Assembly (NCBI GenBank): GCA_964016885.1
Contig: OZ024743.1
Location: 121,086,001 to 121,150,000, forward strand
Origin: Eledone cirrhosa
Taxonomy: Eukaryota
Reading direction: 5' to 3'
DNA length: 64,000 nucleotides
This document shows, one piece after another, positions 1 through 64,000 of the stretch. Numbering within the stretch: position 1 is the stretch's first letter; each line of letters opens with the position of its first letter. The notes below the pieces were generated by a model that was given only the letters and a program-made list of their open reading frames with translations, ran no database searches and was not told the origin of the DNA. Position numbers and translations under genes: made by a program.

Positions 1-1347
1 TAGTTCGCAATAATAGACCAATTGTCGTCACAACATCGAATAGCAGCAGGACACCGTCACCGGCTCTGGTTTGGAATTATTGCTGTTTCTAAACATCAAA
101 TAATCAGCTGGCACTTATATCTGAATTTTCGAAAGCGGTTTTGTGCGTTGTTATCAGATTGAAAACCGTTCTGAGAATTTCTTCTCGTCTTTCCTTTGTT
201 GTTTTAAATGGCTGACATGTAGAGACCGAACATTCCATCGCAACATTTGCTGCCTTCTCCACATTATCGTTTTTTTTTTTTATGATATGCAGTTGTGCAC
301 ATGCGGCTAACGATATTAGTGAACAAGATATGGTGAGAGCGGATGAAGTCGAAACATTGAAATCAGTTGTTACCTCATCGATCCTGTCAGTATTTATATG
401 CTCGTTTCAAACCATTCAATTTGAAACCTATGTAAAATTCCACATTTGTCATGATATACAATGTTAAACACAACAAACAATTATGATCGAAGGAAGAAAT
501 ATTGTGTTTCTCCATAACTAATAGGGTTCATCATGGAGTCACAACAAGAAAGAGGTGCAAACTGAGAGGAGATTATATCCATGAATTTGAAAATCGATAA
601 ATGCCATAAATACTAAATTTAGCTAGAAGAGGTGTACAGGTAAATGTAAAAATATATATTCCAGACTAGCAAATTCTTCAGGATTTAAACTCAAGACCGG
701 GCATTAATATTTTCTGACTCTGTACTAGTTTTATATGGATTGTGTTTTATATGGATGTTAAAACCATTTCTCATCCATAGCATTTCAAATAGAACATAGC
801 TTTTATTTTTATATCTGGGAATGTTATTTTTATATCTAGATCAGCTTGAAAGAAAATAAACCGACCTTTTATACCTGAAGTGTAACATTATAAACGTTTA
901 TCCTCTTTATCTTGCATAGCACAACTACCTTATCTACGAAAAGAAATGAAGCTTCATTCATTCTGCCACAATAAAAATGAAGTTACATTCTTCGTTCTAT
1001 ACCTCGAAGGTTCTCAGTAATTTTAATAGGGCCAATTATTGATGCTCGAAAGAGCTGTTCATTTTACAGCGGTATATAACAACTCCATTTTATATCCTGA
1101 TAATAGGGTATAATTTGGATCATATATATTATTAAAAGAATTATCTCAGGCCATGTAGGCACAGTAGACTAATTGGAATATCAAGGGACATGTAATGGGT
1201 ATCAAACAGAAGATAATTCTATTTTACTAGCATTAGATACACTCACGCAGGTATCGATTTTTGCCTCCCACTTTTTATTTCACATGAATATGACCTCACA
1301 GGGAGTAGCATTAATGGACAAAATAATACATACATGCACGCACACAT

Positions 1348-1405
<58 letters not shown>

Positions 1406-1418
1406 ATTTATATGCATG

Positions 1419-1450
<32 letters not shown>

Positions 1451-2461
1451 TATATATATGTGTGTATGTGTGTGTGTGTAAGTGTATTTTCGCGTTTGTG
1501 TGAGTTTGTGACAGAGAGAGAGAAAGTTAGAGAAAGAGAAAGAAATGCCTTCTATGTGTCCATGTTTTCTATAACAAGTGATCGACTGATTTGTGTACTC
1601 CATCCTGTACTAATGATCAGAATATAGTTAGAATTCATTCTTAACAAAAAATAGAATAATTCAAGAAATTTATAATGCTACCACTGAATATTGAGGTGAT
1701 GAAGCGAGGAAATTACATTTTTTTCATAATTGTAGGAGCTGCATTATTAGTGATCTGTTCAAAGAATACATAACTGACAATTGCCAGAAATTATTAGTTG
1801 GTGTTAGATGAAATCTTAGTCTGATAATGTATAATGACAAATTAAATAGCATGTACAAGAAAAATGTTTTTTAAAAGCACAACTAAATAAAGTAAAAGAA
1901 ATGTAACAGAAGGAACAACGGAAAGTTAAGGGGAATGTACCAGAAATAATTCACTTTGATTGCTATCTGTCAGTATCGTACACAAATTTCAGGGTCTGAC
2001 CAGTTTAAAATGATCGATGAAGAGAAATTCCAAAGGGCAATGGTATATTTCTATCGATGAGCTGAAATATTTCCCAGGGAAATCTTAAATAGATGACATT
2101 CGTGTCAGAAACCATTTTCTCCCTTCTAGCATGGTTTTAAGTTGACAAGATCTACTACTTTTCGGTCATTTCAGCAGCTTCATTATTCCTCCAGATTACC
2201 TATATTTCTCCAACGGTCTTGTAGGAATATTTCAATATATACGTATACCTTATTTGCTTTAAAGAATGATCATTCGGCTTACAAATAATAGATTGGCATA
2301 TGAAAGTGTCATAAATTTGCAGGATCTAAGTCGGAAGCAGAAGAAGAAAAGAAGAAATCAGCTAATCTTGAAATATATTTTCCAGTTATATTGAAATAGC
2401 TTTAGAGCATAATCTGGAAATCCTGTAGAATGTGAAGGGATTATCCCCCCCACCCTCTCTC

Positions 2462-2532
<71 letters not shown>
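2462..2532. repeat. (TATC)n microsatellite with no adjacent LINE
   Basis: Direct reading. Confidence 0.9.
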
Positions 2533-2694
2533 GTATATATCTCTCTCTTTCTCTCTCATTCTCTCACTTTCTCTTTCTCTCTCGGTATATATATATATAT
2601 AATATTTATAGTAAGAGTTGATTATATATTGATAGCTCTTTGATAGCTCATTCCTTTTGATTGTACCCGTACCTGTATATATATATATATAGCG

Positions 2695-2725
<31 letters not shown>

Positions 2726-3259
2726 GAGAATGAGAGAGACCTATCTATCTATCTTTTAATTTAGAGTTTATGTATTTGTTTACGTAACATTCTATTTCTT
2801 ATACTTTGTTCGGTGTGTTTGGGGTTTTTTAAAGAATATTTTGTTAGTGTACCTAATTTTTAGATATGTCTACACGTTTTCATATAATAATTTTGTTGTG
2901 TTTTGCAATTTCTTTTAATCAGTTTCTGCATCAACGGTACCAATTTGACGATTAAAATATATGAAGCCTCCTTACTTTAGATGTTGTCCTGGTGCACGTG
3001 TTAAACCCATACTTTATGTGAATAACAGATCTATAATGTTTTAAGATTTTTAAAAAGATTTTCCAATAGTTTTTCAGACCTAGAATATATTTTAATGTCA
3101 TTCATTTAGAGCAAACATTTATTTATTTCCCGCCAGCCATGGATCCATTGTCAGTATATTTTCGTAATGTATTTAACGGGACGGTAATAAGTCACAGAAA
3201 CGATATGAGCAAATTCCTTGGAATATTTCAGATTTTATAAAGATGATATAAAATCATAC

Positions 3260-4972
3260 CTGCTGAGGCCCCTCTTTCCAACCCGCTGGCCTACCTGTCA
3301 TATGGAGCCCCGTGCATGCCCCTAGCTGCTGATACGGCCATACCCTCGGCTACTGGGGTCCAACAGGGCGATCCTTTGGGACCCCTCCTGTTTGCCCTTG
3401 GTATTGACCACATCGCCCGGAGTATCACGGCCCCTCTCAACGTTTGGTATCTGGATGATGCTACGTTGGGCGGGCCCGTACGTACGGTCTGCCATGAATT
3501 TCAATCGGTGATTCCTGCCCTGGCGGGAATCGGCCTCCAGGTCAACTCGGCCAAGTTGGAGGTGGTGAACGTCAGCCTCGATGCTGCGAGCTTTGCAGCC
3601 TCCGTCTTGGACGTGCGGTCCATTCTGCGCCAGGTTCAGGTGACCCCCAAAGAGGATGTCCTCATCCTCAGGTCATCGATCCACCCGCCGGCCATCCGCT
3701 CCACCATCAGGTCCAGGATTCAACAGCTCCAGACACTCACGAGCCGACTAGGCTGGGATTGACGGCCACCCAGCTCTCTTTCTGCTGAGGAACTGCTTCA
3801 CCATGCCGAAGCTCCTCTATACACTCCGCAGCGCTCCATGCTACACCCAGACATCTCTCCTCGCCGACCTCGACACTTGTATCCGAGCAGCAGTCGAGGG
3901 GATATGCAACGTCAAGTTTGACGACATAGGGTGGCAACAGGCCACTTTACCTGTCAGGTATGGCGGCCTTGGCCTCCGGTCCCCGATCTCACTAGCTTTG
4001 CCGGCGTATCTTTTGTTGGTAACCTCGTGTCGCGTCCTCGTCAGCAGGGTTCTTCAAAACACAACAGAACCCTTTGTGTTTAGAGAACGTGAGGCTGCCT
4101 GTGAGATGTGGGACCGGTTGGGACTTAGCCCAGTAGACGTCCCTCCTCCTTCCCCCTGTTGACATCAAGTCCCCCCAACGCACTTGGGATGCCATCCAGT
4201 GCAGCCTGGCCTCAGACAGGATCACGCGCCAGCTCGACCAGCACCGCCTTGCTTGTTTTCGTGCGGCCTCCAAACCCCACAGTGGTTCCTAGCTCCATGC
4301 CCTGCCCTCTTTCTCCACTGGCACGCAGCTAGACAACCATAGCATGCGAATCGGCGTTTCCCTGAGGCTCGGCCTCCGGATCTGCCAGCCACACCAATGT
4401 CGCTGCGGTTCCACCGTGGACTCTTTCGGTCTCCACCCGCTTTTCTGTCGCCACAGTGCCGGTCGCATTCCACGCCATGCTGCCCTCAACAAGGTCATTA
4501 ACCATGGCTTGGACGCTGCAGGCTCCCTTCCCAGCTCGAGCCGGTGGGGCTGGATCGAGGGGACGGAAAAAGGCCAGATGGCATGACCATCTTCCCGTTC
4601 CGCGATGGCAAACCCCTCGTCTGGGATGCCACTTGCACCGACACTTTCTGTAGCTGCAACCTGGCGCAGTCTGCGACGAACTCAGGTTCTGCTGCGCGTC
4701 GGGCTAAGGGGGCAAAACTCCTCAAATACCGGTCGCTCTCCGACAGGTTTGCGGTCGTTCCCCTGGCAGTGGAGACTTCTGGTGTCCTCGGCCCGAGGGC
4801 TACCTCCTTACTCACCACCATAGGCGCTGAGCAGGCCAGCCGCGGGTGTGAGCCCCGCGAGTTGGAGTGCTTTTCCAGCGCGTCTCCCTTGCCGTCCTCC
4901 GGGGAAACGCCTTCTCCATTCTGTCCGCCGGGGCTGTGGGTGGGCCGCATCGCGTACCAATACATTAGTTAA
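3260..4972 (+). mobile_element. 5'-truncated, frameshifted non-LTR retrotransposon with restriction-like endonuclease (CRE-clade-like)
   Basis: Abrupt GC-rich island. RT motifs GVQQGDPLGPLLFALGI, WYLDD and GLQVN (3316-3762); QATLPVRYGGLGLR (3803-4162); Cys/His motif CRCG..H...C followed by RHAALN (4344-4586); RLE motifs RPDG, WDATC and PLAVETSG (4544-4972). Confidence 0.9.
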
Positions 4973-6606
4973 ATACCATTCTTTCATCTGATATATCTCT
5001 AAATTATATTTTGTACAATAATTTATTTATTACTTCTTGTATATGTATGTGAATGTGTTTTTAAATGTTAGAGTTCGGTGATAATTTATATATTTCCACC
5101 AATTTATGCTATTTTGTGTTGTCTTCAGCTCTGATTTATGACATGCAACTAGTTAACTTATATTTAGACATTAGCCTCAAATCTGCCTTTCCATTTAACA
5201 TGCTTGTCCCTAGATGAATGCCACACTACATAATGGTATGTGCAGTGATGACTCGTCTTATACATTGCTGTAGAATCTACTGGTAAGCACAGCACCGGTG
5301 GATAATATAGACACGATTAGGGCGTGACAGTTACAGTTACTCAGTACATTGTACTGTTCATTCCCACACTGTATTTGGAATTAGTGCGGCTGCAGATTCT
5401 ATAGATATTTCTGCAAATATATTTTCGTGTAGCTAATTTTTTTCTGGAAATATAGCACGGGATTTATATGGAACTCGTGATTTGTCTTTTATGTGTATAG
5501 TGTTGAATTGGATGGTTTGCATATATTTTATGTTCCCTGCTATACCAGGCTTGTATTTTCCAAGAGGCGTTGTATCTTTTGTATATGAATGGATTGCGTA
5601 GAATGGGGTTGAAATATTTGCTGATGTTGATGATAAAAGATAGATCGGTACATATGGGAGGGTATTTTGTTGTTTTTGAAGCAGTTATGTATCATCTGTA
5701 TTAGGTTAGTGAGTGAGCCTTCTGCATTTTTATTGTACTTTCGATTTGTGTATCTAAGTCATGGCAAAGAGAAACATTTGTAAGACTGTTTATCATGCTT
5801 ATTAGATGGTGATGTTATTGCATGTTGTTACATCCCTCAAGGTTTTGTTGGTCTGTAGAATTGATATATTTTCCAGCTTCCACATTCAGAGATTTTGACA
5901 ATGTTGTGACGAGTAGTTGTATATGTTGGTGAATGCAGCGATTACTTCATGCCTGCGTATTTTAAGTGTCTACTTCTAATTTACATAGCTTTGAGATTTT
6001 AAATTCCTCTATCGTTTTGGTGTGTCTGGTCGACAGAAATCCTCAATTACACATATAAAAAGCCAATCCGATAAAATCCAGAAACAGCCTTAAACATAAA
6101 ACACTGACTCCCCTACAGAAATAAAATTCAGCATCAAAAGAATAAGCTAGTTAACAAAAACAATATAAAATGGAAAACGTTTGTATCTAATATAAACTTC
6201 AAAACTAACAATAAAATCCTATATATAGCACCATGCTACATTTTGAATTGAGCTGCTTTAGGTATTACACTAGTTCATATATAATGTTCTTTATTCCTGA
6301 ATAATCTTTTCTTTAAATTTGTGCGTTGTAGTCTTTGGTAGATTAATTCCTAAGTATAGTTTTGTTTAATTATTTTACCTATCCCATAGGGATCCTACTA
6401 AAAAAAAACCGCAACATGGATATTGAATCTTAGACAACCTTCATTTACAATTGGCTTAAAAGGAATTATAAGATAAATTAAAAATAAGAATCTAATTGAT
6501 AATAACAGAGAGGGGAAGAACATTGTTAAACAACTTGATCTTGAGAAATATATTAAACCTTACAAACTTTGAAACCCCAGATTTACTCAAAGTATCATAG
6601 ATTCTT

Positions 6607-6790
6607 CGGCAGTATCGGTAGAGGATATAACGCCATGCTTTGCAGCAAAGAGTTACGGCCCTTTATGGTCTGAGTTCAAATCCCACTGAGGTTAACTTGC
6701 TTTTCATCCTTACGGGGTCGATAAAATAAAGTACCAGTAATACACTGGGATACTTGCTGGCCTTGTGCCAAAAGTAGAAACAGTTATTAG
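6607..6790 (+). mobile_element. tRNA-derived SINE (~185 bp family, about 12 copies in window)
   Basis: Box A-like GGCAGTATCGG, box B GAGTTCAAATCC, core TTTCATCCTTACGGGGTCGATAAAATAAAGTACCAG, (ATT)-type tail; matches the other copies. Confidence 0.85.
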
Positions 6791-8532
6791 TTCCTTCTAT
6801 GAAGCTACCCCCCTTCAGGTTTGCCTTAACCCATGTAATCTTTGTAAACACTATTTCAGTGATTCTTCTGTAGCGTATAATGATCTATAAGTCATTCATA
6901 TAAACAAGGCTTTATCTCCCATATAATTTGGTTCAAAACATTAACGTCACCAAAATAAAAGTGCAGAAAATTTCGCGAATATGTTTGTGGTGTGTGCATT
7001 TGCTGAATCAGTTGTCATGTTTGATGTGCTTACTTATTACTGACACTACCTTACTCGTGGCTAATAGATCCATAATGCACGGGTGGAAATCAATGTCAAA
7101 AACTATCTATCTAGTAGTCAATTTATGTTATGTTAAGATCATTATTTCTCCTTTCATAGTTTTCGATTATCGATTTTTTATCTAAAATTTATCATTACGA
7201 GCATATGTGTTTGTGCAAGTACCCCTTCAATTCTTCTGGAACTATGTGTCTGATTTTGTATTCCATTGTAATTATTTATCCTCTGTGATATTGTTGCAGT
7301 TAAGTTTCTGTAAGCTGTAGACAGGCTATAAGTGAACAGGTTCAGGGAGTTGCTTTTTTCTTCTTTAGTCCTGAGAATTATGACAGTTTTTTTTTTAATT
7401 ATCGGCAAGCCATTTCGATGCTATGTGTCATTAACTACTTTTCACATCTCGCAATTGTTCAATTACTGCATCTGTTTTTGAACAGTCTCATTTTTGGCAA
7501 TCCGTTCGCTGCCCATACTCCTCCTTATCTTTCTAGTTCACTTACTGTTGGATCTGCATTGGTTCAGATAATCTTTGATTTGGGAGTTTTTTGTTTGCTA
7601 TGTTATATTTACAGAGATTTTGTCATCTATTATTATTTATAGTTGTGCCTTTTCGTTATTAATTTCGTTCAAGATAGTGAGGACTTTTATTTTATTTTCT
7701 ATCTCTTTATGCAAGTCCTCCATATTGTTTGCATGTGTCTTACGCTATTATATTTCTTTATTCTATTTTTATTTTTTTGTATCTGCTTAGTCCATCTTAA
7801 TGATTTGGTCCCTCAATATTTTCACGATTCTTCTTTTAATCCTCCCACATTTCCATAATTCCGACGTTATGAGCCGCCTGCTCGACTGCATGTTAATCTT
7901 TAATAATTAGGATAAAAGAAGCATAATAGCTTTTTAAGTTACATTACGTTATGCATAAACATATATAAGAATATACATTTATGCTTGGTCTATATATTTG
8001 AGTTTAAAAAGACTAACGAATCAAAACGTAATATTTTATTAAGTTGAACAACACTTACCTGGTAGAAGAGACTGAACAGTAAAAAATATACTCTAGTAGT
8101 TTATCCAAATAAGTTGTAAAGTTTGGAAATTGAACCCTGACAAGTTGTAAAAAGAACGAAACTAATTGGTCCGATTCTATTTCTAAGCTATTGAAAAGCT
8201 CTGTGGCTTAGACATGAGACCAACTTTGAATATAAGACAAAAATAGCATGGATATGACGCCATATGCATACATATTAGTAAAGGTAATTTGTCCTGCTAA
8301 TACTAGGTGACAACTAAATTACCATTTACAGGCGAGATGATGGTATGAATAGAAAATTCAATTAGATATAGCTTAATTTGAAACAGAAGGGAATGTAAAA
8401 CTCAATGTTATGAGTTTGGTAATGTTGTCACTCGTCAAGTATTAGATATGTACTTCGACTACCATTAATGGGTTTGTGGACTTCTGCTGTTTTAAATTTG
8501 TGTTTAATCTAGAATGTTTAATATCATTTATA

Positions 8533-8582
8533 TAGATAGATCGATCGATAAATAGACAGACAGATAGATAGATAGATAGATA
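8533..8582. repeat. (GATA)n tract at 3' end of Tx1 copy A
   Basis: Imperfect GATA/GACA array just downstream of the element's AATAAA (minus strand). Confidence 0.9.
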
Positions 8583-8822
8583 ACTTTCTATTTATTTGCC
8601 ACCAGGGCATCAAAGACTGGGACAAATACAAGAGGGGGGAGTTTACATACATTTCAAGGGACGTGTAAAAACATAACACATCAAATTCAACAATCGAAGT
8701 CCTCAATAGGGAGGGGGCGTTGCGTGGGTCGCACACAGCCTCGAAAAAAATGTGCAACCCTCCTCCTCGGGAGCACAAAGAGCGGGTGCTCCCTTCCTCT
8801 CCTCCTTCTTCTCCTCTCTCAC

Positions 8823-11715
8823 CTACAGGCTGATATAGACAGAAGGCCCATTCACTCGGGCCATTCTCGCCACTTTCACCCACCTTTCATAAAACTTGCT
8901 GGGGTACAGCACCTCTCTCTCCATTCTAATCATTCTTCTAAAATGGTACTTGAAAAAAAGGACCAGTTGTTGGCCAGAGAGAAAAGTGTCTGACCTCAGC
9001 CCTTTCAACCTCGTCCACCAAACAACCTCTTTCGCCATAGTTATCACATAGAGGAAAACCGCTTCTCCTTCGTTTTTGAAGGGGGGGGAGGCGGTTTGAT
9101 CGTGACAATGTACTCGGTGGTCAACCGGATTGGTCCCACCCGCGACAGTAGTCGTTCCACATAGCCCCACAGGTCAGCAACGCCCGGGCAGTGTACGAAT
9201 GCGTGCGCGACAGTTTCCTCGTCACGCACGCATCTCGGACAGATCTTCTTCGAGGGGTCCCTACCCGGGCGCCCGTGTCTGTAGAGCTTGTCCTGAACGG
9301 GTAGAGCTCCTCGGTAGCACTGCCAAGCCAGGGACTTTTGGAAGTTGTCCATCGGTCCCGGGCCAAACGTCCTACCGAACAGACTGGCTAGCTCGTCTTC
9401 CTCCATGCCCAGAGCCTCTCCGAGAGCGTCGTCGCACTTGCTGCGCACCAACCCTATATAGATGTTGAGGTTGAGTCTCCACTGATTGCCAGATCCGCTT
9501 GCCAGAGGGCCGTGAGCGCCTGGATACATTCAATGTGCCAGTCGCCCACTTTTCTCGGTCTTTGCTTGATCCAGGATTGCAGCTCGGTGAGTGAGACGAG
9601 TCTTGGAAAGGCACCCTTCACAAAAGGGGCCCATACCGGCTGACCGCTGAAGAATACCTGGAGATGCCGTAGCCTTAATGCGTGTCTACGCATCATCAGC
9701 CACGGTATCCCCAGCCCGCCGTTCGAAGGGTGTTGACAGCAGATGGATCTTCTCACCAAAGGGGCCCGCTTCTTCCAAAGGAATCGGAAGAGCACGCGCT
9801 CCATTTTGGCGAGCGTTTTCGCTGGGCAAGGCACGACGGTCAAGCGGTAGTAGATGACGGACGCTATATAAGTGTTCGCCACCGCTACATAAGTGTTCAC
9901 CTCCACTCGACCTTTCAGGGATAGTTTGCACTCGGCCCACTTCTGGGCGAGTGCAAACACCCTGCCCGTTACCTCGTCCCAGATTTCCTCCACCTGGAGG
10001 TCCGGTCCGAAACAGACCCCGAGAAGCTTCACCGGTCCCTCCGTCTACCGTCCGACGACGCCGTCGGAGGGCATCGGTTTGCCTCTCCACGTTCCGAGTT
10101 GCAAACCGACGGGCTTGTCCTGGTTCAGCTTGGCTCCTGTAAACCTTTCGTATTCCTCCAGTAAGGTGCCGATCTGCCCGATTTCCGAGGTGCACGACAC
10201 CATTACTGTCACGTCGTCGGCGTAGAACGACACCGCTTATCGCAATCCCGGTTCCAAGGGATTCCCTGCAACAGCTCCAACTTCCGCAGTAGTGGCTTGA
10301 GAGCCAGCACATACAGAAGGGAGGTGAGATGGCATCCCTGTCGGATGGATCGCGCGATTTGGAACGGCTCCGAGATGTAGCCGTTCACCTTGACCCTCGA
10401 GCAGGTGTTGCGGCTGAAATCGGCCTTTCCCAAGACTTCGCCTCCCCGTCCGAGAGCCGCGGCAGACCGTCGGGGTATGGACCGAAATCCATGGCCTAAC
10501 CCGGCCCGCCGCCCCTCCCGAACAGTAGTGCAAAGCGCCGTTGAAAGGTCCAAGGATCACGTGTCCATCCTGGTCCTTCAAAGATCGAATCGTAGACTTG
10601 CTTCCATGTTTTGCCTGTCACTCGGGCCCAGCTAACAGCGTTGGCTCCCTCGTTACCCAGAGCACGTATTTTACTCCTGACAACACAACCCTCATGCTTC
10701 GCGTCAAATAATTGGTCTAGGGCCGTTCTTGACGCCAGCACTCCGGCCACGTTGCCCCTCCTAATCGCCATTTCTACTCTATCTATCAATTCCCTTTCAG
10801 TTCTATTCCTATCTGATGCTAATTCCTGACTAAAACCTATCGATTCTATTCTAATTTCTCTCTTGAGAGAGCCCCACCACCTGCTGTTGACAATTTCCCC
10901 CGTCAACCGCTGCTTAACTAGAGTGGTAATCCTCTTACTGTAAGCTTTGTTTGTCGGTAAGGACAAGTTTAGCTTCCAGTAACCGGGTCCTTGTCTATAG
11001 CTTCTAACAAGGTTGACCACTCCGGTCACCAACTTGTGATCCGAATAGTCAACCATGAACATTCGTGGACAGCTTAATATGGCCCTATCCTTATTTCTAA
11101 CTAGGAACCTATCTAGGTACGACCTAGATGTTCCGCTGAGATTAGTCCACGTCCACAGTGGCACAGTCGGAAAATCTAGTCGATATCTATCGGCCAGATC
11201 AAATCGGCCGATTAACCCTTTGAGGCTGTTACACCCCACTCTATCGGGACATGCCCCTATATAGTTTCAACGTGCATCCAGGATACTATTCCAGTCCCCC
11301 ACTAAAAGCAAGGAGCAAGACGTTCCCAGAAAAGTCTCTAGGCGTTGGAAGAAGTCCGGTTGCGGTTTCCCAGATGGGGCATACGCTGCCACCAGCCTGA
11401 AGGCTCCACCTTCACTACTGCCTACGTCTAGAACCACCAGTCTCGCCCTCCGGGTCCAGGTGTACCATCCGTGTTGCGAAGCCCAGGTGTTTTTACAGCA
11501 GAACGACCACCCCTCCCCACCACCCACTGACAGAGAGATGCATAGATCTCAAAGTCATCGAAGATAGGGGTCAGTTAGTGCTCGCTGCTGATCCTGGACT
11601 CGCAAATAGCTATCACACCCATTCTGTGCGACCTGAGGTTATTTAAGAGTTTGCCCTGCTTCCAGGACATCCCCAGGCCGCGCACATTTAAATATCCAAC
11701 TCTTATAACAGCCAT
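8823..11715 (-). pseudogene. Copy A ORF2 (APE endonuclease - RT - CCHC), disrupted
   Basis: Starts MAVIRVGYLNVRGL at 11715; pieces 11267-11527, 10496-11239, 10209-10553, 10045-10233, 9454-10032, 9044-9529 and 8823-9170. Confidence 0.9.
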
Positions 11716-11758
11716 GTTGGTGGTGAAGAGTTTAGAGTGGAGAAAAAGCAAAAGACAC

Positions 11759-13600
11759 CTACCTGTCCGTCTCATGGGGACCAGGCTGCACAATTTCCAT
11801 GGGGGTGTCGGCGGGGTTGTTTGGTGGGGTGGTGGTTTGGGATGTGGTGGGGACATCAGTGTGTGGTGGGGTGGGGCTGTTTGGTTGTTTGGTGTGGGAG
11901 AGGTGTCTGGGGTGGTGGTGGGGAAACATTTCAAGAGGACGCGGTTGGTAGGTCTAGTACAGGGGTTGCCCATGTCCTCGGGAAAGTTCTGTTTGAGCAT
12001 TGCGTAGGTGTCCCTTGGGATCCTAATCATTTTTAAATGCGGTTTAGTCGCCGCGTTGGTGAACATTTTACCTTCGGTTTCCACCGAAGGGTCTTTGTCT
12101 ATTGTTTGCACAGTGTTTTGTTGTTTGTGTTGATGTATGTATACTGTTTTTTTTTGTGTTGTGTTTGTTTTTGTTTGTTGTTCTTGTGTGTGTTTTCGTT
12201 TTGTAGTATGTGTTATGTTTTCGGGAGGTGTGGGGTTTTTTGTTTGTGATGTTTGTTCTGTTTGTGCTGGTGGATGTGTGTTTGTTGCATTTTTGTTAAT
12301 GTAGTGCCTTTTCTTTCATTTTACAGGTTGAAAGGGTTCTCCCTCGTCGTCACTGGGTGACGTTGATAATGGGTCCTCGTCCGTGTTGTTGGGGAGAGGT
12401 ATATTTTGGAGTTTTGTTGTGGTTGTTTTGTATTTGTTTTAGGTGGGGAGGGGTTGGGTGGGACAGTGTCTTGTGTTGTTATTTTTCCGTTTTGTTGTTG
12501 TGGTGGTGGTGGTTGTTGTGTTGTTGTGTGTGGGGTGGGCAGAAGCGTCTTTTTTGAGGGGGGGTATATAAAAGGGGACAGGAAGTCCTCAGGTGACCAC
12601 TTATTGAACAGTGGTAGCATGAAGGCCGCCTGCCCTCAACAGAAATGTTTATGAAGGCGACTCCATCCAGGGACACACGCTGCGGTATTCTTGCTATCCA
12701 TTCTGGTCTCATTTGGACCAGAACTTCAAGGCTATTGCCGCCGAATACGCCCCCGGTGGATTCGCTTATCGAAAGGATTGTGTCCTCATCTTCTAAGAAT
12801 CCCATTAGCATCCACCAAATGCTCGCATTTGGCCTGATGCCCGAGATTCTTATCTTTTGAGTTCTTTTCCCCAAATATGTGGGGGAAAAAGGTGTATGCT
12901 TTGGATATAATTGGCGACACAGAATATTTCCGTGCCGCCAATTCATCTTGCATTAAAACAGATATGCTTCCATACAGTTTCCCTTTCTGTATGAAAGCCA
13001 TATCCTTCCAGGCACTACTTAGGACAAGCTCAATTTCGCTTTGTGATAATTGAGCGGTTTCCTAGTCGTGTTCGAAACTGTCCTAAAGATTACAGTCCTG
13101 AGGACTCTGTCCCTTCTAATTTCTTCGGGAGAGGTGATTGCGAATTCCCCACCTTCCCCGAAATTTACACAATTCCTTGCTTCTTTCAGCAATTTCTTGG
13201 CATTCGAGATGTCCAGTGCCTTGTATGTCTGCGTTTCTCGGACCGCCTGTGCGAAGAAGACTGCAGCTGTGGGTCCATTTTCTTTCGTGTTGTTATCATT
13301 GTTGTTTGTTATTCGTGTTGGCTTGCTTTTTTCCTTTGTTGGTGTTGTCATTATTGCTGTTGTTGGTTGTGTTGTCATTGTCATTGTTGCTGTTGTTGGT
13401 TGTGTTGTTATTGTCATTGTTGATCTTGTTTGTGTAATTGTTATTTTGGGGTTTTCACCAATTTCCACAATTATTTCTTTTGATTCCGTGATGTCTTTTG
13501 CGGGAGTGAGGAGGGAAGGATTACAGCGTTGTGCTGCTACCTTCTCTCTATCACTTTCCTTGGAGGGGGGGGGGGGCATGCGTCGGATTAATGGCGTCCA
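11759..13600 (-). pseudogene. Copy A ORF1 (gag-like RNA-binding protein, zinc knuckle CYHCSISGHLRTSC), frameshifted
   Basis: Track ORFs 13019-13579, 12786-13001, 12479-12946 and 11575-12111 align with copy B ORF1 pieces (RTV.FRTVSNTTRK, QMRPE.I..IP); ends MEIVQPGPHETDR-TAG at 11759-11761. Confidence 0.8.
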
Positions 13601-13796
13601 TTGTCACTAAACGACTTTTTATCGACAAATTAATTTCGCCCCAAAAAGGGGCGAAATTTATTTTACCCAACGTCTGCACGCCCAGGCGAGGGGTTAAACA
13701 CAACAAATAACAAATTACTTAAACAGACCTACCGCTTCTCGTAATAAAATCCGACAAAATGCAGAAGCGAAACAAAAACACGTCTATCTTCTCCGA

Positions 13797-13847
13797 GATA
13801 GATAGATAGATAGATAGATAGTTAGATAGATAGATAGATAGATAGAT
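13797..13847. repeat. (GATA)n tract between Tx1 copies A and B
   Basis: Direct reading. Confidence 0.95.
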
Positions 13848-14117
13848 TTCTTTTATTTGCCACAAGGGCGCACAAGAAAAGGGGACAATACAAAGACATA
13901 CCGGGGATTTTACATACAGTCGTGTAAAAAATATAAAACAAACAATTACAACAATCGAAATCCCCAATAGGGGGGAACCGCCACAAATGGGACGAGCTGT
14001 GGGAAAGCCTGTCTGACAAATGGTGCCCACACCAGTTGGGGGTCGATAGAACAACCATCAACCCCAGGAGCGTATTGTGCAAGTGGTCCTTTCTTCCTTT
14101 TGCTCTCTTCTTTAACA

Positions 14118-17100
14118 TACAGGCTTATAAACAGACAAGGCCCAATCACTCGGGCCGTTTTTGCTTCATTCACCCACCTTTCAGTAAATTTACTGGGGTG
14201 CAGTGCCTCTCTCTCCACTCTGATTCTCCTTCTAAAGTGATACTTAAAGAAGGGAATCAAATGTTTGTCCGGAGAGAAAGCATCTGTCTTCAGTCCTCTC
14301 AATCTCGTCCACCATATAACTTATTTCACCATAGCCACTGTACAGAGAAAAACCGCCTTTCTTTCGCTTTTGAGAAAGGCTGGCGGTTTGATCCTTACTA
14401 TGGACACGGGAGTCAACTGGATTTGTCCCATACGCGACAGCAGTTCTGCATAGTTCCACAGGTCGGTTACGCCCGGGCAGCGTACAATTGCGTGCAGGAC
14501 TGTTTCAATATCCTGCGCGCATCTTGGACACGTCCTCTTGGAAGGATCCCTGCCGAGGCGTCCGTGCCTGTATATCTTGTCACGACTCAGTAGAGCTCTA
14601 CGGTAGCACTGTCAGGCCAGGGACCTCTGCAAGTTGTCCATAGGTCTCGGGCGGAAAGTCCTACCAAACAGACTGGTGAGCTCATCGTCTCCGACGCACA
14701 GAGTCTCTCCGAGCACGTCGTCGCCCTTGTAACGTACAATCCCTCTATAGAATGTCGAAGTGGCGTCTACACTGATTGCTGCGCCCGCTTGCCAGAGGAC
14801 TGTGAGCGCCTGAGCGCATTCAATGTGCCAGGCGCCCATCGTTTTCGGTCTTTTCTTGACCCAAGACTGCAGCTCTGTCAGCGAGACGAGCTGTGGGAAA
14901 GCCTGTCTGACAAACGGTGCCCACACCGGTTGGGGGTCGGTGAGGAATACCTGGAGATGCCGCAGCCTCAGCGCATGTTTGTGCATCATCAAACACGGCA
15001 TTCTCATGCCTCCGTTGGAAGGGTGCTGAAAGCAGACGGATCTCGTCACCTGCGGAGCCTGCTTCTTCCACAGAAACTGGAAGAGCATGCGTTCCATCTT
15101 GGCGAGGTGTTCACGGTGACAAGGCACGACAGTCAAGCGGTAGTAGATGACGGACGCTATGAAAGTGTTCGCCACCTCCGCTCGACGTTTCAAGGACAGT
15201 TTGCACTCTGCCCATTTCTGGGTGAGCGCAAACACCTTGGCCGTCACCTCGTTCCAGTTTTTCTCCACCTGGAGGTCTGAACAGAACCAGACCCCGAGCA
15301 ATTTCACCGGTCTGTCCGTCCAGCATCCAACGACGCTGTCGGACGTCATCGGTTTGCGTCTCCACATACCGAGTTGCAAACCGACAGACTTGTCCGGGTT
15401 TAGTTTTGCTCCCGTCAGAGTTTCGTATTCTTTCAGTAAGTTGCCTATCACACCGATTCTCGAGGTGCTCGACACCATTACCGTCACGTCGTCGACATAA
15501 GCCGACGCCGCTTTGCGCAGTTCCGGTTCTAGAGGGATGCCCTGCAACAACTCCAATTTCCGCAGTAGTGACTCTAGAGTCAATACATACAGAATGGAAG
15601 AGAGAGGGCACTCCTGTCGAATGGAACGAGTGATTGCGAACGGCTCCGATAGGTAGCCGTTCGCCTTGACCCTCGAGTAAATGCTGGTGTGCATCGCCTC
15701 AATCCAGCCTCTGAAAACGGGACCGAAACCGGCCGCCTTGAGAACCGCTTCCAAGTATCGATGGTCGACCCTATCGAATGCCTTAGACTGATCCAAATTG
15801 ATCAGAGCCCCACCGAAGCCGAGTTTACTACCCACCCTCTCGATGCTGTATCGCATGAGGTGGAGGTTGTTGTGTATGGACCTGGTCGGGATTGCACACA
15901 TTTGCGCTTTCCCTACCAGGTTCTCGACGACAAGCACCAACCTCGTCGCTAGCACCTTGGCCAAAATCTTTAACTCTGTGTTGAGCAGAGTTATGGGCCT
16001 GAAGTTGTTAATTTCGTCCCCCTTGTTCTCGTCTTTCCTGATCAGCGTTACTACGCCCTTGCCTGCAGAACTGGGAATTCTCCCGTTCTGCTGCCAATTG
16101 CAGTAGACGGCTTCGAGGACGCCAGAGAACAAGTCCGGCATGCCTATGTAAAATTCATAGGGTAGACCATCTAGACCTGGTGACTTGCGTTTCCCGCAGC
16201 GGCCCAGAGCGTCAGTATCTCAGTGTCCGTGATCGGTCTTTCGCAGAACTCGGCGTCCGTGTTCGAGAGACGCGGCAGGCCATCGAGGTATCAACTAAAG
16301 TCCATTACCCCGTTCGGTTCACCGTCGTTCTGCTGAAACAGTCCGCAAAGTGCTGCTGAAAGGCTGCGCACATTTGCTTGGGGTCAAGTAGCACGCGTCC
16401 GTTTTGGTCTTTCAAAAACCCAATCGTGGACTTGTTGCCACTTTTTGCCTCCGCCACTCGGGCCCAGCTGACAACTTTCGCTCCTTCGTTTCCTAGAGCA
16501 CGTGTTTTGCTTCTGACCACGTAGCCTTCGTGTTTCACGTAGAAGAACTGGTCTAGTGCCGTTATCGACGTTAACACTCTATCCCCGTTTCCACTTCTAA
16601 GTGCCTCCTCTACCTTGGCTACTAGTTCTCTTTCTATTTTGCTTTTCTCTAAGGCTAACTCTCTGCTAAACTCTATCGATTCTACTCTAATTGCTTTCTT
16701 GAGAGAGTACCACCATCTATTGTTGACGATGGCTCCCTTTAACTGTTGCTTGACTAGTCTACTTATCCGTTCACTGTAAGCTTTACGTGCCGGCAACGAC
16801 ACGTTCAGCTTCCAGTATCCAGGTCCCTGTCTATGTATTCTATCACGGTTGACTAAGCAGACGACTAATTTGTGATCAGAGCAGGCAACCCTGTGCATTC
16901 GTGGTCAGCTTAACATCTCCTTGTCCCTTTCTCTAATGAAGAACCTATCTAAATACGATCTAGATGTCCCTCTGCGGTTTTCCCACGTCCACTGTGGTGC
17001 AGTCGGGAAATCCAGTCGATATCTATCGGCCAGTTGGAATTTGCCGATTAAAGTTTTGAGGCTGTTGCACCCCCACACCACCCCCCACTCTACTGGGACA

Positions 17101-17571
17101 TGCTCCCACACAGTCCCATCGTGCATCTAGGATACCATTCCAGTCCCCCACTAAAAGTAAGGAACGAGATATTCCCAGAAATATACTCTAGACGCTTAAA
17201 GAAGTCTGGCCGTGATTGCGATTGCCCGGTTGGGGCATAAACGGCCACCAGTCTGAAGGCTCCACCTCCAATACTGTTCACATCTAGGACTACCAGTCTA
17301 TCCTCCGGGTCCAAGTGTACTTGCTGTACTTCGACGTCCAGGTTCTTCCGAAACATGAAGCCACTCCCCCTCCGCCTCCTGGCTGTCAGAGAGATGCGTA
17401 GATCTCAAAGTCGTCGGAGATGGGGGTTAGTTGCTGCCTGTTCTGGATCCTGGACTCGGTGATGGCTATCACATCCATACCGTGTGACCTAAGGTCGTTT
17501 AAAAGTTGGCCCTGTTTCCAGGGCATCCCTAGGCCACGCGCATTCACGCTTTTAACTCGTAAACTAGCCAT
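14118..17571 (-). pseudogene. Copy B ORF2 (APE-RT), frameshifted
   Basis: Start MASLRVKSVNARGL; pieces 17386-17571, 17090-17356, 16905-17126, 16305-16898, 14612-16141 and 13946-14302. Confidence 0.92.
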
Positions 17572-17612
17572 GTTGGTGGAGAAGAGTTGGTGAAAAGAAC
17601 GAAAAGGTGCAC

Positions 17613-19381
17613 TTACCTTTTTGTATCCTGGAGATCGGGTTGTACAATCTCCATTTCAGTTCTGGTGGGGATGTTGGGTGGGGTGGGGAAACATTTTAAT
17701 AGGACGCGGTTTTTGACAGGGGTTGCCAATATCCTGCGAAAACTGTTTTTTCAATTTCTGATAGGTTTCTATCGAAACCCTTATTGGTTTTAGGTGTGGA
17801 GACGATTCTGCTTTGATGAAAGTTTTGCCCTCCGTCTCCAACTTGGGGTTTTGGGAGAAGACCTCCATCAAACTCTTGTTATTTGTGTTGATGTATGCGT
17901 ATTTTTGTTTGTGTTATTGTTGTGATGTTTTAGTTTGTTGTTCGTCCGGGAGTTTTCTTTTTATGGTGGGTGCTTGTGTGTGACCGTGGTGTTGTTTGTG
18001 TTGTTGTTTGTGTCTGTGGTTGTGTGTTGGTGTTGGTGATTGGAGGTTTGGGGGTTTTGTGGTGTCTCTTTTTTGTTTTTTAGATTTCCGAGGCTCTCCT
18101 TCTTCTTCACTTAAAGAAGGAGAAGCAGCCTCATCTGTCAATGAATAATCATCGTCAGGATTGTTGGGCAGGGGTATGTTGTGTGGTGGTGGTATTTCAG
18201 TGTGTGTGTTTGTGGTAGTGTTTGATGGAGTGGGATGGGTGGCTGTGTTCTTCAGGGGTGTTGTCTGTGTTTTTTCTGTTGTTGTTGGTTGTTTTGGTGT
18301 GTTTGCTCGTTTCGTCTGTTGTTGTACTTGTGGTGGTGGTTGTTTTGGTGTTGGTTTGGTAATAGTGTTTTTTTAATGATGTTGTTGTGGTGTGTTTGTG
18401 ACGGACAGGAGGCCTTTAGGTGTGCTACCACAGCGAAAGCAATGAAGTTTTCGTCCCCCCACCGTAATGTTTAATTTGTTGTTGTCGTCGATGATGACTT
18501 TTCCGGGTATTTTGGAGATTCTCTCCGGCCTCATTTGCAACTGAAACTCCAAATCAGTACCCGCCCACCTTTGTCTAATAGACTTTCGTATCGAAACAAT
18601 CATATCAGTCTCTGGCTCTACGAAGCCAGCAAAGATCCACCAGATGTTAATGTTTGGTGGTATATTTTTATTTTTTTATTTTTGTGTCCTTTTTCCCATG
18701 TACGTAGGGAAAAAAGTGAATGCTTTTGACACCATTGGTGTCACAGATTGTTTTGGGCGAGTGCTTCGCTTTTAAACAGTACGGAAACACTCCCGTACTG
18801 TTATCCTCGTTGGAGAAAGTCAATATTTGCTAGAGTCTCCTTGAAGGTGGCTTCTATATCTGCTTTACTAACAAATATCGACTTTCTCGTTGTGTTGGAG
18901 ACAGTCCTAAAGGTCACTGTCCTTCGAACTGTCTCTTCTTTTATTTTGAGGGGTGACTTAATTCTAAACCCACCCTTGTCTTCGAAAGTTACAAATTTTC
19001 TCCCTTGCTGGAGCATATCTCTTGCATTGGAGATGTCAAGATTTATAAAATCTTATTTTTTGTTCACTGTTTCAGCGAAAGACATGGTGTGGTGTTGCTG
19101 TTGTTGTTGCTGTTGTTGTTGTTGTTGTTGTTGTTGTTATCGTTGTTAGCCTCGGTGTTGGAAATCTCAATTTCTTGACGAGGTGAAACTTTATGTGTAG
19201 ATGTATCTATGGAGTTGTTGATGTTGTCTTTTTCATGTGTATGTATGTCAATAGGTTTAATTCCTGTGTTTTCCTGTGTGTTATTGTTATTTTTCTCCGC
19301 TTCGACGCTAGAAATTTTAAAATCTTCAAGTGGTAATATCTTTTTCTCTTTGTTGACAGTCGTATCTACGGCGACGTCCAT
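17613..19381 (-). pseudogene. Copy B ORF1, frameshifted
   Basis: Pieces 19064-19381, 18801-19016, 18373-18603 (HCFRCG knuckle start), 17914-18141 and 17656-17871; ends MEIVQPDLQDTKR-TAA. True start uncertain. Confidence 0.78.
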
Positions 19382-19679
19382 AGTAGCAGAAGCAGATATA
19401 ACGTTAATATCTGCTTCTCTACCTCTCTTCTCTCTGTCGACGTTCTTTAACGTTCTTTCCAGGCTATTCCTGTTTTATAGTTGGTAAAATTTGATATTTT
19501 AAAACAAATTTTAAATTAAATTTTCCGTCCTAAAGGGGCAAAAAATGGGATTACTACCCAACTGACAACTCAGCTTGGGGGTTAATCTACAAAATGATAT
19601 GTTTTTTCAAACAATTAGTTCGGTTTTTTGCATAGAAATTAACAAAACAGCTTACCGGCGATGTTCCACGCGTCAGGCA

Positions 19680-19723
19680 GATAAAGAGATAGATAGCTAG
19701 ATAGATAGATAGATAGATAGATA
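19680..19723. repeat. (GATA)n tract between Tx1 copies B and C
   Basis: Direct reading. Confidence 0.92.
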
Positions 19724-20319
19724 AATTTCTTTATTAGCCATAAGGGCACAAAAGAAGGGGACAAATACAAATGAGGAGTTCACATACAGGTATATGAAAA
19801 TAAAACTATTAATAAAATAACAAATAACAATTGATATCCGCAATAGGGGGGAGGTGTTACACAGGGTTGTACACACCCCGAAAAAATGTACAACCCTCAT
19901 CTCCAGGAGCACCAAGAGTGATTACTCTCTTCCTCTCTTCCTCTTTTTCCTCAACCTACAGGCTTATATAGAGATAAGACCCAACCACTCGGGCCATCTT
20001 TGCCACATTCACCCACCTTTTATAAAATTTGCTTGGTTACAGCACCTCTCTCTCCATCCTGATTCTTCTTCCAAAGTGGTATTTGAAAAAATTAATCAGT
20101 TGCTCGCCGGAGAGAAAGGTGTCTGACCTCAGCCCTTTTAACCTCGTCCACCATATAACCTCTTTCACCATAGCCATAACACATAGGAAAACCGCCTCTC
20201 CCACGTTTTTGAAGGAGGGTGGCGGTTTGATCATGACAATGGACTCGGTGGTCAACCGGATTGGTCCCACCCGTGACAATAGTCGTTCTACATAGCCACA
20301 CAGGTCGGTAACGCCCGGC

Positions 20320-20320
<1 letters not shown>
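19724..20320 (-). mobile_element. Tx1 copy C, 5'-truncated (~600 bp of ORF2 C-terminus plus 3' UTR)
   Basis: GYVERLLSRVGPIRLTTE..WWTRLKGLRSDTFLSG matches copy A 8823-9190. Confidence 0.93.

Positions 20321-20408
<88 letters not shown>
20321..20408. repeat. Perfect (GATA)22 abutting the truncated 5' end of copy C
   Basis: Direct reading. Confidence 0.95.
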
Positions 20409-21769
20409 CAAAAACTAGAAATTAATCTTTTTTGTGCTAGAGTTCTTAAGTAACACACCATTAACCAGATGATAATTTAATTCTATATCAGCCGAATTAT
20501 TCTAAATCTGGATTGTTTTTATCTTACAAGCATTTCTTTTCTCGACGAGTTAATTTAAATGTATATTTTTTCCACACATTAGATGAGTGGTGTCGTATAG
20601 AGAGCGTATTACGACATACACAGTGCGTATTACATCTATAGAAACACATCAACATTGCAGAAAGCATAAAGTGTGCCAGAAAATGGAAAAGAGAGAGTAT
20701 GAAAGAAAGAATGATGGAGAAATACAAGAGATAAAAAAAATAAAATAGGTCCAGTTTATCGATTTTTACTATACAAACAAGCGAGATATCATTAAACAGC
20801 CTACAGTAAAAAGAAACACTATCTTTATATAGCGCAATGTTAATACACTCTCGGCATCGACTTCGCTATTCGTTATTCTGCGCGCAGTATAAAATAAGTA
20901 CCTATAATACTTTGTCGTGCAAAATATTGGCTTCATACGAAGTATCTGAAATGGTCAATGATCGAAAACATGAATTCGCAACTAATCATCAAACCATTTA
21001 TTCAGATGACTCTTTTTTACATTTTCAATGCATTATGCGTTAACGCTGAGAAACGACAGAATGATTATTTCTCGACAGTTCTTATTCCCAATGCTAGTTT
21101 AATATATCCTCATAGACGTGACCTCCCTCTCCTAAACTACACGCTGGAGTGACATAGCAAACAAAGGAGTCAATATGCAAATTCAGATCAATAGCAATAT
21201 ACACTGCTTCACGTCATGTTATCAAGATTTATGGCTAAAAAATTAATAAAAGCATTGAGAATTCCTTAGATAATTATTTTGATAAGCAATATCGCATGTA
21301 ATTAGCGTAAAAACATAAGTAGAATAGATTCGTATCAACATTTCCTTCACAGCTCATCACCTTGGCAACTATTACTCTATCTTCAACCCCACCAACACAA
21401 CTACCGTCACGAATACAAAAACCACCACCACCGCCACCATCATCACCATGAGCACCGCCAACACTCAGTACATCACATCTAAAAGTGTTGTCATTTAGAT
21501 CCAGATCTTTGAGCGAGGAGGCCTATGAACAAAACAATCTAACCAAGCCCACCCTCTCTATTTTGGGAAAATATGTTTGACTGCATTGTACAATGTGTCC
21601 TTCCTTTTCTTTGACAAGACTTGGCTGCTTTTCTTTTCAGATTATTTTGAAACTAATTGTATGTGCGCTTGTGTATATGAGTGCATCAGTGTATGTGTGT
21701 GTGTGTGTATGTGTGTGTGTGTATGTGTGTGTCTGTGTGCGTGCGCGCGTGTGTGTGTGCTTGCATTGT

Positions 21770-21990
21770 GAAGGTGCATGGCTTAATGGCTAGAGTTACG
21801 GTCATGAGTTCAATTCCTGGCCCCTCCTTGACCAAGACATTTTATTTTATGTTGCACCAGTCCAGTCAGCTGGAAAAAATGAATTGTACCTCTTATTCAA
21901 AGATCCAGCCTTTCATACATTGTGTCACGCTGAATCATCTTGAGAACTATACTATAGCTGCATGTGTTCTTGGCATACTTAATGTACGTT
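21770..21990 (+). mobile_element. Old tRNA-derived SINE of a second family
   Basis: Box A-like TGGCTTAATGG and box B GAGTTCAATTCC, followed by CCTTGACCAAGACATTTTA (CORE-like). Confidence 0.55.
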
Positions 21991-24167
21991 AATTTCACGA
22001 GTAAGCTATTCCATTTCCCAAGCAAATGGGAAAATCGCAATCATAACCAACGGAGGTCCAATACATTTATGCGTGTGTATGTGATTATGCGGGTGTACAT
22101 TTATGAGCTCCTGTTCAGCACAATATATTTTATCCGAGGGGTCATGTTGTATGCACCAAGGGAAACTTTTCTTAGCGCAAGAAATATATTTTTGAAACGT
22201 TTATCTTAAGAGCAGAAAATTGTTGTAGCATCTAATGGATTCTAATATGAGTGTTAATACAGTTTAGAAGAAAATCTGTCTGTATAGAATTTTATAAATA
22301 TTTATGATTGAACAAATACGCATAAAAATACTTGTGAAAAACTCGTATACACTGTGATAACGCTGAAAATAGCTCAAGTCATGTGTGACTGATGAGGTCA
22401 AAATAGATGTTTACATGTCTTACATATATGCCGATAGAATTAACATTTTGTCTCACCTTGAATGCTTTCTAGTTAACTTAATGCTGCTGCATCAAATAGG
22501 TTAACACAAATTTAACTGTTGTTTTTGTCTTTCTACCTGTAACTTACAAACAATATTGTATTTAATAGCTGAGCTTTATAACCATGTGATCTCCTCAAGC
22601 ATTTATGCAGACTTATCCCATACATAGATAACATAAACTGACTGATCAGAACAGAAGAACATTTGTTTTTGCGATTCGAAATCGGAAGCAAGAAATACTG
22701 ATGAATTAGAAAACAAATGCTTACTATGATGTTTAGAGATATTACTCTTTATGGACAGCTTAAAATGTACCTAGAACATTTTATATTGGGAAATTTGGGT
22801 TTAATAGAAAACGAAATAATTAGATTGAGGACAGAGAATAGAATGTAAAATAAGAAAATATTAAAACAGAAAAGGTAGGGAAAGGCAAGGGCTTTAGTGT
22901 AACAGAAGAATGGAGAGGGGAAAGGGAGACGGTGATAGACGCTGGGCCTAGGGCGAGGCAGTATTCGGGCTGTGGCCCGCGGACAAGATCACAAAAGCAT
23001 TCTCGCGGACGATGGCCAGCGACACCCGCTACAACATTCACCTTCCCCAGACAGGATGCTGACGTTCCGAGCTTACAGAGGATCTCGGGAGTACGGGGTC
23101 CAAGTATGCCTGAGGTCTTGGTATATAATTTTCTTTATTTAGAGCTCAGACGTATGAAAAAGTGACCAAGTAATTTAGTTTCTTAAATGTGCAATACAGT
23201 AATTCTACAGTAATTTCACATACAATTTCAAATGCTTGATTTCGAGAATTGCGCATATTTTGGTAGAATGGTGTTCAGTCTTAATAAAATAGTCAGGCCT
23301 ATTAGAACTGTTGAATATTATTCTATAATTTACCTAGGATTTTGGATTTTGTGCTATTTATTCTAATCTAATTTTCTAAAAATTATGCAGAAAGAATAAG
23401 TTTTTGACCTAAGGAGAAGACATTGTTTATCTTCTTGGTTTCGTCCTTACATTTCAAAGAGCAAAATAATGTCATTTAGTCGTCCACTTGAATTCTTATT
23501 TTTGGTTATGTTTCATTATATATCTAACCATAGTACTATTAACATGATTATATATATCTAAAACATTTTAAAACACTTAAAAATCTTCATAAAACAACAT
23601 GTGCTATGTATGTATATATATTTGAATATATGTATATAAAGCCATCTAAATTAAACATGATACACATGACTAATGTTTCTGTAATCATTGGTTTTAACTG
23701 TGTAGCTATGGACAGAGAGAGCCGTATGATTAAGATATTAACTTCGTAATCTCATGGTTAGAGGTTCGTCATCTTTACACTGCAATTATTTTGGTATTCT
23801 CTCTACACACTTGCAAATACGTTCCGGACAATTATATACGTACATTCCTATAAATATTCTGTTAGTAGCTTTAATATATATTTTCTGAAAACCTTTCCTT
23901 ACATTTTCTTCCATCCTAATAATAACCCCATTTCCTTTTCTTATTAAAAAAAAATAATAATAATCCTAATAATGATTTAAATTTACCTAGCGTCTAAACA
24001 TAACGATCTTTTTCAGTTTTAACGTTATCCTCATCAGCATATTCATCTTGTGATTTGAAGTTTTCTCCACTATTCAAATAGAACTCACAACATTAAGTTC
24101 TTGTCTGAATATGTCACTATCTGTAAACCAACTTTTGTATTTGATCTGATGAGAGCGTACCAACATT

Positions 24168-24567
<400 letters not shown>

Positions 24568-24635
24568 TATATATATATATATCAGGAAAGAAGAGTGACA
24601 CGGTTTGCTATACAAAAAAGGTTTTTAATCTCATT

Positions 24636-24741
24636 GCTGACAATTGTTTCTTTGAACTGGTAGGTCTAGAGATCGCTACCCGCTTGTTTTCACGTCATTC
24701 GATCACCAATACATAGTTGTAACCAGTCAATTCATCGGAGC
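24636..24741 (-). ncRNA. Type I hammerhead-like motif, CCGAUGA core, long loop II
   Basis: Minus strand: gct CCGATGA a ttgactggt..60 nt..accagttcaa a GAAA caattg TC agc. Confidence 0.6.
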
Positions 24742-25226
24742 TTGTGAGAATGAAAGGAATATACAGGCATGGCTTCTATATATAGTAGTAGGGGCATTCA
24801 ATCAGAACAATAACAACAATATTAACAATGCGAGCAATAAATTATTTGAAATAATCACAACATCAATCTAAGTGAGGAATATAGTATATCTACGACTTTA
24901 GCGTGTAAAACTAGCTGACATGAGGCAGATTTATAAAATTTACATGTAAAAGCTGTCATGTGGTGTATTATATATAGTGTAGAGATAAGCCGGTGGCTTT
25001 AAACAATGAACCATTTCCTTTACTGTAGGTCTGGTGGCCGTAAGAAGGAGTACTTCAGTAGGAGTACCTTAACTGGACTATACCTAAGTGGACTACCTAT
25101 TACAATAATCTGTTACCCCGTATATATATATATATATATATATATATACAAGGAGTTTCCACGTAGTTCATGAACAGCCAACTTCATATTGACATACGTT
25201 TTTTTTTTGGCTTCGAGCCATAACCA

Positions 25227-25261
25227 GAGTTGAAAATCCGCAAGTTGAAACGTGCGTCCTC
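25227..25261 (+). ncRNA. Minimal hammerhead-like motif (UUGAAAA core), stem II damaged
   Basis: gag TTGAAAA tccgcaagtt GAAA cgtgcg TC ctc. Confidence 0.5.
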
Positions 25262-26041
25262 GAAAATGGTTCACTAACTCTTGTGGCACTAACTTCTACC
25301 AAACTCGTCCCATGGACTGAGTGCTCTACTTACTGGGGATATAGTCTCCCAGTAGTTTACCACTATATATATATACATGGTGGCTGCCAACTCGTTTTTG
25401 AGTACGGCCACTACTTTATATCCATGTAGGAGAACCCCTACCGATGCGCTGAACGAGTGTGACTTTTTAGTCCAGCCAGCTACTTGAAAATTCTGGTACA
25501 AACACTACACTTGTGACAATTATTGACACATAGTGCTGGGCCCATGGTACCATGTGACGACAAATGCAGAGAGGTCTCCAGATATAAAGCAATGCCTGTG
25601 CCGTGAAGCTTTTATAGTGAGCAAAGGCACTGCACAAAGCCAGTCCCACTCTCTTAACCAAGATGATATTTACCAAAAAGAAGAACAAGTCAACATCATT
25701 GGATACCATCAGGGTTGCAGGTGTTATATCAGAGTTTTCCTTCTCCTAGAATTCTGCCTTGACAAAGGCTAAGGGGTCATCTTTCCCGGTGATTTTGGAT
25801 GGTCATTGACTTTTAAGAGCTCCTTTGCCTTTTGACAGGTTTTGTTTTTAGTCCTGCAGGATGTCCAAAGTCACCCTCCTCACCAAGAAACCTTGGTGGG
25901 GTTGCCAGTTTAATCGCCAACGACCCGACCATGAGACAGGTTGTACTGGGATACATGTTACCAGTAGCACCAACTGGTGACCTGACATATATACATACAT
26001 GCGTACATACGTACATACATACACGCATGCATACATACATA

Positions 26042-26888
26042 GAGTGGCGGACTGGATCTAAAATTATTGGTTGCCAGGAGATATAGGGGCGCCACCCATA
26101 TATAGAATACTATCAATTAATTTTTATAATGAATAAATAACATTTTAAAAAAATACGTAAGTGAAAACAAAACAGTGTAATCAAATGTTTGCAAAAAAAA
26201 AAAATGTGTATCTTTTACTAATTATAGGGTATATATACTGTACATATTACTGGCAGTATACAGTAATACTAAATGTTAATACAGGATGTTATAACTAAAT
26301 TTTAAATAATTGTGAATGTATAGTATACTGTTATTCAGAGTAGAGTGTGCAAGTGATCATTCTTACCTTCTCCAATAAAAAGTATACAGATCCAGAGACT
26401 TTCAATAATGACTTTTGGTCTTTCATATTCACTCAATATATATATATGGGAGTGCACATGTGTATATATAGATTTATATATATGGATACATACATGTTTT
26501 CAAATTGTACAAACATTATTTGGCGACTCATTCTCCCTAAAGACTTTAGACTTGAGAACTGACAACTAATTGATTTTACAAATGTCTTTAACCCATTAAT
26601 ATCAAAAATTATATGGCCAGCAGCTCGTGTATATGTGTAAGTATATATATGTATCATATATTTTGGTTTCTATTAATTCCCTAGGGAATTGTTTGACCAA
26701 ATGCTGTGCTTATTTGATTATTTATTAAACAAAATTTATTCTTTCTTTAAGACATATTTTTAAAGATATTTTTTTAAAACAAATCATTGGCCTCTAAAAT
26801 AATACAGTGGGCCCCTGCAGTGCGACTGCGTTCCCCCTGGGGTCCACTCGCCATTGGGGAACCTGGCAACCTGGCCAGTCGGCCACTG
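26042..26888. mobile_element. Non-autonomous hAT-type DNA transposon
   Basis: TIRs GAGTGGCGGACTGG / CCAGTCGGCCACTG (12/14 match); 8-bp TSD-like CATACATA / CATATATA. Confidence 0.75.
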
Positions 26889-26904
26889 CATATATACATA
26901 CATA

Positions 26905-27480
26905 CACGAGGGACATCAGTCGACAATAAAGGTAGGCTTTGTAAAACAAAGATCGAAGATGTTGGCCACATTGTTGCCAACTGCGAAAGAATGTCGTCTC
27001 GCTACTACTGCTCTATGAGAGACGATGTGATAGCTAGAACCACCTGGAGCGCACATAGGAAAACAAAATTAAAAACAAATAAATATGTTGAGATAGACGG
27101 AATATGTTGAGATAGACGGCACTAAAGAATACTGGTGGAACCTGAAAATAAAAACTGTCGCCAATTTAATGCACAACCGGCCTGATATTGTTGTTTGGGA
27201 CCACACTTTGAAAAAGTGCTCTGTTACAGAGATCAGCTACCCACTTGATGTCAACGTTGTCAGAAAGATACAAGAGAAGGAAGACATCTAAAGACCATTG
27301 ATGAGGAGTTTGTAGATCCTGTATCCAAGATACACCTTCAGCTTCGTACCCATCATATATAACTGAAATATAACTGAACTTGGATTTGTGGACAAAGAGC
27401 GCAGTTCCCTAATTCATAGACTACAAATGGCTGTGATAGCTAGCACCACAAAATTTGCAAAATATTCTTGCGATTCTTGG
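26905..27480 (+). mobile_element. 3' fragment of RLE-type LINE (R4/Dong-like)
   Basis: RLCKTKIEDVGHIVANC..MRDDVIAR, then in another frame YWWNLKIKT..HNRPDIVVWD..EISYPLD..EKED. Confidence 0.8.
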
Positions 27481-27959
27481 GATAAGAATTTCTTTTCTTT
27501 TACAACCTTGCCACCAGGAAGGTGGCCGGTCAAAAATATACTCGAAATTAAAAGAAAGTGAAACATATATACATAAAAGACAGTTATATTCGAGGTTAAA
27601 TTTTATATTTACTAAATGTTTTGTGTTTTTTTTTTTCATATTTCGAAATAGTCTTACATATTGTATTGTATCTGCGCTTTGGAGGGTTGTAGGAGGAATG
27701 GTGAAAATCTTCATACATCAATATTACCAACATTCGTATACTGACAACGGAGTTGGAAAGGTCAGCAAACTTTAATAGACGTATCTTCTTTGGAACGCTC
27801 AAATCAATCATAAAGAAGTATATAGAAATATAGAAATAATTATGATACTAGCAGAAAAACCGCCTGCCGTGCGGTTTTCTGCTAGCATGTGTAGTGTGCA
27901 TATTGGTATTATACGCAAATATATATATGTAAATTGAAAAGTAAATCTTGGGGGCAGAG

Positions 27960-28570
27960 TCCTTATCAAACACTCCTTCCAGCGAGTCTGTCAGTAGCAA
28001 ATATCTCTAAGTGATCCAGCTGGATCCCAAAGCGTGACCAGCCAAGCCATAGATGTTACCCAACTATCTTTCCCAGGGTCTACCTCAGGGTCTCTTGCCG
28101 GTTAGTTTTGCCTGTAAAATGTGTCCAGCGATTCTTTACTGAGACATTCTAACCACATGCTCATAATATCGGAGTTGTGATCTCTCAATTCGGAGAAGTA
28201 GCGGCTCTACCAGGAGTGACTCTCTGGTCTCTGAGTTATGCACTTTATCGAGTAACGTTACTCCAAAAACCCATCGGAGGAATCCCATTTCTGCCGCTTT
28301 TATTTGCAATTGTATTCTTTTGGTCATTACTCAAGATTCATGATCCTCGGTAAGAGTTGGCAGGAATACTAGGAAGATAGCGAGTTTGGCTTTTACACCT
28401 ACCCCCTTCATCTGATTGCTGAGGCTGGCGCTTTACTGCATCAGCTTTTGCAATTCTTGCACTTAATTCAGCCTCCTGCATTCCATCAGTCATGAACACG
28501 GCTCCAAGATACTTAAACTTCTCTAACTGCTCCAGTAGAACTCCATTCACATGTATATAAATTTGAGGGA
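27960..28570 (-). mobile_element. RTE-clade LINE 3' fragment
   Basis: LEQLEKFKYLG..ELSARIAKA; AAEMGFLRWVFGVTLLDK..IERSQLRYYEHVVRM; GKRP.GRP motif near 28080-28100. Confidence 0.85.
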
Positions 28571-28719
28571 CCTCTGTCCACCCGTCCATCACGCAATGTG
28601 TATGTGTGTGTGTGTGAATGTATGTGTGTGTAAAAGGAAGGAAAGGGATACACACATATATATGTCTAACTTAAAAACAGTGACACACACACACACGCGT
28701 CTCTAATTTAAGAACGCCG

Positions 28720-29455
28720 ACAAGTTCCCGCACGCGCACATACACACACTGTCCTATTACCACTCAAGAGTTTTGGCCTGGGAAAACATCCCCTCAATTT
28801 TGAAACCGTCTGGGTTGTCTTGAATTGATGGGAAAAGACTTGACGGTCTTACTCTGTGCTCCTGGACAAGAGGCAGGTGCCGTACCTGGGACGTCACAGT
28901 TAGTGACTCTTTTGCTTCTTCCCACATTCTGGATGCAGCAGTAAAAGCGAGAGCTACAGTATCCGCAGCTAAACGGAACAAAATTCTAAAATACCGTGGT
29001 CTGTCAGCTAAATACTTTATCCAGCCTGTGGCGTTCGAGACGTTGGGGGGAGTCGGGTTACAGATAGCGAGGTTCTTATCGTCACTGGCGGCTCACCAAA
29101 CAGAGGTAACTGGTGATGCTCGTGAGAGCACTTGGTTGTTTCAGCACCTCAGCCTCGCCATCACCCCAGGTAACGCTGCGAGCGTGCTGGCTTGCCTCAA
29201 AAATTATTAGAGAGGTTTCCCAGTGCTCCTCACTATATTGCTATCTTTTGCTCTGATAGCGGCTCGTTTTCCGACTCTTTCGTCTGCATTTTGTTCTATG
29301 TGATCTAAGATATGTGTATTACGTGCTTGTGTATTTTTTCTCTCTCTTTTTTTTTCCTTTCCCTTTCCTTTGTATATATTATATTTGTTAGTGTTTTCCT
29401 TCTGTAACCATTATATTAAATGAGTTTTTAAAAAAAGAGTTAATAAATAAATAAA
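28720..29455 (+). mobile_element. Second, diverged CRE-like LINE 3' fragment
   Basis: GKRLDGLTL..TWDVTVSD..KILKYRGLS..PVAFETLGGVG..LFQHLSLAI..GNAASVL is homologous to 4544-4930; AT-rich tail. Confidence 0.78.
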
Positions 29456-30310
29456 ACGTTATACTTGTTTTAGCCTCCCATTTCCAATTCACCGAACGCT
29501 ATCATGACTGTATGTGTATGTTTGTGTAAATGTATATGTGTGAATGTATTTATGTTTGTGTGAATGTATATGTGTGAATGTATGTGTATTTGTGTGAATT
29601 ATGTCCATGATAGTGTATTTTTATAAGTTTGCGCGATTATAGTTATATACTCATGATAGTTATATACTCATACATATAGATGTATGCATGTGCACACTCA
29701 TACGCGTTAGCGTGTAGAAAATCATAATCTCTCTATCTCTCTCATGACACACGCTCTCTTTCTATATATATGGTAGTTGAAGTGGTGGTTAAAGCGACAA
29801 TATACCGGAAGTGCAAATTTGAAAAGAAGACAATTTGAAATTATTTATTTTTACGAAATTGAGTACATAAATTATGTATTATTCATTCATTATTTATTCA
29901 AAGTAATCCAACTAATTTTACTAACTGGATTAAAAGAAATAAACCGTACGCAGTCCCTCAGACCTTTCTGTATTATAGTTTAGATGTTACAGGGGTCAGC
30001 TGACAAAGATACTCACGTGGAATCATGGAATGACCAAATGAGGTTTATTTTTCAACATAGTCTCTAGATAGAAACAATGCAGTTATCAATAAGAAATTTG
30101 AAATTTTATCTGACGAGGATGTACTGAAAAAACAACACAGTACCTTCGAAATATATATGATGAAGCATATATTTTGATTATGTGAATATCTTCATTTGTT
30201 AATATTTTGAATAATATTAAAAATTCCATTAAATTTTTCTCTTGAGTGCTTTTAATCTATTGTAAAACTGTATTCATTGAGTAATCAATGAATCATATTA
30301 ATCTTTGGTC

Positions 30311-30562
<252 letters not shown>

Positions 30563-30609
30563 TAGTGAAAAAGAACAAAGGAACTATTATGACATTATAA
30601 CAAGTTTAT

Positions 30610-30656
30610 TGCCGACAGCCGTTTCGTCCGACCCCGTGGTGAGACTTATCAAGGCA
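30610..30656 (-). ncRNA. Minimal type I hammerhead ribozyme, U3-A8 core
   Basis: tgcc TTGATAA gtct caccacggggtc ggac GAAA cggctg TC ggca, overlapping AATAAA. Confidence 0.8.
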
Positions 30657-31579
30657 TATAACATGTGATTGCAAGATCATTGTTTACATCAACGTATCAC
30701 TCAAGGCTAGCAGTTTGAAATTGTTGTATACATCAGCAACTCCGCTTTAAGGGGGGCTCTTTTATATTAGTTGTCGGGGTCAGGGATTGAAGTTTAAAAA
30801 TTAGACAAAAATATATAATTCACGCATCAACATTAAACCAAAAGACTTGGGGTCCCGCAGAAGTACCTCAGAAAATCCCTCAATGAGTGCATAAAGCTTA
30901 CAGACTCCAATACACCTATTAGTCTAGAAGAAAATTAAGAGGCTAATAAAATAAGAAAATAAAAATATAAAGTTTCCCTAAAAAATATATAGAGTTCCTA
31001 TGAAATTTCTTCTAGAGAAAAAAATTTTTTTCGAAAGAAAAAAACCCTCTTCCCCCGAGATCACGTTTACAAAATTCAGAAAACTGAATTGAAAACTAGG
31101 TTGAAAGAAACTAATCAATTAGAGGTTAATACAGAGAGCCTTCCATAAATCTCTCAGAAAAGGCCCCTTTACTATTTCCAGTAGGAACTTCTTCCGAGAG
31201 ACCCTTCGAAGAATTAACATTTTAGAGAGCCTTTGAGGATAAATATAAAAACGAATTGAGGAAAATTATACATTAAAAGTTAAAAATTAAAAATTACGGT
31301 ATTTGGGATATCCGAGGAATTTTCAAAGGGCTTCTTCAACAGATACAACTTAGGCATAATAGGTACAATAATCTAAGCAATTTAAGCAATTTAATTATGT
31401 AGCAATTCAAGGAGTTTATCAAGTTGGGCAAGTTTAAAGAAAGTGGTAACTAAGAAAATACATAAGCAAAAAGACAATAATCATAAAATGTATCCTTAAG
31501 AAGGTACAAGGTAGCTTCAGTGATCTAACCCCGTATTATCACAAAAAAACATTCCAAAATTATTGATACAGGATTAAAA

Positions 31580-31730
31580 ATTATTACAAAATCATTACAA
31601 AATTACCACAAAATCATCACAAAATTATCAAATCATCACAAAATTACCACAAAATCATTACAAAACCATCAAATTATCATAAAATTATCGCAAAATTATT
31701 ACAAAATTATCATAAAATTATTGCAAAAAT
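31580..31730. repeat. ~11-bp minisatellite (CAAAATYAYYA)n inside Penelope 3' region
   Basis: Repeated acaaaattatc / acaaaatcatc / acaaaattacc. Confidence 0.85.
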
Positions 31731-33063
31731 ATAACAGGATGAACATTACTGGTGACCGTGTGGGCGCGATATCCATTCTGCCTATGCAGTCCCCTGCACA
31801 GCTCCAGGCACGATATCCACTAGGCGTAAGCAGTCATCTGCCTAGCTCCAGGCGTAGCTGGTCATGTTTAAACGTTCATAGATCACCTGGGGTTCACTAT
31901 TATCTGCGTGGACTCTCTGGGAGATGTACCTGTGGATCTAATAGCCAGTGGTTGCCGGATGTGGTCCGTTCGATCCTTTAGTTTCAGGGGTTGAACGCTT
32001 TCGCGATAGACGAGCCTGCTGGTTCTAAGTCCAAAGTTTCGCCACGCATGATGTATTGGTCCACATGCTATATCGTTAAAAAACCAGTGTGGATTTGACT
32101 GGGGTGGTATATTACGAACTCCAAGTCCGCACGCGACTGGTCAAAAGCGAAGGGCTGTCCTCTCTTTGTTTGCTGTATGGGTCGTTCTCAGCTTAGATGG
32201 TGGTCGTGTTATCCATATTCCGTCAGCCCTGTATATTCAAGACAGATCAGGGTATGTATTTGCGGGTATGGTCCTGTGTCTACGTTATCCAGAGGGTCTC
32301 GCTTGTGGTATTTTCAAGTTCGCATGTCATCTCCCGGTTAAGACTGCGCATGCTTCGGTGAATCTCAAGCATGGAATCTTAGGGTATCATATTACACGGG
32401 GTGACCAGCAGAAAATATACATTCTATGCTATCGCGCACGCGCTGGCCTGTGGCTACGACCGTGTCCAGTCTCGGGTAGTAGCAGACAGCAGGTAGACCA
32501 GCTATACACACCCCTGATCAAGGGGCACAACCCCTAATTCATCGAGTGGTCAGACTTCAAGGGAGTCAACTCTCCAAGCCCATTATGTCAACCGTGGTGA
32601 AATACAAAAAAATTCCTATTAGTAAAGAACTAATCACTGATAATAAAGAACCAGCTCAAAAGAATGGGGGGGGGCATCTATTTGTGCGGGGGTTTACTAG
32701 GGGAGGGGGTTGGGGTGAGTTGCTATAGGCAGGGAGCGGCCGCCATATTGGGTGTTTTGTTACTGTTTCCCTAGGCAGTTCTCGAGTTTGTTGACATACA
32801 TCTCCGACGGCACCCTCTCAGATTAGTCAACGTGGTTCCAGGCCCTCACGATGTCCTGCATCGCAGGCATCAGCTGCCCCCCGGTTGCCCAGCAACAGTG
32901 TTGCCACCAATCCCAGGTTGGCAATTGGGACACAGGGTCGTCTGTTCCTCACCAGAGTCCCCATCGCCAATCGGGGAGCCGAGGCATCCATGCGGCCGGG
33001 GTTACCACAGAGCACCCTGTACGCCAGCGGGGCCGCCACGTGCAGGACTGGGTGGTGCCATGG

Positions 33064-33598
33064 CTATGTGTCCGGTCTAAAGAAAAAGAAAGAGCTAAGT
33101 ATGGTATGGGGGCAGGACGAGAAGATTTCTGATCTCCTGTTGAGCAAGTTGAGCCCTGAGAATACTATGGCATGAGATTCAGATAGGCATAGGCTACAAC
33201 ACCTGCTCAACGAGCTATATGGAGGAGCCTTAGTAAGGCATCTCCAGCTGAGTGTGTAGGGGGTTTTTGTTTGTTTTAAGCTATGTATATGCCCCGCTAA
33301 CGACGTGGTATTTTTAAGCTTCTCATTTCGGAAGCTATGCTGGTGGGCGTTGAACCTCGTCTTGAACTCATTAGCGGTTGATCCTACGTACGTCTTACTA
33401 TACGTGCCTGTGGTTACGTTACAAGCATATACCACGTTCCTGATAAGGCAGTGTCCAGCTAGTGGGCATTTGTCCTTCTTTCTGCAATTACACTCTTTAG
33501 TAGGGACATGCCCCTCAATCAGGGGTGCATGTCCCTCCAAGCGGCCCCGGGGCTGCCTAGTGGGACCGGTTCTATTGCCTAATATCCCCTGGGTCTTT
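33064..33598 (-). CDS. Penelope GIY-YIG endonuclease domain, out of frame with the RT
   Basis: CNCR..CPL.G.CL, VVY..YVGST, FKTRFNAH, CSLCLSE, LLNRRSE..CPH. Confidence 0.92.
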
Positions 33599-35535
33599 CA
33601 CTCAGTGGGTTGGTCCCGTGTTGTCGTGTGTGCTGGCGTGGTTCACTATTTCGGATGGCCTTAAGTCCCTCTTTGATCTTACTCTTATTGGTCTTAGCTA
33701 GGTGTGAGGCCAGATTAGGGGTTGTAGAGTACGATAGCTTGACAGTATTCTTATTGATGACACTACCGTACCTACTACCCGGGGGGAAGTTCTTATCTAT
33801 TAAAGAGAAAAAAGATTTGGGGAGGTCTGTAGTAACATTAGAGTTGAAGGGCGGGTTAAAGAAGGTACTATCACGTCTTCTATTCCTTCCACTGCATTTC
33901 CTATCCCCTATGCAGTTTGCCCTCTCTTCGTCTATATTATCACTGGTTCCACCAGGTGTGGTTGCTGTACACCCAGTGGTATGTGCGTTGGTCTCAAGTC
34001 TCCTAGGCCTCTGTCCCCCGTTTTCACTGTTGGACTTGCTTGGGGCGGCATAGCGCTTACCAGGCGTGCGGGCCCTGTCCGTGTCTGCGTTGCGAGTGTT
34101 GCTGTTCTTATCTAACTTCCTATTGTCCCTATTCGTCTTTCTAGCTCTCCCTCCAACTCCCATGGACATATTGTGCGTGATTACAGTGCTGGGCTGGGGT
34201 GGCGGGGTGGTGCCTCCTGTCTCAACATAATGGAGTTTATCTTTGTGCCCTGACCCAGTTAGCGCCTTATTGTAATATTCCGCGTTCGCTTCAAATGCGG
34301 TCACGCTGCTAGATAGTCCGCTAATCCTACTAGATACTGCTTTAACTATTGCTTTGAATACTGAGCCTGGGTGGTTGGATCTGGCATTGACGTATGTCAG
34401 CCTTTCGTTAGGTTTATGGTACGGTGCATATTCTAACTTATCTAGGTCTAGTGAGGCGTCTAAAAAGTTGACTACCTTACTATTTCTATCCATAGTTATT
34501 GATAGGTTAAAATTCTTGAAGAATTTATAAAGGTCCTTTCTAGTTCTTTCTAGGTTGTGCCGTTTAAAGTCCACAGTAAGCAATGCGTCGTCACGGTATA
34601 GCCCACCTCTGAGGTGTGGGAGCTGCTCGTTGAGCTCCTTGAGCAGGTACAATCCGACGAGGTCTGTCACCTGCGCTGAGTCGCTAGACCCCATAGTGAT
34701 GTCGAAATTGTTACGAGTGTTCTTGCGCGTCCACAATTCATCCTCAAAAGTGATAATTGTTTTACGAGCGGCAAGGACTATGTCAATCTGGGATCTAGCG
34801 AGTCCGCCCGTCCGCATTGCCAACATGAGCGCCTTATTTAGTAGTATGGGGGATATAGACGTATAGTAGGAGTCTATATCGAACTGGATGAAGCGTAGTG
34901 ACTTGTGGTTGCTAATGCTTGAGAACCACTTTATCACTTCTGCAGTGTTTCCCCATAGGTCCAGGCTAATTCTGTCTTTAACTTTCGGTATGACTTCATC
35001 TAGTATTTTTTTACTTATATTCCCTATGTCAGATTTAGAGGGGCTAATGAGCCTGACAGAGGGGCTACTTGCAAAGTCCTCCTTATGGTCTTTCAGTGTG
35101 AACCTTGGTTGTCGGGGGGTATAAGGTTGTGTGCATTTCTCTAATCCTAGCTTCGTTACTATCACTTTAGCCTCCCTGTTAATCTCATCTAGGTTGGCTA
35201 CAGTGGTTTTTTTATAGTTTTTATGTAGCTCGTTGTATATGAAGCCGCGGTATTCCTCATAGCTCAGGTTGTACATATTCCTAGTCTTGTCCGGGGGTAC
35301 TAGTATACACTTTCTGTCCTTAAAAGATTTAACTAGTGATTCTAACTTTGTTTGGAAGCCGCTACGCTTACAGTTATTTCTTTTATATCTAATATATCTA
35401 GTCTTGTCCGAGGGTACTAGTATACACTTTCTGTCCTTAAAAGATTTAACTAGTGATTCTAACTTTGTTTGGAAGCCGCTACGCTTTGTTTGGAAGCCGC
35501 TACGCTTACAGTTATTTCTTTTATATCTAATATTT
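33579..35535 (-). CDS. Penelope reverse transcriptase (N-terminally truncated; the track start at 35600 lies in adjacent repeat DNA)
   Basis: DKTRNMY, LKDHKEDF..VRLISP, FDIDSYY, ITMGS, YRDD, FLD, YHKPN..YVNARSNHP, FFNPPF, NKNTVKLSYS. Confidence 0.92.
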
Positions 35536-35566
35536 AAAAAAATAGAGGTGTAACACACGAGTTGTG

Positions 35567-36072
35567 ATATATTAGTAAAAGGAAAAGAAAATGCTGACAC
35601 ATTTTTCCCAGTGAAAAATAGTTTAATTAGGAATAAGTATAAATTAGTAATAAGTATTGGTTAGTATTCAGTTTTAGTTTAAAGTTTTTACCGGTTGCGC
35701 ATTTCTAATGCTTTTCAAAAATAATTTTGAGATAGAGTGTCGTGATGTTTGCTCTAATCTGATCAGTTTTGGAAATTCTTCCTGTTTTATATGAAAAAAG
35801 TGGCTCCAGAGGTATTAAGATTTGGTTGGTTGCGCCAATTCGTGTTGCAGAAATTCTTGTAGACTACAAAATTGATCAGATTAGAGCAAACATCACGAGC
35901 GCTCTATCTCAAAATTATTTTTGAAAAGCATTAGAAATGCGCAACCGGTAAAAACTTAAAACTAAAACTGAATACTAACCAATACTTATTACTAATTTTT
36001 ACTTATTCCTAATTAAACTATTTTTCACTGGGAAGAATTTGTTAGCATTTTCTTTTCCTTTTACTAATATAT
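35567..36072. repeat. Inverted repeat (~205-bp arms, ~95-bp spacer) with a hammerhead-like motif in each arm
   Basis: 35567-35771 mirrors 35867-36072; ttt TTGAAAA gcat tagaa atgc GCAA ccgg TA aaa at 35918-35953 (+) and 35686-35721 (-). Confidence 0.88.
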
Positions 36073-36585
36073 ATATATATATATATATAGGAACCAGTAA
36101 GACCCCAACGGCTTGAGCTCAGCCGTCGGGGTCTTACTGGTTCCTATTACCCACTCTACTACCCTAAGTATTGAGTACTTTGGTGCGTTATGGTGCACCT
36201 GGTTCCTTACCACATTTCCTTCGTTATATATATATATATATATAATCTCTACTCTAAAGGTTATTTACAACGGCTGTGAGGTATAAATTTTATTTATATA
36301 TTGAATGCCCGGTAAATATATATGAAAATAGATGTGTGTTAGCTTAGATATAAATAAATATAGTATCAGAAGAAAATACACACCGCTACATAAGACGAAT
36401 GGACAGATGCATCATCTTCTCGACAGCCACTTTGATGAGACGGTATATCTGCTAGTGATGCTTATCTTTCAGGCAACACTAAGATGAATAAGATGAGCAA
36501 CTCTAGCAGATAAACGTATGTAAAACCTATCGTAGAGTGAGCTTTGAAATCTTAAATAGCATGCAACCGTGTTGAGAATAAATTT

Positions 36586-36687
<102 letters not shown>

Positions 36688-36689
36688 AT

Positions 36690-37472
36690 AAATGTAATCT
36701 GAGTTTTTCGAACTTTAATAATAATTGTTTCTACTTTTGGCACAAGGCCAGCAATCATATCAGTGAATTACTGGTACTTTATTTTATCGACCCCGCAAGG
36801 ATGAAAGGCAAAGTTAGCCTCGGCGGGATTTGAACTCAGATCGTAAAGGCCCGTAACTCCATGCTGCAAACCATGGCGTCCGACCCGCTAACGATACTGC
36901 CAATCCACCGCCCTTTTAATAATAATATTCGATTCGTTTGTAATTATGTAAACAAGCCTCTGTTGGCATGTAAACAGAACTGCAGACACTAATGTTTATG
37001 CGTATTACCCTTCATCAGTACAGTTTACTGTTCACCTGCCAACTGTTAGAGCTAGTGAAAATATATGCTATTTTTTAAAATATACTGTGACTGATCTGCC
37101 TGATTTGCATATTAGCTGACTGGCTGATCAGTCAAATCTGCATATTAGCGGATCCACTGATCAGACAGATTTGCATATCAGTAGACTAGCTAGTCAGTTT
37201 CCTATATACGAGCGATTAATAGCCGGCTTTGCTAAATCAGTCACTGTATATTTAGAAAATATATATTTTCACTAGCTCATCAGTACAGTTCACTGTACTG
37301 ATGAAGGGTAATACCCAGAAACATTAATTTCTGCAGTTCTGTTTACATGCCAACACAACAGCAAGAATGAGAGGGTTTATTCTACTGACATGGCTATAAA
37401 AATTAGGCTTGTTTGCATAATTGAAACGAATCGAATATTATTATTAATATTCGAAAAACTCAGATTACATTT
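36690..37472. repeat. Large imperfect palindrome (Penelope pLTR-like) with one arm interrupted by a SINE
   Basis: 36691-36725 mirrors 37437-37472; 36920-37095 mirrors 37237-37445; hammerhead-like motifs at 36980-37023 (-) and 37293-37336 (+). Confidence 0.82.
36726..36912 (-). mobile_element. tRNA-SINE copy inserted at AATAATAAT
   Basis: Family match; flanked by taataataat on both sides. Confidence 0.88.
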
Positions 37473-37518
37473 ATTGTATTCAGCAATATAGAGCGAAATT
37501 TTATTTATTTATTTATTT

Positions 37519-37567
<49 letters not shown>

Positions 37568-37573
<6 letters not shown>

Positions 37574-38692
37574 ATATTTGGGGAGGGTCATATTTGCGTA
37601 ATATTGCCAGAATTAATAACAGAACACACTCACTGTTTGGTTGGTTTTCGCTTCTCGCTGTCTTTTATATATATATATCTGCGATCTAACTTACTCGGTC
37701 CTCAATGTTGCCATTGACTGACCGGCGGTCAAAAATAATACAGATACAATATAGACAAACACATATATATATAGTTTACATAAATCTTTCGTTGCACATC
37801 TGCAACATCGTCAGTGGTGTTATATTCATTGTTCCTCCTGTTGTGTTGTATGTCTACGCCATTTTTTTTTTGTTCAGTCTGTCTATATATTTATTTATTT
37901 ATTTGCTTGTTTGTTTATCTTATTTTATTTTGTCTTCTTTGCGCATGCGTTTGCGTGTGTGTATAGTGTGTGATGTGTGACTAGTGTGTATAGTGTTGTG
38001 TCTGCTGGGTGACTAGTGTGTGTTTATGTGCTTGTGTATGTATTTATTTATCTTATTTTATTTAATTTAATTTACTTATTTATTTATACTTCTCTTAGGT
38101 CAGTGTTGTTTGTTTGGGTGTTGTTGTTGTTCCACTCATTCTTTCTGTTTAGCTTTGGTCTTCTAATTTCTATTTCACTGGCCTCTCTGATTTGCCTATC
38201 TGCTGGGTCATTCCTATGTTTAGATATTATTCTAATTTCTATGTTGTCTATGTTACCGTCATGATGTTGTCTAGCATGTTCGTATAGTACTGACCCGTTT
38301 TTTCGTCCTTTTAGTTCCCCCCAGTGTTGGTCTATCCTTTCACCTATGCTACGAGCTGTCTCACCTACGTATGTTGTTGTCGTGTTTCTGCAAGTACCCT
38401 CTGTACATCTTATGCTATAGACTACGTTTCTAGTTTTACAGTTTATCCGATGTTGCAGATGTGCAACGAAAGATTTATGTAAACTATATATATATGTGTT
38501 TGTCTATATTGTATCTGTATTATTTTTGACCGCCGGTCAGTCAATGGCAACATTGAGGACCGAGTAAGTTAGATCGCAGATATATATATATAAAAGACAG
38601 CGAGAAGCGAAAACCAACCAAACAGTGAGTGTGTTCTGTTATTAATTCTGGCAATATTACGCAAATATGACCCTCCCCAAATATAACAATAT
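37568..38692 (-). mobile_element. Truncated Penelope element of a second family: GIY-YIG domain plus terminal repeat, with inverted copy of the repeat at the 5' break
   Basis: Minus-strand translation of ~38120-38440 (absent from track): CKTRNVVYSIRC..YVGETARSIGERIDQH..SVLYEHARQHH..RQIREASEI..PKLNRKNEW; 37568-37810 is inverted at 38448-38692. Confidence 0.9.
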
Positions 38693-38797
38693 CTGTTTCG
38701 ACACACGATTTCATATAAAAAACCTCGCAAAACTATATATATATATATAAATATATATATAAATACACACATACATACATATATACATACATACATA

Positions 38798-38974
38798 CGA
38801 TGGCAATCCCAAAAGTAGAGGTCTCCTTTCGATATTGCAACTTTTCCGTTAAAATACTGTGGATGGTGCTTCGGGAAACCCCAGGAACCAAAATGCAGAG
38901 AGCATCCAGAGTGATCCGCCGATCTTTACACATGTTTTCCTTGGAAGGAGACCTTACTTTCGGGATTACCCTCG
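38798..38974 (-). mobile_element. Internally deleted mariner element
   Basis: TIRs CGATGGCAATCCCAAAAGTAGAGGTCTCC / GGAGACCTTACTTTCGGGATTACCCTCG with TA flanks; remnant DRRITL..VSRSTIHSILTEKLQYRK. Confidence 0.85.
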
Positions 38975-39025
<51 letters not shown>

Positions 39026-39095
39026 AAAAAGAGATGAAATCGAAAATGCAACTGGAGTCTTATTTTTTTTAAAAATATATATATTTATTTGGTTC

Positions 39096-39131
39096 CTTTA
39101 CCGGTTTCGCAGTTCTTCTGCTTTTCAAAAG
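39096..39131 (-). ncRNA. Minimal hammerhead ribozyme, U3-A8 core
   Basis: ctt TTGAAAA gcag aagaa ctgc GAAA ccgg TA aag, with AATAAA just downstream. Confidence 0.75.
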
Positions 39132-39575
39132 TTGAGTTGAGATGGAGGGTCTGTGGTTTTTCTCACATATTCGCACGTTCTTCTGTTCAAAATGAATTAT
39201 TGACTTGATTTTCTCATTTTTCCTCTCTTTACGTTGCCTCACATTTCGTGTTTGTTTACATGTCTCTCTTTCTCTCCCAACTCTTTTTATCCCAATAACT
39301 TATTTTAGTTATTGCATCGCCCTAGCCTGAGGTATATGGTCTGTAATGCGAAGAAATACCTATGATGGCTAGTAGACCACTGATGACGGATAGTCCTGGC
39401 TTCTATTTTTAATTATTCATTTTTATATATATATATAAGTGTAGCTATATATAAATATATATATATATGGTGGGTAATAATAAATAAGTATGAAAATAGC
39501 TCGATGTAAAATAACAAGTATAATACAGAGCCGAAATGAAAAGCAAAGAGTGTTTAAACTTTCAAACATTTAATC

Positions 39576-39620
39576 ACTGACGATCTTTTCATCCTAGCAC
39601 AAGGCCGGAATCATCGGAGT
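39576..39620 (-). ncRNA. Degenerate hammerhead-like motif (CCGAUGA)
   Basis: act CCGATGA t tcc ggccttgtgcta gga t GAAA agatcg TC agt. Confidence 0.5.
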
Positions 39621-39701
39621 TGATGACAAAAGTCAAACACAAATATAAGATCAAAACTTTGTCACAAGAACATTAGGAGGATACAAAATATGGGAGGATA
39701 G

Positions 39702-39738
<37 letters not shown>

Positions 39739-39777
39739 AGTACAGACGAAGTGTCAAATTTCCATTAAGTTTATTCA

Positions 39778-39865
39778 GATGTGACGCGCGTTTCGGGATT
39801 GATCAGCTCAATGTTCACTATCCATTCATAGGCCCGAAATTGGACTCAAAAGCTCATCAGACATC
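39778..39865 (-). ncRNA. Type I hammerhead motif with canonical core and long domain II
   Basis: gatgt CTGATGA g..~57 nt..c GAAA cgcgcg TC acatc, followed by tgAATAAA. Confidence 0.72.
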
Positions 39866-42240
39866 ACTTTGTTTAAACTAGTGGTGCCTCAGCATCGCCT
39901 CAGCCGGATGGCTCGAACAGGTAAATGAGTAAAAGAGAATATATATATATATGTATATGTGTGTGTGTGTGTGTTTGTCTGTGTATGTGTGGTGATTGTG
40001 TGTCTCACGTACACGTTTGTAGTATGTATGTTTTTATATTCATATGTATGTAATGTGTGAGTTTACATGTGTGTTTGCATATGCGTTCACACGCGCCTAT
40101 ATGCTCACACATGCCATATTCATATAGGTGTGAACATGTTGTGTGTAAAGTGCGCACACATACATACGCACGAAATCAATGACACGCTTGAAAGCACAGA
40201 AAATAGACAACTGATCCGTGCACGCAAACACACACTCACAATCACTCAAGCAAAGCCTGACTCTCAGTTTGTAAGTTGTTCTTTTAGTGCCGTATCACAT
40301 GGGAACACAGCATCTTTACATTATTCGCCTCGCTGATCTTGCCCTCACATTAAGTCGTTTCTCCTTCTCAATTACCTCGAACCAATAATTAACGGAGTAG
40401 CTACTGGTAATTTCTCTTCTGTTGTTTTCCTAAATTAAACATTTTTATTCAGTGCCTTTGGTTTGTACTTTACTGTTCCGTTCATATACATTTATTTTCA
40501 TTTCCTCATTAATTCATTCAATTTCTCTTTGTTGGCTTTTCAGTATATTTCTTGATGTTTTTGCTCTTTGAATCACACCACTTACCTCGAGGATTATGGT
40601 AAATATATCCTATCATCCTATATACATAGAGATATATCAGCTGTAATGTGGTTTCTTTGAAACACATTAAGTAACTTTATAGTTTTCCTATTTAAGCTCT
40701 CCAGTTCACTTAACTTCATATTTATTATGTAGAAGCTGTCAGTTAGACTGGTATAGTTAAAATATTTAAACCTATTATCTTTTTTCTGATATTGATTTTT
40801 TTTTCCATACGATTTTTCTCTTGTACACCTTTTTGATATTGTCCCTCATTTATGTTTGCTGTATCTTATCATCTTCATCTATTTCTAATTATTTGTATGG
40901 ATGGTTCTATACTATATCTCTCATTCCAGTGTCTGAATCTAATGTATGGTTTCATTCTATATAAATAGCCTCAATCTCAGAACAGTTTTTTTTTCTTTGT
41001 ACATTTACCTATCAAATCCTATAACACAGCTGAATCGATGCTCAGCTTTTAGTAGGTTATCCCTCCGGACCGTTGCTCTTGTCAATAGCTTCATATCATC
41101 CATAACATTTATATCTTTCCGAAGCAATGAAAACAATATCAGTCATTCAATTATGTGGTGTTCTTTTTTAATTCATAAGTATTTCTAATTACTATCAGAA
41201 AAATACTAAGATGCTTCTTTAACATTACATATTCAAATTTGATGATTTGTTGAGATGTTTAGCCTTAAAGATACGGACCTGTGATATACTTGTTTTGAAG
41301 TCCAATCACGGTTGTAAAGAACACGCACAGTATACTTGAGCTACGAATAATATAAGTTGTTAAAAACCTTTGGTGCATAACGGATGTTGATGGATTTCAT
41401 TAAGAGACATATATTACACTGAGGCACCAACAAGAATTGAGTCCCTCTAAGTCCGATATTTTAAATTTATTCATATTCTCTTTATGCCTATACTTGTATA
41501 CATTCTTGAGCTTCAACATAATTAGACTGAAGTCGAATAAATTGAATAGTTTAGATAGGAAAATAAAGCTACTTACTGGGTTTCCCCCAAATCACCATAA
41601 AGGCAACATAGAGTGAAAGAGGTTGGCTACAAAGAGAAAGCTATTAAAAAAGGCAGGGGGTTCTAGAAAATATATATACACTCAAATACATACCTAAATA
41701 TGTATGTGGGCACACACAAGTGGACAAATACACACAAAACATATGTAATTGTACGTTTATATATAAATATGTTTGTATGTGTATATCGATTACTGTAAAA
41801 TATATATGAAAATAGAGGATGCGAATGTAGTTAACCAGAAGTTACTTACAACATAGTGGATGTGCAGCTGCAAGTAATCAATTTATATTACATCATTTAA
41901 TGTTCAACATATTGTTTCTTTTATGTTAGTAATTGCTACAAAAATGTAATAGGTGGTCATAATATTGAGAGATAAAAGCATGAAATCGTGTGATTAAAGA
42001 TAACAGCTGCTAGTAAGGCATTCCTTGCCTTAAAATAACTTTTTTTTTTACTGAGGGACGTTCGTAAAGTTCAACAACACTGAAATGCAAAGCACAGTTA
42101 TCTCATTTGTTTAAATGTTCTTCGAAAATGAAGGAATAATAACACCTGTTTTGAACCAACCAATGTCTGGTGGAATATTGAACATATAAATGAAGCACAT
42201 AAATGTTCACATTCTTTTACACACCCTCTTGTCTAGACAC

Positions 42241-42310
42241 ACACACACTAACACACAAACACTTATATATATATATATTGTATACAAAGCCTACTTTGTG
42301 TCTCCCTATT

Positions 42311-42408
<98 letters not shown>

Positions 42409-42590
42409 CACACACACTAACACACAAACACTCATATATATATATATTGTAGACAAAGCCTACTTTGTGTCTCCCTATTTATATACATACATACAAATGT
42501 ATGTATATAAATAGGGAGACACAAAGTAGACTTTGTTTACAATATATATATATATATATGAGTGTTTGTGTGTTAATGTGTGTGTGTGAT
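42241..42590. repeat. ~75-bp unit present twice in direct and once in inverted orientation around (CA)n
   Basis: CTAACACACAAACAC..ACAAAGCCTACTTTGTGTCTCCCTATTT at 42248 and 42417, inverted at 42508-42580. Confidence 0.85.
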
Positions 42591-42631
42591 ATATATATAT
42601 ATATATATATACAACGATGATTCATAGGTGT

Positions 42632-42948
42632 GTATATGAAATCATATACGATATGTTTATGTATAATAAACATGAAAATCTCAGCATGATTATGTGAGGA
42701 GGCCTGACAGCTGTTTCTGGATTTTTATCCGCCATCGGTTACATTTAGTCATTACTGAGACAAGAATAGGCAGAAGCCTAAATGGTTTTTAAATATGAAG
42801 CATTGGCCAGTGATGCTCATTTGCATATAATGCTATTTCAACTGGTTAGAGGTAATTATACGTGGCATTAACATAGCGTGGTTCATGATAAGGACATATA
42901 TGAAAGCATATACGATATGTTTATGTATATTTAACATACAAGAATCTC
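42632..42948 (-). mobile_element. Small Penelope pLTR-like unit with ~50-bp direct repeat and decayed hammerhead
   Basis: TATATGAAA.CATATACGATATGTTTATGTATA recurs about 264 bp apart; minus strand CCGATGG c ggat aaaa atcc a GAAA cagctg TC at 42703-42740. Confidence 0.55.
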
Positions 42949-43135
42949 GCTATAAATTTCTTAAGTTATACTTCCGTTTGCATTTATCTCTACATAGCAG
43001 TCAGCTTCCAGTACAAAATCAGAGTGGCTTTATCCTTATGTGCAGAACTGATGAATGCAATATAGTGGCATTGCAGATACAGAAGTTTATATATATAGCT
43101 ATATAGGTAAAACAAATTGTAGTGTAAATATATAA

Positions 43136-43315
43136 TTGCTTCTACTTTTGGCACACAGCCAGCAATTAACCAGTGCATTACTGGTACTTTATTTTATCGA
43201 CCCCGTAAGGATGAAAGGCAAAGTTAACCTCGGCGGGATTTGAACTCAGAATGTGAAGGGCCGTAACTCTATGCTTCAAAGAATGGCCTCCGACCCTCTA
43301 CCGATACTGCCAATT
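43136..43315 (-). mobile_element. tRNA-SINE copy
   Basis: Family match. Confidence 0.85.
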
Positions 43316-43319
43316 CAGT

Positions 43320-44070
43320 TTTTGCTTCTAATTAAAATACGTTTAACTCTGCTTTCACATGTCCAATGACCTTCCAATGACCTTCTTGATGTCATTGACA
43401 GACCACGTGAAGATATTAACGGCTTCACCTCCCTTAGTTCAGCACATTCTAACGCATTCTTATTGGATGTTAATCTCAACAATCTGTGAAACAGCCACAT
43501 ACTCAGACTGTCAAATGAGTATGGGACAATAACTCACTGACGAAGCACATCCAGACCTGATTTTATCAAGCTCTCGATCATCCGTTAGTGAGGCAAGAAT
43601 TCCATCTAAATAGCTTCATATGAGATTCTTCTGGTCGTGCTGCACCTATCATATTAATATCCTACTGTTTGCCAGTATCCCCGATATGTACTTGCTGCTG
43701 AGCCAACGCTACCTTCATTGGCTGGAGCATGTTCGGCACATGAAGCTCACAAACAAAACTGGGGGAAATTTAAGATTGTAATCCCGATTCAAAGTTGCTT
43801 GCAAAAGAGACTTAAGTATCTTCAATGTCCCCCCGAAAGAGCTGTGAAATTCGTAACACTAAATGCCATACTATCAGTAAAAGCATTAATAGATCACCTT
43901 ACACCAGTGAAGAGTACATGAAGGAAGATCGCTATAGCCACTCCAACAATACACATTTCAGATTTCTTCTGAACCAACTGCAGCAAGAGTAGATCGTCAT
44001 AGCCACAGTCAATGCTGCAGAGTCCCAACAAATCTCAACGACAAAAGGTGCATTCATATGGTCTCCCAAG
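43320..44070 (-). mobile_element. Old LINE relic (RTE-like)
   Basis: FHRLLRL...GH pattern at 43315-43500 resembles an RTE C-terminus; heavily decayed. Confidence 0.4.
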
Positions 44071-44249
44071 ACCACATCGCCAATGATAATAATAACAACA
44101 TTATTCAACGTTATTCCCTCGTAGTTTCAAAAATAAAGCAGATGTCCTCCTTTATACAAGAGGAGACTATCACAAGGGGAAGAAGAGAAGTGCGTCTTTA
44201 TTAGTTGAAATGTTCAACATTACAAATATTATTCTCTTTAGAAACAAAA

Positions 44250-45600
44250 TGGTGCCCAATCATTACAAGAAGAAAGTTCAAAAGACTAGAATAGTTGGAG
44301 CAATTCTTTCTTCACATGACAGAAGTACTGTCGATTTAGAAAACGATCAGAGTTAACGTGGGCATAAATTGCAGTTATCAAAAGAAAAACAATTGATGTT
44401 ATTCACCAGCAGAAAATTATACAAGAAGATCAATGTTGTTAACAATCTTGCAACGCTTGGCAGTTTTAGTCAGAAGTGTTGGCATGCAAAGTTTATCATT
44501 CCGTAGAACTAAGAACAAAATGCTAGCAATGGGAATCTTTTAACGGTTTGTAGAATATCTAGCCCTCTTTGATCTTATCATGAGCATTTGTACAGAATTA
44601 AAGATCAAAATAAAATGATTTATACTCCATAAAAAGATATCGAAAATGAGCTTATATAGCTTCTAACAAATGTTATAATAGAGTAAGGTTTAACAAATAC
44701 AAATTGCAGCAAAATACTATTAAATTATTTTTATTACATAATTGATGTTAGACATATTGAGCAAATGACAATGAGTGGATGTTTTGATGAAGTAATCACA
44801 TCGGATAATGATATTCCCAAGTCTGGAATTATAGAACATTTGAGGCGGGATATTTGTTCAACTAGAGAAGGCTACACGTGCCTTTATTATAATATTACAA
44901 TACTAGTTCTTCTTAGATTACCGGAAGTGCTAATTAAGAAGCTGTGAGGTCAAGGTTAAGATAATAGGAGGAGTATGGAATGCAAATAAATTGCCGTACA
45001 AGAGAGAGTTCTTAAGACTAAGTCATGTGCTATTTTTTTTGTCAATGCTACTGCCATATGTTCTTTGGAATCAACTAGTTTCTTCAATTTGGATCAACAG
45101 ATCTATAATCTTTTCTCGACGTCTACAAACTCTAACAATCTATATATCAGGATTACACATCGTTGAGTGAAACAAGATATTTTGAAACGAACAGTTCATC
45201 TGGATACACATTTCAAGTTAAAACTGAGACCCTAGATGATGCGCTTTGTAAGTTTTGTAAATTTTTTCTTATGCTATATCCACTCACTTTTTTCATAGCA
45301 CTGTACTAAAGATAAATAAGCAGATTTAAATTCAACAGTTTTAATCATATTCTGCTGAAATTGCAAAGAAAATAGAGATGCTATCACGTTAGAAAGAGGA
45401 GGAAGAAACGCTAATTTTAGTATGAGGCATCATAAAAAGTGGCACCATAAAAACACAAAGCAGAACTATTTCTATACATACGAACAACAATATCAGAAAA
45501 CTTACTTGTTGCCATGACAAATATGTCAATTGAACATACTCAGACATCAGCACTTAATCTGAATGACTTTACAAAGGAAATGTTATGCCAAATTGGATTT
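44250..45600 (+). mobile_element. Decayed hAT transposase relic
   Basis: Scattered motifs QSLSFR, FVEYLALFD, IENELI, AAKYY, DVRHIEQMT and GQG*DN in hAT order; many stops. Confidence 0.6.
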
Positions 45601-47302
45601 TGAAGTGCCTGAAATTTATATTAGAAGACTTTAATATTTTAAAAACTATTCCCAATGTTTATGTTTTTAAACCTGTTTTCTTTCGATTTTCGTTTCTTTT
45701 TGTTTCTCTATCTCTAAGCAAAATATTGCGATAACATGACAAGCCGGTTATGTCAAATGACCTTAAATAGTATATAGTTGTGTTAACTTAAATGTTTTAA
45801 TGAGGAATTGTCATTGACGAAGTATATAGTCTACGAAGTGGCCTTTAGTTAAAAATGATGTGTCAAAATATTTTCCTTTGTATTTGAGAAACGTACTCAA
45901 AACTTGATTATTTATTTATTTTGCAATTTTTTATAAATTTAGTTGTTTTAAGTTTTGGACGTTTCTTGTTTTGATAAACCATACATGTTTGAGAATGTTG
46001 TGTTTGTGTGTGTATGCAAGTAGTTAAACATACATAAAGTGAAGATTTGACTGGCGCTGGTCCCGTATATATATAAAGGTGTATGTTTCGTGGATAGATA
46101 TAAACAACGATACACGAAGCACATGAGAAACAAATTAGATTTGAACACATGTACCCAGGTGATAACGATTCATATGTAAATATGGGCTCCTATCTCCTGA
46201 GAGAGTTGTACGGGTGCTGTAGTGAAAATGGTGAGTCTTGGATAGTTTTAACCCGGCCATGGTCGTCTCCTTTCCAGGTTTGAAAATAACCCATTTCTGA
46301 CAGAGAGGATGTGGAAATCGACTACATAACTGGATAGTAATTCTTTTATCGAGCTGGAAAGGATAAAAGATAAACCTTACCTCGGTGAAATTTGAACTCA
46401 GAAACAGCAGGGAGCTGGAAAGAATACCGCAAAGCATTCTATCGTACGTTTTAATCATTAAACCATTTCGCCGCAATCATTATAATTACAGGTATATTCA
46501 ACGCAAGCCAAGCCATATATCAGTTTTTTAATATCCATTCGAATTCTCGCTTTGTGTAAAATAATACATACATGAGCGCGTACACACATACACACATATG
46601 TATATATTTATAGATATACATATATACAACCAAGTATCTTCGGGTTCAATTGCGCAGTATATTGGGCAGCTACTTTCTACTATAGCTTTTGGTTGAACAA
46701 CGACTTGTGAGGGAAATTTGGTAGACGTAAAGTATTGTTGATCGCTATACATGTATACGCAGGCATACATACATTCATGACAGTGTTCTTGGTTTTGTGG
46801 TGCATGGTTTTCATTTACCCTCCTCGACAGATAGTTTCTGGTGGGGGCAGCCGGTTTAGTCACCGCCAACTGACCACGGAAATTGTTGTACAGGGCTACA
46901 TGGTACCAGTAACAGGTAGATACTTCTTCAAAAGTCCTATGGCGGTGGAGGAGTGGCAATTTGTGTAGACTCGACCGGTTAAAAATACATAGTCTCAAAT
47001 CGACACATGAGCGGATCGTGTCCTATTCTAACGTCGCTGCACAGTCAACCTGAACGGCAACATATTTCGGCGGAAACTTAGGCGTCTTAGTGACTCTTTT
47101 TGGGGGTTCAGAACTCACCTATACAGCAGGGAAAGGGTCTAGGAAAGGTGACCGAAACAAAGTCTGTTCACATATCAAAATGCCCAGCAGCCTACAGTTG
47201 GCGGTGGTTCATAGTATCGGGGAATTCGTTGAAGATATAGCCCTCTTCTGTAATGTGTGTGTGTGTGTGTTTATCTCAGTGTGAGTGTCTGTGTGTGTCC
47301 CC

Positions 47303-47370
<68 letters not shown>

Positions 47371-47475
47371 AAAGAGGGAAGAGAGAGAGAGAGAGAGAGA
47401 GAGGGAAGAGAGAGAGAGAGAGAAGGAGGGAGATACATATATATATATATATATACACATATATACGCATATATT

Positions 47476-47514
<39 letters not shown>

Positions 47515-47543
47515 TATGTTTACTTATGCATATGTATGTATGT

Positions 47544-47615
<72 letters not shown>

Positions 47616-48030
47616 CTGCTCCAAATCCTACGCATTTATTCTCTTTATTGACATTGAATGGATTAAACGGAAACATATATACAGAGATAGCTGCAATTCC
47701 TTGGTTTAAAGTTTACATCTGAAATGGTTGAACGCTTTCTGTACCAAGGGCATTTGGGCGCTTGATGCTAATGATATTTCTGCCGCGAATATGTAAATGA
47801 ACCTTGTTGGTGATGCGTAGATTCGTGCGCCATTTAACATGCATTTATCTCTCACAAATATAATTATGTTCAAAGTGAATATACATATACAGTCGCAGAA
47901 ACCATCAAATTCACACACAGTCGCATACACACATACACTCGCTCTCTCTCTCGCCCTCTCTCTCTCTCTCTCTCTCACATACACACACATATATACATAT
48001 ATACATACATACATACATATATATAAATAA

Positions 48031-48093
<63 letters not shown>

Positions 48094-48382
48094 TTCAAAC
48101 GTATAGCTGGAGACTTTTTCTGTTCAGTCATTTTACATTATATGATGTATGTAAGTGTATATGTAGTAATTCGTATATATGTATGTATATATATGAAAGT
48201 ATAATGTATCTGTATGTAACTATTTATGTATGCTTTATGTATGTATTTGTATATATTTTATATGTGTCTGTGTATGTCTGCATGTATGTGTGAATGCGTG
48301 TGTGCATGTGTGATGTGTGTATGTTATATGCATATATATACATATATATGTATTTATATATATATATGTATATATGTATATA

Positions 48383-48468
<86 letters not shown>

Positions 48469-51400
48469 CTTGCGTGTGTTTATATGGGTGTGCTTCTACT
48501 ATGCAGTTCTCATATTTGCATGTATCAATATTTGAAATTAATGGTGATATCTTTTATACAGATACATGCAGATATCCTTGTCACTATATAATCTTTCTTT
48601 ATTTCTCGCTTAAGTATCTGTGTGTTTGTATGCGTATGACTGTGTCTGTCTGTGTCTGTCTGTGTTTATATATATGCATACATATTTGTTAGTATGATGA
48701 GCTATAAATATGTCTCATGATCATACCCTAGTGCTTACGATTTACTAGAAGTATACGCATTTAGTTAGATTATTTATACATATTTTTGCGTATGCATATA
48801 TTGCAAATTTCTGAATGTTTTCTTAGTTCATGTGTTTGCTTTAATCCGATCCGAGCAAAGTAAAAATAAAAGAACAGCAACAAACAAAACAACACGCTAG
48901 TGCGCCATTCTTGGCAATGTTCTTATGGAGGTTAGTCATTGCCGGAAAATCAATAATGTGTCACCCAGCATGATACTGTTTTACACTCTTCATTTAATGT
49001 TGCCTGGCATATATTATTCATCTGTTATCCTATGCACATAGCTCGTGATTTTTTCTAAGTAGAGCCAAGGAGATTGCTCCGATGTTTTTCTCTGAAAACA
49101 AAGAAATCATGGTCTATATAAAATATCAATTCTTTCTTTAAAATAGAATCAAGTTGTATACAGATTGCCAGGAAATATTTGAATAATAGTATTTTATATA
49201 TTTAACAAATATGATTACTTCTATAAATATAGTATAGAGACGAATGGGATGAGCAGACAGTCAGAAATTAAGAAAGAGATATGGATGTAGCTGCATGTAT
49301 AGATGTAATTGCGTAAACATTTATCCGCATAAATATGGATAACAATTTATTTTGTATGCTGAAAACTCGTCATTAAATGAATGGCTGCATGTTCTCTGAC
49401 ATGTTCAGGGAATAGGCCTGTCTACTTTATCAGGCTGGTTGTGAATATTATATGTTTTACAGTTCAATTAGAAATATATAGTAGTGCCAATGTAGACTGA
49501 ACATAAGAAAATAACACATTAATTGTTCTAATTTATTTTTTTTTCGAATCTTCCAATCATTAATAATAACATGACGTCATTGATTGCACTAATGATATTA
49601 GGTCCGTGAATCTATAGCATGATTAAAAACGCTAACATTGTGTATTAATTAACCATAAAAGTTATCTTATTCGTTGATTTTGATGTCATATTTCCGTATA
49701 TAGCACAGCTGGTTTCCTCAACACTTCAGGTTTTTTGTTCTGTATTCTAAAAATCAATATCCGGCTTGTTGTGCGTGCATTTTATAGACTCTTTATTCGG
49801 GATTTTCCACCAGTATATTTTATATTAATATTCTTGTATAATGTCGTGTTTTCACCTCTTTTATTCTTTCTATACATTGCATTCCATATAGCTTTTGCGA
49901 CATGCAATTCATTCATAGAAAAAGTAAAATATATTTCTCTAGCTTTTAATGCTATTGATTATATCTTTCACGCAAACTTTGCACAGCCGATATTTATCAA
50001 CGCACCCCCATAGTTTTAAAATACTGTCTTTCTATCGATAAAATATTTTGCATAGAGTCACTTAATCTGCTTGTTGTATTGTAGAAGGAAAAGATGTAAA
50101 TTGGACCTTAATGTATAATTATCGCAGTGATGTTAGCTTTATTTTCCCATTTACTTAGGGAAAGCCTATGTTTTTTTTTTATTTATTTTAAACAGGCAAG
50201 ATACTTACCCGATGACTAATCCTCTCTCATGTCTAATTTACAGTTTATCCTCTTACACCTATATGTTTCAAAAGGTTTATTTTTAATTTTATATATAGTT
50301 GTTTTTTGTTTTTGTATTTAAATGTACAATAGGTGAGATTAACAATAATTTCGTTCATATGTACTGGAAACAGTTTGCGATCATTAAGACCTAAACTATT
50401 CTTTAACTTTTCTTTCTATGAAATCAAACGCTTCCACTCGTCATTTAATTCAATCTTTTCTATATATCTTCCAGTGGATTATCATATTATTCACATTACG
50501 GATTAAGCAACCCTATACAAATGAACTAAAACTTTAAATATCAGCATTGTTCATGAGATTTTGTTACACAAAACTTCTATATGAGCATCCCAATATTACA
50601 CTAATAATATTGAAAATTCTAATACATGTCGAACTGGTAATTTTAATTTCGAAGTTAGTGGCATTTAAACTTAAACCTTATATAGACGTTATATCTTATA
50701 TAGAATTAATGTTGCACTATTGTTCCTTAATTATATTTCTTCGAAATAATTTACATGTTCTCTATATATTCTTCCATTCGGAAATATATATGATAAATTA
50801 TTGTGGTTAAATAAGTTATTTAATCCGAATTTGTTGCTTATATTATCCATAACATGCAAGGGTGACCAGAAACTTTGAATATATTATACTGGTGATATCC
50901 ATAATCTTGACTCAGTATTAATATGCAGCTTTTATCTATTGATAGTTATTTATTGATACGGGTGAGGGAGAGACTTATTAAAAGACAGTTTGTATAGATT
51001 CTTTATTGATTTGAAATTTGCAATTCTTAAACACATCATCTTATATGTCGAGTCTTTCCCAAGCATATAGTGCATAGTTGTAGAATATGTTAGAACTATT
51101 GTAGAGATGGCTTTAAAAAGTTTTAGTAACCTCACATTTGGAATTAATGTTACTTCTCTCTCTTTCTTCCTAACACTCACTCTCTCTCCCATACAACACA
51201 CGCACATATGGGGGAGCGGGCTGTATGTATACAAATACATAATTACATACATATATATATACATACATGAAATTAGACGTTATGAACTTTAGCATGTAAC
51301 AAGCAAATTAAAAGCGCTTCGGCGAAACGTTAAGTAATATCAACCTTTTACCATGTCTCCTTTACCGATTATATTAAAGAATGGGCGTCTAATTAGACGC

Positions 51401-52524
51401 TATAAATATTTCCTTGGTTTGGAATGCAATTCTTTTTTAATGAATATGGAATGGAATGATGCTGTTGAAGACTAATCTTTTACTTTCATATATGTATTTA
51501 GTACAATAGAAAATGAGCAACATTGAAAGCAATAATATGGTTGCGTACACCAACATGATCTATCTTGAATATATCCACTACATTCTGTGACACCTCAAAA
51601 CTATGTAATACACACACGCACAAACACACAAACACACACACACTCACACACTCACACATACATACGCATACATATTTATACACATATGGCAATTACCTTC
51701 AATATTAAAGTTTTATTATGATTTCCATTTTGTTACACCAGGTTAGTTTACATTTTTCTATTTTATAGTAAACTTAATGGAGTATTCAACCATTTTAATG
51801 GGTTTTTCTTAATCCCAATTACAATTATATATCATAAAACATAGCATTTATATTTGTTATGCTATAGATTATATTTTCTAAATTCCCATGTCACCTTTGT
51901 ACTATAATTTCTATAGTTATATATAATTATCGAGATCGATTTATATGCAAGTTTGCTGTTATCTACTTTTCTACTCTCCATATATCAGAAACATTAATAG
52001 CCTGTACATTTGAATAGTTCTTGTGAACTCAATTCCAATTATCAATGTGCCCACTGGGAACATACTGATATGAAGGTTAATTAAAAGAAATTTATATCTT
52101 CGTACGTCTTGTAAATTACACTAACAATGCGCTTATCATATGCTGCAAATTGAGCGGTCTTGTAGTCAGAAAAATATTAAACATCAGCGTCCATGTATGT
52201 TTCTTTGTTTTGTGATATATGATGCAATTGTTTCTTCCAGCTACGGAAAACATTACAATGTATAAATTCCCCAGTTAAATAGTTGTTCACTTTATTTGGC
52301 TATCTTAAATTACAGACGTATTTTATTTTCTTAATCCATATATATTCGAAGAATCTCAGTGAATAGGACGCGTAACTGTCCTGTTATTTTTGCCAAGATT
52401 TGTTCATATCCACACGATTTACATACAAATATATATATATATATATATATATACATATGCATATTATGTATATGCACATATATATACATATACATATATA
52501 TATACACATATGCATATATATGTA

Positions 52525-52571
<47 letters not shown>

Positions 52572-52667
52572 GTATGCATATTATGTATATACACATATAT
52601 ATACATATACATATATATATACACATATGCATATATATGTATGCATATATATATATATATATATATA

Positions 52668-53280
52668 CTGACGAAGGACTATTTTTATCATATGTAACCC
52701 ATGTGCAAACCACGCAGTATTCTTCTTTCTTCTCATGTTTTTTATATATATTTACCTCGGCTGCGTTTGTCTGTTTCTCTCTTACTGCTTCCCCACTCTC
52801 TCTGTTTCTCTCACCTTCTTTCGCCCCCTCTGTCAGTTACACTTTCTCTCGACTGACCTCTTCCTCACACTTCCACTCATTCACTCTCTGTTTCTCCCAT
52901 TCTCACTTCCTCCCGTTAGGCTTGTGTGGGTCTCTTCTTGCTCACATCTCACACACATCAACACGGTCTGTACCTCTCTCGCTCATGAAATCCACCCAGA
53001 TTATGCTGACCGGACAACCATGTTGCTTGTTTATTTTCCTATCTTCGGTTTGCTTTTATCCTTCTATGTTGTTTATTTGTCCCCCTCGCCTTACGCGAAT
53101 TCTAGTCTCAATAACTTTTTTTAGTTATTGCTCGCACCAACCTGAGGTATCTGATTTTTAATGCGATGTAAATACCAATGATGGTTGGAAAATCACTGAC
53201 GAAGGACTATTTTTATCAAATGTAACCCATGTGCAAACCACGCAGTATTCTTCTTTCTTCTCATGTTTTTTATATATATA
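52668..53280 (+). mobile_element. Non-coding 528-bp unit with ~85-bp terminal direct repeat, embedded in (TA)n
   Basis: CTGACGAAGGACTATTTTTATCA.ATGTAACCCATGTGCAAACCACGCAGTATTCTTC.. at 52668 and 53196. Confidence 0.8.
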
Positions 53281-53756
53281 TATATTATATATAATAAGGG
53301 TTGACGGATCCAGCATATTTATCAATGCCAGTACCGGTTGTATCTCAATGGGCAATGTAAGATACATTACCAGAGTATACACATAGTTATTTGCCTCAAC
53401 ACAACACACGTAAAACGGGTGACTATAAGTTTCCCGGACTCGAGTTTATGCCGCAGCAATGCACTAATGCACTGCACCATCTGTCTGCATATATTATGCA
53501 ACAATGCACAATCGGCTTATGCGGTTTCATCAGCGGGTATCGCCTAATCAATAACCAATCGATCGACAGAATCCAAACACCAGCCCATGCCGGTCATGAC
53601 TGTTTGTGACAACCGACACGGTAAAGCGATTAGCAACTGGCAACCGATAGGACTCTTTCTTTCAACTAGCCACTGATTTACAAATTTTGCGTGGGGACGG
53701 GAAGCTAAAAGACTCGTGGCATAAAAAAGAACGTAACCAACCACTGATTAATAATG

Positions 53757-53830
<74 letters not shown>

Positions 53831-53837
53831 CATTAAA

Positions 53838-53945
53838 AATCCCGCCGAGGTTAACTTTGCCTTTCATCCTTACGGGGTCGATAAAATAAAGTACCAGTAA
53901 TGCACTGGGTAATTGCTGGCCTTGTGCCAAAAGTAGAAACAATTA
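53838..53945 (+). mobile_element. 5'-truncated tRNA-SINE copy
   Basis: Family match. Confidence 0.8.
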
Positions 53946-55631
53946 TTAATCAATGGTTGCGTTCTTTTTTATGCCACGAGTCTTTTTGGTGACAAATGAA
54001 TGCCACAACATCTCGTTTCATCTCGTCAACAAATAAAACACAGTCGCTTATGTAAGAAAGTGTTAAACGATTATGGCGTCGTCTATTACTTAGAAGAAAT
54101 CTTTCTTCGTTCTACATGCTGCATCTATTTGTTTCAATATTCTGCTGTATACTCAAGATTATTCCAATATTTGCTGTAACTCACACCAAATATTATTCTT
54201 CCGCTTCGACTAGTTATTGATTGAATGCGGAAAATACTGTCTAAATCGTATTCTGGTGAGTTGTGGATCATTATGGACGATTGAAACTCAGTGAACGAAA
54301 TATATTACACTGCTCCATTATGTATGCACCGAGCCATACAGCTGAACAGAATATCTTATTCGTTGTTGTGCTTAATTAAAGTGATGTCATAGAAGGTACA
54401 GGAAATATTGTTATGTTAATGATTGTGCGATTAACAACAAAAGGAACATTGCGAAGAAATGTCAAAATCTTTTAATATTTTTATCCTTGAATTGAAAGCC
54501 CCCAAATGTATTGTCTGGTATTTATAAATTAATAATTTTATCGCAACGCGACAGATTTTGTTTAGATTCATGTTATTTGTAATGAATCTAAAATTATTCA
54601 GCTTTTGCAGACAAATGAAGATAAGATAAATTATAGAAACTGACTGTATTGTACAGTTGAGAAATATGATAATTATTAAGTACGGTACACATCCCTCATG
54701 TGCCAAGCAATGAACAATAACAGGCATAAAGTTAAAATACTTAAATGTAAATATTAAAATATATTCTATTTCTTTTTTTTTTTTCAGGAGATTTAATGAA
54801 AACGGCAACTAAATCAAGAGTTGCCATGGTAGTTACTGCGTGTATCATAGCAATATAAATCTTCTGACAGCATTCTCCAAATCACCCAGCAGTCATAAAA
54901 TAGGGATTTCACTGGCTATTAAAAATGCCAGATTGTACGCTACTAGCTGAAAATCTTTTGTATTGGATATAATAGCGGTTTGGGTAGAGTGGTTTATATC
55001 TACAAGAATGCTTTGAAAGAGAAGAAGGGTCTTAAAAGATGGAAGTCAACAAGCAAAAGGGATTTATTTGAATGATGAGGTGAATCAAGAAACACAGATT
55101 CCAGTATAATAACAGTTTACGTTGTTTATGTTTGTTTTTTTTATTGCCAGTCCTGAAGAAGAAGATATATGAACAAAGGTGATCCATCTTTTACAAAGAG
55201 AATCTAGTATTGCATTATCCATTGTGTCCTCTTTATGTAAAGGGCGTGGGGTTTGAGTGTGGAAAAGGGTTTATTTCTAGCATATCGTATAGCACACATG
55301 CTATGTCTTTGGTCCATAATAACAGTAAAACAGGCAGAAATGATACCCAATATAAAACGTAACAGAGGATTATATTAACTCTTCATATCAAGGAATTGTT
55401 TAGTAAAAAACATGTAAACATGGTTTGGTTAAATCAAACGTTTACAATATTTTTATTAGTAAACGGATCATTGCCGTATTTAGTTTTTAATGTGATGCAA
55501 ACATTTCTTTAAAATGTTAATTAAGTGGGAGACATCTAAAATGAGCTTGATAATCCAAATGTTTATAATATTTTACTAGCGCAGAGATCATTGTGAGAAA
55601 TTTCTCTGTTAGTAAAGAATGCATTAATAAT

Positions 55632-55815
55632 TGTTTCTACTTTTGGCACAAGGCCAGCAATTACCCCAGTGCATTACTGGTACTTTATTTTATCAACCCC
55701 GTAAGGACGAAAGGCAAAGTTAACCTCGGTGGGATTTGAACCCAGAACGTAAGGGGTCATAACTCTATGCTGCAAAGTTTGGTGTCTGACGCTCTATCGA
55801 TACTGCCTATCCAAA
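55632..55815 (-). mobile_element. tRNA-SINE copy
   Basis: Family match. Confidence 0.85.
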
Positions 55816-56304
55816 CCCATAATAAGGACGTTTTAATAATGCAGTTACATGTGGTACATTGTGTTAGTGGTCAATATATGCGTCCTGTAACAACAGCTGC
55901 TCAGTATAGAAGTATTACCTGGTTGCGATTTATCAAGTGATATATCTTTTTAATATTTGAAATATGAGGAGAGTTGTAGAGGGTACTAGAGGTACCTCAT
56001 CTTCGCTTGTGTAATCAATGGAATTCGCGAAGATACTATATATTGAATAGGTTGATGCAGAAATCTGTCTTCCTCCATAAACTACTTAACACGGGTTTTG
56101 CTGTTTTTAAAGGTTAACAGAATGTCGTGTGAGTATCCTCGTTTATTGACTGAAGCTTCTCATATAAGCTAGTAATGAACAGAACTGAAATCTATATAGA
56201 TATATGACAGATGTGCCATTATCAAATATAAGAAACAGAGACAGGAAGATGACAAATGTTTGAAGGAAGCTTCAGTTGATGATTTAGTGTATTGAAAAGT
56301 TAAT

Positions 56305-56438
56305 TGTTTCTACTTTAGGCACAAGGCCAGCAATTACCCAGTGCATGACTGGTACTTTATTTTATCGACCTCGTAAGGGTGAAAGGCAAAGTCAACCTCG
56401 GCGGGATTTGAACTCAGATCGTAAAGGGACGTAACTAT
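56305..56438 (-). mobile_element. Truncated tRNA-SINE copy
   Basis: Family match. Confidence 0.8.
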
Positions 56439-58222
56439 TTGAAAAGATAATGACAGGCTTTAATATAGTTCTGAGCTTAGTCTATAACACACTTTGTCGG
56501 AGACGGTGAATATAATATTGTCGTGTTTGTTTCTATTGTCTGACTTTCTCTGTATAGATTATTAGTGTTTGTGTGATATGATAGAAAACCTGTAGCTGAG
56601 AAGAAAACAATTAAATTTATACTTCGTGCTATCATATATTCATTGCATTTGTTTATAATTGTATTAATCTTACTTCATAATACGTATCCCATCAGCACTA
56701 ATACGTATCTCTTACATTTTGTAGAAAAGATTTGGGACATGCTGTTTCATTCTGTGCGCTTTTGATGTACATAATCAATATGATATCCACAGCTCGTTCA
56801 GCTGAGCAAGTGTGTCTTTCTGTAATATAGATACCACCATATCTATATGTAATTTTGAAGCATCTTTCATGTTTGTTATGATAGCATGCTAACTATATAC
56901 AAGGTATTGTAAAAACCAATAAATTACCGCTATATTGTTGCAACAGGTCATGGTTTATGTTTAGTCGTAAAAATAGAAAATCAGCGAGAATAATAGCAAT
57001 GAAAATTGTCTCAAAAATATTAGTAGTTATATTAATGATATTTTGCATAGAACTATAATTAAATCCACTGAGATATTCTTGTAATAGCGCATCATTTTCT
57101 GGCTATTCTTTGTTCTCCAGAAGAGAAGTCATCAATGAAAATATGATTTAGTTACTACATATAAGGCATTCATAAATGTCCAGAACTAAATACTCGCTAT
57201 GCCCATAAAGGATGTGACAAATCATTTGTATTGATTGCATATCTGAAATATCTGCCATTAAATCTCCGTCATTTGGTTCGCTCGTAAATCAGCAGCGCCT
57301 CATCTCTATATTCTTCTTCGAAGTGATGCATCAGCTTCTGAATCAGTCACGCAAGGTCACCATGGTGAGATCAACAGTGAGCTTTAAATGCTGTCGGTGT
57401 TGGAAACGCCGTCTTATTTTATGCATAGCTTACAAATAACATTTAGAGGCGCTGTTGTCGGAGACAAGATCCAATCAAACTTGCCAGACACATTACCGAT
57501 CATTCAGTAGTTATCTATTCGCACTTGAAATTTAATTTTGGTTCGTAAATTCCTTCGTAGGTCTATTAGGCTGAATGCCTTCGTCGCCTATACTATGATA
57601 ATCTTGGGAAATATCACTGACGGAAATTAACAATAAAATCACGATATTATCTCTCTGCTGATTACATCTTGATTTCAACTTGAATCGCAAATAGCAGATT
57701 CTCCATTTTAACCAAACTAGTTTGGACGTACAGATATACTGATACAAACGAAAAATCGAAATAGGCAATTAATACTATTTATAATATGAAATAAAAAACA
57801 ACAACAACAAATAAATAAATGAAATTGTATATAGATAAAAGAAAGAGAGAATGAATTTAGGATGGCAGAAATAAACAAAATTAATCTCGGTTGAAATATC
57901 ATGATTTGTAAGTCTCGTGGGGAGTTTTGTAGAAAGATTGAATATATAACTGGTAAGTATGCTATTATTCCTGAAAAGACTCGATGCTAAATTGACACTT
58001 GATACATTTGAACTTAGATTGAAAATAATCGCAATAAAAAGAGACATTTTGAACGTGACTCTACCCCTTGTGATATCTACTATCTTCATCATTGTATATT
58101 ATTAAAATGAATCATGGTGGACAAATATGCATTATGTTATGATTATTAACAAGAGCAACCAAAATGTTGTATATGGCGGAGATCTTCAATTCTATCTCTC
58201 ACTGGAAGATGGTGAATAATAA

Positions 58223-59118
58223 TTGTTTCTACTTTTGGCACAGGGCCAGCAAGTACCCAGTGTATTACTGGTACTTTATTTTATCGACCTCGTAAAGGAT
58301 CATAACTCTATGCTGCAAAGCATAGCGCCCGACCCTCTACCGATATTGCCAATCCATGAATAATAAGTGTGTCTACTTTTGGCACAAGGCCAGCAATCAC
58401 CCAGTGTACTTTATTTTATCGACCCCATAAGGATGAAAGGCAAAGTTAACCTCGGCAGGATTTGAACTCAGAATGGCAAGGGCCGTAACTCTATGCGTCA
58501 AAGCATGGCGTGCGACCCTCTACCGAAACTGCCAATCCACGATGGTTTTAATTTAGGTACAAGGACAGACATTTTAGAGAAGGTGAACGTCGATTATATC
58601 GACCCCGCTGTTTGACTGGTACTTCATATTATCAACACCGAAATGATGAAAGCCTTCGCTCAGAACTTGAAGAGTCGGAACATATAGTGCTAAACATTTA
58701 TCCGGTGCTCTACTAACTCCGCCAATCCACCCCTGAATAATAATTGTTTCTACGTTAGGCACAAGGCAAGCAATTATCCCAGGGCATTACTGGTGCTTTA
58801 TTTTATCAACCCCGTAAGGATGAAAGGCAAAGTTAACCTCAGCAGGATTTGAACTCAGGACGTAAAAGGCCATAACTCTATGCTGCAAAACATTGTGTCT
58901 GACGCTCTACCGATACTGCCAATTCACCGTAGTCAGTTATATAATTGTTTCTACTTTAGGCACAAGGCCAGCAATTACCCAGTGCATTACTGGTACTTTA
59001 TTTTATCGACCCCGTAAGGATGAAAGGCAAAGTCAACCTCGGCGGGATTTGAACTCAGATCATAAAGGGACGTAACTATGCTGGAAAGCATGGCGTCCGA
59101 CCCTCTACTGATACTGCC
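58223..59118 (-). mobile_element. Cluster of five co-oriented SINE copies
   Basis: Units start near 58223, 58368, 58555 (variant), 58746 and 58946, mostly preceded by AATAAT tails. Confidence 0.88.
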
Positions 59119-62100
59119 ATGTTATGGCATATGTCTGACCGAATGGCTCAGTAGATAATATTCCCGTTTGAAGAATTTGATATCAGTATTGCAAATTCAG
59201 AAACCATATGCTCATTTACTGTTTCAACTTTCTAAGCTTCAGTGAACTGAACGTTGCATGGTACTATTTACTGCTTGAAAGACTAGGCCATAGGAATTAC
59301 ACATCTTTGCGTAATTCTCACAATTTCAGTAACCAGTGACTAACTGTTGGCAGTTTAATCGGGTTAATTGAAGCATTGAAATAATAATATTCGAGCTATA
59401 CAACTCATCATTAGAGTATATATTTACAATATTTATTGCTTCACTGTGTTTCGATCAGTACTATTTCTGAATACCATTGAATGACATAATCAGGGATATT
59501 TGTAAGACTACATTCAAACTTTACTTTTAAACTGAGGTTACGTACGTATTTAGCTACTAAACTACTTACGCACTTTATATTAAAGAATAAGACATTTGAC
59601 GATAATATTCAATTCGAACGAGTTGGCATTCGCATTTAGTATATTTTTGAAAATAAATTACTCAGAAAAGCAATCTAATTTTCTACGTTAAATGGTTTAC
59701 AATATTATTGGTCTGCGTCATGATTCAGTTATCTCTACTTTGGCAAATACCGTCAGGTATCTTCTTCGCCGAGAAAGCTGAGTGCGATAGAATTGTTTGA
59801 ATCCCCTCCCATAGTTGCCGGAATGATAAAGATAATATTAATTATTGATTAATATATTCTTTTACTCGCAGCATAAATATTTCTAACTGGATTTTAATGC
59901 TTACCGAATTAAATATATAAATTAACCAAATTATGAAAAATAACAATTTGATTATAGAAATTATAAAACGAGCACTACTCCCACTGACATGACTCGATGC
60001 TGAGAATAATTTTCCGTTTTTATTATGCTAGTTTTATTTGACTTCCAGGATTTTTCAAAATTTTTATCGTCTAAACATGAGCGATTGGTTCTTCGTTTAC
60101 TTGTGTTAGGTATTGGCAACTACGTTTGCCAGTATTCTGGATTTCATTTTTCACCTGGATCTACTTAGAACTTGATGTAGCATCGAACTATTACTTCTCT
60201 ATGAAGCAAATATTGATAGTAATAAATACTCCCAAATCTTCAGCAACTCCCATACTTTGAAATATTTGTGATACCTTCGAATTCCCAATACTACTTGTGT
60301 ATTATATACGTTTTGCAGCATGTGTTTGCTATTCCTTGTCAAATCAGAGAGCATGCCGCTGAAAGTAAATATAAATGGAAATGGGATTTTTAATCTTATC
60401 ATTCTTTATTACCAACAAACTCACATTCAGAAATATATACATGCAAGAAACAAATCAAGATGGACATGTATCAAAAGCTGGGGAAAATAATGATTGATGT
60501 AGAGTAATAAGCTTACAATACGCATAATGCATAAAATCCGCTAACAAAAATTTCCAGGCTTTATAGTTTACGATATTTTATTGATACGTGTCATCTTCTT
60601 CCAGTCCTTCTCCATATGAGAAGGATCACAATGCTAAAGGACTTTTCATTGTTAAGAGAAAAGTCAATCATTTGGGGAATGGCATCACTAGTTTTGTGCT
60701 AGTAAATATAGTTCGTCGTTATAAATAATATGCAGCTTTTCCTAAACATTACAAAGGAATGAGTCAAGATATTGTTCACATATCGGATTATATATCTTCT
60801 GTCTTTCCTCAGTTCTTCTCAACTATATAGTGTTCCTCTGTCTCCCACACTATCATTTTATAAGATTTATTGACAATATATTACGACCCTTTCTTTATTC
60901 AAACATATGCAGTTGAACATAGCGACTCATTTTTTATGTAACTACCCCAATTAATTGAAAGCTAAAATTAATATTTTGACAGATTATCACATGATTTTAA
61001 AGCTTCCAAAAAGCTTTGCAGTAGACATTCAACTTCATTCTATTTAATTTATTAACATCACGTTCTATTTAAACACACATTAATTCTTTCCTTTTACGAA
61101 ATATTTTCCTGAATATATTTTCAGTATTTATATGCTTTGTACATATTCTGCATTTGTGGAGATCATGACATTTCTAGAAGCAAACGGGATTGTAAATTAT
61201 ACGTTTTTTACACGAAGATTTAGCTAAAAATTAGGGAGAAACTAGGTCATGGACTATCTTACAACGCTTAAATTTAGATCTAAATAAATTACACAAAGAA
61301 ATGTTGGACATTTCTAGTCAGCTTTGAAAAGAATCAGCGAATTTCTGTATTCAAATTGCCGGATCAAATTGTAGAACCAAATTGTGCTTCGATTCTTAAA
61401 ACTTTTTGAAATGATTGATGTTATACAACATATGTAATTTATTCCAAAATGTAAATATTCTGCTTTAATAGATTTATTCTGAAAATAAAATATTACTGTA
61501 TGAACGAAGTGACTTGTAATAGGGAAATAATTACAAGATGTTTGAATCAAGTTGATGTATAGAATATGAAGATAATACTATTTTCCATCACTATATCCAT
61601 CTATATCTAACTTAAAATGTTAAACTGTATGAAATTTTGTATATTCTATTTTCAGGCTTACTTTGGATCATGTGCACAACCAGTAATTTCATCTGAAAAT
61701 ATTGCATACAAGATTTATGGAAACCAATGAAATTACCGAAAAAGAGACCCAATAAAAAAGAGGAATACTGAACAAAAATAAAAGAAAACAAATATTAAAA
61801 CGCAGCAAGAAATCTGATGGGAATATCTTCAATATTGTCTGCTATTCTTTACACAGACATCTTTCCTATTTATTGATCTTTATAAACAAATATGTTGCCG
61901 GGCAACACACATCAAAACTAAGAAAATCAAAACATTCAACTCCTTAACAAAATAAATAGAGTTCAAATATCGTTCTAGTATTAATGTGAAGATGAATTAA
62001 CCTAACTCTTCGTTATCAATCAAGTTATTTCAATGTCACTGAAGTGTAATGAAATAGAAATCATATTTTCAAGGATGTTATCATCATTATTTCGCAGTTG

Positions 62101-63547
62101 TTGTTATTAATGTCATCACCATCGACATCATACAGCTATTATCGATTTATTGCAGCACGCACCTTTAAACCAATCGATCTAAAAGATTTCCTATTCAAGA
62201 AGACGAATAGAAATACACATTCTGTACATTTATCGAAATCTAAGTCGTATTCTTGTTGTTGCTGTTTATGCCTATCTCTGTGTAGGTATCTGTGGTTGTG
62301 TACAAGTGTGCTTCTACATGAATGGTGATCTTGTAATTGAAAAATGGTAAGCTTCCGGCGATTTGAATCAGTAACCTGGTTTCGAAACCATTCACTACAA
62401 ATTTATGCTAATAATATTCTTTCAGAGACAAGAACGTTTCGCTCTCGGAACCCATTCAAAACAGCTAAGGATATGTACCCTGCTAAAAACCTAAATAATA
62501 TGAGGTGTGTGTATGAGCGATTATATGGGTGCATGTGTGTAGGCGTGTATACAAAGGGAGACCATAACATGGAACTGTAGAAATATAACACTGCACTGCG
62601 TGTATAATTAATACGGTTTTGTTTGCTTTGTTTTTACCATTGACTAATGATTTGGAAGACTGTTATTACTGCACCACAACTGAAGTGACTCGCTTTAGAA
62701 AAACTAGAGAAGGCACAAGCACATACAACAACAGACCAACTTAGGCATGGTGATGTGATAAAGTTCGCACCACAGACTCATTGTATCGGGTCGGATTCCA
62801 TTGGATGTTAAGTTAACCAATGCTTCACAGGTAGAGTGTGTAGTGTGGCAAAATAACTTCAGTTTCAATTCCGAAGGGATCTGGTCACAAGCTGAAGAAC
62901 ATTTCAAGTTTTTCGTATGGATGAGAAGGTGAAAACGATATTGCATATCGTTTTTCTTGGATGTATTTCTGAGTCCCCTGTCATATTGCTCCATCCTAAT
63001 AATCTAGTCTTGACATGAAATGATTTTCATTACCGTAGTGGGAGCCATATACATATGCAAAAATAAAACCACCATTGCTCCAATTAATCTACTAACTCTC
63101 AGCAAACAACCAAAATCAAATGCCAACATGTACCCCTGAATCCTGCCTATCCAAACCTTACTCTCTCTAAATTCACAGGATCACAAAATCCACCTAATGA
63201 GGAAAAGAGACGTTGTCAAGCTGCAGCTGTCATATAATGGAGTTTCTATATAATAAAGTCAACCTTATTTTTATCTGCAGCGACTACGACCCCATTACAT
63301 AATAGTCCGTAGCCCCAGCTCCTCCCGTTGTCTTTCGACTTTAAACCCTCAAAATATTCACTTAGATGACATGATGTTGCGAATCGGGAAGTCTAGTTCA
63401 TACAACACAACATAAAAAGAAAACAGAAATAATAATTATCAACAAAATACCCAAGCTATTAAAGAAAATAAGCGAAATGAAGCCAAGAAAAAAAAAATAA
63501 ATATGATATCAGAAAATCCGATAACAAAGTTATAAACCCAAATGTCT

Positions 63548-63728
63548 GGATTGGCAGTATCGGTAGAGGGTCGGAGGCAATGCTTTGCAGCATAGAGTTA
63601 TGGCCCTTTAAGGTCTGAGTTTCAGTCTCACCGAAGTTAACTTTGCCTTTCATCCTTACGGGCCTGATAAAATAAAGTGATGCACTATGTTAATTGCTGG
63701 CCTTGTGCAAAAAGTAGAAACAATTATT
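63548..63728 (+). mobile_element. tRNA-SINE copy
   Basis: Family match. Confidence 0.82.
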
Positions 63729-63887
63729 TACATACAAATAAATATAATATACACACCCGAATACAAAACATAATTAAGTTTAAATCTTATATACACAAAC
63801 CACGAAGATCAACCTTATATACACAAACAAAGAAGATCAACCACGCAATCAAAGATTTGAAAATTAATTAACGAAATCTGAACTTAC

Positions 63888-64000
63888 CTATCTTGGCCGC
63901 CACTAAGAATGTGGCCATTCTTCAAGGCCAATACAGAGAAAAGATGTAAATAAAGACAGAAAAAATCACTAGCTTCATATGGCACTTCGGTCAAGTGTCG
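63888..64000 (-). other. Possible host exon end
   Basis: Strong donor AG|GTAAGT at 63889-63882; one open frame ends LFSVLALKNGHILSGGQD, which is reminiscent of a WD40 repeat. No partner exons found. Confidence 0.25.

What the first reader, a model, noticed from the sequence alone, without database searches (positions are those of the whole stretch)
32807..33061. ~255-nt nested RNA structure with a possible pseudoknot starting 3 nt after the Penelope stop codon
Nested helices read by eye: 33054-61/32807-14, 33041-48/32853-60 (8 bp perfect), 33024-36/32873-84, 33014-21/32931-38 and 33007-11/32941-45, plus hairpins 32958-77 and 32978-96 and interleaved TTGCCA/TGGCAA with TCCCA/TGGGA (32901-32930, H-type pseudoknot pattern). 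Several mismatches are G-U wobbles only on the element's sense strand. Established: PLE RTs are the sister group of telomerase RT, which uses a structured pseudoknotted RNA. Inference: a cis-acting RT-binding domain or other functional RNA that I do not recognise as described.
Basis: partly seen in the sequence, partly recalled or inferred. Interest (0 to 1): 0.7.

Follow-up and report, generated by a model that had tools for sequence, protein, structure and literature searches.

The report
Loose hairpin behind a retrotransposon gene
Just behind the stop codon of one family of Penelope-like jumping genes lies an imperfect inverted repeat that is predicted to fold into a long loose RNA hairpin; only one of its stems shows clear paired changes and related families lack it, so it is likely a family-specific message-stabilising fold or a copying relic, not a telomerase-like domain.

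Summary
The helices are in the sequence, on the minus (sense) strand of a Hydra-clade Penelope-like element, but this copy flatters them. It folds best of 69 family copies, helped by two letters found in only 2 of 69. The outer helix P1 is complete in 2 of 69 copies and P5 in 17; subfamily majority sequences fold like shuffles (z -1.6 to +0.5), and whole-structure permutation tests are not significant (p 0.10-0.20). What holds across subfamilies is an imperfect inverted repeat with its axis near 32950, reaching back into the last codons, and one well-supported helix, P2 (33048-41/32860-53; one two-sided and three one-sided changes, 0 of 400 permutations). The pseudoknot stems are nearly invariant, so untested. 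No match was found in 64 loci of other Hydra families; in 4 of 30 the hammerhead follows the stop by about 100 nt, leaving no room for such a domain. No Rfam, ribozyme or SECIS match. The element's known RNA, a hammerhead core, lies at 30622-30652. Best reading: a fold-back relic under weak RNA-level selection, likely shielding a 2.4-kb 3' region; neutrality is nearly as likely. A telomerase-like RT-binding domain is unlikely.

The parts
33579..35660 (-). RT-bearing reading frame of a Hydra-clade Penelope-like element (5' end rearranged in this copy)
   Evidence: DKT and YRDD motifs read from the translation
33064..33597 (-). CxCX5C linker and GIY-YIG endonuclease frame; out of frame with the RT part by a one-base gap near 33587; stop TAG at 33066-33064
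   Evidence: (PF01541, E 0.0017, below the curated cut-off)
32813..33085 (-). imperfect inverted repeat / predicted long irregular hairpin, axis near 32945-32950, beginning in the last codons and enclosing the stop codon
   Evidence: found after the fact
32853..33048 (-). helix P2, 33048-33041 with 32860-32853: the only helix with a subfamily-level two-sided change
32876..33033 (-). P3 core, 33033-33029 with 32880-32876, nearly invariant
   Evidence: chosen after seeing the alignment
32958..32977 (-). hairpin H2, stem invariant, loop variable
32901..32930 (-). possible H-type pseudoknot (S1 32930-26/32915-11, S2 32924-19/32906-01); compatible with all subfamilies but without subfamily-level two-sided change; S2 competes with a local hairpin 32904-32890
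31200..33063 (-). family-specific internal 3' region of about 1.9 kb between the stop codon and the pLTR (left end approximate)
30559..31200 (-). 3' pseudo-LTR (about 110 nt shorter than in intact copy L102), ending at a (TA)n tract
30622..30652 (-). hammerhead-ribozyme-like core in the pLTR, 2.4 kb after the stop codon
   Evidence: pattern from recall, not an Rfam hit; expected place per PMC4209133 and PMC8557442

Best explanation
The segment is the core of an imperfect inverted repeat of about 270 nt at the start of the long 3' region of one Hydra-clade Penelope-like family, predicted to fold on the sense RNA into a loose hairpin across the stop codon that likely arose by a fold-back template switch and likely persists under weak selection as a stop-proximal stabiliser of the message. 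Shown: the element type, the family-only distribution, the shared symmetry axis of P0, P2 and two inner helices, and paired changes in P2. Inferred: the fold-back origin; folding in vivo; the job, which would be to compact and shield the RNA just behind the terminating ribosome in a transcript whose 3' region (about 2.4 kb to the hammerhead) is about ten times longer than in most sampled Hydra elements, much as the Rous sarcoma virus stability element insulates the gag stop from nonsense-mediated decay.
For: Arms align as reverse complements better than dinucleotide shuffles in 7 of 10 copies (at most 5 of 500 shuffles), and the centre 32945-32950 is the best of about 100 centres in 3 of 3 copies; the family model also hits the opposite strand of the same segment (39.7 bits). 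P0, P2 and two inner helices lie on one diagonal within 4 nt. Best 8-bp helix (support matches P2): 0 of 400 column permutations with two reference copies, while none of 21 control region/strand/reference runs fell below 58 of 400. All 5 shared changes in P2 keep pairing, against 1 of 7 private ones. Sense-minus-antisense consensus energy 5 of 372 permutations with default scoring. No indel among nine subfamily majority sequences over 33063-32780, though parts of the UTR further 3' have many. Template switching happens here: copy L073 carries a micro-inversion between the S1 arms, and the window has fold-backs at 35567-36072; it can create and maintain stems (PMC8794818, abstract). Hammerhead-like core 92-329 nt after the stop in 13 of 30 other Hydra loci, but at 2.3-2.6 kb in this family.
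Against: Shared changes are denser here (0.20 per nt) than in the ORF (0.08) or the UTR further 3' (0.14). Subfamilies have different minimum-energy folds. The P2 signal rests on one two-sided event, and a second, mutually exclusive 7-bp helix (32865-59/32853-47) is equally compatible with all subfamilies. With a C-lineage reference P2 fell out of the test (three G-U pairs). Sister families whose 3' regions also look long (hammerhead-like core at +2705 in L096) have no such segment. No functional or expression data at all.
Confidence: 0.4

Rival explanations
1. Neutral relic: an old fold-back duplication in a G+C-rich UTR, decaying, with occasional palindrome-templated changes; no RNA function.
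For: Family z-scores near zero; whole-structure permutations p 0.10-0.20; highest substitution density of the regions compared except the 77 nt just behind it; absent from sister families; L073 inversion; different subfamilies gain different local palindromes.
Against: P2 keeps pairing through G-U-forming changes, which templated copying would not make; no indel in 283 nt across nine subfamilies.
Confidence: 0.37
2. Double-stranded RNA handle or switch: the long hairpin is a substrate for Dicer or ADAR, or flips between P2 and the local 32865-47 hairpin (and between P0 open and closed) as ribosomes pass the stop, tuning translation against RNP formation.
For: Long rod geometry; P0 pairs with the last codons; two mutually exclusive helices both survive all subfamilies.
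Against: No excess of A-to-G over T-to-C on the sense strand among private or shared letters (p 0.64 and 0.37); helices are short (10 bp or less) and interrupted.
Confidence: 0.12
3. One reading: a cis-acting RT-binding domain related in kind to telomerase RNA, with a pseudoknot.
For: S1 and S2 can form in all nine subfamilies; 27 of 69 copies (older-looking lineages) carry a 10-of-11 match to a telomere-type repeat in the loop between P0 and P2; PLE and telomerase RTs are sister groups (PMC8557442).
Against: No homolog in 64 loci of other Hydra families; no room for it in 4 of 30 loci; no two-sided subfamily change in S1 or S2; no U-run for a triple helix; the repeat-like motif is at background in the window copy (8 of 11; 86 of 200 shuffles) and no fetched family locus has a telomere array; the anole PLE needs RNA at the ORF start beside the hammerhead (PMC11167929).
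Confidence: 0.06
4. A self-cleaving ribozyme or SECIS element after the stop.
For: PLEs carry hammerheads (PMC4209133); some Naiad PLEs have SECIS elements 1-21 nt after the stop (PMC8557442).
Against: No Rfam match; no hammerhead or SECIS core pattern in the segment; no in-frame TGA in the intact ORF; the hammerhead is elsewhere (30622-30652).
Confidence: 0.02

Closest known systems
Hydra clade of C-terminal EN+ Penelope-like elements (Craig et al. 2021, PMC8557442, section 11)
   Same: RW(R/K) N-terminal motif, DKT, CxCX5C linker, no CCHH, CxxC and CxH around the catalytic E and N, (TA)n target, hammerhead-like core in the pLTR, single ORF in intact copies.
   Different: About 5.2 kb with a 1.9-kb internal 3' region and an 877-codon open frame with insertions between RT and EN, against 'generally short (<3 kb)'; the hairpin is not described in the passages read.
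[quoted passage not shown]
   Same: Lies immediately behind a stop codon that is followed by a long 3' region; similar size (minimal 155 nt).
   Different: No sequence relation tested or expected; its function is shown by mutagenesis, here there is none; a resemblance of position only.
RT-recruiting RNA of the anole Poseidon element PAc (PMC11167929, parts 1-2 of 4 read)
   Same: Same class of element; a structured cis RNA that the RT uses.
   Different: It lies in the pLTR/first 172 nt of the ORF next to the hammerhead; this segment is outside the pLTR, 2.4 kb from the hammerhead.
Telomerase RNA template/pseudoknot core (features recalled, not from a call)
   Same: A closing helix, a single-stranded stretch, then stacked helices and a possible pseudoknot; a repeat-like motif in older-looking copies.
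   Different: No U-rich triple-helix strand, pseudoknot small and local, motif lost in 42 of 69 copies, no Rfam match, not conserved beyond one family.
Template-switch hairpins (PMC8794818, abstract read)
   Same: Reverse-complement repeats made and repaired by template switching; one copy here shows a micro-inversion.
   Different: That paper deals with short stems in RNA genes; here the arms are about 130 nt and old.

Membership tests
Hydra-clade PLE (the host element) | C-terminal GIY-YIG without CCHH, with CxCX5C linker and CxxC/CxH motifs | tested here: met
   Translation against the definition; PF01541 weak hit
Hydra-clade PLE (the host element) | DKG changed to DKT; N-terminal RWK-type motif | tested here: met
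   DKT; RWR in intact copies
Hydra-clade PLE (the host element) | pLTR with hammerhead; insertion in (TA)n | tested here: met
   hammerhead by recalled core pattern, below Rfam detection
Hydra-clade PLE (the host element) | RT groups with named Hydra elements in a tree | not tested
   No named Hydra sequences were fetched; the paper's supplements were not opened
Telomerase-RNA-like RT-binding domain | Conserved across related elements with covarying pseudoknot | tested here: not met
Telomerase-RNA-like RT-binding domain | Template of about 1.5 telomere repeats | tested here: inconclusive
   10 of 11 match in 27 of 69 copies, background in the window copy; no telomere arrays in family loci
Telomerase-RNA-like RT-binding domain | U-rich strand for a pseudoknot triple helix (recalled feature) | tested here: not met
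   No run of three U in the window segment
Telomerase-RNA-like RT-binding domain | Binds the RT | not testable with these tools
   Needs a binding assay
Self-cleaving ribozyme (hammerhead, HDV-like, twister and others in Rfam) | Catalytic core sequence and fold | tested here: not met
   Rfam gathering 0 hits; E up to 10 gives only a sub-threshold miRNA-hairpin match over 32910-32978; no hammerhead core; one HDV-loop-like hexamer lies inside stem H2
SECIS element | AUGA/AA/GA core and in-frame UGA in the ORF | tested here: not met
   no core, no in-frame TGA in L102
Stop-proximal RNA stability element (RSV type) | Directly behind a stop codon followed by a long 3' region | tested here: met
Stop-proximal RNA stability element (RSV type) | Protects the RNA from nonsense-mediated decay | not testable with these tools
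   Needs reporter assays
Fold-back (inverted duplication) relic | Arms are collinear reverse complements about one axis | tested here: met
   7 of 10 copies at 5 or fewer of 500 shuffles; 3 of 10 weak (22, 49, 131); axis chosen after the fact but best of about 100 centres in 3 of 3 copies

The most novel reading that the evidence does not exclude
This Hydra family has acquired a structured RNA domain of its own that clasps the stop codon (P0), presents a single-stranded stretch that in older copies reads like a telomere-repeat template, and carries a small pseudoknot: a telomerase-like RT scaffold or termination-coupled switch built de novo by fold-back in a retrotransposon 3' region.
Probability: 0.06. 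Interest if true: 0.8.

Novelty: new member of a known kind. Interest (0 to 1): 0.24.

Why it matters
If the hairpin is functional it would be a first cis element in the internal 3' region of a Penelope-like element (none found in searches) and a case of an RNA structure born by fold-back and then kept. As the evidence stands it is a modest, family-limited signal, and a caution: a single transposon copy can look far more structured than its family because of one or two private letters.

Tried and rejected
Rfam at gathering and E-value thresholds: nothing relevant. Hidden coding: open antisense frames over the segment have no Pfam match below E 0.03 and variable sites show no codon period (23/23/14, against 21/9/7 in the ORF). 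ADAR footprint: no A-to-G excess. The same geometry in sister families: best centres at +122 to +124 in L081 (6 of 300) and L083 (33 of 300) but folding z about 0 and no sequence link, so set aside. Model R1 gave four short hits (14.9 bits or less, 35-49 nt) in L114 and L116, 3.5 kb upstream of the endonuclease on the other strand: treated as noise. My revised 48-54-pair model fits very well (2 of 48 broken; 96% paired) but was chosen after seeing the alignment and is not counted as a test. Viral contigs: no relative. Sequencing runs: no RNA holder listed; four laid runs showed almost only the subfamily letters already seen. Earlier scan notes: nothing on this sequence or genome. A genome-wide search for the fold outside the family could not be run; 59 of the 60 fetched DNA hits have both ORF end and downstream UTR, and the other has an internal deletion, but these were the best-scoring hits only.

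Full report
Setting. The finding lies on the minus strand just behind the stop codon (TAG, 33066-33064) of a Penelope-like element. The protein has DKT, YRDD, a CxCX5C linker, a GIY-YIG domain without CCHH, and CxxC/CxH motifs, the definition of the Hydra clade in PMC8557442 (passages and section 11 read). An intact copy from the same genome (L102) runs pLTR of about 750 bp, open frame of 877 codons, internal 3' region of about 1.9 kb, pLTR. The segment is therefore outside the pLTR. A hammerhead-like core lies in the pLTR at 30622-30652, 2.4 kb after the stop (pattern recalled), where PMC4209133 (passages) places PLE hammerheads.

Observation. The window segment folds at -121.4 kcal/mol, z -2.86, but the opposite strand gives z -2.83. 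Rfam has no match.

The family. A DNA search of the own genome scored 40 of 168 candidates at 93-100%; a protein search listed 150 rows, 101 at 80-100% and 49 at 59-62%, none between. From 85 fetched loci, 84 covered the segment and 15 were dropped as identical over it (13 the same place fetched twice, 2 distinct loci equal to L003), leaving 69 copies. The window copy has the lowest energy of the 69; two letters that improve its pairing, at 33058 and 32882, occur in 2 of 69. Majority sequences of nine subfamilies give z -1.57 to +0.51, and 4 of 45 windows elsewhere in L102 reach -2.5 to -3.3.

Helix by helix. Complete in k of 69 copies: P1 2, P5 17, P4 20 (core 58), hairpin 32978-96 35, P2 54, P3 core 55, S1 57, S2 61, H2 62; a 31-copy alignment agrees. 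Of changes shared by 4 or more copies, none of 9 in P1, P5 and the 32978-96 hairpin keep pairing; all 5 in P2 do. P2 has one U-A/C-G change and three changes to or from G-U. In a permutation that moves column patterns among like bases and takes the best of all 8-bp helices of the reference copy, 0 of 400 reached the observed support with L003 or L069 as reference (the support value matches P2; the helix itself was not printed); with L138 as reference P2 was filtered out for three G-U pairs; none of 21 control runs fell below 58 of 400. The pseudoknot stems are compatible with all subfamilies but show only one-sided shared changes; the single two-sided change is in one copy, L066.

Whole structure. 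Structures predicted from four majority sequences: p 0.10-0.54 for broken pairs. Consensus folding against permutations: 325 of 1805, 39 and 49 of 372. The sense strand does better than the antisense with default scoring (5 of 372) but not with ribosum scoring (195 of 372). Shared changes are 0.20 per nt here, 0.08 in the endonuclease, 0.14 in 32600-32270, but there is no indel among the majority sequences over 33063-32780. So constraint, if any, is weak and sits mainly in P2.

What the segment is. The model built from the family also matches the opposite strand of the segment. Left and right halves align as reverse complements better than shuffles in 7 of 10 copies, and 32945-32950 is the best of about 100 centres in 3 of 3 copies. 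P2, two inner helices (33019-10/32890-81 and 33006-01/32896-91) and an outer helix P0 (33081-72/32817-26), which pairs with the last codons, share one diagonal within 4 nt; P0 and the inner helices were found after the fact. This is the anatomy of an old fold-back duplication. PLEs often form inverted copies (PMC8557442), this window has one at 35567-36072, copy L073 has a micro-inversion inside the segment, and template switching can make and repair stems (PMC8794818, abstract). The origin is inferred, not shown.

Other families. Twenty loci at about 60% endonuclease identity and 30 at 37-52% have unrelated 3' sequence. In 11 representatives the first 255 nt are 22-47% G+C against 63% here, and 1 of 11 has z below -2. 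Model R1 found no full match in 64 loci (16 of the 30 distant own-genome loci, all 20 sister loci, all 28 metagenome loci). A hammerhead-like core follows the stop by 92-329 nt in 13 of 30 non-family loci, by 92-106 nt in 4 of them. A clade-wide RT-binding domain at this place is thus excluded; structure without any sequence likeness in the long-UTR sisters is not strictly excluded but was not seen.

Mechanism. In the one PLE tested in vitro, the RNA needed includes the first 172 nt of the ORF next to the hammerhead, and reverse transcription starts there (PMC11167929, parts 1-2 of 4). The equivalent here is the pLTR end, not this segment. What is unusual in this family is the long 3' region; a stop-proximal element that insulates against nonsense-mediated decay is known from Rous sarcoma virus (PMC2925335, abstract). 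I commit to a weakly selected stabilising hairpin (0.40), with a neutral relic close behind (0.37). The function is a guess from position; sister families with seemingly long 3' regions lack the segment, which counts against it. One oddity keeps the telomerase analogy from zero: 27 of 69 copies have a 10-of-11 match to a telomere-type repeat across the stop, in the loop between P0 and P2, but it is lost in the window's lineage, was noticed after the fact, and no fetched family locus holds a telomere array.

Literature. Searches found no description of a structured internal 3' region in Hydra or other PLEs; the library lacks most subscription papers, and the supplements of PMC8557442, which may hold consensus Hydra families, were not opened. 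bioRxiv 10.64898/2026.07.22.740005 (part 1 of 5 read) concerns hammerheads in pLTRs only.

Verdict. Observation partly confirmed, interpretation partly supported, interest 0.24.

Noticed in passing
window 30622-30652 (-): Hammerhead-like core with the variant start UUGAUAAG in the pLTR; not detected by Rfam. A weaker look-alike at 39105-39128.
   Followed up: partly
L074, L138 and other C-lineage copies, equivalent of window 33069-33050: A TAACCC-TGACCC-CACCC run across the stop codon, 10 of 11 to a telomere-type repeat in 27 of 69 copies; PMC8557442 mentions (NNNCCC)n stretches in EN-minus PLEs. Decayed in the window's lineage.
   Followed up: partly
window 32600-32270 (-); L102 minus-strand 6381-6635: A second self-complementary stretch in the 3' region: z -3.1, second-best palindrome centre (about 32330-32390), lower substitution density than the finding. 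No covarying 8-bp helix.
   Followed up: partly
L073 (about 106-149 nt after the stop): Micro-inversion between the arms of hairpin S1 in a single copy.
   Followed up: partly
window 32977-32958 and 32930-32911: Hairpins H2 and S1 resemble each other; in the youngest subfamilies one change (32967) makes their loops complementary, which drives the window's minimum-energy fold.
   Followed up: partly
window 35275-35533, 35567-36072, 36084-36149: 5' end of this copy: tandem duplications of 117 and 21 nt inside the ORF, a 171-nt fold-back, and a short perfect hairpin beside (TA)n.
   Followed up: no
window 31555-31754: A-rich tandem array with an 11-nt unit in the element's 3' region, variable between copies.
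   Followed up: no
G000: Very many Hydra-type endonuclease candidates in this genome (54,251 and 68,363 first-look candidates, 150 scored each) in at least ten lineages; those at 50-62% identity to this family seem to have long, mutually unrelated 3' regions, where the published clade is short.
   Followed up: partly
window 9000-16900 (-): Two broken copies of a non-LTR retrotransposon with endonuclease and RT frames; family not determined.
   Followed up: no
window 37566-37810 and 38448-38692: Perfect 245-nt inverted repeat 637 nt apart, possibly another PLE or MITE end.
   Followed up: no
window 36760-36860: A SINE-like repeat that I recall from octopus sequences; recalled only, not tested.
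   Followed up: no
L063, L077, L144: Single copies with internal deletions of the 3' region that start shortly behind the hairpin and leave it intact.
   Followed up: no

What the first reader, a model, noticed from the sequence alone, without database searches (positions are those of the whole stretch)
39293..39386. Covarying box C/D-type kink-turn module directly upstream of a hammerhead-like core, shared by two diverged elements
Here: hairpin CAATAACT/AGTTATTG, then ctagc-CTGA-ggtat..atacc-tAT-GATG-gctag, then CTGATGA. At 53109-53202: the same hairpin, then ccaac-CTGA-ggtat..atacc-aAT-GATG-gttgg, then CTGACGA. The outer stem shows compensatory changes (ctagc/gctag vs ccaac/gttgg) around invariant box D CUGA and box C AUGAUG with a 3-nt bulge, which is the canonical Snu13/15.5K-binding k-turn geometry. 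Conserved loop GCGA can pair with upstream TCGC (possible pseudoknot). The orientation is the reverse of a SECIS element. Inference: a retrozyme/PLE-derived RNA that recruits a snoRNP core protein for stability, localisation or control of cleavage. I know of no description of this combination.
Basis: partly seen in the sequence, partly recalled or inferred. Interest (0 to 1): 0.78.

Follow-up and report, generated by a model that had tools for sequence, protein, structure and literature searches.

The report
Scrambled hammerhead ribozyme braced by kink-turn
This stretch belongs to a small non-coding jumping element, present in thousands of copies in this animal genome, whose RNA has all the parts of a hammerhead self-cutting RNA in a scrambled order with a sharp bend (kink-turn) built in; it is predicted to cut itself and likely explains why a large class of animal jumping genes seemed to lack such a ribozyme.

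Summary
The 'loop' of the k-turn hairpin holds the hammerhead cleavage site, one strand of stem I and the GAAA core. The k-turn's inner helix is hammerhead stem III, and CUGANGA follows. The block order is S-G-C, a non-circular permutation that Eckert 2023 found in no genome of a known organism. Two features are new: a k-turn bends stem III back to the ends of stems I and II, and stem II is one pair opening into a helical junction.

Three exclusive patterns give about 12,600 matches in this genome (controls 13). Across 26 subfamily copies, 90% of cells pair and 23 of 35 pairs change on both sides, including 6 of 6 in stem I. The carriers are 0.5-0.7 kb tandem non-coding units ending at (TA)n, like retrozymes.

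Read by eye, 15 published Naiad retrotransposon consensuses, a class said to lack hammerheads, show S-G-C or C-S-G order; two Octopus ones have the k-turn. Box C/D letters vary between families, so the k-turn is likely structural first. Cleavage is untested, and no mobilising element was found in this genome.

The parts
39287..39393 (+). Copy 1: complete permuted (S-G-C) hammerhead fold with k-turn
39287..39292 (+). P0 5' strand (pairs with 39388-39393, the strand after the CUGANGA block)
   Evidence: covariation; MFE
39293..39314 (+). P1 hairpin (optional; absent in the old F12 family)
39317..39320 (+). P2 5' strand (pseudoknot with 39348-39351); P2 continues hammerhead stem II
39331..39335 (+). 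Hammerhead stem III 5' strand = k-turn C-helix, ending in U16.1; pairs with 39356-39360
   Evidence: 97.7% of cells paired; 100%
39336..39336 (+). H17: predicted cleavage 3' of this base
   Evidence: analogy to the hammerhead core; H = A, C or U in the parsed copies (required by the parse)
39337..39342 (+). Stem I strand a (pseudoknot with 39374-39379)
   Evidence: 6 of 6 pairs change on both sides
39343..39356 (+). 4-nt linker, P2 3' strand, N11.1 (39352) and GAAA core (block G)
39361..39372 (+).
39374..39387 (+). Stem I strand b, CUGANGA core (39380-39386) and N10.1 (39387; a C.A mismatch with 11.1 in this subfamily)
39150..39424 (+). 5'-truncated copy of family F1 (unit about 565 bp), ending at (TA)n
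53103..53209 (+). Copy 2: same fold; H17 at 53151, stem I 53152-53158/53189-53195, core 53196-53202; one-base insertion at 53169 breaks GAAA, so this copy is likely inactive
52667..53271 (+). Family F2 element: one 528-bp unit plus a direct terminal repeat (52667-52743 = 53195-53271), between two (TA)n tracts

Best explanation
The motif is one hammerhead-type fold with its three blocks in the non-circular order S-G-C and a k-turn capping stem III, carried once per unit by tandem non-coding repeats that end at (TA)n; it is predicted to self-cleave after 39336 (53151), and the repeats are likely retrozymes derived from and moved by Penelope-like elements, most likely Naiads. Mechanism. (1) Shown by covariation: helices P0, P1, P2, NC, III and I. 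(2) Inferred: the k-turn folds the far end of stem III back by about 130 degrees, so that the NC helix reaches the far ends of stem I and of P2. This replaces the loop I-loop II contact of ordinary hammerheads. (3) Inferred: stem II is the single 10.1-11.1 pair, with P2 and P0 meeting it in a 3- or 4-way junction. (4) Predicted: tandem transcripts are cut once per unit into 0.5-0.7 kb monomers that can circularise. (5) Inferred: a PLE RT/GIY-YIG protein nicks (TA)n and starts reverse transcription at two internal sites 30-90 nt after the core, giving fixed 3' ends and ragged 5' ends.
For: Every core element is adjacent to its stem as in a hammerhead. The patterns fixed no stem pairing, yet alignment A1 (26 copies) has 90.4% of cells paired and 23 of 35 pairs changing on both sides, 0/500 shuffles, slid controls 28-48% paired. 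A2 (13 copies, 11 lineages) has 91.9% and 18 of 23. The same kind of pattern gave only unstructured hits elsewhere: 0 of 120 metagenome and 0 of 59 viral loci passed stems I and III, against 46 of 49 parsed own-genome loci. With the k-turn letters unconstrained in the parse, G1b 136, A2b 137 and A1n 122 of 139 distinct copies; G1b-A2b in 30 of 30 copies from the loci fetched without that constraint. 2n varies G 94, U 33, C 9, A 3; Kt-23 likewise tolerates U, C and A there (PMC5061560, passages). Block order, short stem I-II linker and the I-II helix match type SGC, which cleaves in vitro (PMC10085705, parts 3-5). Units are tandem, 513-706 bp, and carry no RT or GIY-YIG frame. 148 of 180 last units reach (TA)5 within 130 nt, against 2 of 31 internal units and 133 of 546 background positions. 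Naiad_Obim and Naiad_Ovul consensuses carry the same fold with k-turn and different stems, and 13 further Naiad places show S-G-C or C-S-G order (supplement of PMC8557442, by eye).
Against: Cleavage is not shown. CUGANGA, GAAA and UH were required by the genome patterns, so their invariance in A1 and A2 is by construction. Stem II is not canonical: 10.1-11.1 is a standard pair in only 69% of rows, and C.A in the subfamily of window copy 1; C.A and U.U also occur there in canonical PLE hammerheads. The 'further pair types' measure did not beat shuffles (58/500 and 80/500), and the rows are related. Copy 2 has a broken GAAA. Craig 2021 calls cephalopod Naiads long inactivated, so the current mobiliser may be another (TA)n-targeting PLE. 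The Naiad parses were by eye, not computed.
Confidence: 0.8

Rival explanations
1. Protein-gated ribozyme: the k-turn is chiefly a docking site for Snu13/15.5K or another L7Ae-family protein, and binding is needed to fold or time the cleavage or to protect the RNA. This can coexist with the fold described above.
For: Both window copies have a perfect box C/D-type k-turn. 3b.3n is U.U in 84 of 139 copies. Archaeal box C/D and U4 k-turns do not fold in ions alone but fold with L7Ae (PMC4382518, Results read). A Poseidon PLE hammerhead was protein-assisted in vitro (PMC11167929, passages).
Against: G2n, which L7Ae contacts, is replaced in whole families: 2,299 matches with 2n not G against 1 control. 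L3 and 4b-4n vary freely. Coral, squid and other Naiads make the bend with a plain bulge or internal loop (by eye). The closed ring of helices could itself drive the kink (inference).
Confidence: 0.2
2. The fold descends from a hammerhead but no longer cleaves; it is kept as the recognition or priming signal for the PLE reverse transcriptase.
For: Stem II is reduced to one often mismatched pair. Insertions end a fixed 30-90 nt downstream of the fold. Hammerhead mutants did not impair insertion by a Poseidon PLE in vitro.
Against: Naiad places found by CUGANGA alone also keep GAAA, U16.1-A15.1 and a non-G H17 across several phyla (by eye). The BLAST-found family members keep the core.
Confidence: 0.1
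3. A captured box C/D snoRNA or U3-like fragment that happens to lie beside a CUGANGA word.
For: The D'-stem-C' order resembles the C'/D' motif of snoRNAs (recalled).
Against: No Rfam hit at gathering score in the window, and no snoRNA or hammerhead hit over the motif at E up to 5 in 5 loci. The would-be guide region is base-paired with covariation, and the boxes vary.
Confidence: 0.02

Closest known systems
Type-SGC hammerhead ribozymes (HRIMA-1 and variants; Eckert et al. 2023, PMC10085705)
   Same: Block order S-G-C, crossing stems, short linker from stem I to the stem II strand, a helix joining the far ends of stems I and II.
   Different: That paper found none in genomes of known organisms and has 0 occurrences of 'kink' or 'k-turn' in its main text. 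Here it is a high-copy animal transposon motif, the joining helix is continuous with stem III through a k-turn, and block C is interrupted: stem II opens into a P0/P1/P2 junction that holds the RNA ends.
Non-LTR retrozymes (Cervera and de la Pena 2020, PMC7229834; Li et al. 2026, 10.64898/2026.07.22.740005)
   Same: Tandem non-coding units with one hammerhead each, thousands of copies, proposed PLE origin.
   Different: Described with type I hammerheads only, and searched with type I descriptors. Units here are 513-706 bp with a permuted ribozyme.
Naiad Penelope-like elements (Craig et al. 2021, PMC8557442)
   Same: (TA)n targeting, partial tandem and inverted copies, and the same 3' RNA fold in Naiad_Obim and Naiad_Ovul (by eye).
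   Different: These elements encode no protein. The paper reports no canonical hammerhead in Naiads and lists unexplained 'HHR_core' and 'HHR_half_core' cases.
Box C/D and Kt-23 k-turns
   Same: 3-nt bulge, G1b.A1n and A2b.N2n, purine at L2, flanking C and NC helices.
   Different: No guide sequence; box letters not conserved; embedded in a ribozyme.

Membership tests
Hammerhead ribozyme | CUGANGA directly 3' of a stem I strand | tested here: met
   Stem I 96.8% paired, 6 of 6 pairs change on both sides; the core word itself was required by the patterns
Hammerhead ribozyme | GAAA into stem III with A15.1-U16.1, followed by H17 | tested here: met
   U-A in 26 of 26 rows (letters required by the patterns), stem III 97.7% paired; broken in window copy 2 only
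Hammerhead ribozyme | A regular stem II between the strand after CUGANGA and the strand before GAAA | tested here: not met
   One pair, standard in 69% of rows; the strands then enter P0 and P2
Hammerhead ribozyme | Site-specific self-cleavage | not testable with these tools
   No assay; no RNA reads available
Type-SGC hammerhead | 5'-3' block order S, G, C | tested here: met
   against the definition
Type-SGC hammerhead | About 3-nt linker from stem I to the stem II strand, and a helix joining the other sides of stems I and II | tested here: met
   4-nt linker with 3 invariant bases in A2 (these bases were required by the pattern for some rows); NC helix 89-94% paired
Type-SGC hammerhead | Uninterrupted block C | tested here: not met
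   The stem II strand is split by P0, the RNA ends and P1
Standard k-turn | C helix, 3-nt bulge, G1b.A1n, A2b.G2n, NC helix | tested here: met
   Both window copies; 1n, 1b, 2b invariant in 14 of 14 medoids, 2n = G in 10 of 14
Standard k-turn | Kinked 3D structure and L7Ae-family binding | not testable with these tools
   Needs FRET, EMSA or a structure
Box C/D snoRNA | Conserved boxes C and D | tested here: not met
   2n, L3, 3b and 4b-4n vary between families
Box C/D snoRNA | Single-stranded guide 5' of box D, or an Rfam family match | tested here: not met
   Region is paired; no Rfam match
Non-LTR retrozyme | Tandem non-coding units with one ribozyme per unit | tested here: met
Non-LTR retrozyme | Type I hammerhead | tested here: not met
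   Order is S-G-C
Non-LTR retrozyme | Expressed linear and circular monomer RNA | not testable with these tools
   No RNA run was available to lay
Naiad PLE (autonomous) | ORF with N-terminal GIY-YIG and RT | tested here: not met
   No such frame in the units
Naiad PLE (non-autonomous derivative) | (TA)n insertion bias and shared 3' structure | tested here: met
   supplement by eye
Naiad PLE (non-autonomous derivative) | A cognate Naiad in the same genome | tested here: inconclusive
   Three motif patterns found none; motif searches miss diverged or decayed copies

The most novel reading that the evidence does not exclude
Non-circularly permuted hammerheads (S-G-C and C-S-G) are the standard, overlooked ribozyme of Naiad retrotransposons across animal phyla. 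In octopods a k-turn-braced form with a split stem II, a seventh topology, drives a family of over 10,000 retrozyme units, and in some families cleavage is tuned by a host L7Ae-type protein.
Probability: 0.55. Interest if true: 0.92.

Novelty: new variant of a known kind. Interest (0 to 1): 0.85.

Why it matters
It would give the non-circular hammerhead permutations their first home in named genomes and a biological role. It would also resolve the stated puzzle that Naiad elements, which dominate many invertebrate genomes, lack hammerheads. Eckert et al. asked how the far end of stem III can connect to the stem I-II helix; a k-turn is a concrete answer. Type I descriptors miss these motifs, so ribozyme and retrozyme counts in animals are likely too low. 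A 107-nt in vitro transcript tests the central claim in a day, and a ribozyme whose fold depends on a k-turn is a natural protein-responsive RNA switch.

Tried and rejected
Canonical reading (CUGANGA, then stem II, then GAAA downstream): no GAAA or stem III follows the core in either copy. snoRNA or catalogued ribozyme: no Rfam match. Autonomous partner in the own genome: the first RT motif gave 2 hits against 1 control, both on the antisense strand of another retroelement; the second gave 0; the endonuclease motif gave a 1,789-match family with C-terminal GIY-YIG, and the model found one old-family copy in 25 of its loci, contiguity not checked. PLE fragments near three ribozyme copies were separated from them by (TA)n (L072, L106, L147). 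The old F12 family, closest to the Octopus Naiad stems, shares only a few hundred non-coding bases upstream. Pfam gave no hit for the three PLE-like frames of the window. Expression: no RNA holder listed. Earlier scan findings: none by sequence or by the full word set, and eight unrelated notes for two words. One search timed out and was redone.

Full report
Observation. The window is repeat-rich eukaryotic DNA full of (TA)n and retroelement fragments from a 3.0-Gb genome. Each copy belongs to its own young family: the 40 best candidates scored of 2,282 and of 1,500 first-look candidates match at 97-100%. A model built from 26 copies finds only these two full copies in the window.

Anatomy. 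Reading copy 1 from 5' to 3': P0 strand (39287-92), P1 hairpin (39293-314), P2 strand (39317-20), NC strand with 3n/2n/1n (39322-30), a 5-nt strand ending in U (39331-35), one unpaired base (39336), a 6-nt strand (39337-42), a 4-nt linker, the P2 partner (39348-51), one base, GAAA (39353-56), the partner of the 5-nt strand (39356-60), a 3-nt bulge, G-A and the NC partner (39364-72), one base, the partner of the 6-nt strand (39374-79), CUGANGA (39380-86), one base, and the P0 partner (39388-93).

Abundance. Three patterns that exclude each other in the main register gave 5,607 (control 1), 4,714 (control 11) and 2,299 (control 1) exact matches, about 12,600 in all. None fixed any base pairing. 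All required CUGANGA, GAAA and UH, so those letters are not independent evidence.

Covariation. A1 holds 26 copies chosen by hand as subfamily representatives from the 49 clusters; truncated and rearranged singletons were left out. 90.4% of 909 cells pair; 23 of 35 pairs change on both sides (shuffles 16.4, 0/500); slid controls reach 28-48% paired. By helix, pairs with double changes: P0 2 of 4, P1 4 of 8, P2 2 of 5, NC 5 of 6, III 3 of 5, I 6 of 6. A2 holds 13 copies from 11 lineages including the old F12 family: 91.9%, 18 of 23, 0/500. Against: the count of further pair types did not exceed shuffles (58/500, 80/500), the rows are related, and the structure was derived from these families. 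As a control, pattern hits in metagenome and viral contigs never had stems I and III together (0 of 120, 0 of 59), whereas 46 of 49 parsed own-genome loci did. Single-strand folding recovers P0, P1, NC and III (z -2.1, -1.5 and -2.6 for copy 1, copy 2 and an intact F2 copy; +0.9 for a decayed F12 copy); it cannot show the pseudoknots.

Stem II. The strand after CUGANGA does not pair with the strand before GAAA beyond position 10.1-11.1, which is a standard pair in 18 of 26 rows and C.A in the subfamily of copy 1. The former strand pairs with the 5' end (P0) and the latter with P2, making a 4-way junction with P1, or a 3-way junction in F12, which lacks P1. This departs from the published assumption that block C cannot be interrupted and is the main reason for caution about activity. 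C.A and U.U at this position are listed for canonical PLE hammerheads in File S2 of PMC8557442.

The k-turn. In 139 distinct copies parsed without constraining these letters: G1b 136, A2b 137, A1n 122, purine L2 137; 2n G 94, U 33, C 9, A 3; L3 U 98; 4b-4n G-C 68, C-G 29, A-U 16. Many of those loci were fetched with patterns that fixed 1b/2b, but the 30 copies from loci L153-182 were not, and all 30 have G1b-A2b. This is the profile of a conserved k-turn but not of conserved box C/D. By established k-turn geometry (included angle about 50 degrees, abstract of PMC5061560) it would turn stem III back towards stems I and II, where the NC helix ends one base from each. That role is inference. Protein help remains possible, since box C/D-type k-turns need L7Ae or tertiary contacts to fold (PMC4382518, Results read).

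The carriers. Units are about 565 (F1), 513-548 (F2), 620 (F3) and 654-706 bp (F4), in tandem, pyrimidine-rich and without RT or endonuclease frames. Copy 2 is one unit with a direct terminal repeat between (TA)n tracts; copy 1 is 5'-truncated. 148 of 180 last units reach (TA)5 within 130 nt of the core, against 2 of 31 internal units and 133 of 546 background positions; F1 ends cluster at 32-47 and 79-92 nt. Two nearby internal start sites and a 30-40 nt tail are the PLE signature (PMC11167929, abstract and passages). This is the layout of non-LTR retrozymes, described so far with type I hammerheads (PMC7229834, passages; bioRxiv 10.64898/2026.07.22.740005, parts 1-2 of 5; its supplements are closed).

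The Naiad link. Craig et al. 2021 (PMC8557442, passages) found no canonical hammerhead in Naiads and flagged 10 'HHR_core' cases (9 of them Naiads) and 8 'HHR_half_core' cases. I read supplement passages around core words by eye: 58 of 62 places for one word and up to 5 places each for six others. The 3' ends of Naiad_Obim and Naiad_Ovul show the whole fold, P0 to P0, with the k-turn and different stem sequences. Eight more places show S-G-C order without a k-turn: Naiad_Bfor (stem I only 2 bp), three near-identical coral-type records, Naiad_Esco, and three records I did not name. Five places among the nematode records show C-S-G order with regular stems I-III. These parses were not computed, and most other places were coding sequence, Chlamys or canonical hammerheads. 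In the own genome I found no Naiad ORF and no ribozyme joined to coding DNA, so descent from Naiads is likely but the present mobiliser is open; C-terminal-endonuclease PLEs are abundant here.

Literature check. In the held library 'type-SGC' with 'hammerhead' gives only Eckert 2023; 'Penelope-like', 'hammerhead' and 'Naiad' give 4 papers, 3 listed, of which I read two in part; none of the 20 listed papers on hammerheads and retrotransposons contains 'k-turn'; 'hammerhead, permutation, Penelope, pseudoknot' since 2022 gives 2 papers, and the 2026 one only cites Eckert. Subscription journals are not covered, and I did not open the Eckert supplements, which could list further hosts.

Verdict. 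A real, strongly covarying RNA fold: a k-turn-braced, non-circularly permuted hammerhead in a large retrozyme-like family, with a probable wider role in Naiad elements. It is a new variant of a known ribozyme. The fold is well supported; cleavage, protein binding and the mobilising partner are untested.

Noticed in passing
Supplement of PMC8557442, nematode Naiad consensuses: Five places show the other non-circular order, C-S-G, with regular stems I-III and an extra helix joining stems I and II; that type was published from two metagenome sequences only.
   Followed up: partly
L362-L391 (94 matches): Old F12 family lacks hairpin P1 (3-way junction) and has the stem III and k-turn most like the Octopus Naiad version.
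   Followed up: partly
window 33064-35660 (-): [quoted passage not shown]
   Followed up: partly
window 37566-38692: GIY-YIG 3' fragment (38084-38503, -) inside a perfect 245-nt inverted repeat, typical of a PLE inversion.
   Followed up: no
window 37298-37340 (+): Hammerhead-like core in the canonical order (CUGANGA, short hairpin, GAAA) before a (TA)n tract.
   Followed up: no
window 39780-39830: Decayed canonical hammerhead pieces on both strands.
   Followed up: no
window 36719-36907, 43129-43317, 55625-55813, 58351-59126, 63544-63678: Dispersed 140-190 nt repeat family, 6-8 copies, one inverted.
   Followed up: no
window 9044-19474: Several nested, broken non-LTR retrotransposon copies with endonuclease and RT frames on the minus strand.
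   Followed up: no
L392-L416 (1,789 matches): [quoted passage not shown]
   Followed up: partly
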